64,000 nucleotides of DNA, taken from the NCBI GenBank assembly GCA_034780895.1, contig JAUZTB010003499.1, positions 1 to 64,000 on the forward strand, in the 5' to 3' direction. How positions within the stretch are numbered: the first letter of the stretch is position 1; every line of letters starts with the position of its first letter. This DNA comes from Rhynchobatus australiae. Taxonomy: Eukaryota. The notes beneath the pieces were generated by a model. It did no database searches and was not told the origin of the DNA. It saw only the letters and a list, made by a program, of their open reading frames with translations. The translations under genes were made by a program, and so were the position numbers. This document shows, piece by piece, positions 1 to 64,000 of this stretch.

Positions 1-148
1 TTTTTGAAATTTATGCTTTTCTTTTTTAGCTATATTAATACAAAATTAGAAAGTAGAAAATCAGCTAAAATCTTGAATCATTCAATTATCAAGAGCTAAT
101 TACTTATTAAAAAATGAAAATGAAATAAAAAAAAAGTTGCTAACTTAA

Positions 149-532
149 TTATCTTTGCAACTCTCTTTGCATTGTCGGCGTCGCTTCGATACGGTCTAAT
201 CTTTCATTAACTTTTTTAAATCCAGTGGCAATAGCAAAAGTCAAATTTTGAATATCGTTACTTAATTGATCGATTTTTTTATCTAAATTGTCAAGTCGAA
301 CTTCGATTTTATCGAGTCGAATTTCGATTTTGTCTACTTTAACATTGAGCACATCAATTTGCTCTTGCAACTCTTGATTAGTCGGTCCTTTACCTCGCAA
401 AATCGTCAATCCTTTCAGCTCGATTAATATTTCACCTTCATTTTCACTATTCTTTTTTAAAGGATTAATAATTACCGTTTTTCATTTTTTGAGCTCATTT
501 AACAATTTATTCTTTGTTCATGACACTTTCAT
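149..532 (-). CDS. Heptad-repeat coiled-coil protein (DUF16-like mycoplasma family)
   Basis: ATG at 532 after GAGGA; frame open with TGA=Trp (MKVSWTKNKLL...RGKGPT...VDKIEIRLDKIEVRLDNLDKKIDQL); family call by resemblance. Confidence 0.7.
289..330. repeat. Imperfect 21-bp tandem repeat encoding 7-aa heptads
   Basis: tgtcaagtcgaacttcgattt / tatcgagtcgaatttcgattt. Confidence 0.7.
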
Positions 533-1174
533 TTCCTCGCCAAATTTTTAGATCAAAAGTTTTTTCTGATTAGTCCGTATTTTTTATTTACCTTATTGTA
601 GCCATTTTCTAAAATCTAGTTTTTTAGTTCAAAAAATATAAAATGAATTTTGATAGTTTTATTATCTTATCTTTTTGTCTTTTCTTTATCATTTTTTTTT
701 GAAAACTTCGTCCAATTTTTCTATTTACACATTTAAAATAACTTAAAAATAATTAACAATTAAACAATTTTGAAAGCTTTATTTCTAAGTAAAAGCTTCT
801 TTTTATTTTTCGCAAAATAAATTATTAATTGTTGTCATAAAACTGATTTAACTTAAAAGCAGCGAAAAATAACACAAGCTCTTTTAGTTTCAAGCTTAAA
901 TTAAGCCTAATTTTTAATTAAAGCTAATAATTACTTTAAAAATAAACTAAGTAAAAGACCAAAAAGTTTGCAAAATTAAGTTAAGTTTAATTCTAAATAC
1001 AAACTCCACTTTAAAACAGAAGTTATAAAATAAAACTTTTCGTAAAAGCTAAAAAGAGAAACTCTAGTCTTTGTAATTAAGTAACTATCTGATAGTAATA
1101 AAAATAAATTTAAAAATTCCATTAAATTTTATAATTTATTTATAGACAATTAAGCTTTAGTTATAATATGGATT

Positions 1175-2749
1175 ATGAATTGAGGCAATTTTTGACGTTC
1201 TTTATTTTCTAAATTAAGTAAATATAGCGGCTGAAGTTTTTTAAAATGAGAAATTAAAAACTTAAAATTAGGTTCCTTTAAAACGCGTTACATCTTTTTA
1301 GTTTATTTTTTAATTACCATTTTTTCGAGTTTAGTTTTATTCAGCCCTTGGGCCCAAAGTGGCAAACGAGCAGTTTCTTATTTAGACGCTCTTTTTACTT
1401 CGGCTTCAGCTTTTTCTGATACTGGCTTAGTCACTTTACCGACTTATGAAACTTGATCAATTTTTGGTCAAGCCTTAATTGCCTTTTTAATAGTTCTCGG
1501 TGGACTTGGCGTTTTCGCGCTCAAAATCTTTATTTTTAATTACCTTTTTCGCCTTAAAAGTAGCCACACGAGTCGTAACTTAGTGAATGCCGAAAGAGGC
1601 TCTAGTGTTTTTGGTAATACTAAAACGGTAATTATTAATTCCTTATCAGTGATTAGCGTTTTGATTTTACTTTTTGGTCTGAGCTTAAGCCTTTATTTTT
1701 ATTTTGTAGCGCCTAGTTCGACGATTTTAAAAACGCGCTTAGCGCAAGGCCAAAAGGTCGCTTTTACTAACCCTTATGGCAACTGAGCCTTAAGTTTTCG
1801 CTTTGGCTTTTTCCACACTATCAGTGCTATTAATAACGCCGGCTTTGATATTATTTCAGGCAATAGTTTAATGCCTTATTACAACAATTACACTTTGCAA
1901 TTAGCTTTTGTTTTTTTATTTTTTATTGGTGGCATTGGTTATCCTCTTATTAGTGATTTAGTAGAACACATTAAAGTTTATTTTCATAATCGTAAACACC
2001 CTAATGAATACCGTAAGCTGAACTACACTTTATTTACCAAAATTTCCTTAATTACTTATTTTACGGTAGGGATTATTATTTTAGTTTTAACTTATGCTTT
2101 TGAGATTAGTTCCACAGGAGCCACTTTTTGAAACTTAGCCGAAAACGGTAACGCTTGGGAAAAAAGTTTTGCCCTCTTTTTTAATGCCACCACAACCCGC
2201 TCAGCAGGCTTTGCTTCGAGCGATTTAAATTCGCTCTCGCCTGCTACTTTGATTGTTTTTTCCATTGCCATGTTTATTGGCGCTTCGCCTTCTTCAACTG
2301 GCGGGGGCATTAGAATTACTACTTTGGCGCTTATTTTAATGGCTTTTTGGGCGCGCCTTAGTGGCCGTAATTCAATACGCGCCTTTAAGCGCAAAATTCC
2401 TCAGGAAACAGTACAAATGGCTTTTGTAGTTACTACCGCCGCTTTTATCTTAGTAACTTTAGTTACTTTTATTGGCTTTTCTTCTTTAAGTTCTTATCGC
2501 GGTATGCTCCAAGACACTGTTTTTCCTATAGGTATTAGTAATATCTTATTCGAAGTAACTAGCGCCTTTGGCACAACGGGCTTATCGACTGGCATTACTT
2601 CTAAACTTAATGCTGTTTCCAAAGTCTTTTTAATTTTTACTATGTTTATTGGTCAATTAGGGATCTCGAGCACTATTTCTTCTTGACGCTCACGCAAAAC
2701 GCGTATTGAAGAGTATGATTTTATTGAAGAAGGAGTCGCTATTGGCTAA
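1175..2749 (+). CDS. ktrB: TrkH/KtrB potassium uptake membrane subunit
   Basis: Pore motifs SAFSDTGL, SAINNAGF, TTRSAGF, SAFGTTGLSTG and FIGASPSSTGGGIR; three track ORFs join across TGA. Confidence 0.92.
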
Positions 2750-2825
2750 AAAAGAGAGTAAAATATTTAATTAATAATGGCTCATTGATAAGCTTTAAAG
2801 TTAATTTAGCGAAAGGTTTAATTTT

Positions 2826-4307
2826 ATGGAACAAAAACTCAACGATCAAAACTTAAAACGTTTAGAGAAACTAGCCACACTTAAAAAAGACTATAGCGTT
2901 TATCGTCCTTTTAGTTTTTCCCAAGAGCTTACTAAGGCAGCTTATTTAATTAGTAATTATGATCATTACTCTAGAGCAGTTTTAGATCAAAAAGGGTTAC
3001 GATTTTCCCTAGCAGGACGCTTAGTAGCAAAGCGCGGCCCTTTTTTAGTAATTAAAGACTTGAGCGGCACAATTCAGCTTTTTCACAATCATAAAGCTAA
3101 CCTTAAGCTTAATCAACTGATCGAACTTTTAGACTTAGGCGATATTGTTTTTGTCAGAGGCTTTTTAAGTAAGTCTAATCGCGGCCAATTAACTTTACGT
3201 TTTGATCATTTAGAAATTTTAGCTAAAGCGCTGCAGCCTTTACCGAAACAGTATTATGGCTTTAAAGACCAAGAAGAAAGATACCGTAAACGTTATCTAG
3301 ATTTAATTATTAATGAGCACGCTTGAAATACTTTTCAAAAACGCTTCCAAATTATTGCCTTAGTGCGTCAGTATTTTAATGAAAATGAGTACTTAGAAGT
3401 GGAAACGCCGATTTTGCATTCTGTTTTAGCAGGCGGCGAAGCAAAGCCTTTTAGCACTTTTTATAACGCCTTAAAAGCGACTTTTCATTTACGGGTAGCT
3501 ACTGAGCTCGCTTTGAAAAAACTGCTAGTCGGTGGCTTTGAAAGAGTTTATGAAATCGGGCGTGTTTTTCGTAATGAAGGCATTGATACTAGCCATAATC
3601 CCGAATTTACTTCGATTGAGTTTTACCAAGCTTATGCTAATTTAGAAACGATGCTTTACCATACTGAAAAGGTGATTAAGTTTTTAGCTTCGCAACTAGG
3701 ACTAAAAAGTTTTGAATACCAAAAGCAAACTATTGATTTAACAAAACCTTTTCAAAAAATTAATATGATCGAAGCTTTATCACAGCGTTTAAAAGTTGAT
3801 ATTAGAAAGCTAAGTTTAGCGCAGCTGCAAGCTTATGGAGATCAATACCAAATTGAAGCGAAGCCTTTTTTTGTGGCGGGTCATTATATTCAGGCGCTCT
3901 TTGAAAAACTGATTGAAAAAACTTTAGTAGCACCTACTTTTGTTTGTTATCCACCTTTAGTTGTTTCTCCTTTAGCTGCTGAGTCGCTTCAGTATCCAGG
4001 CTTTGCCGATCGCGCTGAACTTTTTATTAATGGTAAAGAATACGCTAATATGTTTACCGAGTTAAACGATCCCATCGAACAAAAAGCAAGGTTTTTAAAA
4101 CAGCGTGAGGAAAAACTTTTAGGTAATGAAGAAGCTGGCGATATTGATGAAACTTTTATTGATGCTCTCTCTTATGCTATGCCTCCAGCTGGAGGCTGCG
4201 GCATAGGTATTGATCGACTAGTCATGCTTTTAACGCAGCAAAATTCAATTCGCGAAGTATTACTCTTTCCTACTTTAAAAACAAATCCTTCGCAAGCGAA
4301 GGATTAA
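2826..4307 (+). CDS. lysS: Lysine--tRNA ligase
   Basis: [36 protein letters not shown]-like [16 protein letters not shown]. Confidence 0.97.
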
Positions 4308-4326
4308 AAATTTGGCTCAAATTAAA

Positions 4327-4884
4327 CTAAACTTTAGAATATTTTTCGGGGTGCAATTTTTTCATTTGGGCGATAAACTCTTCTTTATTTAAAGCGCCAT
4401 AGTTTTGCTTTAAAGCTTGGCACTCTGCTAAAATAGCTTGCGCCGCTTCGAGATCTAAAAACTCACCGACTTTAGTTTGCCCTGGCCCTTTTCAGTTTTT
4501 ATAATTACTAAAAAAGAACCTTAAACTTTCTAAAAAAGCTGCTCCTAAATCTTGAATCGTTTTGATCTTTGCTAAACGATAATCATCAGCATGGGTAGCA
4601 ATTAATTTAGTATCGGTTTCACCACTATCAATCATTTGCATGGCACCGATTAAATTAACTTTAATTTGGCTGCCCGGCAAAAACTTTTCCGGACTGTAAA
4701 TTAAAACGTCTAAAGCATCGCCATCATAATCGAGCGTGTTTTCAAAGAAGCCATAATTAGCAGGATAAAAAAAGCCTGCGCGTAAAATGCGATCTACGGC
4801 GATTTTTTGCTTATCAGCTTGGTATTCGTATTTAATGTTGCTACCTTGAGGAATTTCCACCGTAGCAATTAGTTTTTTTAGCAT
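4327..4884 (-). CDS. ppa: Inorganic pyrophosphatase (family I)
   Basis: EIPQGSNIKYE, YPANYGF, DGDALD; reads through TGA to TAG at 4327. Confidence 0.95.
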
Positions 4885-4938
4885 AAAATTATTTTAGCAC
4901 AATTCTTTTTGAGTTCTTTTTTTGTTATTAAAAGCTTC

Positions 4939-6384
4939 TTAATGAGCGCTTAAGTCTTGATAAAAAGTTTCACTTAATTTATCATTATGGGCAAAGAGGA
5001 TGCGATCACCTTTTTGAGCGCCAAAGTTTTTGAGTAAGGAAATGGCCTCTGAAGGGTCTTGACGGCACTTTTGATAAATGGCTGGGGAGTTAGGTAAAAT
5101 AAAAACTGAGTGTACAATGCCAAAGGAGTTAACTAAATCAGGATCTTTTAAAATGCCAATAATAGGGGCATTAGGACGCAGTTTGGCAATTCTTTCGAGG
5201 AGCTTACCAGTGTCTGATAAAACTAAAATAAAAGCAAAATCACCGTCTTTAACGCGATCAGCAATAGCAATAGCAATAGAAGAGCGAAAGTCTTTAGCTA
5301 AAGTTTTTTTATTAGTTTCAAGCTGTTTTTGATAATACAGTTTAGAATAAAACTCTTTTTCGGCGCGCATGTTAATTTGCGACATTACTTTTACTGCTTC
5401 TTCAGGAAAAAGCCCCTGAGCGCTCTCGCCAGAGAGCATGGTAGCATCTGCTCCTAGTTCAGTAGCAAAATAAACATCAGTCACTTCGGCTCTAGTCGGT
5501 TGCGTATTTGATTCCATGGAATCGAGCATTTGGGTTGCCACAATTACTGGCTTACCTACATTACGGCACTTACGAATAATTTGCTTTTGGTAAAAAGGCA
5601 CTTCATAATACGGAATTTCTAAGCCTAAATCACCGCGCGCAATCATAATGCCATCAGCCGCTTCAATAATTTCATCGATATTTTTGATGCCTAAAGTAGA
5701 TTCTATTTTGGCAATAATTTTAATTTTTTGGCCCTCGTTTTGATCGAGCAGCTGGCGCAACTCATAAACGTTTTCCTTACTATTAACAAAAGAAGCGGCC
5801 ACATAATTAATTTTTAAACTAATGCCAAAAATAATATCGCTTTTATCACGAGGCGATAAAAAAGGTAAAGAAAAGTTAATATCAGGCAAATTAATGCGCT
5901 TGTTCGATCTTAAAAGATGGTTGTTTAAAACTTGACAAACGATAATTTGTTTTTCTATTTTTTTAACTTTAACGGCTAATTTACCATCATCAATTAAAAT
6001 CATCTGTCCTGCTTTTAAGTCTTTATGCATCGCATAAGAGACGCTAATTTCTTCACTAGTACCGACTTTGTGTAAATAAGCTTCAGGATCACAATCAATT
6101 CTTAAAATGCTATGGCGCTTTATTTTCACTGCCCCTTGTGATATTTGACCAATGCGAATTTCAGGCCCTTTAGTGTCTAAAAGAAGAGAAACAGGCACTT
6201 TGAGCTCTTCACTAATTTTTCTTGCTAAATGAAACTTATCGGCTTGCTCGGCATGGCTGCCATGGGAAAAATTAGCCCGAATGCAAGTCGAACCAGCGAG
6301 GATTAATTTTTTCATGACTTCGTAATTGTCTGAGCTGGGCCCTACCGTGATAATTAATTTACTACGTTTGGCAACAAGGTGCAT
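4939..6384 (-). CDS. pyk: Pyruvate kinase
   Basis: RANFSHG, DTKGPEIR, ARGDLG, ATQMLDSM, MLSGESA. Confidence 0.97.
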   Translation of the reverse strand: MHLVAKRSKLIITVGPSSDNYEVMKKLILAGSTCIRANFSHGSHAEQADKFHLARKISEELKVPVSLLLDTKGPEIRIGQISQGAVKIKRHSILRIDCDPEAYLHKVGTSEEISVSYAMHKDLKAGQMILIDDGKLAVKVKKIEKQIIVCQVLNNHLLRSNKRINLPDINFSLPFLSPRDKSDIIFGISLKINYVAASFVNSKENVYELRQLLDQNEGQKIKIIAKIESTLGIKNIDEIIEAADGIMIARGDLGLEIPYYEVPFYQKQIIRKCRNVGKPVIVATQMLDSMESNTQPTRAEVTDVYFATELGADATMLSGESAQGLFPEEAVKVMSQINMRAEKEFYSKLYYQKQLETNKKTLAKDFRSSIAIAIADRVKDGDFAFILVLSDTGKLLERIAKLRPNAPIIGILKDPDLVNSFGIVHSVFILPNSPAIYQKCRQDPSEAISLLKNFGAQKGDRILFAHNDKLSETFYQDLSAH

Positions 6385-6431
6385 TGACTCTCCTTAACTA
6401 GCAGCCAAAACTTTAACTAGTTTTGCTTTTT

Positions 6432-7028
6432 TTAATTAGTTGCTTTTTTAATTTTGAAATTAGCAACTTTAGTACTAAGATCGTTTTTATTGTTAGTATA
6501 AACTAAAAAAGGTAGTTTTTGGCTATTGCTTAAGTTGGGCAAATTAATTTTGCTGCGTTTTTCTTGATAAGCAATGGTAGCTACTAAGTTTTGCGATTGA
6601 GGCTCGGTATTGGCTATAGCGCTAATTATTAGTTTTCCTTGGGGATTATTTTTCATAAAAGCGCCAATCTTACTGTCCTCACTAAAATTAAAAGTGAAAT
6701 TAGTTAAATTAAGATTTTCTGGATCAATTTCTTGCTCGATGATTTTATTATCAAGCGCGCTAGCGGAAAGCGAAACAAAATAACTTAAAGCTTTTAAATC
6801 ATTCGCTTCTAAATTATTAAGTTTGGCTTCATCTAAATCTGCTTTAATTAAATTACTAAGGCTTTGGGCGCGCTCTTTAATGTTACTAAGATTTTGCTTG
6901 GTTAAGTGCCGCGAAACTAAAGCGGTCGTAATAGTTGCTGCTAAAACGAGCCCACTAGCACAAAAAAGACTAATAATTTTTGCTTTTTTACTCGTATTAA
7001 GCTTTTTCCAAAATGCTTTTAGTTTCAT
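6432..7028 (-). CDS. Hypothetical membrane-anchored protein
   Basis: 198-aa ORF with basic N-terminus and one hydrophobic segment. Confidence 0.75.
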   Translation of the reverse strand: MKLKAFWKKLNTSKKAKIISLFCASGLVLAATITTALVSRHLTKQNLSNIKERAQSLSNLIKADLDEAKLNNLEANDLKALSYFVSLSASALDNKIIEQEIDPENLNLTNFTFNFSEDSKIGAFMKNNPQGKLIISAIANTEPQSQNLVATIAYQEKRSKINLPNLSNSQKLPFLVYTNNKNDLSTKVANFKIKKATN

Positions 7029-7115
7029 AATTTTTCCTTAGTTAATTAATTAAAGCGTAGAATACTTTTTTATTATACTTGATCTTTGTGATTCAGGCTT
7101 TAGTAAAAAGCGAGC

Positions 7116-8510
<1,395 letters not shown>

Positions 8511-8571
8511 TTAAAATTAAGTTTTTTTACTTTGAAGTGATAACTTATTATAACGTTAATACAAAAAAAAG

Positions 8572-8595
8572 ACGAAGCCTTTTTTGAGCTTCGTG
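8572..8595 (-). terminator. Probable intrinsic terminator after pepO
   Basis: acgaagc...gcttcgt stem next to an A-run (U-run on minus strand). Confidence 0.55.
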
Positions 8596-8619
8596 AAGTT
8601 TTTTTTGAAAGCTTGGCGC

Positions 8620-10530
8620 TTATCAAATTTTAACGCGCTTTTCTGGGGCTAAATACATTTTATCACCCGCTTTAATTTCAAAAGTTTCTAAAAAAGGACT
8701 AAAGTTACTTAATTGTAAATTAGCGCGTAATTTAGCCGGCGCATGAACATCACTTTGCAATAACATTTTGGCATAATCGGCTTTAAATTTAGCTCTTCAG
8801 ACTCTTGCATGGTTAATAAAAAAGCTTGGTGCATCAAAATCGTCTCTTTTTTTGGCGGCCGCAAAAGCACAAGCAATGCCGCCACTATCGGCGATATTTT
8901 CTGAAACTGTTAGTTTCCCTTGACATTGACCAAATTCGGTTTCTTTTCCTTCAAAGAGCTCAATCATCTCTTCTGTTTTTAATTTAAAACTTTGATGATC
9001 TTCAGGCGTTCATCATAAATTTAAATTACCATTTTCATCAAATTGGGCTCCGTTATTGTCAAAGGCATGAGAAATTTCATGAGCGATAACTGCACCGATG
9101 CCGCCAAAATTAGTGCTAGAGTTAGCTTTGGGATCATAAAAAGGCGCTTGCAAAATGGCTGCTGGAAAAACGATTTGATTTCTGGAAGGGTGAAAATAAG
9201 CATTAACAGTAGCTGGTGACATGCCTCACAATTTTTTATTAATTGGTTGCAAGTATTTGCTAAATTGATACTCACTAATGATTTGGCGAAAGCTTCAAGC
9301 ATTAGCTAATAAAGAGTCGCTTTGCTTACTATTTTTAACGATCAGTTTTTGATAATAAGGACGGATTTCGCTAGGAAAGCCAATTAAGGGCTCTAATTTG
9401 GAAAGCTTTAAAATGGCTTTTGTTTTAGTAGGCTCTGAAAGTCACTCATTCTTTTGCAATCTTTGTTGGTAAATGGCGATCATGGCAAAGACCATTTGTT
9501 CTACGTCTTTTTTTGCTTCTAGGCCGAAATGATCATGGGCGTATTGCAATCCTAAAGGCATATTGAAAAAACTTTTAGCGACTAAAAAGGCGTGCTTAGG
9601 GGCGCTATAAGCTTTTTCGATACCGAAGAGTTGATTGTGGAAACTCACGCCTAAAAGGCGCACTTTTTCGCTTAGATAAGGACTTGCTTTATAAATTAAA
9701 TCAAGGATTAACATCTTTTTATAATCAGCAAAGTTGTGCTCGTTAAAAAGACTATCAAATTTTTCTAAAAAAGGTGGATAAGTAATGACGATAGTATCTA
9801 CTTTTTGCTTCACTAAACTTTGGCAAATGGCCGCTAAATCGAAAAGGCCAAGCTTTTGATCGACTGCTGCTAAAGCCATCGGATTATACTGTTTCACATA
9901 ATCGGCTCTTTCGGTAGCGCTTTGGCTTAAAGGCACTAGTTTTTCATCAAAACGCAAAGCCCCATTAATAATTGCTAAAGCTTCAGCACTTTCAAAATCG
10001 AGGGCCTTTAAAAGCTCTAAACTTTTTAAGCGATAAAGATTTTGTCATTTCACTTTTTCTTTTTGCTTTTCATAGTAACTTTTTTCTGGCAATAGTAAAG
10101 AAGGCCCGCCAAAATAAAGCACTTGTTTTTGACTATCAATAAAATCGCTAGCTACGCCAAGTTCAAAAGGTAAATAAAGCTCGTTTTTAATCAGCTCGGG
10201 CACTAAAGCGTTTAAGGCGCTAAAACTATTAATCGCATCAACTTTTTTTAATAAAGCTTGAAGCGCTGGCTTTTCATCTTTTTGGCGTTTTTGGTAGTTT
10301 TTAAACATACCATAAAACTTAATGAACTCTTGAATAATATCGTTTTTAGGCGCCTTTTTTAAATCACGCAACCATAAATCAGCATCAGCACGTAAAATTT
10401 TTTCTAAACGATTATCGATTTCATTAAAAGCGCCAGTGCGCGCTTTATCTTTAGGAATTTGCGCCCTTTGTAATCACTCTGCATTAACAGCAGCGTAGAA
10501 ATCGTTTTTTAGTTTTTGATTATCGATCAT
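8620..10530 (-). CDS. pepO: M13 family neutral endopeptidase PepO
   Basis: DFYAAVN, VNAYF, HEISHAFD, ENIAD, C-terminal RVKIW where W is TGA followed by TAA. Confidence 0.95.
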
Positions 10531-10543
10531 AAGTCTCCTTTTT

Positions 10544-11230
10544 TTAATTTTTTACTAAAGCTAACAATTTAATTAAGCTCGTTTCCGTTCTTAAAATGGT
10601 TTTTCCTAAAGAAAGAAAGTGCACTTTGCTTTTACTTTGCATGAGGCTAATTTCTGCTTCAGAAAAGCCGCCTTCAGGACCTACAACTAAAACGGCTGGT
10701 GAATTATAAAATTGGGGTTCATAAGGTTCCAGCCTTTTTTTACTGAGAGCCACTAAAAAAGGGTAGCTTTGGTATTTTTCAATTATAAGTGAAAATTGCC
10801 AAGGCTGGCCATTATGAAGCACAATTTGGGGCACAACATTACGATAAGCTTGTTGCGCAGCAGCTAAAATGATTTTTTGAAAACGCACAAGGCGAGCCTC
10901 AGTTAAGCGATAAGTACTACTACTAAATTGGCTTTTAAAAAGATAAAAGTGGCTAATGCCTAATTCGGTGCCTTTTTCGAAAAGCCACTCTAGCCTTTTT
11001 TGCTTAATTAAAGGCACAAAGGCAATCGTGGCAAAATTGTTTTCATGATTAAAACTAAAGCTTTTTAAAATTCAAGCGCGCTCTTTATCAACTTTACAAA
11101 GATACGCCTTATTTTCATAAATAGCGATAATTGATTCCTTTTGGACACGCAAAACTTTAAGGTGTTGCTTTTGCTCTTGATTCAATAAAAAATGATCAGT
11201 TTCTTTTTTAGTAAAAAAAAATCGGTGCAT
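10544..11230 (-). CDS. rsmE: 16S rRNA m3U1498 methyltransferase RsmE
   Basis: MHRFF start, HLKVLR, EKGTELG, VGPEGGFS, LGKTILRTET. Confidence 0.92.
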
Positions 11231-11241
11231 TGAGACTCGCT

Positions 11242-12162
11242 TTAGTGATAGTTGGCGTTAATTAAGAGCACCATTTTTCCTTGCGCATAAAAATGGTGAA
11301 AGCCATGCGTTAAAATGCAGCTTGAATATTTTTTAACTTTTTGTTGATCGATTTTTCCTTCACCTTTAATGATCACAATTTCGTATCAGAGCGCTTTTTT
11401 GAGGGTAATTTTTTGCGGTTTATCAATAACTATTTTACTTAAATGAAAATAATTATTGCTTACTAAAAGGCAACTTTTTTGGCTTTGCGTTTTGATAATG
11501 GAAGCTTGATAATCAAGCTTAATCGTTTGATAAGCTTTTTCAAGATGTAAAGGGCGCAATTTGCCATCTAAATCAAGACGCTTAAAATCATCAACACGAA
11601 AAGTTAAATCAGAAGCTTGCTGCAGCTCAAAAACAGTGCTCTGAGCGCCTAGAGCGTGCACTAGGCCTGCTTTTAAGTACAAAAAATCGTCTTTTAGTAA
11701 AACCTTTTTTTTACTAAAAGGGAGCAGCTTTTGCTCAAATAAAGCTTTTTTAAAAGTAGCTGGATCGAGCTTTTCTAAGCCTATTAAAAAAGGCTCAGGG
11801 CCCGCTTTTAAAACGTATCAGCACTCGTCTTTACCGAGGCTTTGATAGTTTTTTAAAGCATAATCATTATCAGGGTGCACTTGTAAAGAAAGTGATTGCG
11901 CCGTATCAATGATTTTTAATAAGTTAGGATAAGTTTTTAGTTTACTCTGAAATAAGTACTGATGACCTAAAAAGAGTTCTTCCAAATTAAGAAGATAGTA
12001 TTCAGGGTTTAAGCACTGACTCTGTTTTTGTGGATAAGCCGAAAGCAATCAAGCTTCGCCAATCGGCGCATCGCTTTGATAGTAGCTTTGGAGATTGTTT
12101 CCGGCCCAGAGTGTCTTTTTTAAATAAGGCTTAAAAAATAAAAATTTAGGATAATCTTTCAT
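11242..12162 (-). CDS. manA: Mannose-6-phosphate isomerase class I
   Basis: LWAGN, GEAWLLS, LSLQVHPD, GKDECW, AGLVHAL, ELQQASDLTFR. Confidence 0.92.
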
Positions 12163-12232
12163 AATAAAAATATTATCCTTTTTTTTCTAAATTAAGCTAA
12201 ATCGGCACATTTAGTTGTGCTAAAATTTGTTA

Positions 12233-13168
12233 ATGAAACGAATTATTCAAGATATTAAAAATGCCGGCTTAACTTTTTGAATTACCGTACTTTATGGCAT
12301 CTTAATTATTTTGTATATTGTTGGCGCTATTGTTTTTCAAAACAGTTTTCCAAAAAACCAAAACACTTTTATTATCATTTGGGTAATTGTGGGCACTTCT
12401 AGTTTTGCCTTATTAATTATGATCGTTTTACTTTATTGAAAACTGCGTAAACTTTCAATCGTGGAAATTCAAAAGTACTTAGCCTTAAAAAGGGCTCATC
12501 AGTACGCCAAAATGGGTAAAAACGCTAAGTTTAATAAATTCCAAAGCTATTTTAGCTTAGTCCTTTTTTACTTTTTTACCTTAAAACCTGTATTATCAAT
12601 TTTTTCTTTAATAATCATTTTATTTAGTGCTCAAAGACTGCAAAATTTTCCGCTCTGAATTGTTTATCTCATTTTAGTGTGAAACGCTTTAATGATTGTC
12701 ATTAGCTTAGTGCAAATTAGTCTTTTTAGTACTACTTACATTAAAGTTAGTATTCAACACTATCAGCTTTTAAGCGATATGGCTAGCGATATTTATCCTG
12801 ATCGCATTATTAATCGCAAAAACTTTATGCACTATCGTTCTTTTATTAGTGATTATTTAATTAACCAAAAAGCGCAAACGCTTGCGAGTAATGAAAAGCA
12901 ACAAGCTAAAAGTGCGACCACCATTTTTCATGAAAGTGCGATCAGCATTTTTCATCAAGAGATTATCAATACTTACGGTAATGATGCCAAAATTATTTAT
13001 CAGTCAAAATTTGTAAGTAATGAGAACATTTTCGTTTGTGAACTTTTTGTTGCTTTAGATAATGGTGAAAAAATAAATTTTGGCCAAGCAAGTGGCGAAA
13101 ATAAAAAGGCAGCTTGTTTAGAAGTTGCTAAAAACGCTTTAGCAGAACACTTTGAAACTTCAGATTAA
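12233..13168 (+). CDS. Membrane protein (about 4 TM) with C-terminal dsRNA-binding-motif-like domain
   Basis: One 311-aa frame across TGA; four hydrophobic segments, then ...FVCELFV...GQASGENKKAACLEVAKNAL. Confidence 0.8.
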
Positions 13169-13663
13169 CTTAAGATTTTTATAAGCTAGTTTTAAGTTAC
13201 TAAAAATCAAAATTTATTAATAAAGTAATTTGCACTTTTAAAAAAGCAAAAAAATGATGCTTGATTTTCGCTTCCAAAAAAGTTTCAAAAAGGAAATTTA
13301 AGTTTTTTTAGTTTTTAAGCTTTTTAGAGCCTAAAAAACTCACTTATGAAACAAAAACTGAAAAAAATAAAAAAAATCATTATTTTTAAGTTTTAGTAAA
13401 TTTTTGGGGCATTATTATTTCAGTACTTTTTATTATTATATTTATTTTTTAATTTTTATTTAACGATATCGCTTTTTAACGAGCTATGCTTGTCATTAAA
13501 TTGCTTTCATAAACGATCCTTTTTTTGCTCTTAGTAATTTAGTTTGGCATTTTTTCAAAGAGCTCGAAACTTATAACTGATTTTGGCTAACAACTTTAAA
13601 GGTCTTGCTTATGAAAAATTTTCAAAAAAAATAATTTTATTTATTTTTTAGTATAGTTTTACT

Positions 13664-15460
13664 ATGAATTTAGGAATAACCACTTTGGATTCATCAAACC
13701 AAATAGTCGGTTCACTCACTATTGGTAAAGGCCTAGCAGCCGCGATTATTTTCGCTTTTGCGGGTTTATCCTTATTTTTAGTTTCCATCAAATTATTGTC
13801 AAGATCATTAAAAACATTATCAGGTCAAAAATTTCGCAAATTATTATTGTCTTTATCAGATCGACCTTTAATAGCACTAGGCACTGGAGTTCTTTTTACT
13901 ACTATCATTCAAAGTTCCGATGGTTCGGTAGCTTTAATTATTGGTCTTTTAGCAGCCGGTTTTATTTCTTTAAAAGGAGCTATCGCTTTTATTTTAGGCG
14001 CTAATATTGGCACTGCCACTACTTCCATTTTAGTTGCTTTTCAGAGTGCTTTTAAATTTAGTTTGTACTTTAACATTTTATTCATTATCGGCGCTTTTGG
14101 CTTCTTACTTTTTAATAAGCGCAAGCGGCGTGAATTATCGTTTGTCATTTTTACTTTAGGTGGCATTTTTGTCGGTTTAGCCTTACTCAGCGCCTCAGTT
14201 AAAGTGATTACTAAGCTCGATGCTTTTGCTAGCTTTTTTAGTAGCATTTCCCACAACATTTGGGGTTCTTTAGGACTTTCAGTTTTATTTACAGCCTTAT
14301 TTCAGTCTTCTTCGGCAACTGTTACTATTTATCAAACTTTGTATATTGCCAGTGTTCAGGCGGGTAATAACTTATTACCTTTAGCTACCGCCATTGCCTT
14401 AGTCTTTGGCGCTAATGTAGGAACTACTTTTACTGCTATTTTAGTAGCCCTTTTATCTAAATCAAAAGATGCTGGGCGCATTGCCTTAGTGTGATCGCTT
14501 TCTAATATCGTTATTACTTTATTATTTACGCCTTTAATTACTATTGTTTATGCACCTTTAATTGCTTATTTAGTGCCTATTTCTAATCCTGGCTTTCAGC
14601 TTTCAGTAGCGCATTTACTTTTTAATGCTTTATTAACTTTACTTTTTACCATTTTTATTCCTGAATTAGCCTCATTGTGTTATCGCTTAATTCCTCTGCG
14701 AGCTTCTGAAAAAGCTTCGATTTTAACTTTACCTAAAAGTTTTGCTTCCTTACCGATAGCTCTCGATGTGGCGCGCAAAAATACCGCCAAGATGGGTGAT
14801 TTAACGGTGCAAATGTTAGCTAAGTTCCAAACGTATATTCTGAATAATAAAAAGTACCGTGAAGAAGAGATGTTAGCCCAATTTAATACGATTAAGGACT
14901 TTCGCAAAAAACTGTATAAGTTTTCAATAGAGATTTCGCGTCAAGATCTAACTAAAGAATTAAGTAAGAAAAATTTAGCTTTTATTTTAACGCAACGTAA
15001 TTTTGAAGCTATTTCCGTTTCCATTCGTGAGCTTTTTGATCATTATGTAATTACTAAAAGAATCTTTAAGCGCCAGTTGCCCGAATACTATAAAAAATGA
15101 AAACAAGAAATTGCTGAAAACGTTAATAATACGATGCAACTAATTGCTGCCACTGTAATTTATGTTTTAAACCCAACAAAAGAAAAATATTTAATAATTA
15201 AAAACACGTATAAAAACACGATTAGTCAAAACGAAAAATTAATTGATAATTTTTATAATGAAACGACTTTAATAAACGCTAAGGAACATCTTTACGAAAC
15301 AGAATACATTAGCATTATCAAAATTTTAGAACGCATTAGTCAAAACGCTTTCCAAATTTCGGCTTATATCGGTAAAAGAGCGAGTGATAAATTTAATTTA
15401 GCAACTTTAAGCCGTTCCGATTTAGAAGAGACACAACTGCTTTCTTTAAACATTTTTTAA
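13664..15460 (+). CDS. Na/Pi cotransporter family protein with PhoU-like C-terminal region
   Basis: Duplicated QSS(D/S) and GAN(I/V)GT motifs, AHLLFN; helical tail ending LERISQNA. Confidence 0.9.
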
Positions 15461-15468
15461 GATAAATT

Positions 15469-15490
15469 AAGCTTTTTATCTAAAAAGCTT
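15469..15490 (+). terminator. Weak hairpin between Na/Pi gene and F1-like cluster
   Basis: aagcttttt-atct-aaaaagctt inverted repeat. Confidence 0.35.
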
Positions 15491-15531
15491 ACAATTAAAA
15501 ATAAATCAGCTTTTTTTGAGAAAGGAGTACT

Positions 15532-17070
15532 ATGAAAAAAGGCATCGTTTTTTTCCAAGACATTGACTTACAAGCTTTAACTTTTCCCAAGCGCACTTTG
15601 CAGCAAAACTGATTGAAATATTTAACTTTAGTAATTATTATCATTTTAGTTTCGCTTTCAGTTTTTACGATTAATGAAAATATCGCCTTAATTATTACTA
15701 ATACGCAAAAGCGCAGTGCTCCTTTAAGCCGTCAGCTTTTGCGCAATATTATAGTCAGTGGCATTCGCTCTGGCTATGCTTTAGTTAATGCTATCATTTT
15801 TTCTAGCTTAATTTCCTCTGCTTACAAGCGTAACTATCGCGAAAGAGAAAAGAATCACGTTTTTTTCTTTTTTTATTTTCTTTATCTTGGCGCTGCGGTA
15901 ATTATTTTTGCTTTAAATTATGGCCTTTTGCCTTCAGAAAAGGCTTTAGATGAGCTTTTAAATCAGCCTAGCAGTGCTACCTTTTTGCCTTTAGGCGAAG
16001 CCATTTATACGATTCAGTATTTAAAATACGTTTTCTTTGCCTTACTTTTTTTAGAGTGGCTTTATGAAATTTACCATTGGTATTTTAATCGTTATGTTAA
16101 TCCTAAAGACCTTAAATACAGTTATGCCAAAGTCATAGCTTTTAGCTTTTTAGTCGTTTATGCTTTAGTATTAATGATTCTTTTGCCGCCTGATTTTCAG
16201 TCTTTAAAATTACTTTTAGAAAAAATTGTGCTCTGATTTAGTAATCAAAGCGGTCTTTTTGAGCTTAACAGTAACTTTATTAGCAAAATGTTTTTAGTTA
16301 CCGTAATCATTTTATTATTAGCTACACCGCTTTTATTTTTTTTCTCACAAGCTAATACGCAAGCTAAATTTTTAAAAACTAAGTCCATTTATTTTTCTTT
16401 TACGATTGCTTATTATGTGGTTAGTATTATTAGCGGACTCATTTCTTTACGCTTATTAATCGCTAGTAATATTAGTTTAAGAAATTATGGCTTTTTACTA
16501 ACTACTTTTTTTATTAGTGTTTCCTTTTTTTTGTTCATCATTTTTAACCAAACGATTTTAAAAACTTCACTTTTTTTGTACGTCGCGGCTACTTTTGCGC
16601 TTCTTTTTAATGCTATTCTCTTTATCGCTTTTAACTTTGGCACTTCCGGACTTTTAAACATTGACTCCACCATTAATTTATTATTAATGGCGCTTAGTAA
16701 CTTACCGATTTTACTTTTTTTAATGGTTAATGGGCGTTCTTTACCGGCCCAAAAAAGATGGGTCAAAAGTTATCATTTTTTTCTGGGCTCTTATTTATCA
16801 TTAGTTTCCTTAGCCCTTTTTAGTTCTATTTATGTGAGCCGTTTAGATTTAGGAACGCAAAAGTTGCTTAACACTTTAGTCGCCAATATTGGTATTTGAT
16901 TGTTTTTATACTTACTCATTTTGCTTTTTATTATGATTGCTTTTTTAGTCATTTTTTGAAAGTTATTACGAGTAGTTTCTTGATCAATAAACCCTTTAGT
17001 CGATCAAAAGCAACTTTTTAAAAAGAGCCCTAAAAGTGTCTGGGCCCAAAAATTGCCACCTAGTTTCTAA
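15532..17070 (+). CDS. F1-like ATPase-associated polytopic membrane protein (MSC_0624-like)
   Basis: AAGGAG RBS, 512 aa, highly hydrophobic; first position of the seven-gene cluster. Confidence 0.75.
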
Positions 17071-17125
17071 TTTTTTGCTTAAAATAGATTAAGATAAAAA
17101 ATCATAAATTAGAAACGAGGAGCTA

Positions 17126-17659
17126 GTGCAATGAATTTTGAAGCTTTTTAAAAAGAGTTATGAAGAAAGACGTTTTAAAGAATTATTACTTTTAAACGAA
17201 ACAATTATTAATCAGTTTCAAAAACTCGTTTCTGATCCAGATAATTTAGTCGTTAATTTAAACAACTTTCGCACCGTTATTCACATTTATCACCATCTTG
17301 ATTTAGACGATCCTCTTTTTGATCAACTAATTGAAATTATTGCTAATAGTATTAAAACTAAAAAGCAACTTTATACGAGTAAATGGACACTGCTTTATCG
17401 TTATGAAAACAACTTAATTTTACCGACTATGCGTAGTGGCGCAAACTCTTTAGATGGCAACTTAGACGTTTTAGATTTAAGTAAGCACCAAAATAAAAAA
17501 ATTCGCGAAATTGCTAAGTCTTTATTTACGCTCATCGATTATTATTTAAACCAAGACAATTTTTATTTACTCTTTCCTTATGAGTTATTAATTTTTAAAC
17601 GTGATCAAGAACATCTAAACGTTTTGTTTGGGGAAGGCTATCTAAGTGCCTCAAGATAG
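17126..17659 (+). CDS. F1-like ATPase-associated protein (DUF2714/MSC_0623-like)
   Basis: GAGGAG then GTG; about 177 aa; second position in cluster; start could be 17138. Confidence 0.7.
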
Positions 17660-18476
17660 TAATTTAGATCGTAAATTAAAAAATTTCCACAACATTAAAA
17701 ATTTAGTTAATGTTTATTTCACACAAACTTTATCTGAGTATCAGCTTTTAAATTCCAAAATTAATAGTAATTTAGCCGAAGTTGCCAACTTACAAAAGCT
17801 CTATGATGCGCTCGATCAAAAATACCAAATTAAAAGTTTCTTTTTTGATAATTACCAAAAGCAAAAAAATAAAGATAAAACCAAAACGCTCATCATTTAT
17901 TTTGCCGAAAGCGCCCGCTTTTCGGCTTTAAGTTTTAAAGCGCTCGATGAAAAAATGTTAGCTACTTATAAAAATGGCGATTATTTAATTACTATTGGCG
18001 ATCATGCTTATCAGTTTTGTCAGCAAGAAGCTTTAAATGTCGCTAAAAACTATCCGCAACTGTCTTTAGGGCTAGCGCAAGAGTTAAAGCTTTATGCTTA
18101 TAAACTCTTTATTACTAATACCGTTGCCAAAGTAAAAGTAATTATGCTTTCTAATCGCTGAAGCGAAAATGAAGCTACCATTTTACCAGTTAGTGAATAC
18201 CAAGCGCGCCAAAAAGGGTTAAGTGTTGATTTAGCTAATTTATTAATTTATCCTTCTTTAAGTGAGTTTATTAATTATTTAAATCTCATCTTTTTAGATT
18301 TAGCTTTTAAAAACATTACCATCGAAGCGAGCTTTTTTAATCTAAAACAAAAAATAGCCCGCTTAAAGTCATTACTAGAAAATATTGAAGACAAAATTAG
18401 TGAAACCAAAAGCGCCATTTTAAAAGACAAAAGGCGCATTATGACTGAAGAGATTATCAGCACAACGCAAAATTAG
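17646..18476 (+). CDS. F1-like ATPase gamma-like subunit (MSC_0622-like)
   Basis: 276 aa; LITIG, IYPSL, coiled C-terminus ending KRRIMTEEII like gamma; third position. Confidence 0.75.
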
Positions 18477-18484
18477 GATCGTTT

Positions 18485-19057
18485 ATGAAACAAAAAAGCC
18501 TCAAAATGTGAAAGCTGATGCAGTTTTTAGCAACGGTTAAACCGTTTTCTTTTTTTATTCGTTTACCGCAAGCGCAAACAATTGTCTTTCAGCAAAGTAA
18601 GGAAACGCTAGGGCTAGGCAGAAAAGAGCAAAAGTTTTATTTAAGTTTTAAATTTACTACTAAGGAAAGCTCACAATTGATTTACCATGAGCCAGGCTTA
18701 ATTGCCCATCCTTATCTTTTTTTGTTTATTTCAAGTGCTCCTAATTTTAAAAACTACCAAATTTTTTATTTTGAAAATTTTTATGCGAGCTTTGCCCAAG
18801 GACAATTTACGGTTAAAAGTTTTGATTATTTTAAAGAACTTTTTGCTTATAAAGAAGCACTTGATGATGATTTTTATGCGCCTAAAGAAATCAAAGCTTT
18901 AAAGAAAAAATACCAAAAGCTGCTAAACTATTATCAAGATCGCGAACTAATAGGTCTTAGTGCTGATGAAGTTTTGGAATCTTATTATGCTAAGGCTAAT
19001 TATGAGCTCCACGCTTTTTGTAAGTTCAATAAATTAACTTACAAAATTGAAGACTAA
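18485..19057 (+). CDS. F1-like ATPase epsilon-like subunit (MSC_0621-like)
   Basis: 190 aa; beta-rich N-terminus, helical C-terminus (LIGLSADE); assigned mainly by position. Confidence 0.6.
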
Positions 19058-19139
19058 ATTGCATTTTATTGTATACTAAGCCTGAAAGTGGCAGTTTTAC
19101 AAAAAGGCTAATCACTTAAATTAAGAAATGAGGAAATAA

Positions 19140-22100
19140 ATGGCTCCTAAAAAGTTTTGAATAAAGCTAAGCTCTTTAAGTCTTTTTGCTTCCTTATTAA
19201 CTTTAATGACGAGTATATCGGCGCCAGCGAAAAATTTGAAAACGGTGAAAAAAAGTAGTTTTTTTGCACAAAGCGCTACTGTTAGTTCTTTAAAAGTAAC
19301 TTTAGACAATCAAATTGAGAGCCACTTTAATAGTATTGCCAGCGCTTTACAAAACAAATTAAGCACTTTACAAAACCAAATTAAAGACTCAATCAATAGT
19401 GATAGTAGCGACTCAGGCGGTTTTAAAACTTTTCAAATTCGCAGTTTTGGCCTTTTAAGCGCCTTAGTCACTATTTTTGATAATGGCCTTAATAATAATT
19501 TACGCTCCGAACTAAAAAAAGAGTTAAGCAATTTTTTAAATCAATATTTAGTTGAAAACCAATTAGCAGCCCAGCTTTATCAGCTTCCTGGAGTGAATCT
19601 AAATAGAGCCTTAGTTAACACTTTAGAAGTAGATCAAATTAACACTTCTATTTCTACTTTTTTAAATAATTACCAAAAACAAATTAAAGCTTTAAGTGAA
19701 ATTGATTTTCAGAACTTAGAAAAAAGCGATAATCCACCAAGCACGATCAGTGAAACTACTGAAGCGCAAAAAGTTAAAAACTTTTTTATCAATACCCAAT
19801 TTAATAAAAGTTTTGAAAATTTATTAAAAGATAAAACGCTTAAAGACAATCGCAACAATTTAGTGCGTGCTTTTTATTTATCTTTAGCTTTGGATGATTC
19901 TTTTAGCAGCACTTCTTCGCAAACGCTTTACCATCAAGACTCAGCTTTAACGAATCACATTCATCAAATTAATGATGATCTTTTTACAGTTTTAGCTCAC
20001 GCTAATTTTGATTCTCAAACTGTTTCCACCAGTAACCAATCTTTTGCGCTTTCTACTAAAGATAGTATTAAAACTAAAACTAATTTACAAAATCGTAACC
20101 AATTCATTTGGGATCTAAGCGATTTTAATTCAGTTTTTGAAAATGCTTTTAATAAACTTGAAGAAACTTATAAAAAAGATAAAGAATTTATCGAGAAAAA
20201 AAATAGTGATAATAGTTTTCAAAACATCATTCTCACAACTACTGATAATGCTCCCACTAAAGAAGGAGATGTTACTTTATTTGATAAGTTTTTTTATGGC
20301 GCTGATGATTTCCAAATTGAAATTAAAGAAGGAACTAATGCTCCTAAAATTTATCAAAACCTTGAGCTTGTTCCTCTTAGTAAAATTTTAAGTTATGATC
20401 CAGGCCATGAGCAAAGTTCTGAGGCTACAATAAAGGCGCAAATTGTTTACAATAACGCTTTAGTTGAGCAAGATTTTCGTTTTTTAAACACGAGCCAAAA
20501 TCTTATTTTTGATAGTTTGGATAACTCTATAGACGAAATCAAAAAGCGCCTGAGCGCTTTACAAAGTACTATTACTAAAGAAAATGCGGCTTATCTTTAT
20601 CAAAGTGAGCAAACTTTAGCTTTTTTAAAAAGTGCTAATTTAAGTCAAATTTTAACTTCTGAATTTTTAGCAAAATTAGCAATTGCGCCTAATTCACAAC
20701 TAGAAACGATGGCTGAGCAATTTGGGCTCAAAGCCGTTTCTCTTTCTTTAGCTCCCGATACAAATCTGGAAACGCCTAATACACAAAAATCTTTAATTGA
20801 TGCCTTAATTGCTCAAGATCAAGTTACTATTGCCTTTAAAGTAAGCCCCCAAAGTAAGCCTCGAGAAGAGTACATACTTTCTAATTTCTTTTTAAAAGTT
20901 CCTCTTAGTTCGTTTTTTGCTTCAAATGTTGATACTCTCTTTAGTGAACTAATTAATCAAGCTGAAGAATTAGTGCCGCGTGTTAACACTCAATTTTTTC
21001 CTTTAGATTTAGAACCGCAAGCTTTAGTTAACCGTTTTCAAAATAGTAGCGAAAGTGATAAAGCGCGCTTTTTTAATGTACTAAATAATGATCCAAAATT
21101 ACAATACACTTTTAAAACTTTAACTTTAGATCCAGAAAATAACTCTAAAGCCATTTTAAGGACCGAAATAACGTTATTAAATCATCCTCGATTTCATAAA
21201 ACTTATGAAACGAGCATTTCTTTAAAGACAGCTATTGATAGAGCCCAAGAGTTACAATTTAGTTTAAAAGATCAATTTCTAGAATTTAGTTTTGACAATT
21301 TAGCGACTTTTTTTCGTCTTAATAATGATTCCTTTAAAGTAATTGAAGCTGGTGAAATTAATCCGCTTACTCCTTTTATGATTAAAAATAGTTCTGAACT
21401 AGAGCTTGAAAACCTTAATTATACTATTAAGAGTTTAGAACTTGATACTCAAAACTTAGGTCTAGCTCATTTAAAAGTAACTATTAGTAGTGAGCAACTA
21501 GTAGATCTTAGTCGTGATTTTGATACTAAGGTTGCCATTCCCCAAGAAATCATTAACGCTTATAACAATTTGAGTTTAGACTTAAGAGTTAGTAAAGCCA
21601 TTTTTACTAATAAAGAAGTGATCACGAAGGCCGAGTTTTTAAGCGAATATCAAAAAAGACAAAATCTTCAAAACGAACTAGAAAGACAAGAAGCTCTCAA
21701 TTCGCTTTTAAGCATTGTGCGCTCTTCTTTAGATCCTAATCAGTTTAACTATTTAATAAAACGCTTTAATCATTTAGACGCTAGCGAAAGAGCAATTAGC
21801 GTTGATTATCAAATTTCTCCTAAAGATCCACTTTTATTAGAGCCGCGTTTTAATTTAAGTAGAACTTTTGCTAATTTAAGAATTCAAGGCCTTTTAGGCG
21901 CTTCTACTTTAGAGTCTTTAGTAGCGCAAGCGCCCGCTTTAAAATATGATCTTATTAGTGCTACCAAAAAAAATTATGCCCGTGATCCTATTTTAGAATT
22001 AACGACTAATTCTTTAGAAGGCGGCAAGATAACTGAAAAAGGGCTTAGTCACTTTCTAATGTTACAAACTAATCCTTATCCTAGTCGCTTAAAATACCAA

Positions 22101-23066
22101 ATAGTAAAAGCTCATAGAGGTAATGCTAATACCGAAATAGCTCTCGAAGTAGAAATTAGTGCCTTAGAAGATGAAGCCATCAAACGCACTTATATTGTTG
22201 CCATTAAAAATTTAAAACCTTTTGCTCTTAATGAGGCCGATCTTGAAGATCAAAACGATTTTGCGGAGTTAATAGATCGCCAAAAAGAGTTGCTCCAAGA
22301 TCCTGAAAACGATTTTGTCAAAAAACTTTTAATTGGTGGTGGCGCTGCTATTTTAGCGCAAAATGGCATCTTAGACAATATTACGGCTAATGCCCTTAAG
22401 GAAACGAAAGCGGCAACTAATATTAATTCCATGCATGAATATGAAAATTTGGACCCTGCAGCAAAAGCTGAATTTGATAAAATCTTGAATGATAATGTTA
22501 ATGCTTCCTTAATCAAAACTTTAGCTCATGCTGATTATGATAGTCAAGAACTTAATGATAATGTCGATCAGTTTAAAAACGATTTTATGAAGATTTTAGA
22601 AGCCGAAGGCATTGATACCGAAGCTGATGCCATTCAAGAAATTATTAAGCAAATTGAAGCTTCACCGCAAGAAATTGCCAAAACGCTAACAGACAACGAT
22701 CTTAGTTTAGAAGACATTAAAAACTTAACTAATGATAATTTAGAACTTTTAAAAACGGCAGCACAGAGCATTAAAAACGGTGAGCTTAACTTTTCCGAAC
22801 TAGCTAAAATCGCTAAATTATTACGTAATTTTGACATTAAAAGTTTTCGTAAAGTGACTAATAGCGTTTCCCAGTCTTTAATTTATGGCGGCATTTCCTT
22901 ACTTTCTTTAATTAGTTTAACTTCTTTAATTATCTTACTCAAGCGTAAAGCTTTTAAAAGCGGACGCATGAAAATTTCTAAAAGAACTTTATTGTCTTTA
23001 GCGAAGATCATTTTAGGCACTTCTTTAGCTGGTATTGTCTTATTAATTTTTCAACTCTTACAATAA
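19140..23066 (+). CDS. Large surface subunit of F1-like cluster (MSC_0620 position), 1308 aa
   Basis: GAGGA RBS, N-terminal signal-like segment, two C-terminal TM helices, directly before the alpha subunit. Confidence 0.75.
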
Positions 23067-23134
23067 AAAAAGCACGAAATTAATTTTCTGTTTTAAAATA
23101 AGACGTATACTTTAAAAGATTATGGAGACAAAAA

Positions 23135-24727
23135 GTGAGTAATATCGTCGTTGAATCAGTTAAAAATTATATCGTTAAAGTGCGCGGTCAGTACAATTAT
23201 CGTTTTGGTCAAATTTTTAGTATTAATCATCAGTCCTTAGCGATTTTAATTTCTGCTGATCATGAACAAGGCTATTTAATGGTCGATAGTTTAGTGCCCA
23301 GCATTAAAAGTGGCGATCCCGTTTTTGAAAGTAGCGAAACTTTTGAAACGCTCACGCGTCCTTCTTATTTTGGTAATATTATTAACATTCACGGTAAAGT
23401 AATTCACGGGCTCAAAACTAAACCTTTTTTTGAACGCTTGGAAACTAAGCCTAATTTAGAAAAGCCTTATCCTTATCGCGCTGCTATTTTTAATATCGCC
23501 CCGACAATGAAACAAAGGCTCAATTTAAATGAGCCTTTACTAACTGGCATCTTTACTATCGATTTGTTAATTCCTTTAGGTAAAGGGCAAAGACAATTAA
23601 TTTTAGGTAATCCTAAAACAGGAAAAACTTCAATTGCCCTTTCCACTATTTTGAACCAAAAAGATAACGAACTTAAAATTATTTACACTTGCATTGGCAC
23701 TAAAGCTTCTGATCTTAAAATTATTTACAATGTTTTAGCCGAAAAAGGCTTAATGTTTAAAACAATCATTGTTTATGCTCCTTCTAATAATATTTTTCAG
23801 CAGTATTTAGCCCCGTATGTAGCGATGGCCCATGCTGAAAATCTGGCCGCTTTAGGTCATGAAGTGTTAATCGTTTTTGATGATTTAAGCAATCATGCTA
23901 ATACGATTCGCGAAGCGGCGCTTTTAATTAATAAACCGGTCGGTAAAGAAGCTTTTCCGGGCGATCTTTTTTTTCAGCACTCTTCACTTTTAGAAAGAGC
24001 GGGTAAATTTAAAAACGGCAGCTCAATTACGGCTTTACCGATTATTCGCATTTTAAATGATGATGTCACTTCGCTTTTAGCGACTAATGTGATTTCTATT
24101 ACTGATGGGCAAATCGTTTTAAATTCGGATATTCAAGCTTCAGGCATTTACCCTGCTATTGATGTTAACTTAAGCGTTAGCCGCACGGGCTCAAAAGTGC
24201 AAAACCAAATTTTAAGAAGAATTTCTTCAAAAATGTACAAAATTTATACTTTATACAAACTAAACAACCGTTTTGATAGTTCTAATTATGATTTTTCCGA
24301 TGCCATAAGTGACATCATTAAAAAGGGGCGTTCCCTTTTTAATGTCTTAAAGCAAGACGAGTTTTTAATTTATCCAGCTAGCTTTATTCTCCTTTTATCT
24401 AACATTATCGAATGGCGCATTTTAGAAAAAAAAGGGGCTGAAGACGTTAAAAAACTAATCGTTTTTCTTCATTTTGTCACGACTAAAACTTTTATAGGGC
24501 GCATTGTTTTAAAAACTTTGTATGAAGAAGAGTCTTTAACGATTGGCGCTATTTTTAAAAGCTACATTCAACAACTCATTTACCAATTTGAAAAACGTTA
24601 TCAAAAGCTCGATTTTGCTTATGATTATAATTACAATCTTTTACTTACCGAAAGTGAATGAACTAATTATGAAAATTTTGTTTTGCAACAAGAAAAGGCA
24701 GGATCACTAAAATGAGTGGGAAAATAA
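23135..24727 (+). CDS. F1-like ATPase alpha subunit (type 3)
   Basis: PLGKGQRQLILGNPKTGKT, GKEAFPGDLF, ISITDGQI, LSVSRTGS. Confidence 0.93.
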
Positions 24728-26400
24728 TCAGAGTCACAAGTGATGTTATCGATATTTCTTTTGCGCCCGCTGAAATGCCCGAAATTGGTAATATTTTAAA
24801 AGTTCAAGAAACGCACAACTTAATGCAAGTAGAGCAAATTTTAGATAAAACCACGGTCCGTGCCGTTTTAATTTTAATTAGCACTAAAAACGTTTATGTT
24901 AACCAAAAGGTTATTAATACAAAGCGCAACTTATCGGTACCGATTGGTAGTGACACTAACGGGCTCGTTTTTAATATTGCTGGCGAAGTATTAAATAAAG
25001 AAGAAATTCCGCTTTTTAAAAATATTCCGCTCGTTTTGGAGCAAAGTGCGGAAAACGATTTTACTATTAAATACGAAATCATCGAAACCGGAATTAAAAT
25101 TATTGACTTTTTCTTACCTATTTTAAAAGGTTCTAAAATTGGTATTTTTGGTGGCGCTGGCGTAGGTAAAACAGTCATTATTAAAGAGTTAATTTTTAAT
25201 ATTACTAAGCAGCTGCGCAATTTAAAAACTTATTATGTTGGTACAGGCGAGCGCTCGCGCGAAGGTAAGGAGCTTTATGATGAGCTTGTGGAATCACAAC
25301 TAATTGATAATGTGACGATGTTTATTTCGCAAATGAATGAGCCTTCAGGGGCGCGCCAAAAAATTGTTCCTTTAGCTTTAACAGCGGCTGAATACAGCCG
25401 CGATACAGAAAAGCGAGACGTGCTTTTTTTTATTGATAATATTTATCGTTATGTGCAAGCTGGGGCTGAGCTTGCCTTTTCTTTAGGGCGTAAGCCTTCT
25501 GAAGCTGGCTATCAAGCTTCTTTAGCTTCTGAAATTTCTAGTGTCCAAGAACGCCTGCGCAGCTCGCAAAAAGCGTCCATTACTTCTTTTCAAACGATTT
25601 TCTTACCGATGGATGATATTAATGATCCTGCCGCGGTAACCATTTTTTCTCATCTTGACTCTTCTTTAGTACTTTCGCGCTCCATTGCTGGTGAAGGCTA
25701 CTTTCCAGCTATTGATCCTTTAGCTTCTTCGACTTCTAATGCCCAACAAAAAATTATTGGTAAGCGTCATTTTGATTTAATTTTAAAAACCAAAAGCATT
25801 TTACGTAAATTTAAAGAGCTTGAAGATATGATCTTAATTTTAGGCATGGATGAGCTTGATCCTGAAAATCAGTTAATCGTTAAAAAAGCGGTGCAACTAA
25901 AAGCTTACTTTACGCAAAATTTTCATATGGCCGAAGCTTTTACTAAACGCCAAGGCGTTTTTGTTAGTAAGGAAAAGAACTTATTAACGATTGAAAAAAT
26001 TATTAATGGTGAATTTTTAGATCTTTATGAAGAAGAGTTTTTTTTCATTAGCGATTATCGCGAATTGGAAGCTAAACAGCGCGCTCTTTTAACTTTGGAA
26101 GTGCAAAAGCAAAAAACTTTAGAAACTGAGCTCAAAAAGCTAGAAACGCAAAAAAAACGTCAAGGCTTTTGAAAAAGAGCGCTCAATACAGCCGAAATTA
26201 ATAGTTTTGACCCTTTTAGTGAAGATTCTTTAACGCCTACTAATAAGTGGCTTAATGATAAAAGTTGAGTAAAGCCAGAAACTAAAGAGCGAACTTCACT
26301 AAGTTCAAAAAAAGACAAAAAAGAAAATAAAGCGCTTAGCAAAAACTGAAAAAAAATCTTTAAAAAAGAAAGTAATAATGATGAAGCTTCCCAATCATAA
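24712..26400 (+). CDS. F1-like ATPase beta subunit (type 3) with C-terminal extension
   Basis: FGGAGVGKT, GERSREG, QMNEPSGAR, DNIYRYVQAG, LGMDELD; open to TAA at 26400. Confidence 0.93.
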
Positions 26401-27757
26401 GCAGCTTGATTTTTTTAGTAACTTTATTAACTTTTTAAAACAACAAGGTTATGTTTTTGCTAGTTCGCAAATTTATGGCGGATTAGCTAATGCTTATGAT
26501 TTAGGCCCTTATGGCACGCTTTTAAAAAATAAATTAGTAAAAGCTTGACGCGACTATTTTTTAACTTATGAGCCTAATGCCTACGAAATAGATTCAAAAA
26601 TTATTTTAAATTCGCAAATCTGAAAAGCTTCGGGGCACTTAGAAAACTTTCAAGATGCCCTCATTGAAGATTTAAGTTCACAAAAACGCTATCGCCTCGA
26701 TCATCTTTTAGCGACTCATTTTCCCGAACACGATTTTACTAAGGCTTCCTTTGCTACAATTGAAACTTTTTTAAAAGCTAATTTAAAAGAGCTGAAGCAA
26801 AAAAAAGTAACTTGGGGGCCCATTAGGCACTTTAACTTACTCTTTGAAACGCAACAAGGCGTAATTGAAAAGCAAAAAACGAAACTTTATTTACGTCCTG
26901 AAACAGCGCAAGGCATTTTTATTAACTTTAAAAATATTCATCAGTCAATGCGTAATCATTTGCCTTTTATCGTGGGGCAAGTTGGTAAAGCTTTTCGTAA
27001 TGAAATTACCCCGGGTAATTTCATCTTTCGCACACGTGAATTTGAACAAATGGAGCTCGAAGTTTTTGTTAGTCCTGATTCTGCTCCAGATTATTACCAG
27101 CTTTATTTACAAAAATCATGAGCCTTTTTACTTTCTTTAGGCCTTGAAGCTAGCAATTTAAAAATTTATGAGCAAAAAAAAGATGAGCTTGCCCATTATG
27201 CTTTAGCTACTAGTGATATTCTTTTTCATTTTCCTTTTGGCTGAAATGAGCTGATGGGGATTGCCAATCGCGCTGATCATGATTTAAAAATACACTCTTT
27301 GAATTCTTTAGAAGAACTTTATTATTTAGATCCACACACGCAAAAAAAAATTATTCCTTTTGTTATTGAGCCTAGTATTGGTTTAGAAAGACTTTTGTTA
27401 GCTTTTTTACTTAGTAAGTATCGCAATTTAAAAACTCGTCAATATTTAGATTTAGATCAAGCCTTTGCCCCTTTTGAAATTGCTTTATTACCTTTAACTA
27501 AAAAGCAAAATGAACTTTTAAAAGTTTTAGAAGCTAAGTGCCAAAAACTGAAAATTCGTTATAAAAGCGAAATTTCAGGCTCGATTGGTAAACGCTATGC
27601 ACGTCAGGATGCCATCGGCATTAAATATTGTTTAACGATTGATTATCAATCTTTGGAAGATCAGCTTTATACTTTAAGAGAGCGTAATACAATGGAGCAA
27701 AGAAGGCTTAGTTGGGAGGAAATTGTTTTTAAAATAAAATGCAAGCGCAAGAATTAG
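26378..27757 (+). CDS. glyQS: Glycine--tRNA ligase (homodimeric type)
   Basis: IYGGL, ASGHL, LRPETAQGIF, FRNEITPGNFIFRTREFEQME, IEPSIGLER. Confidence 0.95.
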
Positions 27758-29739
27758 TTGAAAAAATTTTGAGTCAACACTCACTTTCAGAAATTATTTC
27801 TGAATTTATTAATCTTGAAGCTAAAGGAAAAAGCTTTTTAGGGCTTTGCCCTTTTCATGAAGATAGCCGCCCTTCTTTATCAGTTATTAATGATAAAGAA
27901 CTTTTTAATTGCTTTGCTTGTAATACTAAAGGCGGGCTAGTGCAGTTTATCATGTATTTTAAAAAGCTTAATCGCCAAGAAGCTTTACAATTTTTAGCGA
28001 CTAAATTTAAGCTTGATTATCAAGTCGCTAAAAGTCTCAATAACTTTAGTGAAAATGATCATTTACTTTTAGAAGCTAATTTAGTCGCCTTAGGCTATTT
28101 TAAAAACCGTTTGATTGAAAATTTAAATAACCCTTTAGTTAAACGCTTTTTAGAAAAGCGAAATTTAACTAGCCAAGCTCTCAAACGTTTTCAAATCGGT
28201 TTTGATGATGGCTTCTTATGGCAATATTTAAAAAAAATTGGTGCCCCCCTTGAGCCTTATTTAATTACTGGCTTAATTCAAAAAAAAGAGCGCTATTTTG
28301 ATAGTATGGATAAAAGATTAGTATTTCCGATTATCGATGAAAACGAATACGTGCGCGGCTTTTCAGCGCGCGCTTTAGAAAAGCAAAACGCTAAATATTG
28401 AAACTCGCAAGAAAGTTCCGTTTTTAAAAAGCAAAGTCTTTTTTATAATCTCAATCTTGGCTTAAAAAAAGCTGCCAATGGAAACTTTCAAGGAGCTACG
28501 AACTTAGCAAAAAGTTTAATTTTAGTTGAAGGGCAAATGGACGTTATCGCCCTTGATAAGCTTGGCTTTAGTAACACTTTAGCTTTAATGGGAACTAATT
28601 TATCTAAGCAACATCTACCTTATTTAAAAGATCAGCATCTCATTCTTTTCTTTGATCAAGACCAGGCGGGGCTCAGTGCCTTATTAAAAAACGCCCATTT
28701 TTTAATTAGTTATGGCTTTTCTGTTTCCATTGTAGAAATTTTGGCCAAAGCCAAAATCGAAACGCAGCGCCAAGACTTTGATAGCGTTTTTCAAAAGCAA
28801 GCTTTACAAAAGCTTTTAGTAAATGTTGATCCTGATCAATTAGTAGCAAAGGCGAGCGCGCCTTATTTAAAAGCTAAAATTATTAATAGTAAAAGTGCCA
28901 TTGATTATGCTTATGTTTATTTTAGAAAGCTTTACCCTTTTACTAATAGCCACAACATCCAATCTTTTAGCCAAGAGTTTAGTAATTTTTTAAAATACCA
29001 AAAGCCACTCATTATTAAATTTTACCAAAACCTTTTAGAGCGTCATTACGGTCTTGAGTTGCAAATTAAAGCACAAAGGCCTTTAACTTTTTTTGAGCCT
29101 AAGCTTATGCCAGAGGCTTTTAGCTCTCAATTTGAAGAAATGGCACAAACTCTAGAAACAGAACCAACTTTCAAAAGCCAAGATCCAGAAGCACAAAAAG
29201 TTTTAACTTTAGCGCAACACAAAGAAGACATTTTTGCCTATCGCATTTTTATTAGTTTATTAGAGCAAAAAAAGTTGTGACAAAGTTATAGCTTTGATCA
29301 CAACTTAGAAACTTATTGGAAAAATTTAAGGCCGCTTTTACGCAATATTAATCTTAAAATGATTCATTTTGGCCAAAAGCAATTTCATCAAGCTCAAGCT
29401 TCTTATACTTGAGAGGCCTTTGAAGTTCTTTTAAGCGAACAAGAAAAAGCATGATTTAAAAAAATGCAAGAATTAGCAAAATTAGCTCATGGCGAAAAAT
29501 CTTTCAGTCAGGCCCAAAAATTTGCTGATTTAGAAAATTTTATTTTTTCCTTGTATAAAATATCAAATAATGCTAAAATTAAAAACTACGCCAACGATTT
29601 TCGTAACCACAAAATTCAGGAAAGAGATAAATTATTAGTTTTTTACAACTTAGCTTCCTTAAAAAAAGATGAAGCAGCAATGCTGCAAGCTAAGCTTTCA
29701 AGAAAGAAAAAATTTGTAGGTAATGATGACAAAAAATAA
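27739..29739 (+). CDS. dnaG: DNA primase
   Basis: CPFHED...CFAC zinc finger, KYWNS, VEGQMDVI, FDQDQAG. Confidence 0.95.
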
Positions 29740-31108
29740 AGAAATCTTAAAAAAACTTGATGCTTATCGCAAAGCCAAACGTGCCAAGTATTTACAACAA
29801 AGCGACGTTATCGATTTTCTAGAAAAACACGATCTTTTAAACAACGCTGATGATGATTTATTTCAAGAACTTTTGGATAATGCCATATTAGTTGACACTC
29901 TCGACAGTGGTGATAATGATTTAGTCACCGAAGCCGATATTAATCATGAACTCAGTTTTGAAAAATCACTAAAAGCTGATGATGAAGACGATTATGATTT
30001 TTCAGAAAAAGATTTAGCTGAAATTGATGAAGAAGAAACGATTAATTTTGATGATGATATTGATTCTGATGATGAAGAAATTGAAAATGAAGAACTTGAA
30101 GAAGAAGAGCTTAGCGACTTAGAAAACTCTTTATTTTCTAAAAACGAAAAAATTGAAGAATTTTCCGTTCAGAGTTTAAAAGAAGAACGCCTTAAAGGCA
30201 TGCAAACGCGTAAAATTCGTTCTGAATTAACCGAAACTAATGACATCGTTAAATGATACATGCGCTGAATTGGTAAGTATGGAACTTTACTAACAGCCGA
30301 AGAAGAAGTGCGCTTAGCAGAAACAATGCACAAATTTAAAGGCACTTTAAAAGGTAAACGAGCGCGTGATAAACTAATTAAGCGCAATTTACGTTTAGTC
30401 ATTAATAATGCCAAAAAATATAAAAACCGTGGTCTGCCTTTTATTGATTTAATTTCTGAAGGCAATGCCGGCATTATCAAAGCGGTGGAAAAATTCGATG
30501 AAACTAAAGGCTTTAAATTTTCCACTTATGCTACTTGATGAATTCGCCAAGCGATTACGCGTGCTGTTGCTGATCAAGCGCGAACGATTCGCGTGCCTGT
30601 TCATATGGTGGAAACGATTAATAAAATTATTAAAATTGAGCGTGAGCTGCAACAAGAAAAAGGCGAAGTGCCAACTGATGAAGAAATTGCCAGACGTTAT
30701 CGAAAAGACTTTACCGCCGAAAAAGTGCGCTACATTCGTAAAATTAATATTGATCCCATTTCCTTAGACAAAACTGTTGGTAAGGAAGACGATTCATTTT
30801 TTTCTGATTTCATTAGTGATGATTCCATCATTAGTCCGGTTAATCATGCTAATCAAGAAGATTTGCGCAAACACTTACTAGAACTACTTGATCAAAGCTT
30901 AGACGAAGAAGATCGCATTTTAATTAAAAAACGTTATGGCATCGGTACTGACTTAAGAGGCCGTCCTTATCGCGTGCACAGTTTTAATGAGCTTGCCGTT
31001 GAGTATAATACGACGCGCGAAAAAATTCGTCAAATTGAAAATAAGCTTTTAAGACGTCTGCGCACGACTAAAAAACGCAAAATTTTAAAAGAATATTTAA
31101 GTGATTAA
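29723..31108 (+). CDS. rpoD: Primary sigma factor RpoD/SigA
   Basis: [39 protein letters not shown]; acidic N-terminal region. Confidence 0.96.
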
Positions 31109-31111
31109 CTT

Positions 31112-31891
31112 TTGCTAATAGCCCAATTTTTAGTCGCCTTAGAAAAGCTTTACCCTTTAAAAGAGCAAGAGCCTTGAGACTTTAGCGGCCTTATGCCACG
31201 CAGTAATCAATATCTACAAAAGCCTTTAAGGGGCATTGTTTTAGGACTTGATCTTAATTCCGAACTTTTAAAATTAGCTTTGCAGCAAAAGGCTAATTTA
31301 ATCATTATTCATCACCCTTTTATTTTTAGTGAATCTTATCAAGAAGCTTTGGAGCAAGATGCTTACAAGCGCAAAATCTGAAAAGTAGTGCACCAAAATG
31401 AGCTTTTAGTTTATAGCTTACACACTAATTATGATCAAAGCGCGCAAGGCACTAGTTACCAAATTGCAAAACACTTTTTTCCTCAAGCTCAAATTAAAAA
31501 ACTTAATAAATACGCCTTTAGTATTAGTTTTACTAAGGAGCTTTGCTTAGCAGATTTGGAAAAGCGTTTACTTTTAGCAAACTGAAAAATTGAAAACAAA
31601 ATTAATTTGCAAAAACTTAAAAAAATTAAGACTTTGCAAATTTATGGCGGCGCTGGCGACTCTAGCACTATCGTTAAGTTTTATGAAGCAGGCGCTTTAG
31701 TACTCAGTTCAGATCTTAAATGAAGCCAGCGACTTAGTTTTTATGAAAATAATATTTTAATTTGACAAATTAGTCATAAAATTGAGGAGTTGATTTTAAA
31801 AGCTTGACAAACAAAAATGCTTGAGCTTTTAAAAAAAGACAATTACCAATGTGCAATCACAATTTATTATTTACCAAAACATTTTTTTTAA
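31112..31891 (+). CDS. Nif3-like dinuclear metal protein
   Basis: QEPWDFSG, IIHHPFIF, SLHTNYD, GGAG, SSDLKW. Confidence 0.88.
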
Positions 31892-31998
31892 AAGTAGCTT
31901 TTAAAAACTTAGTTACAAAAGTTGCTAAAAAAGCTTCAATTTTTTTTTACAAAAGATAAAATTATTTTAACCAACATCGATTCTAAATGAGGAGTTTT

Positions 31999-32214
31999 AT
32001 GTACCAATACAAAGCCATTTTACGTTCTAGCCAAGAAGTCATTGCCGAAGGACACTCAATTGCTGATGTGGAAAAAGGCATTAAAAACTTTCGCCGTTCA
32101 CAAAAAAAAGGTGAACACACCCGTGGCCAAGAAATCATTGAAATTTATCATGTTTCCCGAGAAAAACTCGAAGGCTTAGAACGTTCTAAACACAAATTTA
32201 TTAAAGCTATTTAA
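31999..32214 (+). CDS. Small conserved mycoplasma protein (MAG6790-like)
   Basis: GAGGAG RBS; MYQYKAIL...FRRSQKKGEHT; followed by terminator. Confidence 0.75.
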   Translation: MYQYKAILRSSQEVIAEGHSIADVEKGIKNFRRSQKKGEHTRGQEIIEIYHVSREKLEGLERSKHKFIKAI

Positions 32215-32236
32215 TAAAATTTCATCAAGCTTTGCT

Positions 32237-32270
32237 AAAAAAAGTTCTTTTTTGATAAAGAACTTTTTTT
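32237..32270. terminator. Bidirectional intrinsic terminator
   Basis: aaaaaaagttcttt-tttgat-aaagaacttttttt between convergent genes. Confidence 0.75.
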
Positions 32271-32284
32271 ATCTTTTGAAGTTT

Positions 32285-32932
32285 TTAATTAGTTTCTAAA
32301 TTTAATTCTTTAATAATGTCTTGAGGGTCTTGACGCTGTTTATAATCATCATTAGCGTAGTATTTTTTTAAAATTCCATTTTCTATTAATAAAGTAGCCG
32401 CTAAAGGTAAAGTGTAAAGTTTATTAGCTTGACTTTTTTTAATATTAATGCCGCCAACACGAAAAATTAAGCGTGTCATGGGATCAATTTTATAACTAAT
32501 GCCTAAGGCATTAGCTAATTTATTGTCACGATCATTAGCAATTTCGAGCTTATCTTCGTTTGCAGCCGTTTCGCTATGCGCTAAAAGTTCTGGAGAAACT
32601 AAAACTACCTTTATTTTGAGCTTTAAAAATTGCGCTGCTAGTTTTTGATACTCTTGCGTTGTCAGCGTACAATAAGGACATCAAGAACCGCGATAAAAAA
32701 CTAAAAGGTATTTTGCCTTTTCTAAATCAGCATTAGTCAAAATGCGATTTTGATTCGTTTCTAAACTAAATTGAGGAAGTTTTTGGTTAACTCATTTTGC
32801 TAAATTGCTAATTAAATTTAATTTCGAGACTTTGCTAACGCCCTTTTGCAGCTGCTTGGTAATTTGTTGTCCGTATTTAGCTTCGGCTGCGGCACTAATT
32901 TCGTCTAGTTTAATTTGTAATTTTTTTTCCAT
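32285..32932 (-). CDS. Peroxiredoxin-like (AhpC/TSA, thioredoxin-fold) protein
   Basis: GGAG RBS; LPQFSL, FYRGSWCPYC, LVSPE, LPLAATLLI. Confidence 0.88.
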
Positions 32933-33603
32933 TTTGCTCCGTTACTATTTTGTAAGATTAATTTTTAAAAATCAAATAACACTTTTTATTACTTTATCTC
33001 AATTTTAAAATTAATTTTTCAACTTTAATAAAGTTTTTTAGTTTTTTTTAAGTAGTTTTTAAGTGAGTTTTAGCGCCCCAGTTTTGCTTAAAAAGTTTTT
33101 AATCTTATTTTTTGCTTTTTTAAAAACTTTTAGCAAACTTAATTAGTAAATATGAGTAACTCAGGCTACTTTGTAGTAGCTTTAGCTGAGTCTTTAGTAA
33201 TACATTAATTATTTATTTATAATTTGAGCAAAAATTATCTATAACAAGGGTTAAGAAAATTTGTCTAAATTTCATTTTTGTCAATAAGGACATATCACTA
33301 AAATTTTAAACAATTTTGAAGCGAAGATAATGAACTTAAAATGATGATAATTAAGGCTGAATTAAAGGAATATAAAAATAAAAGAAATATAATTTATTTT
33401 GTAAAAATAATTTATAATAGCTATGCATCTTTCGAGATGCGATGTATAATTGATAATTATATATGTTTTAAAATTCACCTTTCTATTTTTATAACGTTAA
33501 GTCATCCTTTATTTTTTCCCTTTTTTTTACTTTTTATACTTTAACGTTCAATTTTGTTTTTAATTTTATTTGTTTTTAACTTATAAACTTTTAATTTTTT
33601 ATT

Positions 33604-33628
33604 AAGAGTCCTTAATTATAGGACTCTT
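33604..33628. terminator. Terminator-like hairpin in long intergenic region
   Basis: aagagtcct-taattat-aggactctt followed by T-run. Confidence 0.6.
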
Positions 33629-34304
33629 TTCATTTATTTAAAGTCTTTTTCTTTTAATAAAAAGTTATTATTTTTAACTAATAAGGTAGCAAAAATAATT
33701 TTTTGAATTAATAATGATAAATTAGTAAAAAAATTTTAATTAAATGATCTTTATAGTTCTCTTATGAATAATTTCATATTCATTAATTATTTTTTTAATT
33801 ACGCAAAGGCTTTTAAAACTAATTTATTGAATCAATTTAGGACAAATTGCCTTTTTGAAAAGCTTTTATTTTCTTTTAAAATTATTTAAGAAAACAGAAA
33901 TAGCTGTTTCATAATAGATTTCATAATTTTTTTAGAACTCTTAATTAAACATTAAAAAAAAATTAAAAATTTAAATAAGGACAAGCAAAAGCTCTTCTAA
34001 ACACTGCGGATTGGAACAAAATAATTTTTGCACAGAAATAAAACGAAGCTTGGGCGTTTTTTATCAAGATAAATCTATACAATGTACAAATTTTTCATAG
34101 TGAAAAAATTTCAAGACAATAAATATAAATTTAATATGTATTTGTATAAATAAATAGTCAATTATTTACCTTTATGAGCTCAACTCAAAATACAAACTAT
34201 GAAAAAAATATGAAAAAGAATTTAAAATTAAAAAATAAAGTAAAAAGTCCTAAATTTTTCCCCATTTTCAAATTTTTGCTGCGTCATCCTTTTTAATTAG
34301 AATT

Positions 34305-34799
34305 ATGAAAAAGCACTTCTCCAAAATAATTAGTATCTTCTTAGTATTGACTTTGCTTACTATGTTCATTTTTCATTTCAGTTACAATTTGCATTTGCAA
34401 AAAAATACTTACCAAAAACAATTAAAAAAAATTAAAGTTTATCTAAATGGTGCCATTGAAAAGCCGGGCATTAATTATTTTGAAAAGGGATCAACTTTAG
34501 GACAAGCCTTAGCACTTAGCACCCTTCAAGTTGGCGCTGATTTAAATAAATTAGATCTTGAAAGAGTTTTAAATGACAATGAATATCTTTATATTCCTAA
34601 AAAAGGTCAAAGGTTTAGGACGGTGCAGAAATTAAAAGAAATAGATTTAGTAAAATTAAAAATACCCACCAAGCTTAGAAAGGAGATTTTCAAATATTTA
34701 AAAAAGGTAGAATTACCAACTTGGGATGGTTTGGCACAAATCAAAGGCCTAGGCGCAAAAACAATAGCAAAATTGCAAAGTATTTTGATACTTCAATAA
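34305..34799 (+). CDS. comEA: ComEA-like DNA-binding protein
   Basis: N-terminal TM, SLBB-like VYLNGAIEKPG...ADL..L, HhH LAQIKGLGAKTIAKL. Confidence 0.85.
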   Translation: MKKHFSKIISIFLVLTLLTMFIFHFSYNLHLQKNTYQKQLKKIKVYLNGAIEKPGINYFEKGSTLGQALALSTLQVGADLNKLDLERVLNDNEYLYIPKKGQRFRTVQKLKEIDLVKLKIPTKLRKEIFKYLKKVELPTWDGLAQIKGLGAKTIAKLQSILILQ

Positions 34800-34807
34800 G
34801 ACAATTT

Positions 34808-36067
34808 ATGACGCTTTTAACGCTTTTACTTTTAGTCATGGCGATTATTGCTAATCATTTTGCTTTTGCTTTTTTCATTTTAATAAGTCATTTAATTTGT
34901 CTTTGAAGTTTGCCTAAAAAGCTTTTATTTTTATTATCAATTTATAGTTTAGCATTTCTTATATTAGTATTATTTTGAGTTCGTAAATTTTCCTTTTACA
35001 CAGAAATAGAAGAAGATCTGTGAGTTTCTAAACAGAGAAGTAATTATTCGATCGTACAAAGCAGAAGCGCTTTTTATTTATGAAGAAAAAACGATTGAAT
35101 GCAAAAAGATAGCGTTTATCAAATTAGAGCACAAATCAAAAAACTACCTGAGCTTAATAGAAATGATTTTTTATTTGCGCAAAACGTTTTTTATGAAATT
35201 AAAACTTGAAAAATTTTAGCAACTTACAAAGCTTTTAGTTTTCAGCATCTGCTGCAAAATTATTTAAGTGATGCTAAGCCTTTTTATGAGCGTTATATGA
35301 ATTTATTTTTACTCAATTGATACTCTTCAAAGACTCAAGATTTAGTGCAAAATTTACAAAATTATGGCATTTTGCACTTAGTGGTAATTTCTGGGTTACA
35401 CTTAAATTTTTTACGTTCTTTTTTTGAAAAAATTTTTAAGTTTTTAAAACTAAATAAAGATCAAAGCCAACTCTTAATTATTACAATTTTTATTAGTCTA
35501 TTTTTCTTTTTAGGTTTTAAAGTGTCTTTATTTCGCATCGTTTCGGTAGCTATTTTGCTTTTTATTTATCAAAAAATTTTTAAAAAGAAACTTGCTTCGG
35601 AAATAGTGCTTTTAATTAGTGCTGCTTGTTTATTAATTTTTAACGCTCATATTTTCAAAAATTGAGGTTTTGTCTTTTCTTATGTAATCACTTTAATTTT
35701 AGTTTTATTAAGCAAAATCAAATTTAAAAACCGTTTGCAAAAAGCATTTGCCTTTCAAGGCGTTGCTTATTTAAGTGCTTTACCATTAGTTCTTTTTTAT
35801 CAAAAAAAATTTATTATTTGAGCTTTTTTCTTACAAATCTTTTTTCTTTTTTGAATATTATTGAGTTTCTTTTTAGCTTTTTTTGGCTTCTTTTTAAAAG
35901 ATTTTCTCAATTTTTACTTTCAATTTTTAGACTCCCTTTTTTACAATTTAAAGTTTATGCAAACTTCTTTAATGATATGAAGTTGAAAATTTTGAGAGCT
36001 TTTCAGCTGAGAAACAATTTTAGTTTTCTTAATTTTTATCAAAAAACATAAACAAAAATGGCCTTAA
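34808..36067 (+). CDS. comEC: ComEC-like competence membrane protein (no metallo-beta-lactamase domain)
   Basis: GILHLVVISGLH, SLFR, GFVFSY; one frame across many TGA; start uncertain (TTG 34721 also in frame). Confidence 0.85.
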
Positions 36068-36119
36068 GTTTTTAATTTTATTTACTCTTAAAAACTATTA
36101 AAGTTGTGATAATAAGATT

Positions 36120-37043
36120 ATGTATTTAGTCATCGGTCAAGAAGAACATTTAATAGATGAAAAAATAAAAATGTTACTTAAAAAACACGCTCAGAATAAG
36201 CAAATTAAAAAGTTTGCTAATAGTTTTGAAATTAGTTCGCTTTTAAACGCTTTAATCCAAGAAAATCTTTTTGCAACTAATCAAGCTTTAATTATTAAAA
36301 ATTGAGATTTATTTTACCAAAAGAAAATCGAAAAAAACCTTTGAGAATTATTAACTAGTACTTTAAAAAAAACTAGCTCAGCGGTTTTCCTGTCTAGCTC
36401 TGAAGCTATTAGTAATAAGGCATTTAAAGACTTTTTAGAAACTAACGCCACCGTTTTTAAAATTGATGATTTAAATTATCATCAAAAAATTAATTATTTA
36501 GAAAATTACATTAAACAAAAGAACATTAAAATCAAAAAAGACGCATTAGTTTTTTTAGTCGCTTCTTTACCTAATAACTTAAAAATAATTATTAATGAAT
36601 TAGAAAAATTAGCCTTAAGTGATCAAGCAATTACGAAGCTAATAATCGAAAAAAACGTCAATTTTTATGCAAAGGAAACGAATTTTAATTTTGTTAACTC
36701 CTTAAAAACTAATGATCCTAAAAGAATTGTGCAATACTATTTTGAAGAGTTGGAGCAAGGTCTTGATCCTTTAATTATTTTAAGTAAAATTTCATCTACT
36801 TTAATTTTGGCGCATCAAATTAAAATGGTTTTAGATGCTAATCATTCCTTTGAAGAAGCTATTAAAATTTTAAAGGTTAATCGCTATCGCGCGCAACAAG
36901 TTTATAGTTTAGTAGAAATCTTAGGACTGAAAAAACTAGAAAGCATGATTTTACAACTTTCAGAGTTTGATCGCAAAATTAAAATTGGAAATATTGATAA
37001 ATATTTAGCACTAGATTATTTTATTTTAAAATTTATCCAATAA
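36120..37043 (+). CDS. holA: DNA polymerase III delta subunit
   Basis: MYLVIGQEEHLI, QENLF, INELEKL, DRKIKIG; usual position after comEC. Confidence 0.9.
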
Positions 37044-37059
37044 AATTTATAATTCATTT

Positions 37060-38661
37060 ATGCTTGCAAATTCTAAAACTTGATACGAAATACAGTATGA
37101 AACCTTTCATCCTTCTTTTGCTAAGGGAGTGGGTGATTTTTTAGGAATTGTGGAAACCATACCTTATTTGCAAAATTTAAATGTGAAGTATTTAGTAATT
37201 AATGATATTTTTGCCATTTACCAAAAGGAACGTAATTTTTCTTTAGAAACGATTCAAAAAACTGTAGGTTCTGTTGCTGATTTTGCTATTTTGGTTGCTC
37301 AAATGCAAAAAGCAGGCATCAAAATCGTTTTGAAATTTAATTTATTAGAAATTGGCAATACTTGAAAAGCTTATCAAAGAATGCTGAAACTGGAAAATCA
37401 AGAAGAGCAAGCGCAAACCCAAGCTTTTGCTTTAAAAACGACAGCTCAATTAGAAAAACATTTTACTGAATCTTATTTTTTAGAAACGGAAACGGCTGAT
37501 TTTGAAAACGACTGAGGTGCTAATAATAATTTTGAAAATTTTTCTGAACTAATTACTTATCTTAATTATTTAGGAGTTTATCATTTCAGCTTTTACAATT
37601 ATGAATATCTTTACGATCGTCAGCAAAAACAAGTTTTTAATGAAATTACACGTCTTAATTTAAAACGTATTTATCAACTCATAAAAAAGCTTAATCCTGA
37701 TAATTACTTAATTTGGAGTAATCAAAACATTAGCACAAAAGTAGTTTTAAAAACTTTAAAAAATCTTGATAATTATTGCGATTTTTATTTTGATGAACAG
37801 CTTCACAAACTTTGCTATGATAAACATTTTTTGCAATATCAGCAAAAAGCTTTAGCTATTTATCAGTTGCGCAAGCAATTAATTATTAATTCAGCTTTAA
37901 AAGAGCACATTAATTCTTTAGGCGCAGCACAAAGCGGACGCCTTTTTAGTTTAGTTAATCAAAGCCAACTTTTTGATTATGAAAGTAGCGCCTCCTGAAC
38001 GATTTTAAATTGATTTCACCCTTCGCAGCGCAAAATTTATTTTGGTGAAGAAATTGGCATGTTAAATTTGAAAACCAATTTTCTAGAAGAAATTCATGAT
38101 TTTAATTTAAACGAAAAAAAACGTTATTATGCTCATCAAGGTCTTAGTAAAAAAGCTTTTTTAAAAGCTTATGCTAATTTTCACCATTTTAATTCGCATT
38201 ACCCAATGATGTGAGAAGCTAGTTCCAACCAAAATAGTAAATACATTTTAAAAAGAGAAGAAATTAACGTTAATAGCCAATTTCAAAAACGATACTCACT
38301 TTTAAAACTGAACTTAGCTTTAGCTTTTTTATTTAATGATCCTAAATTTAATGAATTAATTAAAGATGCCCGATTAACTTTTAAGCCGCAGTTTTCATTT
38401 CGTAAATTAATTCATGGCCAACTAAAAAGTCCTTTTTTAACTTTGAGTTTTTATTTGAATTTAACAGCTAAACAAATTAGATGTAAAATAGATCAAAAAG
38501 AGAAAATCCTTTTATCGTCTTATCATGATAAGATTTATACACAAAATCCCCAATATTTAGATCCTTATGAATCTTTAGTTGTTCTCAAAAATTCAAATGA
38601 TCAAAATTATCAATATCTTGACAATTTTTTTAAGGAGTTTGCTTTTGTCAAAAATTCTTAA
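37060..38661 (+). CDS. Alpha-amylase (GH13)-like protein, degenerate
   Basis: WYEIQ..F...GVGDFLGIVETIPYLQNL, GSVADF..LV...GIKIVL, IYFGEEIGM, PMMW, LDPYESLV. Confidence 0.75.
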
Positions 38662-39736
38662 CAGTCTTAATCATCAAGCTTTCAAGTTTTTAAAATCAAA
38701 ATCTTCGCAAGATCTACTTAAAGAAAGATCAGTACGTGATTATGCTGCCAATTATTTTTTTATTGCTGAAAAAATAGCCTCACAAAAACTAGTAAATAAA
38801 ATTGTTACGATGCAATTTTTCCAAAGGCACGATAATGCCCTTTTAGCTGGCATTGAAGAAGTTTTAGCTTTTTTAGAAAAACATAGTAACACTAAAAACT
38901 ACCAAATTCGTTATTTAGAAGAAGGCTCAATTATTAAAGCCAATGAAGTCGTCTTAGAACTCAAAGGACACTATCAAGATTTCGGAGTTTATGAAGGCAT
39001 TATTGATGGTATTTTAGCACGTGCTACTTCGGTTGCGTCTAATACTAAAGCTTGTATTGATGCTGCGCCTCACAAAAAGATTATTATTATGTCCGATCGT
39101 TCAGATCATTATTCCAACCAATGAAGAGATGGCGCCGCTTTAAGAGTGGCCGGGATTGACAATTTTCCCACACGCGCAAGCGCAAATGGTGATGATGAAA
39201 AAGTTTTTGGTTCCATTCCTCACGCTTTAATACAAATGTGTCAAGGTGATTTAGTTAAAGCGATGCAATATTATTTAGAACTTTTTCCTAAAGAAAAAGA
39301 CTTTGTCGCTTTAGTTGATTATAATAATGACGTTATTAGTGATTCTTTAAAAGTTTTAAAAGCTTTTGGCAAACGCTTAAACGGCGTCAGAGTCGACACC
39401 TCAAAAGCCATTAGTGATAAAATGTTCGATCAAGAAGCAAAAAGACCTTTTGGAGTCGCTATTGAACAAATTAAACGCTTACGCCAAGCTTTAGATCAAG
39501 CTCAAGGCGAACACGTTCGTATTATTGTTTCGAGCGGTTTTGATCCCCAAAAAATTCGCGATTTTGAAAAAGCTAAAACCCCAGTTAACGCCTACGGTGT
39601 TGGCGAGTACATTTTAAAAATAAATCATACTTTTTCTTGTGATGCGGTTTTGTTAAACGGCCATAAAGAAGCTAAAGCAGGACGCTTTTATAGTAATAAT
39701 CCGCAGCTGAAAACTTATCAAGGACCTAAATCTTAA
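38645..39736 (+). CDS. pncB: Nicotinate phosphoribosyltransferase
   Basis: MQFFQR, GSIPHALIQ, LVDYNNDVI, GVRVDTS, IIVSSGF; TTG start after AAGGAG (approximate). Confidence 0.88.
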
Positions 39737-39738
39737 TT

Positions 39739-40470
39739 ATGATTGAACAAATTTTGGTGGGCCTAGGCATTAATTTAGTTTTATTAATGATTACTTATTT
39801 ATTAGGTTCAATTAATATTGCGCTTCTAATTTCACGTATCGTTTTTAAAGACGATATTCGTAAATACGGTTCTGGCAATGCTGGTGCTACCAATATGTTG
39901 CGTCGTTTTGGTGTTAAAATTGGTTTTTTAATATTTGTCGCCGATATTTTAAAAGTTTACTTTGTTTCCTTAATCATTTTTGCAATTAATAGCGCGCTGA
40001 ATCAAAATAATCCTTTTTATACCCAATGAGTTGTAGAAGATTTAAGTTATTATACTTTATACCCACAAGTAGCCGCTTTTGGCATGATTATTGGACATAT
40101 CTACCCAATTTTCTTTAAATTTAAAGGCGGAAAAGGGGCAGCCGCTTTAGTAGGCTTTTTACTAACGATTAATTTTGTTTTCTTTATCTTTGGCGCTTTA
40201 GTCTTTTTAGCATTTTTATTTTGACGTAAAATTGTGAGTTTAGCAACCATAAGCGCAATTTCTTTATTAGTGCCTTTAGCTTTTATTCCACTCTTGGCTG
40301 CATTACCTTTAGGCTTTTTAGCGATTCGTGCTTTATGGTATTTAAATGGCATCTTTTATTTTTTTAGCGCCTTTTTAATTATTTTTAAACACCGTGACAA
40401 CATTCAAAGATTACTAAAAAAAGAAGAAAAAACAATTTCCGCTTTTTTTAAACGAAAATCAACTTTATAA
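39739..40470 (+). CDS. plsY: Glycerol-3-phosphate acyltransferase PlsY
   Basis: DIRKYGSGNAGATN, GHIYPIF.KFKGGKG, KHRDNIQRL. Confidence 0.93.
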
Positions 40471-40486
40471 TTGTTTTTAAAAAAAT

Positions 40487-41353
40487 TTAATTACTACTAA
40501 TAATAATTTTCTTGTCAATAATTTCACTTTTTTTAAAAGCTCTTTTAGTGTGGCAAATGTTGCAAATGGTTTCAATTTTGTTTTGCTTTTTAAAAAGTTG
40601 GTCTAAGTCTTGATAACTATAATTACTTAAGGCAATTAAAGTTTTTTCTTGCGAACATTTACACTGATGGTGCATCTCGATAGTTTTTAAGAGTTGGGCA
40701 CTAAAAATTTGCATGATCGTTTCTAAAGAAGTTTTTTTTAAATTAAGTTCTTGAAAAAGTTTGGCAATTCGCGCTGCTGCTTTTTCTTTAGTTTTTGGTA
40801 AAAGTTGCACTAAAAAGCCTTGCGCACGCACTAGGTTTTTCTTATCATTAAAAATTACTAAAGTTTTTAGCGCAGTATAAATTTGCATGCTTTGATTAAA
40901 AAAATAAACAATATCAGTAACAAAATCGCCAGCTGCTAAAGGCGTTTTGGTTTGGTAATTTTGCCCTTTTCAATAAAAAGAAACATTAACAATGCCTCGA
41001 TCACCTAGAGCTAATGGTAAAGGAATGGTGTTAAAAAGAGCAGCGCCCTTATCATCATATTCGCTACTTAAGAGGGGATTTTTTAAATAAGCGCTTAGAA
41101 AATTACGCTCTTGAACAATAACGTGTACGCCTTTAGAAGCGCCTTCTTCACCGATCGTAATTTCTAAGTCACCAAACTTTGTTAGTACGTGTCCTAAAAC
41201 TCCTAAAGCAGTGATGCCTTCGGCAAGCACCTTTTTAGCAAAAGGAGGATAATCGCTTTTAAGTTTTAATATGTCTTTAATTACTTTAGTGTAATCATAA
41301 TAAAAAAAGCGCGCCTCATCGGAAATTAAAATTTGGGTAATACTTTTATTCAT
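40487..41353 (-). CDS. hslO: Hsp33 redox chaperone
   Basis: YFFNQSMQI, GFLVQLLP, CKCS...CNIC zinc centre. Confidence 0.88.
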
Positions 41354-42224
41354 AAGTTACTCCTTGCAAATTTTTTAACCATTTTAAAAACCATCAATAA
41401 GTTTTTTCTAAATCGTTTTGATTGGCACCTTTTTTAAAATTGAGATTTGTTGCTAACTTATTAAATTGCTCATTAATAGCATTTTCTTGAGTGGCTGGCT
41501 CCAAAGTTAATTGCGCTAGTAATTTTGGATAATTATAACTCAACTTTTGGTAACTAGATTGCGCCAATCATTCAATTTTAGTAAGCGTTTGTTTTAAAGA
41601 ACCAATCATCAAAAGTTGTAAAGCTCAATTTTGATTGTCAAGTTTTGGCCATAAAAGGCCCGGTGTATCTAAAAGATTGTACTCTTGTTGACGATCATTA
41701 ATGCGAATTCATTGTAAATTTTTTGTAATTCCGGGAATATTGGCCGCTGCCACTTTTTTTCTTTGCCTTAAAAGATTAATTAAAGTGCTTTTACCAACGT
41801 TAGGAACACCAACGATAAATAAATTAAATGGTGGCTTGTGAAATCCTTGTTTTGCCTTTTTTCTTTTGATTTGAGCGAGAGCTTGCTTAATGGCATTTAA
41901 TAAAAGCCTACGGCTTGAAGGTTTTTTTAAATTAATTAATAAATATTGATAATTTTTATCAAGCTCAAAATTGTTTAAGATTTGAGGATACTTAGCTAAA
42001 TCGGCTAAATCTTTTTTTGCCAAAACTAAAAGTAAAGCTTTATTTTTAAAAGTAGTTATTAGTTTGTGATGAAAAGTAGCTAAAGGCGCGCGTGCATCTA
42101 AAACAACAATAATTAAATCTGCTAATTGTCCTTTAGCTACTAAAAGGCGCCACGCTTTGGCCATATGGCCAGGGTATCAATTGATCGTTTCAGAAGTTGC
42201 TAAAGGCTTATCATTTTTTGTCAT
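41346..42224 (-). CDS. rbgA: Ribosome biogenesis GTPase RbgA/YlqF
   Basis: INWYPGHMAKA, DARAP, GVPNVGKSTLIN, PGIT, LLDTPG. Confidence 0.93.
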
Positions 42225-42492
42225 GATTGTCTTCACTATAAAAATTTTTCATCATTTTTAAAGTTTTGTTTTGAATTCTGAGGCGATTAATTTCGCTACT
42301 TAAAAGCTCAAGCTGTTCTTTTAGCTCTTTAATGCGGGCCTCTTTATAAAAAGTCGTTTTTCTTAAAGAGTCTAGTTGTTTGTGAATTTCTAAAAAGAAA
42401 GCATCAACTTCAAAGGCATCATAGCCATTAATTTTGGTATTAAATTTTTTATTAATGATCATTTCCATGACTGCTTTCATTGTATCTTCCAT
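42208..42492 (-). CDS. DivIVA/GpsB-domain protein
   Basis: IINKKF...NGYDAFEVDAF plus coiled coil. Confidence 0.85.
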
Positions 42493-42500
42493 ATTACTCC

Positions 42501-43220
42501 TTAGTTCTCCTGGCTTAAATGATGCATTAAAATGGCTCCAGCTAGGGCTACATTTAAAGATTCGAAATTAACTTTTATTAATAAATTAGTATCAAAATAT
42601 TTTACTAAATCTTGATCTACGCCTTGACTTTCATTACCTAATATTAAAAGATGTTTACTTTTTTTGATAATATTAGTCAATCTTTTAGTTTCGCCTTTCA
42701 AAAAGGTGCCATAAATTGTATAACCTGCTTTTTTTAAATTAAGGAGGTGCTCAATTTTGCTTTTTTCATCGATAAGTTTTAATTCTAAAAGAAAATGAGC
42801 GCCTTGGGCGGCGCGCAAAACTTTGGGCGCAAAAGCATCAAAGTGATAATAATAAACTTGTTGATAACCAAAAGCGACTGCTGAACGTAATAAGGTGCCA
42901 AAATTTCCTGGATCACTAACTTTGTCTAATCACAAAATTCTTTTGGTAGCAAAACGTAATTTTTGATAATCTTGGAATTTAATTAGAGCTAATTGATAAG
43001 TGGAAGTTACTAAAGTTGATAAAGATTTTAATAAACTTGGCGCTAAGCAAAAATCGGCTGTTTCTTGATTGTTAATCGTTTGTAAAGGAATTTTTGCTCT
43101 TTGCGCTTCAGTAATTAAATTTTCGCCTTCAATTAAAAAAGCTTGCGCTTGGAAGCGCCCTTTTTTAGTTAAGAGTTTTTTTAAAAACAAGTATTTAGGA
43201 TTACTTTTGCTCTTTATCAT
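42501..43220 (-). CDS. TrmH/SpoU family RNA methyltransferase
   Basis: DPGNFGTLLRSA.AFG, LGNESQGV, ESLNVALAGAI. Confidence 0.9.
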
Positions 43221-43734
43221 ACAAAAAATATTTTCCTTTTTGCACTTCGTAAAGGGATAAACTCGGAAAATCAAGTTGTCTTAAAACTTCATAAACGATA
43301 ATAGCTACTGAATTAGCTAAATTTAAAGAACGATTTTGCTTACTCATAGGAATTCGTAAAACGTCTTCTAAATGTTCTTGCAATATTTTTTTTGGTATCC
43401 CGGTTGATTCGCGCCCAAAAATAAAGAAAAGATCTTGGTGTAATTTTTGTGCTTTTTGATAATCTACTTTAGCATAATTTTTAAGACCGTAGCGCGAAAT
43501 ATAATAAATTTTTTGATCTTGATACTTTTGATAAAAAGCGTCAAAACTTTCATGTATTTCATGAGCTATTTCTTGAAGCGTATGCCCAGCCGCAGCGCGC
43601 TTGGTTTTGGGATGTGCTAATTCAAAACTAAAAGGTTTAATTAAGTGCAATTTACTATTAGTTGCATAAGCAGTGCGAATCGTTGCGCCTGTATTTTGTG
43701 CGATTTCGGGTTGGTAAAAAACGATATGAATCAT
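43201..43734 (-). CDS. trmL: tRNA (cytidine(34)-2'-O)-methyltransferase
   Basis: PEIAQNTG, FGRESTG, RIPM...RSLNLANS. Confidence 0.92.
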   Translation of the reverse strand: MIHIVFYQPEIAQNTGATIRTAYATNSKLHLIKPFSFELAHPKTKRAAAGHTLQEIAHEIHESFDAFYQKYQDQKIYYISRYGLKNYAKVDYQKAQKLHQDLFFIFGRESTGIPKKILQEHLEDVLRIPMSKQNRSLNLANSVAIIVYEVLRQLDFPSLSLYEVQKGKYFLYDKEQK

Positions 43735-43877
43735 AAAAAAATTATAAAAGAAAGCGCCTAGAACTTAGTAAAAATTAACTCACATTTCATTTTTAAGTAT
43801 ACTTTTCAAAGTTTTAAAAAGTTTCAAGGAGCTTCAAAACTTCTTAAAAAATAAAAAATTGGAAAAATTAATACTAA

Positions 43878-43902
43878 AAAACAACGAATTATTCGTTGTT
43901 TT
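43878..43902 (-). terminator. Terminator after membrane paralogue 1
   Basis: aaaacaacgaat-t-attcgttgtttt inverted repeat. Confidence 0.65.
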
Positions 43903-43994
43903 GCACTTTTGATAAGAGCTCAGTTTTGTAGCTAGGAGCTTTAAATTTCTTTATTTTGACTTTCTAGGGAAACGCTTTCAGGCGTAGCAGTTTC

Positions 43995-44405
43995 TTATGC
44001 TTCTGAGATTTTATCTACTTTAAATTTTTTGAAAGCAAAAAAGGCTAAACCGTGAAAAATAAAAGAAATAGCAATGCCTAACAATAAAAATACAAAAATA
44101 TTTTTGTGTTGTTGTTTTATTTGTTGTTTTAATGATTCAGGAAAATTTGAAAACTTAACGGCAACAACGATGCCCAGAACAAAAGGAATCACCCATGCAG
44201 GAATGCCTAAGATTATGGTTACAGTTAAAAAAGTCACAGCGCCTTCAAAATTACTAAATGCTTCATTAACGTTTTTGGCATCTGCTCTAGCAATTATTTG
44301 GGCAACTACTATAACAGTTAATGTAAATAAGAAAAACAAAACACCAAAAATTCAGTTTACAAAAGTTAAATTTTTAAGTTTATTCAATCTTTGTTGAATC
44401 TCCAT
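43995..44405 (-). CDS. Small 3-TM membrane protein, paralogue 1
   Basis: MEIQQRLNKL...FSNFE...GIPAWVIPFVL...KFSNFPESLK; AGAAGG RBS. Confidence 0.8.
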
Positions 44406-45612
44406 TTATCACCTTCTAGATTTATTTTTAATTAAATTAATTACATTATATTTTATCAATATAACTTTTAGTTATTTTCATTTAATTTATTTAATAAATT
44501 AAAAGCTTTTCATTCTAAAACTTTTCTTAGTTTAAAAACAAAAAGCCTATGATTTTTAAGTCTTATATTTTTACTTTACATTTGCAAATGCTAAGCCAAA
44601 ACAAATAGCAAAACTTCTTAGTGTAAGTAATATTTAAGAAACGATGGCTAAAATTAAATTTACTTTTATAGAAGTTGATTATTAATTTAGTGATAATCAA
44701 AAGTATTATTAAAAACATTAACACTAAAGTTTGAAATTAAAAATTTTTGCGATAACTAAACATTTATTAAAGAATCTTTAAAATTGTCATAAAAAGCTCA
44801 TTAAAGTAGAATTTTAAAAACACAAAGTCATAAAATTAATTACCATCTCTTAAAATTATGATAGTTAGACTTTAACATTTGGCAAAATCGCTTAGTAAAA
44901 ACTACTTTTAGTGCTAAATTAGCTACCTTTTTCTGCCCAAAAGCGAGTCAATAATCATAAATTAGAAGACGCTGATATTTTTCGTTCTAAGCTAGCGAAC
45001 AGCTAAAATTTTAGCTAAAAAAATTAATGCTCCTGTTTATACTACCGCTTTAGTCATCAAGAAATTAGCTTAAACTCTAGCTTTTGTTTTTAAAATAAAT
45101 ACCTTTACATTATTTTAGATACAAGCGAAAAATTAGCCATGAATAGCGCTTGATTTACTGTGCGAGTTGAGCTTAAAAAATATTGTTTTCATGAATTTTT
45201 TTTGTGTATGTACTTTTGTTAATAAGATATTTTTAATGCTGCTCTGTTTTCTCTTAAAAATTATATTTAAAAGTTTTTTGATAATCTGCCTTGGCATAAT
45301 TTTAAAACTAAAGTAAAATATGATATATTTTTTACTTATGAATTTTGAAAAAACATTAAAAATTCATGTATTTTATGAGTCATTTTTTGAATGGTAAATC
45401 TAGTTGCATCTTTTATAGATAAAATAAATTCAAACTAAAAAGTTTAAATTAAGTTGCAATTTACTATTTTATCTAAAGAGCTAGAATCATTAATTGCCTC
45501 TAGCTTTTAATTTTTTTAAAAACGAAAGCTACCTAAAAGAATTTACCAAAAAGTTTTTAGTGCTTAGTGAAAATTTACTTTTTACTTTAGAAAATAAAAT
45601 TTGCAAAAATTA

Positions 45613-45650
45613 AAACTCAAAAACACAAATAAATTGCTGTTTTTGAGTTT
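45613..45650 (-). terminator. Terminator after membrane paralogue 2
   Basis: aaactcaaaaaca...tgtttttgagttt. Confidence 0.6.
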
Positions 45651-45682
45651 GATAGAAACTAAGGTCTTAGTAGCTATGAGCT

Positions 45683-46138
45683 TTAAATTTCTTTATTTTG
45701 ACTTTCTAAGGAAACGCTTTCAGGGTTAGCATTTTGGGCAAATTCAGGCATTTTCTCAACTTTAAGCTTTTTGAGCGCAAAATAGGCTATACCTTCAAAA
45801 ATAAAAGGAAGGACAAAAATTGCTAACAATAAGAAAACAAAAATACTTCCGTTTTGTTCTTTGAGCGATTCAGGAAATTTTGAATATTTAACAACTGTAA
45901 TAATGGCAAGAACAAAAGGAATCACCGATACAGGAATGCCTATAATCACAGCTACGACAAAAAAAGTCGTTGCGTTTTCAAAATTACTAAATGCTTGATC
46001 AGTGTTTGTGGCATCTGTTCTTGCGAATATCTGAGCAACTATTACTGAAGAAATTATGAATAATATAAATATAATTGTAAAAATTCAAGTTACCAAAGTT
46101 AATTTTATGAGTTTATTCAATCTTTCTTGAATCTCCAT
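45683..46138 (-). CDS. Small 3-TM membrane protein, paralogue 2
   Basis: MEIQERLNKL...FSNFE...GIPVSVIPFVL...KYSKFPESLK; same RBS context as paralogue 1. Confidence 0.8.
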
Positions 46139-46285
46139 TTATCACCTTCTAAATTTAGCTTTTAATTATTTAATACATAATATTTTACATCAAAATAAAT
46201 TATAATAACTTATTTATATTTTACTTATAAGCTAGATTTTGTAAAACTTTACTTAGTTTCAAAATGAAAAGGTTATAATTTTAAA

Positions 46286-47614
46286 ATGTTAGATTTTCTT
46301 GGTTCGCGTTTGCAAAAAAGCTTAGCAAAAATGAATAAAAAAGCGCATCTTAGTGAAAGTGATATTTGAGAAGCAATGCGTGAAATTAAATTTGCTCTTT
46401 TAGAAGCTGATGTTAATTTAGTCGTAGTTAAAAGTTTTATTAAAAACGTTAAAACGAAAGTTTTAAATTCTCAAATTTTCGGACAACTAAACGCTTATCA
46501 AAGCGTTGTTAAAATCGTTAAAGAAGAGTTAATTCAAGTTTTAGGTTCAAAAACACAAAGTCTTAAAATTAATCACCACCCTTATAAAATTATGATGGTT
46601 GGGCTTCAAGGATCAGGAAAAACTACTTCTAGTGCCAAGCTGGCCACTTTTTTACGCAAAAAAAAGCTCGTTCATAATCCGCTTTTAGTAGCCGCTGATA
46701 TTTATCGCCCTGCAGCTATTGAACAGTTAAAAATTTTAGGTAAAGAAATTGGTGTCAAGGTTTTTGCTTTAGCACAAGCTAGTGCCCAAGCAATTAGTGC
46801 CCAAGCTTTAGATTTTGCTTTTCAAAATAAGCACGATTGTATCATTTTAGATACTGCCGGAAGGCTCGCTATTGATACTAATTTAATGACCGAACTAATT
46901 GAGCTTAAAAAAATCTTTCGTCCTGATGAAATTATTTTTGTGCTCGATGCTCTGAGCGGCCAAGACATTGTTAATGTAGCTCAAACTTTTCATCAAAAAC
47001 TCAACTTGAGCGCCTCATTAATTACTAAACTTGATTCCGATGCGCGCGCTGGGGCCGCTTTATCGTTGCGCCAATTACTAAAACTACCTATTAAGTACAT
47101 TGGTACTGGAGAAAAAATTTCCCAGCTTGATCTTTTTCATCCCCAAAGAATGGCCGAGCGCATTTTAGGCATGGGCGATGTTTTAAGTTTAATTGAAAAA
47201 GCAGAAGAAGTCGTAGACGAAAAAAGAAGTCGCAAGATGATGAGTCGTTTAATGGCGGGTCAATTTAGTCTTGATGATCTTTTGGAAAATTTAAAACAAA
47301 TTAAAAAAATGGGCAAAATGAAAGCTTTGGTGAAACTAATTCCTGGTATTGCTAATAAAATTGATGATTCGCAACTCGATAGCGCTGAAGAAAAACTAAA
47401 ACTTTTTGAAGTCTTGATTAACTCCATGACTTTTGAAGAACGAAAAAATCCTAAATTATTAAAAAACGCTTCGCGTAAAGAAAGAATAATTAAAGGCTCA
47501 GGCCGCAAAGTTCAAGAATACAATCGTTTAGTTAATGAATTTGAAAAACTTTCGCAACAAATGAAACGCGTTTCATCGAGTTTTAAAAGCGGTAAAAACC
47601 CTTTTAATCTTTAG
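46286..47614 (+). CDS. ffh: Signal recognition particle protein
   Basis: ALLEADV, GLQGSGKTT, DIYRPAA, DTAGR, TKLDSD, RILGMGDV. Confidence 0.97.
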
Positions 47615-47731
47615 CGCAACTTTTCCTAAAAAATTCCCATAAAGCCCAAAAAAAGCTACTTTTTCCTATAAAAGTCTTTTTTTTGTGCTTCTTTAAAGTT
47701 CTCATGCTTAGATTGAAGCAGGAGGTCAATT

Positions 47732-48028
47732 ATGAATTTACTCATAACATTAAACACAAAAGTGATCGATTTAGCACCTATTGCTAATAAAACTAGCCAA
47801 ATTATTAATACCGTTTTAGGCGCTATTAGTGGTTTGATTGCCCTAGCCTTGATTATTACGGCGATTTTTTATTTTGTAAAACTTTCTTCACAAGGTGAAA
47901 ATTTTGAACAACGTAAAAAATATTTAAGCGCCCTTAAATGAGTCGCTTTAGCTTTTGTAGGAATTTTAATTATTTGGGGCATAAGTGCTAGCGCCGTAGC
48001 AATTATGCAACAAAGTTTAACGACTTAG
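47732..48028 (+). CDS. Pilin-like (VirB2-like) conjugal transfer protein (Mbov_0395-like)
   Basis: GGAGG RBS; 98 aa with two hydrophobic helices separated by a charged loop; first gene before VirB4. Confidence 0.7.
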
Positions 48029-48032
48029 CAAT

Positions 48033-49100
48033 ATGAAATTTATTAACTGAATTAAATACGCTTTTTTTTATGTCGGCTGAAACGTCTTTATTAAAGGACC
48101 TTTGTATGTTCTGCACGAGTTACACAATCTCATCGAGTTTGTTTCTTTAGATTTTGTTAATTATCTTTTTTTCGAAGGCAAAAAGAGTGATGGCTTTAGT
48201 AATACTCCTAAACTTTTTGGCTTTTTTGCCTTATTGGCTTTAGTCGTCTTTTTCTTTATTTTAATTAGCATTTATTTTACTATTATTAATCAAAACCGTT
48301 TTGAAAGTGGCCTAAAAAAACTCAAATACGCCCTCAAGCATAGCGCTATTTCGGTCTTAGCGATTATTTTTTTACCTTTAAGTTTTATCGTTTTATTTTA
48401 CTTTTTTTCACAAGCTATACTTTTAAGTTCTGCTGCTTTTAGCAAAGAGTACAATTTCACTTTTGCGGAACAGCTTTACATGAATATTCATATCGGTACT
48501 AATCAATTTGATGATATTGCGTATAATTTTATTAAAGGTAGACACGAAAGCAACTTCGCCGCTCCTAGTTATGACACTTGATTTAATTCGCATTATAATA
48601 GTTTTAATTTTTTTGTTTTAGTCATTAGTGTTTTAGTTTTAATCGTTTTAATGAGCAAAATTTTTATCCTTATTTTTAAAACGCAAATTGAACTTACCTT
48701 TTTATTTTTAATTTCACCTATTATTATCGCTTGAATTAGTGATTATCGCAACTACAAAATTAGCAAATTAAAAAACGATATTATTAAAAAAATGGTAATT
48801 ATTTTTTCCTTAATTCTCTTTTTAAAATTAAGCACTTACTTAAACACTTTTATAATTGATTTTTACGATTATAAGTTTTTTTCAAACAATCGGCCTGCTT
48901 TTATTGTGATTCATGCTTTTATTCTCGTTTCGACAGTGTTTGCCATTAGTCAAATTCCTAAAATTTTTGGCCAGTATTTTAAAACGCGCGAATTTATCAA
49001 AGATCCAAAAACTACTGTACGCAATTATTATCAAAATAATTACGCTTCTTATTTTAAAAAAGATATGCACTATCATTGAGCGCAAAAAACGAGGCATTAA
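48033..49100 (+). CDS. Polytopic membrane protein, VirB6/TrbL-like (Mbov_0396-like)
   Basis: 355 aa, several TMs, IELTFLFLISPIIIA motif typical of ICE VirB6-like proteins. Confidence 0.7.
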
Positions 49101-51632
49101 ATGATCGTTCCTAAAAGTTTAAAAACTTCCAGTTTATACATTTGAAAAAAATACACTTTGTACGATTTGCTTTACTTATTAGTAATTCTCATTTTAGCTT
49201 TTTTAATTACTCATTTTTTAAATATTAACAAAATTGTCAAACTAGTGCTTAGCTTTTTACTTTTTATGAGCTTTGCCCCTTTAGTTTTGGAATCAAAAAA
49301 ACACCATTGTAAATATTATGTACTCTTTTGATTCATTGTTTCCTATTGACTGACGCAACGAAAATATTGGGCACATAGTAAAAAAAATAATACTAATCTT
49401 TTAAATCCTTATTTAATTACTAAGGAAAAACTTTTAGCAGCGAAGAGTAAAAACGGAACTTTAGCTTATTTAAAAATTGTTAAGATTTACGGTTTTGATC
49501 TTAGTTCCTTAGAAGAAAATTTACAAGAACAAAAAATTAATAAACTAGAAGCTTTCTTGCAAACAATTGATATGCCTTTTTCCATTATTAAATTAAAAGA
49601 AGAACTTTCTTATCAAGACAATCTTTTAAAAACGCAAAATCAGTACTTAGTTGATAATTTAACTTATCGCCAAATCGTTCAAAGTTATCAAGCAACTCTA
49701 AACGATAAAAAAGCTAAGCATACTAAAAAAATTAGCTGTTATTTAGCTTTTCAAAACTTTAGTGCTCAAGATTTACAAAATAGTTTAGAAACTTTAATAA
49801 ACCAAGGGCAAAAAATTAATTTAAAAATAGAAAAAATTTCTTTAGCTAAAGAAAGCGAAATTATTGCTAAAGTTAATTATTTTAAAAACGAAGCGAGCTT
49901 ATTAAGCGAAAACTATTCTTTAAAAGAAAACAATCGTCTTCTAAAGCTTTATTTGCAAACTAAAAAAACTTTTTATAAAGCCCAATATTTGGAAACTGAT
50001 GAGCAATTAATTAATTTACAAACGCTTCATGAATTTCCTTTTGAAGTACAAAAAGGTTGGGCCAAATTGCTTTTTGATTTAGAAAGTGATCAAATTTGAC
50101 ACTTTAGTGACTTAAGCACTGAAGATGCTTATAAAAACATTGATAAAGCCATTTCAACTCAAGAGTTAAACCAGCAAACGATCAAAAATAAAGTAGCTAA
50201 GGAAAATGAAAACATTAAATTAGAAACTTTAAAACTTTTAGCTACCAAAGTCGCTTTTGGTAATTATAAAATTAAGCAAGCTGCAATTATGATTATTAAT
50301 GGCGCCACGCACTTAAAGACTTTAAAAAAAATTGTTGCTGAAAACAAAAAGAAATTGTTACCAACGGGAATAGTTTTAAACAATCAAGCGTTTAAACAAC
50401 AACTAATTCATCGCCAGCTTTTTTTAAGCTCGCAATCGTATCAAAGATTGCCTTTATCGATTCCTATAGACACACTCGCTGGCGCCTGACCTTTTTATAA
50501 TTCACAATTTAATGACGGTAATTTGTGTTATTTAGGTACTAACCATTTAAACGAAGCAATCATTTTTGATTTATTTAAAAAAGATCAACACCGCAAAAAT
50601 TCTAATGCTTTAATTTTAGGAACTTCAGGTTCAGGAAAAACGACTTTTGCCAAAAAACTACTATTGCACGAAATTATGAAAAAACGTAAAATCATTATTT
50701 TAGATCCTGAAAATGAATACACCCAGTTCATTAAAAAACTCGGCGGTAAAACTTTAAATTTAAAAATTAGTGCTTTAAGCCAAATTAATCCGCTCAAAAT
50801 TTTAAATTTTAATAAAGCTAATAAAGAAGCTTTAATCAAGGCTCATCTTAATTGATTGCAAAGTTGATTAGCAACTTTGTATCAAAATTTTGAGTACCAA
50901 TTAATTATTGAACTAATCTTAATTTTAAAAGATCTTTATGAGGCCATTGATTATGAAAAAACTTTTAGTTGGCCCAAAATGCAAGATTTACTAAAAGCTG
51001 CGCTGCCTTTAAAAAAACAATATAACTTATTTTTTCGCCAGCTGGAAGCTGATTTTAGCGCAACTAAAAAAGAACCCAAATTAATTGAAAATTTTGATTT
51101 TAAAGCGCCAATTGTTTCTATTAACTTAAAAACAATTATGGAAAGTAGCGAAGAAAACGTCTTAATTGCTTACATTCAAATGATTTTGTATTTTTTACAA
51201 GAGTTAATTAATGAGAATCTGGTGGCCCAAAAAAGACTCATTATCTTTATGGACGAAGCTCACATATTTTTAAACTCTGAATATCCTAAAGCTTTAATGT
51301 TTTTGTTTCAGTGAATGAAAAGAATTCGTAAATACAATGGCTCTTTAATTTTAGCAACGCAAAATCCTAGCGATTTTCGTTTACAAGGCGCTAGTGAACG
51401 TTTAGCTTCGGCTTTAGTTAATAACGTTCAGTACAACTTCTTTTTAAATTTAAAAGATGCTGATATCGAAGCGGTTAATAAGCTTTATAAAGCTTCGGGT
51501 GGACTAACGCGAAAAGAACAGTTTTTTTTAAGTAATGCCATTCGTGGCGAAATTCTTTTCGGGATTAAAAATAATGAAAGGAAATTTTTAACTTTGCACT
51601 ACAATGAAATCGAAAAACAGTTTTGTCTTTAA
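49101..51632 (+). CDS. VirB4/TraE-like ATPase with N-terminal TM (PrgI/VirB3-like) region (Mbov_0397-like)
   Basis: Single 843-aa frame; NSNALILGTSGSGKT, ILDPENEY, FMDEAH, KRIRKYNG, ATQNPSDF. Confidence 0.9.
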
Positions 51633-54600
51633 AGTTCTAATCTTGATAATTAGCATTTTCAGTTTTTTAACAATTAGTGCTAAAACTTTAGTTAATACTG
51701 AAGCTAATGTAGTTTTAAAAACAAATAGCCAAAATGAAAAAGAAAACACCCGTTTTTTTATTAAAGAAGATGGTATTAAAGATTATGAAATCGACAATTC
51801 CGAAGCCGTTGTGACTGAGAGCCAAAGATACCAAATTATTAATGATACGCAAAGCACTAATCAGTATTTAAAAATTTACAATTATCGCATCGGCTTAGAC
51901 TCAGAAGATAATAATTACTTTTATTATAAAATTGAGCTTAATAATGATTTTTATGTTAAGCCTTATGATTGAACACAAAAAAGTACTAATACTAAAGCTG
52001 GCGCTTTAGTCCATCATAAACTTAATAGCGCCATTTTAAAAAAAGTCATTAAAAAACAAAAAGACTATTTAAAAAATTTAAAATTTCGTGAAAGTACAAC
52101 TAAGGAAATTGTTGAAAATACAGTGCTAGTAAAAATTAATAAAGATACAAGGGCCAATTTTGAAGTCACCCTTGAGCACATTTTAAAAACTAAACTGAGT
52201 GGCTATCAAGCTTATTTAGACACACTTAGAAACAAAGTTATCGAGCTAACTTCTACTTGGCAAAATTTTAATTCACAAAGCCATCATCCGGAAATTGAAA
52301 TTGTTAATATTAAAAGAGAAATTGCTAATTTAATAGCAGCCATTACCGAGCATCATACGATTATCTGAGGCGACTTTGCAAAAGGTAATTTTACTTTTAA
52401 GGCTAATCTTTACAATCATATCGGCGACAATAAAGACACACATCGCTATTATTGATTTAAAGCTTCGGGCTGATATCATAGTAAGAATAATTACTTTAAA
52501 AACTTAAGTATTAAAAAGCGTATTAAATACATTTATCGCAAAAATCGCATTATTAGAGACAAATATCATTCTGAAGTTCCTCAAAAAGTAAGGGATTATT
52601 TCAAAGTCGAGCTTTTTCCCAAAATTTATTTTGCTACTAATAATACAGATAAAGAAACGCTTTACGTTAATGATCGCGAAATTAGCGTTTTAAATGACAT
52701 TTTTATTTACGATCTCGAAGAAAACGCTAATGCTGAAAAGGAAAAAGTAATTACCATTTATAATCGTCATAAAGAACTAATTTACCAAAAAAAATTTTCT
52801 AAAATTACTAATTCAGGACTTTTAAAGTATCGCCTTTGAGGCTGAAACCCAGACATTAATTTAGAACAGCGCAATCTTATTACGCCTTTTTTGGGCGAAC
52901 TCAAAAAAGAGCCTAATCCCCTTTATGATCCTTTAGTTAATCCCCTTAGTGGCTTAAAAAGTAAAATTATGTGAGCTAACTTTGAAGGCCTTAAGCATAA
53001 GCCCGATTTTATTAAATACAATGGTAATAATGTTTTAGAAGCTGGTGCCTTTTTGGAAGTCATTAAAACACATAAAGGAGTAGTTTTTCAGATTTCACAA
53101 AACACTAATTATTTTAGTATCAAGAAATTAGATTTAGCGACTAAAAGCTGACAATTAATTGAAGATCTTTTTAGTGCTGCTGATTTAAGCAAGCTTAAAG
53201 AAGACAATAACTTACACTTTTCTTATGAAGGCGTTTATCTTTTCACAATTAGCTCTGGAGTTAATCAAATCCAGAGATATTATTTATTTCAAATTGGCTC
53301 TGAAGCTTTTGATCTTGATAATGAGCTCAAACTAGTGCCTTGAAAAATTTCCCCTTATGGGCTTATTTTGCAAGAATTAGATAAAAAGCTAAAACTGGAA
53401 AAAATTGATTCAAACTTTAATTACTCTCAACTGATCGATTTTTGGCTCAACACCCTTTTAGCTTACATTAATAATAAAGAAAAGCATGAAAACGATTTAT
53501 TTTGGGAAATGACTTACAGTCATGAAGAGTTAGAAAACGCTTTACAACAAGGACGTTTAGAAAGAGTTTTAATGCCGAGTAATTATGGCGAAGAAGCTTG
53601 GGATTTTATTAAAAACGATGAGTTCAAAACTTTTTTAAACGTTGATCAAGATTATGATCAACAACACCTTTTCTTTTCTTATGGTGATTATAAACCTAAC
53701 ATTGAATACCATGTTCCTAAAATTAGCTGAAACGATATTAGAGACCATATCGCTACTGCTAAACATAATTGACCTAAAGGCCATAATCGCGACTTTAGCA
53801 AATTTTTGGACGATCAGAGCCAACCTTTATTTTATTTATATGCAACTAGATTGAGTGAAGTCGACTTTGGCTTAAACGTCATTTTAAAAACTTTAGATTT
53901 CAAATTACACCCTTTTTATTATTATCGGCGTTTGTATATTGATCCTGATTATGCTCCTGTTTCCCTAGAAGCACTAAAAGATTTTCAAGTTTTAGAAACA
54001 CAAGAAATTAATTTACAAGGTGCAACTTCGGAACACGAAATTCGCGAATTGCTCTTTGCTAAAATTGAAGCGCAACTGCTTGCTAATGAAATTCCTTTTA
54101 AATTAATTGATGTTAATTTTAGTCATGAAGATCTTAAAAAATGAACCCAAGTAGCTACTAATCAAGACATAATAAACAATTATGAGTACCATTTTCTTTT
54201 ACAAAACGATAATCAAAACGTTTTAGTTCCTTTTCGTTTAATAAATCATTTAGATAAAGACGTTTTTGTTGATAATATTGATCTTAGTCAAATTAGTAAA
54301 CTAGATTTTACTATTAGTGCTAATTCAGAGCAAGCCATAATTCAAGAAATTAAAGCGCAACTGAGCGCTTATTTAAAAGAGCACAATTTAGTTTATGGCT
54401 ATGATTTAGTAATTAAAGATTTTGATCAAATTTCGCTACAAAGTCAAAAAGACGGTAACTTTTCAGTACAGTTCACTTTACAAAACTTAAGTAATAATTT
54501 GGATCATCGTTTAGAAGTAGGCTTTAATAATAAGTTGCAAAACGAAAATTATCTTTTTGATTTTGCAGCCTTAAAAATTAGTGATCTTTATTTTGAAATT

Positions 54601-55032
54601 AATAATCATCAAGATTTAATTAGTGCCATTATTGAAAAAGTTAGTGAAACTTTAGCCAAAAAACAGCTTTATTATTTGCAAGACTATGAAATTTTGGATC
54701 TTTTTGACGTTGATAAAATTAATCAGCTTTTAAAAATGAGTACTACTAAATACAACCATCAAGTTTTCACTTTAGTAGCGCTTAATAATTCTGGCTTTAA
54801 CAATTTAAAAATTAATGTTTATAATAAAAATAAATCCGAAGTAAAAGCCTTAGTTCAAGAAATCGATAACCCTACGCGTGATTTCATTGAAGAAAAATTT
54901 ATTGAAACTAAAAAAGAGGCGAAAAAGTACAATTTTTTAGCTTATACAATTCCTTTAGTCATCTTAGCAACTTTTCTTTTGGCGCTTTTTATTAAATATT
55001 TATACCATCGTTTTAATAAAAAAGTGAGCTAA
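51604..55032 (+). CDS. Large surface protein of the ICE-like cluster (Mbov_0399-like), 1142 aa
   Basis: Single frame across TGA; N-terminal signal-like segment, C-terminal TM plus basic tail. Confidence 0.72.
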
Positions 55033-55851
55033 TTATTTTTGACAAACAGGACAATAATAAGTGCCGCGACCGTGCAGTTTGATTTTTTTGATGAGTTTAA
55101 AACAGCGCTCACATTGCTGATTTTGCTTACCGTGAATTTTTAAAAATTTTTGGTATTGGCCTTGTTTTTGATTAAGTGAAGCGTAACTATCGATTGTGCT
55201 GCCGCCTAATAAAGTAGAAGCGTCCATGATTTTGCTGGCGCTTTTTAATATTTTATTTAGCTTTGCTTTGCTAATTTGATTAGCTTGACGATCGGGTCTA
55301 ATTTTTGCCATTCACAAAGTTTCATTAACGTAAATATTGCCTAAGCCTAAAACCTTGCTCTGATCTAATAAAAAATTTTTAATGGCACGGCTACTTTTTT
55401 GCGCTTGCTTGTAAAAATCATTAAGATCAATTTGGGCCGGCTCTTGAGCTAATGATTTTAAAGGCTTTAGTTCTAAATAATTATCGCTTGAGCGTAAATA
55501 AAAAGTGCCAAATTGACGATAGTCTTGATAGTGCAGTTCAGAATTATCAGCAAAATAAAAAATAAGATGGGTGTGGGGCTCTAAAAGATCACGTCTTTTT
55601 TGATAAAAGGAATATTTTCCAGTCATTCTTAAATGCGAGAGCATCATTGTTTGCTCTAAATCAAAAACGATAAATTTACCTATATTAAATACCTTTCTAA
55701 CTTTTTGCTTTACAAGCGTTTTACTGAAAGTAATAGGATCAATTTCTTTAATTAATTTAGGCAGTCAAATTTCAACTTTAACAATCGTTTTATTTTTAAT
55801 TTTTTCATTAATCGCTTGCGAGGCGACACGCACTTCGGGAAGTTCAGGCAT
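55033..55851 (-). CDS. mutM: Formamidopyrimidine-DNA glycosylase
   Basis: MPELPEV, HLRMTG, GLGNIY, CERC...RGTYYCPVCQ. Confidence 0.96.
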
Positions 55852-55917
55852 ATTTTTAGTATATAAAGAATCACTTATTTTTCTTCAAGAAAGCGTTAAT
55901 AAATTAAAATTAAAGTT

Positions 55918-56778
55918 ATGGAAATTGCCATTATTGCAGAATACAATCCTTTTCATTACGGTCATCAATACCAGCTGCATACGATTAAAAAAGTTTTCCC
56001 TGAAGCTATTATTACTGTTTTTTTAGCTCAGGATTATTCCCAGCGCGGTGAATTTATTATTCAGTCTTATCAAGATCGCCAAGCTTGCGCTTTAAAAAAT
56101 GGTGCTGATTTTGTTTTGCCTTTAGCTAATCGTTTGGTTTTGCAAGGGGCACCTCACTTTGCTGAAAAAATTTTGCAATTTATTAAAGACAATAGCCAAA
56201 TTAAAACGCTAGTTTTTGGTTCTGAACTTAATGATTTAAAAAAACTACACGAATTTTTAAAAATTTTAGAAATTGAGAAAAAAAAAGAACTTTCCGGGCC
56301 AGCTAAAGCTAATAGCAATTCACTAAATTTTTTTCACTGAACTAAAGGACAAATTAGCGCTAATGATCTTTTGGCAATTCATTATTTACAAGCGAATCAA
56401 AAATTAGGTAACTACTTTCGCCTTGTTAGTTTAAAAAGAATTACTAACAAAAAAGAAAATAATTATTTTGTACGGGCTTCTTTAGTTCGTCAAGCGCTTT
56501 TAAAAAAACAAAATTACGGACTTTTGCCTTGTAAGTTAAAAGCTTTAAAAAGAAAAATCGACTATTTACACTTTCAAAGTTTAGTCATTAACTATCAGCC
56601 ACAATTAATTAATCAACACCAAAATTTTGAAAAAGGAATGGCAGAACTTTTTAAAAAACACATTTTTGCCAAAGATCTTGAAGCTTTTTTATCAAAAGTA
56701 ATAACCAAAAAATATCCGCGTGCTAAAATTTTGCGAGCCATTAATAGTTTAGTAGAAGGTTTTATTTGCGCACGATAA
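55918..56778 (+). CDS. tmcAL: HIGH-family nucleotidyltransferase (TmcAL-like)
   Basis: IIAEYNPFHYGH, QRGE, GADFVL, FGSE, ANDLLAIHY, ASLVR. Confidence 0.85.
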
Positions 56779-56992
56779 AGCCAGAAGCATGAGCGTTAAT
56801 TTCATATTCTCAGCCTTCATCGAGTAATAAATTTTCAATTTCAATAAACAAAGTACGGGTGCCAATGCCAGTAATGATTTCTAAAAAAGAAGCATTAGTT
56901 TGCTCAAAATATAAAAGCTTATTAAGAGTTTTAGCTACTGCTTCATTAGTGCTGCAACCGTGCAAATCTAAGACCATTTTTTTGGAATACAT
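56762..56992 (-). CDS. Stand-alone Smr domain protein
   Basis: LDLHG...EA, IITGIGT; extends through TGA to TAA at 56762. Confidence 0.8.
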
Positions 56993-57045
56993 AATAACAA
57001 ATAAATTTTAAAACTTTTTAGAAAAAAACTAAATATAATTAATTA

Positions 57046-57513
57046 ATGAAATTGTTTTGGGACTACAATTTAGCAACAAATGAGTGAAAATATTTGCGTC
57101 AAGAACGCTTTTATTTAATTTCTTTACTATATTCGCAATTTCTTCTCTCTGAAGAAATTGATTTAGAAAAAATCTTTAACACTGAAAAAGAATTATTGAG
57201 TCGCGAATATCGTAAAATAGTTGAAATTAAAGAAACTTTTAACTGGATTAAAAAACTTATTAGCGCTCATTTTAAAAAAGCTAATAACTGAGATAATTTA
57301 TTACCAATTATTAAGGCGATTCTCGTTTTTGGCGTTTATGAGATGAAAAAAATTGATCCCCCGATTGCTTTATCAGAAGCTATTGAAATTAGTAAATATT
57401 TAATTCGTCCCCAGGAAACCAAAATGATAAATGCCATTTTAGACAAAATTAGTAAATTAATTGAAGGCACTAATGAAACAAAAAGAGTTAATCAAACGCT
57501 TGAAGAAAAGTAA
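57046..57513 (+). CDS. nusB: Transcription antitermination factor NusB
   Basis: WDNLLPIIKAIL..GVYE, IALSEAIEISK, MINAILDK. Confidence 0.85.
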
Positions 57514-57925
57514 TAACTATCTAGCTTTTAGTAATTTTTACTTACAAAAACGCCGTTTTTTTCAAATTTATTGAGCCTTAGAGCCATTTTTAAAAAGCGC
57601 TGCTGATTTTGCAACCATTTTACAAATTGAATTAACTTTTTTTACAATTTTAAAAGTTAATTTAAAAGAATTGGAAGTTTTTATTAAAACTTTAATTAAG
57701 CCAGAACTAAAAGATGCTGCTTGAGAAGATTTTCTTAAAAGCTTAAGTTATCGTTTTGCTAATATTTCTGAAGAAATTAAACCTTCATTAATAAAATCAG
57801 CTTTATGAATTAAAAACACCGAAAAGAAAAATTACCATCTTCATAGGTTTATGGAATCTTTAATTGCCTTAGATTTAAACAACAATTATTATTATCGAAA
57901 GTTTTTAAATGCGTTTAATTACTAA
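57473..57925 (+). CDS. Hypothetical protein (150 aa), absent from ORF track
   Basis: Open frame with TGA=Trp, overlapping the nusB end and the tlyA start. Confidence 0.7.
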
Positions 57926-58646
57926 ATTAATTTCACTAAATTATGAAAAGAAACAAGCACAAGGATTAATTATGAGTGGTCAAGTTTTTGTTAATCAAGA
58001 AAAAGTCGTTTTTCCTAATTTCTTAGTTAAAGCAGAAGACAAAATTTTTATCCAGGAAAAGGAAAAATGAGTTTCTCGTGGCGCTTATAAACTTTTAGAA
58101 GCGCAGGCAAAATTTGCAATCGATTTTAAAAATAAAATCGTTTTAGACATAGGCGCATCTACTGGCGGCTTTAGCCAAGTCGCGCTACATTATGGAGCGC
58201 AAAAAGTTTATACTTGCGATGTTGGCACTAATCAATTAGCGTATTCTTTAAGATCTCATCCGCAGACAGTAGTTTTTGAAAAAACCCATTTTAAAAATTT
58301 AGAACTTAGTTTTTTTAAAGAAAAAGTTGATTTTGTAATTGCTGATCTTTCTTTTATTTCGCTTAAAAAATTAGTCGCTTTTTTAGTAACTTTTTTTCCT
58401 TATCGCAGCCAGTTTTATTTTTTGTTTAAGCCCCAATTTGAAGCTCCCAAAAACTTAGTTAAAAAAGGCGGTTTTGTGCCCCTAAGTTTGCACCAGCAAC
58501 TCTTAGCAGATTTTGCTAATTATTTAAAAAAATGAGGACTTTATATTAGCAAACAATTGCAATGTCAAACCAAAGGACTTAAAAGTTTAAATCAAGAATA
58601 CTTTTTAGAAATTAAATGAAAGGATAATAATGTTTCAAGTTCATAA
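57909..58646 (+). CDS. tlyA: TlyA family rRNA methyltransferase
   Basis: S4-like LIMSGQVFVN, VSRGAYKL, LDIGASTGGF, DVGTNQL, DLSFISL, KPQFE. Confidence 0.93.
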
Positions 58647-59775
58647 AATTAGAGAACTTTTTCCTTTAAGTAAAAAAATTGTTTATTTTGATAATGCCGC
58701 TGGCTCATTAAAACCAATCACAATGCTAAAAAAAATTGAAGAATATTTTTACAATTACAGTGTTTCCACAAGAACTAGCGAAACAAAAATGGCTAATTGA
58801 TTACAAATACAACTAGATTCTTTACGTTCTAAAGTAGCACTTCTTGTTGCTTGCCAAAAAGAAGAAGTAATTTTTACTTCAGGAGCAACTGAGTCTTTGA
58901 ATTTAATTATCCAAATGGCAGCACAAATTTTAAAACCAGGCGATGAAGTCATCATCGCTTATAACAATCATTCATCAAACGTTGCCCCTTGATATCTTTT
59001 ACGCCAAGAAATTGGTATTAAACTAATTATTAGCGAAACGATTTTAGATGATATTAGCGACAAAACTAAAATCATTGCCCTTTCACAAAAATCTAACAAT
59101 TTTAAAAATCTTTTTGACTATCAAAAAGTTGCTAAAATAGCGCAAGCAAAAAAGATTTTTTTGCTCAATGATGCAGCCCAAGCGATTAATTACCAAAAAG
59201 TTTCCTTAAAAACTTGCGATGCCATTACTCTAAGTGCTAATAAAATGTTTGGTCCTACGGGAGTCGGTTTTTTGATTTTAAAAAAAAGCTGAATGGATCT
59301 TTTGAAACCAGTAAAAGTTGGTGGCGGCAGCATTGTTGCAATGGATTTAGACAACTTATTTTTCCAAAAAAACTTTGCCAAATTTGAAAGTGGAACTTTA
59401 AATTTACAAAACTTAGTTGCCACCCATGCTGGTCTTGATTTTTTAGCGCAAAACTTTAAGCCCGAAACTTTAAAACATTTAGAAAATCTTAGTAATTATC
59501 TTTGGCAAAAATTAGAAAAACTACAAGAACACAAATTTGAAATTATCCAAAAAGGCGAAATTTTTCTTTTAAGCTTTAAAGATTATGATGCCCAAGACGT
59601 TGCTAGTTATTTAGGTGTTCACAACATTTATGCAAGAAGTGGTAAATTTTGTGCTTTTTTAAGTTGTAAAAGCCAATCACTTTTACGACTTTCACTAAGT
59701 TATTACAACACTTTTGAAGAAATTGATTATTTAATTCAAGTTTTGAAAAAAACTAATGATTTTTTAGTAATATAA
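58630..59775 (+). CDS. sufS: Cysteine desulfurase (SufS-like)
   Basis: YFDNAAGSLKP, FTSGATESLN, DAAQ, SANKMFGPTGVG, RSGKFCA. Confidence 0.9.
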
Positions 59776-59885
59776 AAATTTTGCTACTTAAAAACTAAAA
59801 AAGCCTTTTTAGCGTTAAAATTTCAATTAAAGTTAGTTTTTTAGTAATTTTACGTTAATAAACAATTTACTAAGGAGGCTTAATA

Positions 59886-60296
59886 ATGCTTTATGATGAA
59901 AGAAAAAAACGACAAATTATTATGGAACATTATCGCAATCCGGTAACTGCTAATCCTAATTTAAAAGCTCAAGATTTAGAAACACTTTATTCAACGAGCT
60001 GCGCTGATGTTTTAAAAATTAAAAAAACTTGAAAAGACGATGTCTTAGTAAAAGTGGAAACACAAATGCAAGGTTGCGCTATTTTTAAAGCTAGCGCTGA
60101 TCTTTTTGCACAATTAATTGAAGGCAAAAAGCGCCAAGAAATTAATCAGTTAAAAAGCTATTACTTAGCTTTTTTAAATGGTGATCAAAAACATCTAGAA
60201 AAACTAGAGCGCTTAACGGTTTTTGCTAATGTTAAAAAACAGTTAAGCCGCTTACAATGCGCTGCTTTAATTACCCAAGCTTTTGAAGAACTTTAA
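59886..60296 (+). CDS. sufU: SufU/NifU-like sulfur transfer protein
   Basis: IMEHYRNP, SCAD, GCAIFKAS, RLQCA. Confidence 0.88.
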
Positions 60297-60345
60297 ATAA
60301 AAGTTTTGTTTCTTTAATTAATAAATTACTAATATAATAAAAAAT

Positions 60346-62301
60346 ATGTCTACTAAATTAGAAAATAGTGTCAATTTAGAAAATAGTGGCACTTATGAAA
60401 TTGCTAATATTCAAGTTTTAGAAGGTCTTGAAGCCGTTCGTAAACGTCCTGGTATGTATATTGGAAGTACCGATAGTAAAGGTTTACACCATTTAGTTTG
60501 AGAAATTCTCGATAATGCTATTGATGAAGTTTTAGCCGGTAAGGCCTCATTATTAAAAGTTACTTTAACAAAAGCAAACAGTATTATCATTGAAGACAAT
60601 GGCCGCGGCATTCCTATTGGTAAGCACCAAAGCGGGCGCAGTGGCGTAGAATTAGTTTTTAGCGAATTGCATGCTGGTGGTAAATTTGATGGTAAGTCTT
60701 ATAAAGCGGCAGCCGGTTTACACGGCGTTGGCGCTTCGGTAGTTAATGCCCTTTCGGAAAATGTCAAAGTTACTGTTTATAAAAAAGGTTATGAATATTA
60801 CACCGAATTTTTTAATGGCGGAGAAATTAAAAGAAGCACTTATAAAGTTGGGCCTACTAATAAAAAAGGCACTAAAATTGAATTTTTGCCTAATTATCAA
60901 ATTTTTAAATTTAGTAAATTTAGCGCGCCACTAATTTCTGAGCGTTTACAACAATCAGCTTTTTTAAACAGCAAATTAAAAATTTTCTTTAAAGACGAAA
61001 AACAAAAAACTAGCGAAACTTACGCTTATACTCAAGGCTTGGAGTCATATTTAAAATTTATGACTAATTCTAAAAAAACAATTACTAAAATTGTTAATTT
61101 TAGTGACACTAAAAAGAATATTAAAGTAGATTGCTCTTTTCAGTGAACTGAAGACTATAACGAAACCATTTTAAGTTTTGTTAATAACGTTAAAACTAGT
61201 GATGGCGGCAGCCATGTTAATGGCTTAAAAACGAGTTTTACTAAAACTTTTAATGAATGAATTAATGAAAAAATTAACACTAAAAAAATAAATTACGAAG
61301 GCGAAGACGTTCGTGAAGGCTTAATTATTATTTTAGCTTTACAAATTCCGGAAAAATATTTAGAATTTGTCGGCCAAACTAAAGACAAATTAGGAACTCC
61401 CGAAGCTAAAAACGTAGTTGAAGAAATCATTAGTGAAAAATTAAGGTTTTGATTAATTGAAAACAATCAAGAAGCTAATAAAATTTACGAAAAAATTAAA
61501 AAAGCGCACGAATCACGCCTTGCCGCTCGTAAGGCGCGTAAAGAAGCGCGTGCGGTTAAAAGTCGCATTAAAGAAAAACCTTTACTCTCAGGAAAACTAA
61601 CGCCTGCGCAGAGTAAAAATCCTTTAGAAAAAGAAATTTTTTTAGTCGAGGGCGACTCTGCCGGAGGCAGCGCTAAAGCGGGGCGCGATCGCTATTACCA
61701 AGCTATTTTACCGCTACGCGGTAAAGTTATTAATAGCGAAAAAGCACGTTTAGTGGAAATTTTAAAAAATGAAGAAATTATGACCATTATTAACACTTTA
61801 AACACTGGTATTGGTGAAGATTTTGACATTAAAAATTTAAAATACCACAAAATTATTATTATGACTGATGCCGATACCGATGGCGCCCATATTCAAATTT
61901 TATTGTTAACCTTTTTTTTCCGTTATATGCGTGAGCTCATTGTGCAAGGTAAAATTTATATTGCCTTGCCTCCTTTATACAAAATCACGCTCAAACAAAA
62001 ACAAAAAGAAATTGTTTATGCCTGAGACGAAAAAGAATTAGAAACTTTAGTGCTAAATAAAAAATACGAACTACAACGTTATAAAGGTTTAGGAGAAATG
62101 AATGCTGAGCAACTCTGAGAAACAACTATGGATCCTAAAAAAAGACAATTAATTAAAGTTAGTATTAACGATCTTGCCTTAGCCGAAAGAAGAGTTAGCA
62201 CCTTAATGGGAACTAATGCCGAACTGCGCAAAACTTGAATTAGCGAAAATGTAAATTTCGAAAATCAAGATTTTTTCACTTTGAAAGTTCAAAATGGCTA
62301 A
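60346..62301 (+). CDS. parE: DNA topoisomerase IV subunit B
   Basis: [47 protein letters not shown]. Confidence 0.92.
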
Positions 62302-64000
62302 AAACAAAAGGCAAGAGCAAACTTTTTTGCGCCAGGAACTTAATGAAATTATTAGCGAAAGATTCGCGCGTTATTCTAAATACATTATCCAAGAAAGAGC
62401 CTTACCAGATTTACGTGATGGGCTAAAACCAGTGCAAAGACGCATTTTGTATTCAATGCACGATTTAAATTTGTACCATAATCAAGCTTATAAAAAATCA
62501 GCGCGTATTGTTGGTGATGTAATCGGAAAATATCATCCCCACGGTGATAGTTCTATTTATGAAGCTATGGTGCGCATGGCCCAAGGGTGGAAAATGGCTT
62601 ATCCTTTAGTCGATATGCACGGTAATATTGGCTCTATTGATGATGATCCGAGTGCGGCAATGCGTTATACCGAAACGCGTCTAGCCAAAATTAGTAATTT
62701 ATTATTAGCAGGCATTAACAAAAAAATCGTTCCTTTTACTAAAAATTTTGATGATAGTGAAATGGAACCTATATTTTTACCAGCTTTATTGCCCAATTTA
62801 TTAATGAATGGCGCTAAAGGAATTGCGGCTGGCTTTGCCACAGAAATGCCGCCTCATAATTTAGGTGAACTTTTAAAAGCGGCCATCATTTTAATTAAAA
62901 ATCCTTATGCCACTTTAAAAAAACTAATGAAAGTAATTAAAGGACCCGATTTTCCTTTAGGGGGCATTATTTATGGCGAACAAGGCATTATTGATGCTTT
63001 TAAGCTAGGGCGCGGTAAAATCATTATCGCTAGTAAATGAAAATTAGTTGAAGCGGCGCAATTTAGTGAAATCATTATTAGTGAAATTCCTTATGGCGTG
63101 ATCAAAGCAAAACTAATTTATGAAATTGCTGATTTAGCTTATCGGCAAAAACTAAACATTATTTTAGACGTTTTGGACATGTCCGATCGTCAAGGCATTG
63201 AAATTTTAATTAAAATTAAAAAAGAAACTAATGCCGCTGAACTAATGGAATATTTATTTGCCAAAACGAGTTTGCAAATTGCTTACAATTACAATAACAT
63301 CGTGATTCAAAATGGCTATCCTGTTTTATTAAATTTAGGCCAACTTTTAAGTGCTTATGTTGAACATTTAAAAAAAATGCAACGGGCTAGTTTAAATTAC
63401 GATTATGAAAAAGCGCAAAAGCGTTTTGAAATCGTTAGTGGTTTTTTAAAGGCAAGTAGTATTGTTAATGATATTATCGCACTCATTCAAAAAACTCAAG
63501 GCACTAAAGCGCAAGTAATTGAAAATTTAAAAAAGGCTTTTAGTTTTAGTCAAAGACAAGCGCAAGCGATTGCCGAAATGCGCCTTTATCGTTTATCAAA
63601 TACTGATTTTGAAGCTTTTAAAAAAGAAAAAGAAAGCTTAAGTGAAGAAATTGCTTATCTAAAAGATTTATTAAACAATGCCAAAAGTTTTGAAAAATAT
63701 TTAATTGCTTTTTTACAATCTTTAAAAGCTTATTGCTTACCACGCAAAACTTTAATAGTAGCTCAGAGTCTTAAAATGCGCGCGCAGTTGCAAAATATTA
63801 TTGAGCACCAAAAGGTGAAGGTAACTTTAAGTGAAAACGGTTATTTAAAAAGAACTTCCTTAAAAAGTTTTGCCCAAAATAGTTTTAGCGATTTTAAATT
63901 AAAAGACAACGATCGCCTCTTTTTTTATCAAGAATTAAGTACTAAGCAAGTATTATTAATTACAACTTCACACGGGCGCATGGTTTTGTGCCCCATTTTT
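62294..64000 (+). CDS. parC: DNA topoisomerase IV subunit A (runs off window end)
   Basis: [43 protein letters not shown]. Confidence 0.92.

Follow-up and report, generated by a model that had tools for sequence, protein, structure and literature searches.

The conjugation modules of mycoplasma ICEs, such as ICEA of M. agalactiae and ICEH of M. hyopneumoniae, encode a pilin, a VirB6-like protein, VirB4 and Mbov_0399 in that order (Mbov_0395-0401), and transfer of ICEA requires CDS5, CDS14 and CDS22 (PMC6030558). The same four genes also form an element-free cluster in the chromosomes of M. hyopneumoniae, M. flocculare, M. hyorhinis and M. pulmonis, known as the ‘TrsE-like’ locus; its TrsE copies are noted in PMC3610235, in an excerpt that gives neither a function nor a link to competence. 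Our literature search found no published description of such a mycoplasma module, and the supplements of PMC12205969 may list the loci as ICE fragments.

Competence in Firmicutes involves a ComG pilus and the ComGA ATPase together with ComEA, ComEC and DprA. The archaeal Ced system combines a pilin, a VirB6-like channel and a VirB4-like ATPase in contact-dependent import. An import role for Ced is mentioned in PMC12102498, and archaea are without ComEC (PMC6299819). The chromosomal T4SS ComB of H. pylori, which lacks VirD4, imports DNA and passes it to ComEC (PMC12857230) and depends on VirB11 (PMC13395361). Patescibacteria possess a chromosomal T4SS with a monoderm-type VirB4 and VirB2-like pilins, mostly without a relaxase (PMC12102498), that is reported in PMC12857230 to be essential to epibiotic growth independently of ComEC. 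The cluster described here resembles the patescibacterial system in these genes, but the latter has more components and no Mbov_0399.

Layout and products of the ffh–mutM cluster

The window analysed comprises 64,000 nucleotides of JAUZTB010003499.1 (C3499), a 212-kb contig that is part of a mycoplasma genome within a 2.23-Gb eukaryote assembly (G000). Since G000 yielded neither a bacterial recA nor a bacterial rpoB, most of the genome of the host bacterium is missing from it. With ORFs read under code 4, a cluster of four genes spans 47732..55032 (+) and fills the interval between ffh and mutM:

46286..47614, + strand: ffh, left flank (PF00448; same flanking gene in G238/L221)
47615..47731, + strand: region upstream of the pilin gene, with TTTTCC(T)AAA tracts in phase, a candidate alternative-sigma promoter
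47732..48028, + strand: 98-aa VirB2-like pilin of the Mbov_0395 family with two transmembrane helices (NF045849, PF18895, hydropathy)
48033..49100, + strand: Mbov_0396-family polytopic membrane protein with a VirB6/TrwI fold, 355 aa, ~6 transmembrane helices (NF045848/NF045889)
49101..51632, + strand: VirB4 ATPase (Mbov_0397/TrsE-like), 843 aa, two N-terminal transmembrane helices (NF045975, 613.5 bits; cut-off 590)
51604..55032, + strand: 1142-aa Mbov_0399-like surface protein with a signal/anchor at the N-terminus and a transmembrane helix at the C-terminus (NF045892, BLASTP)
55033..55980, − strand: mutM, convergent right flank (PF01149; same flanking gene plus the one after it in G238/L221)

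The genes are separated by 4, 0 and −29 nt, no frameshift was found, and the final TAA (55030-55032) directly adjoins the mutM stop codon (55033-55035). This arrangement of four intact, coupled genes agrees with that described in an earlier note on this DNA, which took the intact frames as an argument against decay; that argument is weak, because intact frames fit a live ICE module and a domesticated one alike.

The pilin scored 71 bits with NF045849 (cut-off 40) and 34.8 bits with PF18895, and is 45% identical to its same-site orthologue in genome G238. The 355-aa protein matched the Mbov_0396 and MMCAP2_0566 models at 110.8 and 120 bits (cut-offs 70 and 90). The top structural match of its AlphaFold model (pLDDT 70) was TrwI/VirB6 (7o3v; Z 10.5, rmsd 4.8, 244 aligned), followed by DotA (Z 9.1), and Foldseek gave prob 1.00, though with E 0.07. 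The N-terminal helices of VirB4 may represent a VirB3/PrgI-like fusion. Its Walker A (GTSGSGKT, 507-514) and Walker B (DEAH, 718-721) motifs have key residues that are invariant among 55 homologues, and it was the only VirB4 that G000 yielded. The 1142-aa protein, the fastest-evolving part of the cluster, scored 71.6 bits with NF045892, under the cut-off of 170, and was assigned to Mbov_0399 by position and by BLASTP orthology to the G238 and G139 proteins (1e-30 and 6e-40); no relative of solved structure was found by sequence. All four mating-pore families (Mbov_0395/0396/0397/0399) are present, three above cut-off and 0399 below, with a T4SS core of VirB4 with intact motifs, a VirB6-fold channel and a VirB2-like pilin, and the cluster clearly derives from the mycoplasma ICE conjugation module. 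The CedD model, whose cut-off is 600, gave 36 bits on the window.

Protein searches by word index lacked sensitivity (seven distant matches for VirB4, none for the 1142-aa protein), a single-protein scan of genome contigs gave no match, and the matches of an alignment-based scan were mostly from Patescibacteria. M. genitalium MG390, considered as a VirB4, was dropped, its listing being that of a SunT-like ABC protein.

Mobility genes, insertion site and selection

Compared with the ICE module, the cluster occurs once, in a fixed position among housekeeping genes, and is without a coupling protein, Mbov_0398, Mbov_0400, CDS14 and a transposase. Self-built HMMs returned no credible coupling protein, Mbov_0401 transposase or MobV/MobP relaxase in the 212-kb contig, and no credible Mbov_0398/0400, CDS14 or DprA in the window and the remaining 148 kb. 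PF02534 detected no coupling protein in G000, in which the bacterial genome is incomplete; a PF06782 search of G000 carries no information, its controls being silent. None of the repeats listed (20 direct families, 25 inverted pairs) bounds the cluster, and the only ssb of the contig lies 57 kb past the window, in a probable rpsF-ssb-rpsR arrangement. Within these searches, the absence from the cluster of mobility genes, terminal repeats and SSB that the earlier note had reported is confirmed. As to an excised circular form, read depth was flat at ~110, a single contig crosses both cluster ends, and no joint linking these ends was seen in contigs, which drop rare variants; two joints with sides of 20-21 nt and a depth of 6 were discarded.

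A VirB4 is encoded in 139 of 328 Mycoplasmatales genomes. That of the window clusters at a support of 1.0 solely with element-free copies from M. pulmonis, M. agassizii, M. testudineum and G238, the last of which occupies the same ffh–mutM site in a species whose Ffh is 62% identical to that of the window and whose dS is saturated. Insertion is not random, given that G238 shares this site and that dprA-led copies have common sites. The operon dprA-pilin-virB6-virB4-0399 accounts for 19 of 130 Mycoplasmatales VirB4 loci, with a coupling protein within the 20-kb stretch at 0/19 of these versus 70/111 of the others, counts that lack phylogenetic independence. The ‘TrsE-like’ locus is dprA-led, whereas the window cluster is pilin-led and lies at a different site. 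Of 25 carrier genomes, 17 gave no ICE transposase; of 28 searched for a coupling protein, 22 gave none (controls positive in 9/9) and the remaining six have one elsewhere. Clusters led by c69 (G001, G208, G287, G322, G327) lack a comEA-like upstream region and were excluded from the counts of this system, and the pilin ORFs at L108 and L109 were removed by an overlap filter, which is not evidence of their absence.

Since dS is saturated for the window copy, selection was measured on related copies. In eight close pairs VirB4 had a dN/dS of 0.03-0.06, hence not neutral there, with dS equal to that of the housekeeping flanks; the range for all four genes in close pairs was 0.03-0.25. GC3 of the cluster (0.23-0.27) falls within the range of neighbouring genes. 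The view that the locus is domesticated and not decaying is supported by its fixed position, host-like GC3, element-free clade, and vertical-type divergence and purifying selection in relatives, and for those relatives decay is largely refuted.

Competence genes and upstream regions

Three features of the window relate to competence:

34175..34304, + strand: comEA upstream region, with a 33-nt stretch that it shares with the DNA upstream of ruvA on this contig
34305..34799, + strand: comEA-like DNA receptor, 164 aa, putative partner (NF045978, 118.7 bits; cut-off 98)
34721..36067, + strand: comEC-like DNA channel, 448 aa, Competence domain only, putative partner (NF045979, 152.7 bits; PF03772, 65.3 bits)

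NCBIfam confirms both genes. The order is comEA-comEC-holA, 13.4 kb upstream of the cluster, in line with the 13 kb noted earlier; this proximity is uninformative as an argument, given that comEC is present in 256 of 329 Mycoplasmatales genomes. Carriers had comEA in 30/30 cases and element-free carriers DprA in 24/24. Of the 178 genomes that encode both comEC and dprA, 98 gave no VirB4 match, so that com genes can last without the cluster. Unlike in Firmicutes, no ComG pilus gene was found among the window ORFs and no ComGA-type ATPase in 28 carriers, apart from P-loop scraps of 60-75 residues (PF00437) in three. A dprA gene was found neither beside the window copy nor in the incomplete bacterial genome in G000. 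In M. hyopneumoniae, dprA and the pilin gene overlap by one base. Because dprA also adjoins elements with mobility genes (a relaxase-like gene and a coupling protein at L219; a transposase 14 kb distant at L149), its linkage may derive from a dprA-carrying ICE.

The four conjugative-element genes are a fixed, conserved chromosomal part in many mycoplasmas, linked to genes that process incoming DNA; the ‘ICE element’ label that annotation pipelines give to this core locus is thus wrong.

The stretch 47615..47731 showed neither a terminator nor a sigma-70 consensus. In M. genitalium, comEC bears a sigma-20 box and recA/ruvAB are sigma-20 targets (PMC4446450). On our contig, the comEA and ruvA upstream regions ranked first of 84 for similarity in both directions; the pilin upstream region ranked 2-3 of 84 against ruvA and, weakly, 46 or 4 of 84 against comEA, depending on window size. 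The motif looks species-specific, and we therefore compared pairs within genomes in place of a pooled matrix. Eight of 14 lineages showed a match between the upstream regions of comEA and the cluster (p ≤ 0.05), clear in G238, G244, G250, G199 and G301 (near-identical stretches of 42 nt in G244 and ~80 nt in G250). Three versions of the pair test placed 11, 7 and 8 of 29 regions below the p ≤ 0.05 limit; the wider window was picked once some comEA anchors had proved to lie downstream of the real start codon position. Scores of ICE copies from these genomes were just 10-16, at background, and no match was found for three VirB4-first clusters, four c69-led clusters and most of the hyopneumoniae group. 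When 24 comEA upstream regions were pooled into a 44-nt matrix, it performed weakly, recovering 6 of 20 held-out dprA-led regions at p ≤ 0.05; on the window it gave p 0.74 for the pilin and 0.34 for comEA.

Possible roles of the cluster

We lean towards the view that the cluster is a module domesticated for DNA import within a competence-like regulon, parallel to H. pylori ComB and arisen independently. An ICE mating-pore core would have shed its coupling protein, transposase and relaxase and become fixed in the chromosome, where it would now serve DNA entry in place of the ComG pilus. An alternative sigma factor may turn it on together with comEA/comEC, dprA and ruvAB; VirB4 and the VirB6-fold protein could then build or move a short VirB2-like pilus, and the large surface protein could catch DNA or an adjacent cell. 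ComEA would bind the DNA, ComEC pass one strand and DprA load RecA. Free DNA and cell contact are both compatible sources. The broader proposal, that mycoplasmas own a native, regulated, ICE-independent uptake in which this four-gene pore relic replaces the ComG pilus and joined a comEA/comEC/dprA/ruvAB regulon on more than one occasion, the window holding one such recruitment, is finely balanced and tilts slightly towards doubt.

As in H. pylori, comEC occurs without a coupling protein in our contig, part of a partial genome, and in most carriers. ComB, however, serves a diderm and includes VirB7-10 and VirB11, whereas the window cluster consists of four genes of monoderm ICE origin, with import as a putative role, in a host with neither outer membrane nor wall to cross. 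VirB7-VirB10 and VirB11 are absent, the ffh–mutM interval holding four genes only and the 28 carriers no PF00437 ATPase beyond the scraps. This absence counts against import, as do the lack of dprA at the window copy, its weak upstream match, the 98 com genomes without VirB4, the split VirB4 of the two nearest copies (G139, G238) and the split VirB6 of G291. The earlier suggestion of an outer part of a wall-less competence system gains from the dprA operon, the comEA-like upstream regions and the lack of coupling protein and ComG ATPase in most carriers, but stays a proposal, and a weaker one for the window copy. If import is correct, these wall-less bacteria may possess their own, previously undescribed DNA uptake route, and a conjugative T4SS has been converted into an import device a second, independent time, in the smallest form known and in cells without a wall. 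The cluster is a candidate for the missing outer machinery of mycoplasma uptake, with an operon, a candidate promoter and testable species.

Domestication for a job other than DNA transfer, as a pilus/adhesin platform or for coupling-protein-free secretion toward the host, as in Bartonella Trw and Bordetella Ptl, is unlikely. Purifying selection is silent on function, the surface protein evolves fastest, com genes persist without VirB4, and VirD4-less T4SSs are known in such roles (PMC12857230). The dprA adjacency would then go back to the ancestral element or to the insertion site, but the one-base dprA-pilin overlap and the comEA-like upstream DNA in 8 of 14 lineages, with ICE copies at background, would be left unexplained.

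Marginally less probable still is a resident mating-pore helper for cell-to-cell chromosomal exchange, acting in the donor or in donor and recipient alike, with a coupling protein from a visiting ICE or another ATPase. DprA and ComEA work on incoming DNA, which counts against such a helper, as does the missing coupling protein in 22 of 28 carriers; its presence in the other six is in favour. Com-gene and VirB4 trees agree at only 7 of 11 supported splits, suggesting exchange with ICEs. M. pulmonis, with a closely related copy, is reported to show DNase-resistant transfer (cited in PMC4251992). Plasmid-borne cds5 complements in trans, but channel mutants are not complemented by co-resident ICEs (PMC6030558).

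A vestigial ICE, immobilised and heading for decay without a host function, is the least probable reading: its families are all ICE families, VirB4 is confined to a minority of genomes and is split in G139 and G238, as is VirB6 in G291, but the same four genes are retained while every mobility gene is gone, site, dN/dS and GC3 are as given above, and other records of M. agassizii and M. pulmonis contain unbroken VirB4 proteins of 841 and 853 aa.

The four-gene cluster in the window

Reading of the window under genetic code 4 recovered the same four ORFs that the earlier note had placed between ffh and mutM (47732..55032, forward strand). In profile searches these ORFs matched the Mbov_0395, 0396, and 0397 families, with a match to 0399 that was below the cut-off. 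The product of the second gene has a predicted VirB6/TrwI fold (Z 10.5, rmsd 4.8, 244 residues aligned; model pLDDT 70, built from 12 sequences); this Z value is middling for a helical protein, and T4SS channels occupied both top rows of the structure matches. The Walker residues of VirB4 were intact, and GC3 of the four genes (0.23–0.27) fell inside the range for neighbouring genes. A search for flanking repeats found none, in agreement with the earlier note, whose statement that a relaxase, coupling protein, and transposase are lacking was upheld across the whole 212,321-base contig with HMMs built from sequences of the compared loci. The same search of the contig found no Mbov_0398/0400, CDS14, DprA, RecA, or alternative sigma factor. 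The cluster is real and has been resident for a long time, and judged by the features that define a mycoplasma ICE (MICE) it is not one.

The window covers bases 1-64000 of the contig. The contig belongs to a 2.23-Gb eukaryote assembly, which covers the mycoplasma genome only in part, since neither bacterial recA nor rpoB was found in it. Depth over the window was flat (~110) in one public run, and both cluster ends were bridged by a single contig; this run is possibly that of the source sample and does not count as independent evidence. Other features of the contig were as follows.

Window 43936-46138: small membrane proteins at 43995-44405 and 45683-46138, paralogous to each other, and 31-nt repeat copies enclosing a 1.77-kb, possibly variable segment with a depth of 93, versus 110–113 on either side
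Window 15532-26400: seven-gene cluster, last genes atpA- and atpD-like, in what we take to be the layout of mycoplasma F1-like ATPase clusters
L009:2017-3795 (+), contig ~136–138 kb: intact 593-aa ORF with an apparent NH2-terminal resemblance to the CARDS ADP-ribosylating toxin of M. pneumoniae
L006:7199-8443: dinB-like polymerase
L007:1112-2672: ruvAB
L009-L012: presumably myo-inositol and arginine deiminase gene clusters, as read from NH2-termini

Related loci and the link to dprA

The closest VirB4 matches were 34–41% identical, the named ones being from M. agassizii, M. pulmonis (TrsE-like), and M. testudineum, and the VirB4 family NF045975 was matched in 139 of 328 Mycoplasmatales genomes. 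From 150 matches listed we compared 130 VirB4 loci (58 further matches lay outside the set), each as a stretch of up to 20 kb with its ORFs clustered into families. In one relative (locus L221, genome G238), ffh is followed by the pilin gene, VirB6, a VirB4 split in two, a surface-protein orthologue of 1240 aa, one additional small gene, and then mutM with its neighbour. Its cluster thus occupies the same site as that in the window, with Ffh being 62% identical between the two species and dS saturated. A phylogeny of 145 VirB4 sequences placed the window protein in one clade (support 1.0) with the copies from pulmonis, agassizii, testudineum, and G238, and no ICE copy fell inside this clade.

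The order dprA, pilin, virB6, virB4, 0399, flanked by housekeeping genes, was found in 19 of the 130 loci. None of these 19 stretches contained mobility genes, and none contained the coupling protein, whereas 70 of the other 111 did. In an annotated M. hyopneumoniae record, dprA shares one base with the pilin gene; the record also contains a separate ICEH that carries the coupling protein, 0398, and 0400. The dprA-led VirB4s occupied three tree positions, one beside ICEH-like copies and one within CDS14-type ICEs, and recruitment or replacement therefore occurred more than once. For 23 taxa, the tree of ComEA plus ComEC was partly congruent with that of VirB4 (7 of 11 supported splits in agreement; Mantel rho 0.58, p 0.001). 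At L219 (G159) and L149 (G103), dprA heads elements carrying mobility genes, and the ancestor may therefore be a dprA-carrying ICE; these loci, together with a second dprA elsewhere in G103, suggest that dprA was carried as ICE cargo.

Other arrangements were also apparent. L185, L197, and L198 (G085, G293, and G315) contain a virB4-first cluster without nearby ICE mobility genes (element-free) and with a large protein of a different kind; the coupling protein is absent from these genomes, and dN/dS was 0.13–0.44. Spiroplasma loci L187-L190, L192, L200, L201, L204, and L205 (L021/L022 group) represent a second fixed cluster, also downstream of ffh and mostly after recA, with the order rny-ffh-small gene-virB4-pilin-virB6-coupling protein-pgsA; it lacks a relaxase and retains the coupling protein (dN/dS 0.12–0.36). 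In a Spiroplasma clade (L139, L141, L142, and L146), virB4-pilin-virB6 is fixed upstream of mreB, with the coupling protein upstream.

Upstream regions and a candidate regulon

Within each genome we compared the regions upstream of comEA and of the first cluster gene against 200 random upstream regions. Matches with p ≤ 0.05 were obtained in 7 of 20 dprA-led, 1 of 2 pilin-led, 0 of 3 VirB4-first, and 0 of 4 c69-led cases (8 of 14 with one genome per lineage); a narrower window gave 5, 1, 0, and 1, respectively. The shared DNA was nearly letter for letter over 42 nt in G244 and about 80 nt in G250, and it extended over 34 nt in G238 (p 0.01), which is pilin-led as in the window. By eye, G139, G238, and G250 share a box, TT(T/G)(T/G)C(A/G)-like, 19 nt, ATT(A/T/C)A, similar to the sigma-20 box of M. 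genitalium. In that species, the sigma-20 box also precedes comEC, recA, and ruvA (PMC4446450). Seven loci have a sigma-like gene, with a sub-threshold match to TIGR02937 (31.9 bits), a few genes farther downstream. In G244, two paralogous coiled-coil-like genes (L170:5601-6967), for which no NCBIfam match was found, share the upstream box with dprA and comEA.

In the organism of the window, the upstream regions of comEA and ruvA were mutually the best match among 84, and that of ruvA ranked second to third of 84 for the pilin gene. The comEA and pilin regions ranked 46th or 4th of 84, and a regulon shared with comEA is therefore only suggested for the window copy.

Possible roles of the cluster

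The reading that fits best is that the cluster would act at the entry step of DNA import in place of ComG, because in relatives it is kept under selection, is putatively cotranscribed with dprA, and shares upstream DNA with comEA. Selection and upstream DNA were given more weight here than the position next to dprA. By analogy it most likely works like ComB of Helicobacter pylori, with the route from induction to RecA loading presumably resembling those of Firmicute competence and ComB. The earlier proposal of a competence role thus gained from the putative dprA cotranscription and the comEA upstream match in relatives, but for the window copy itself the regulon is only suggested. No ComGA-type ATPase was found in 28 carriers, only short P-loop matches in 3 of them, and comEA was present in 30 of 30 genomes (broken in two). 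With regard to the co-occurrence also proposed in that note, comEC and dprA were both present in 24 of 24 element-free carriers, a count in which dprA is present by definition in 19 and related genomes are not independent, but also in 56 of the 115 remaining genomes with VirB4 and in 98 of the 189 that lack it; retention of the com genes therefore does not depend on the cluster. DNA entry by cell contact is possible, given that M. pulmonis has been reported to undergo DNase-resistant transfer (cited in PMC4251992). In the openly available main texts searched, we found no publication linking the four-gene cluster to dprA or competence, and "dprA" was absent from the main text of PMC12205969.

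A role in adhesion or secretion is unlikely beside DNA import. That of a donor-side helper is a little more doubtful: 22 of the 28 genomes carrying an element-free cluster had no coupling protein (controls, 9 of 9 positive). Without a coupling protein or relaxase, such a pore cannot export DNA by the known route, because the coupling protein CDS5 is essential for ICEA (PMC6030558). Whole ICE transposase was present in 5 of 25 element-free carriers (fragments in 3, absent in 17).

An ICE remnant is very improbable. A gene was clearly split in 3 of 21 element-free loci; intact copies occur in other records of two of the named species. The dN/dS (Nei-Gojobori; eight close pairs, five for the pilin) was low in related copies, at 0.03–0.06 for VirB4, 0.06–0.13 for the pilin, 0.13–0.25 for VirB6, and 0.15–0.23 for 0399, with dS equal to that of flanking housekeeping genes. 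Values were higher in more distant pairs (VirB4, 0.10–0.30; 0399, up to 0.64), and dS was saturated for the window copy. The dN/dS check proposed in the earlier note points to purifying selection in its relatives. Unlike the four-gene unit of the window, the vestigial ICEA described in M. agalactiae (PMC12892991) spans a larger region, MAG3860-4060.
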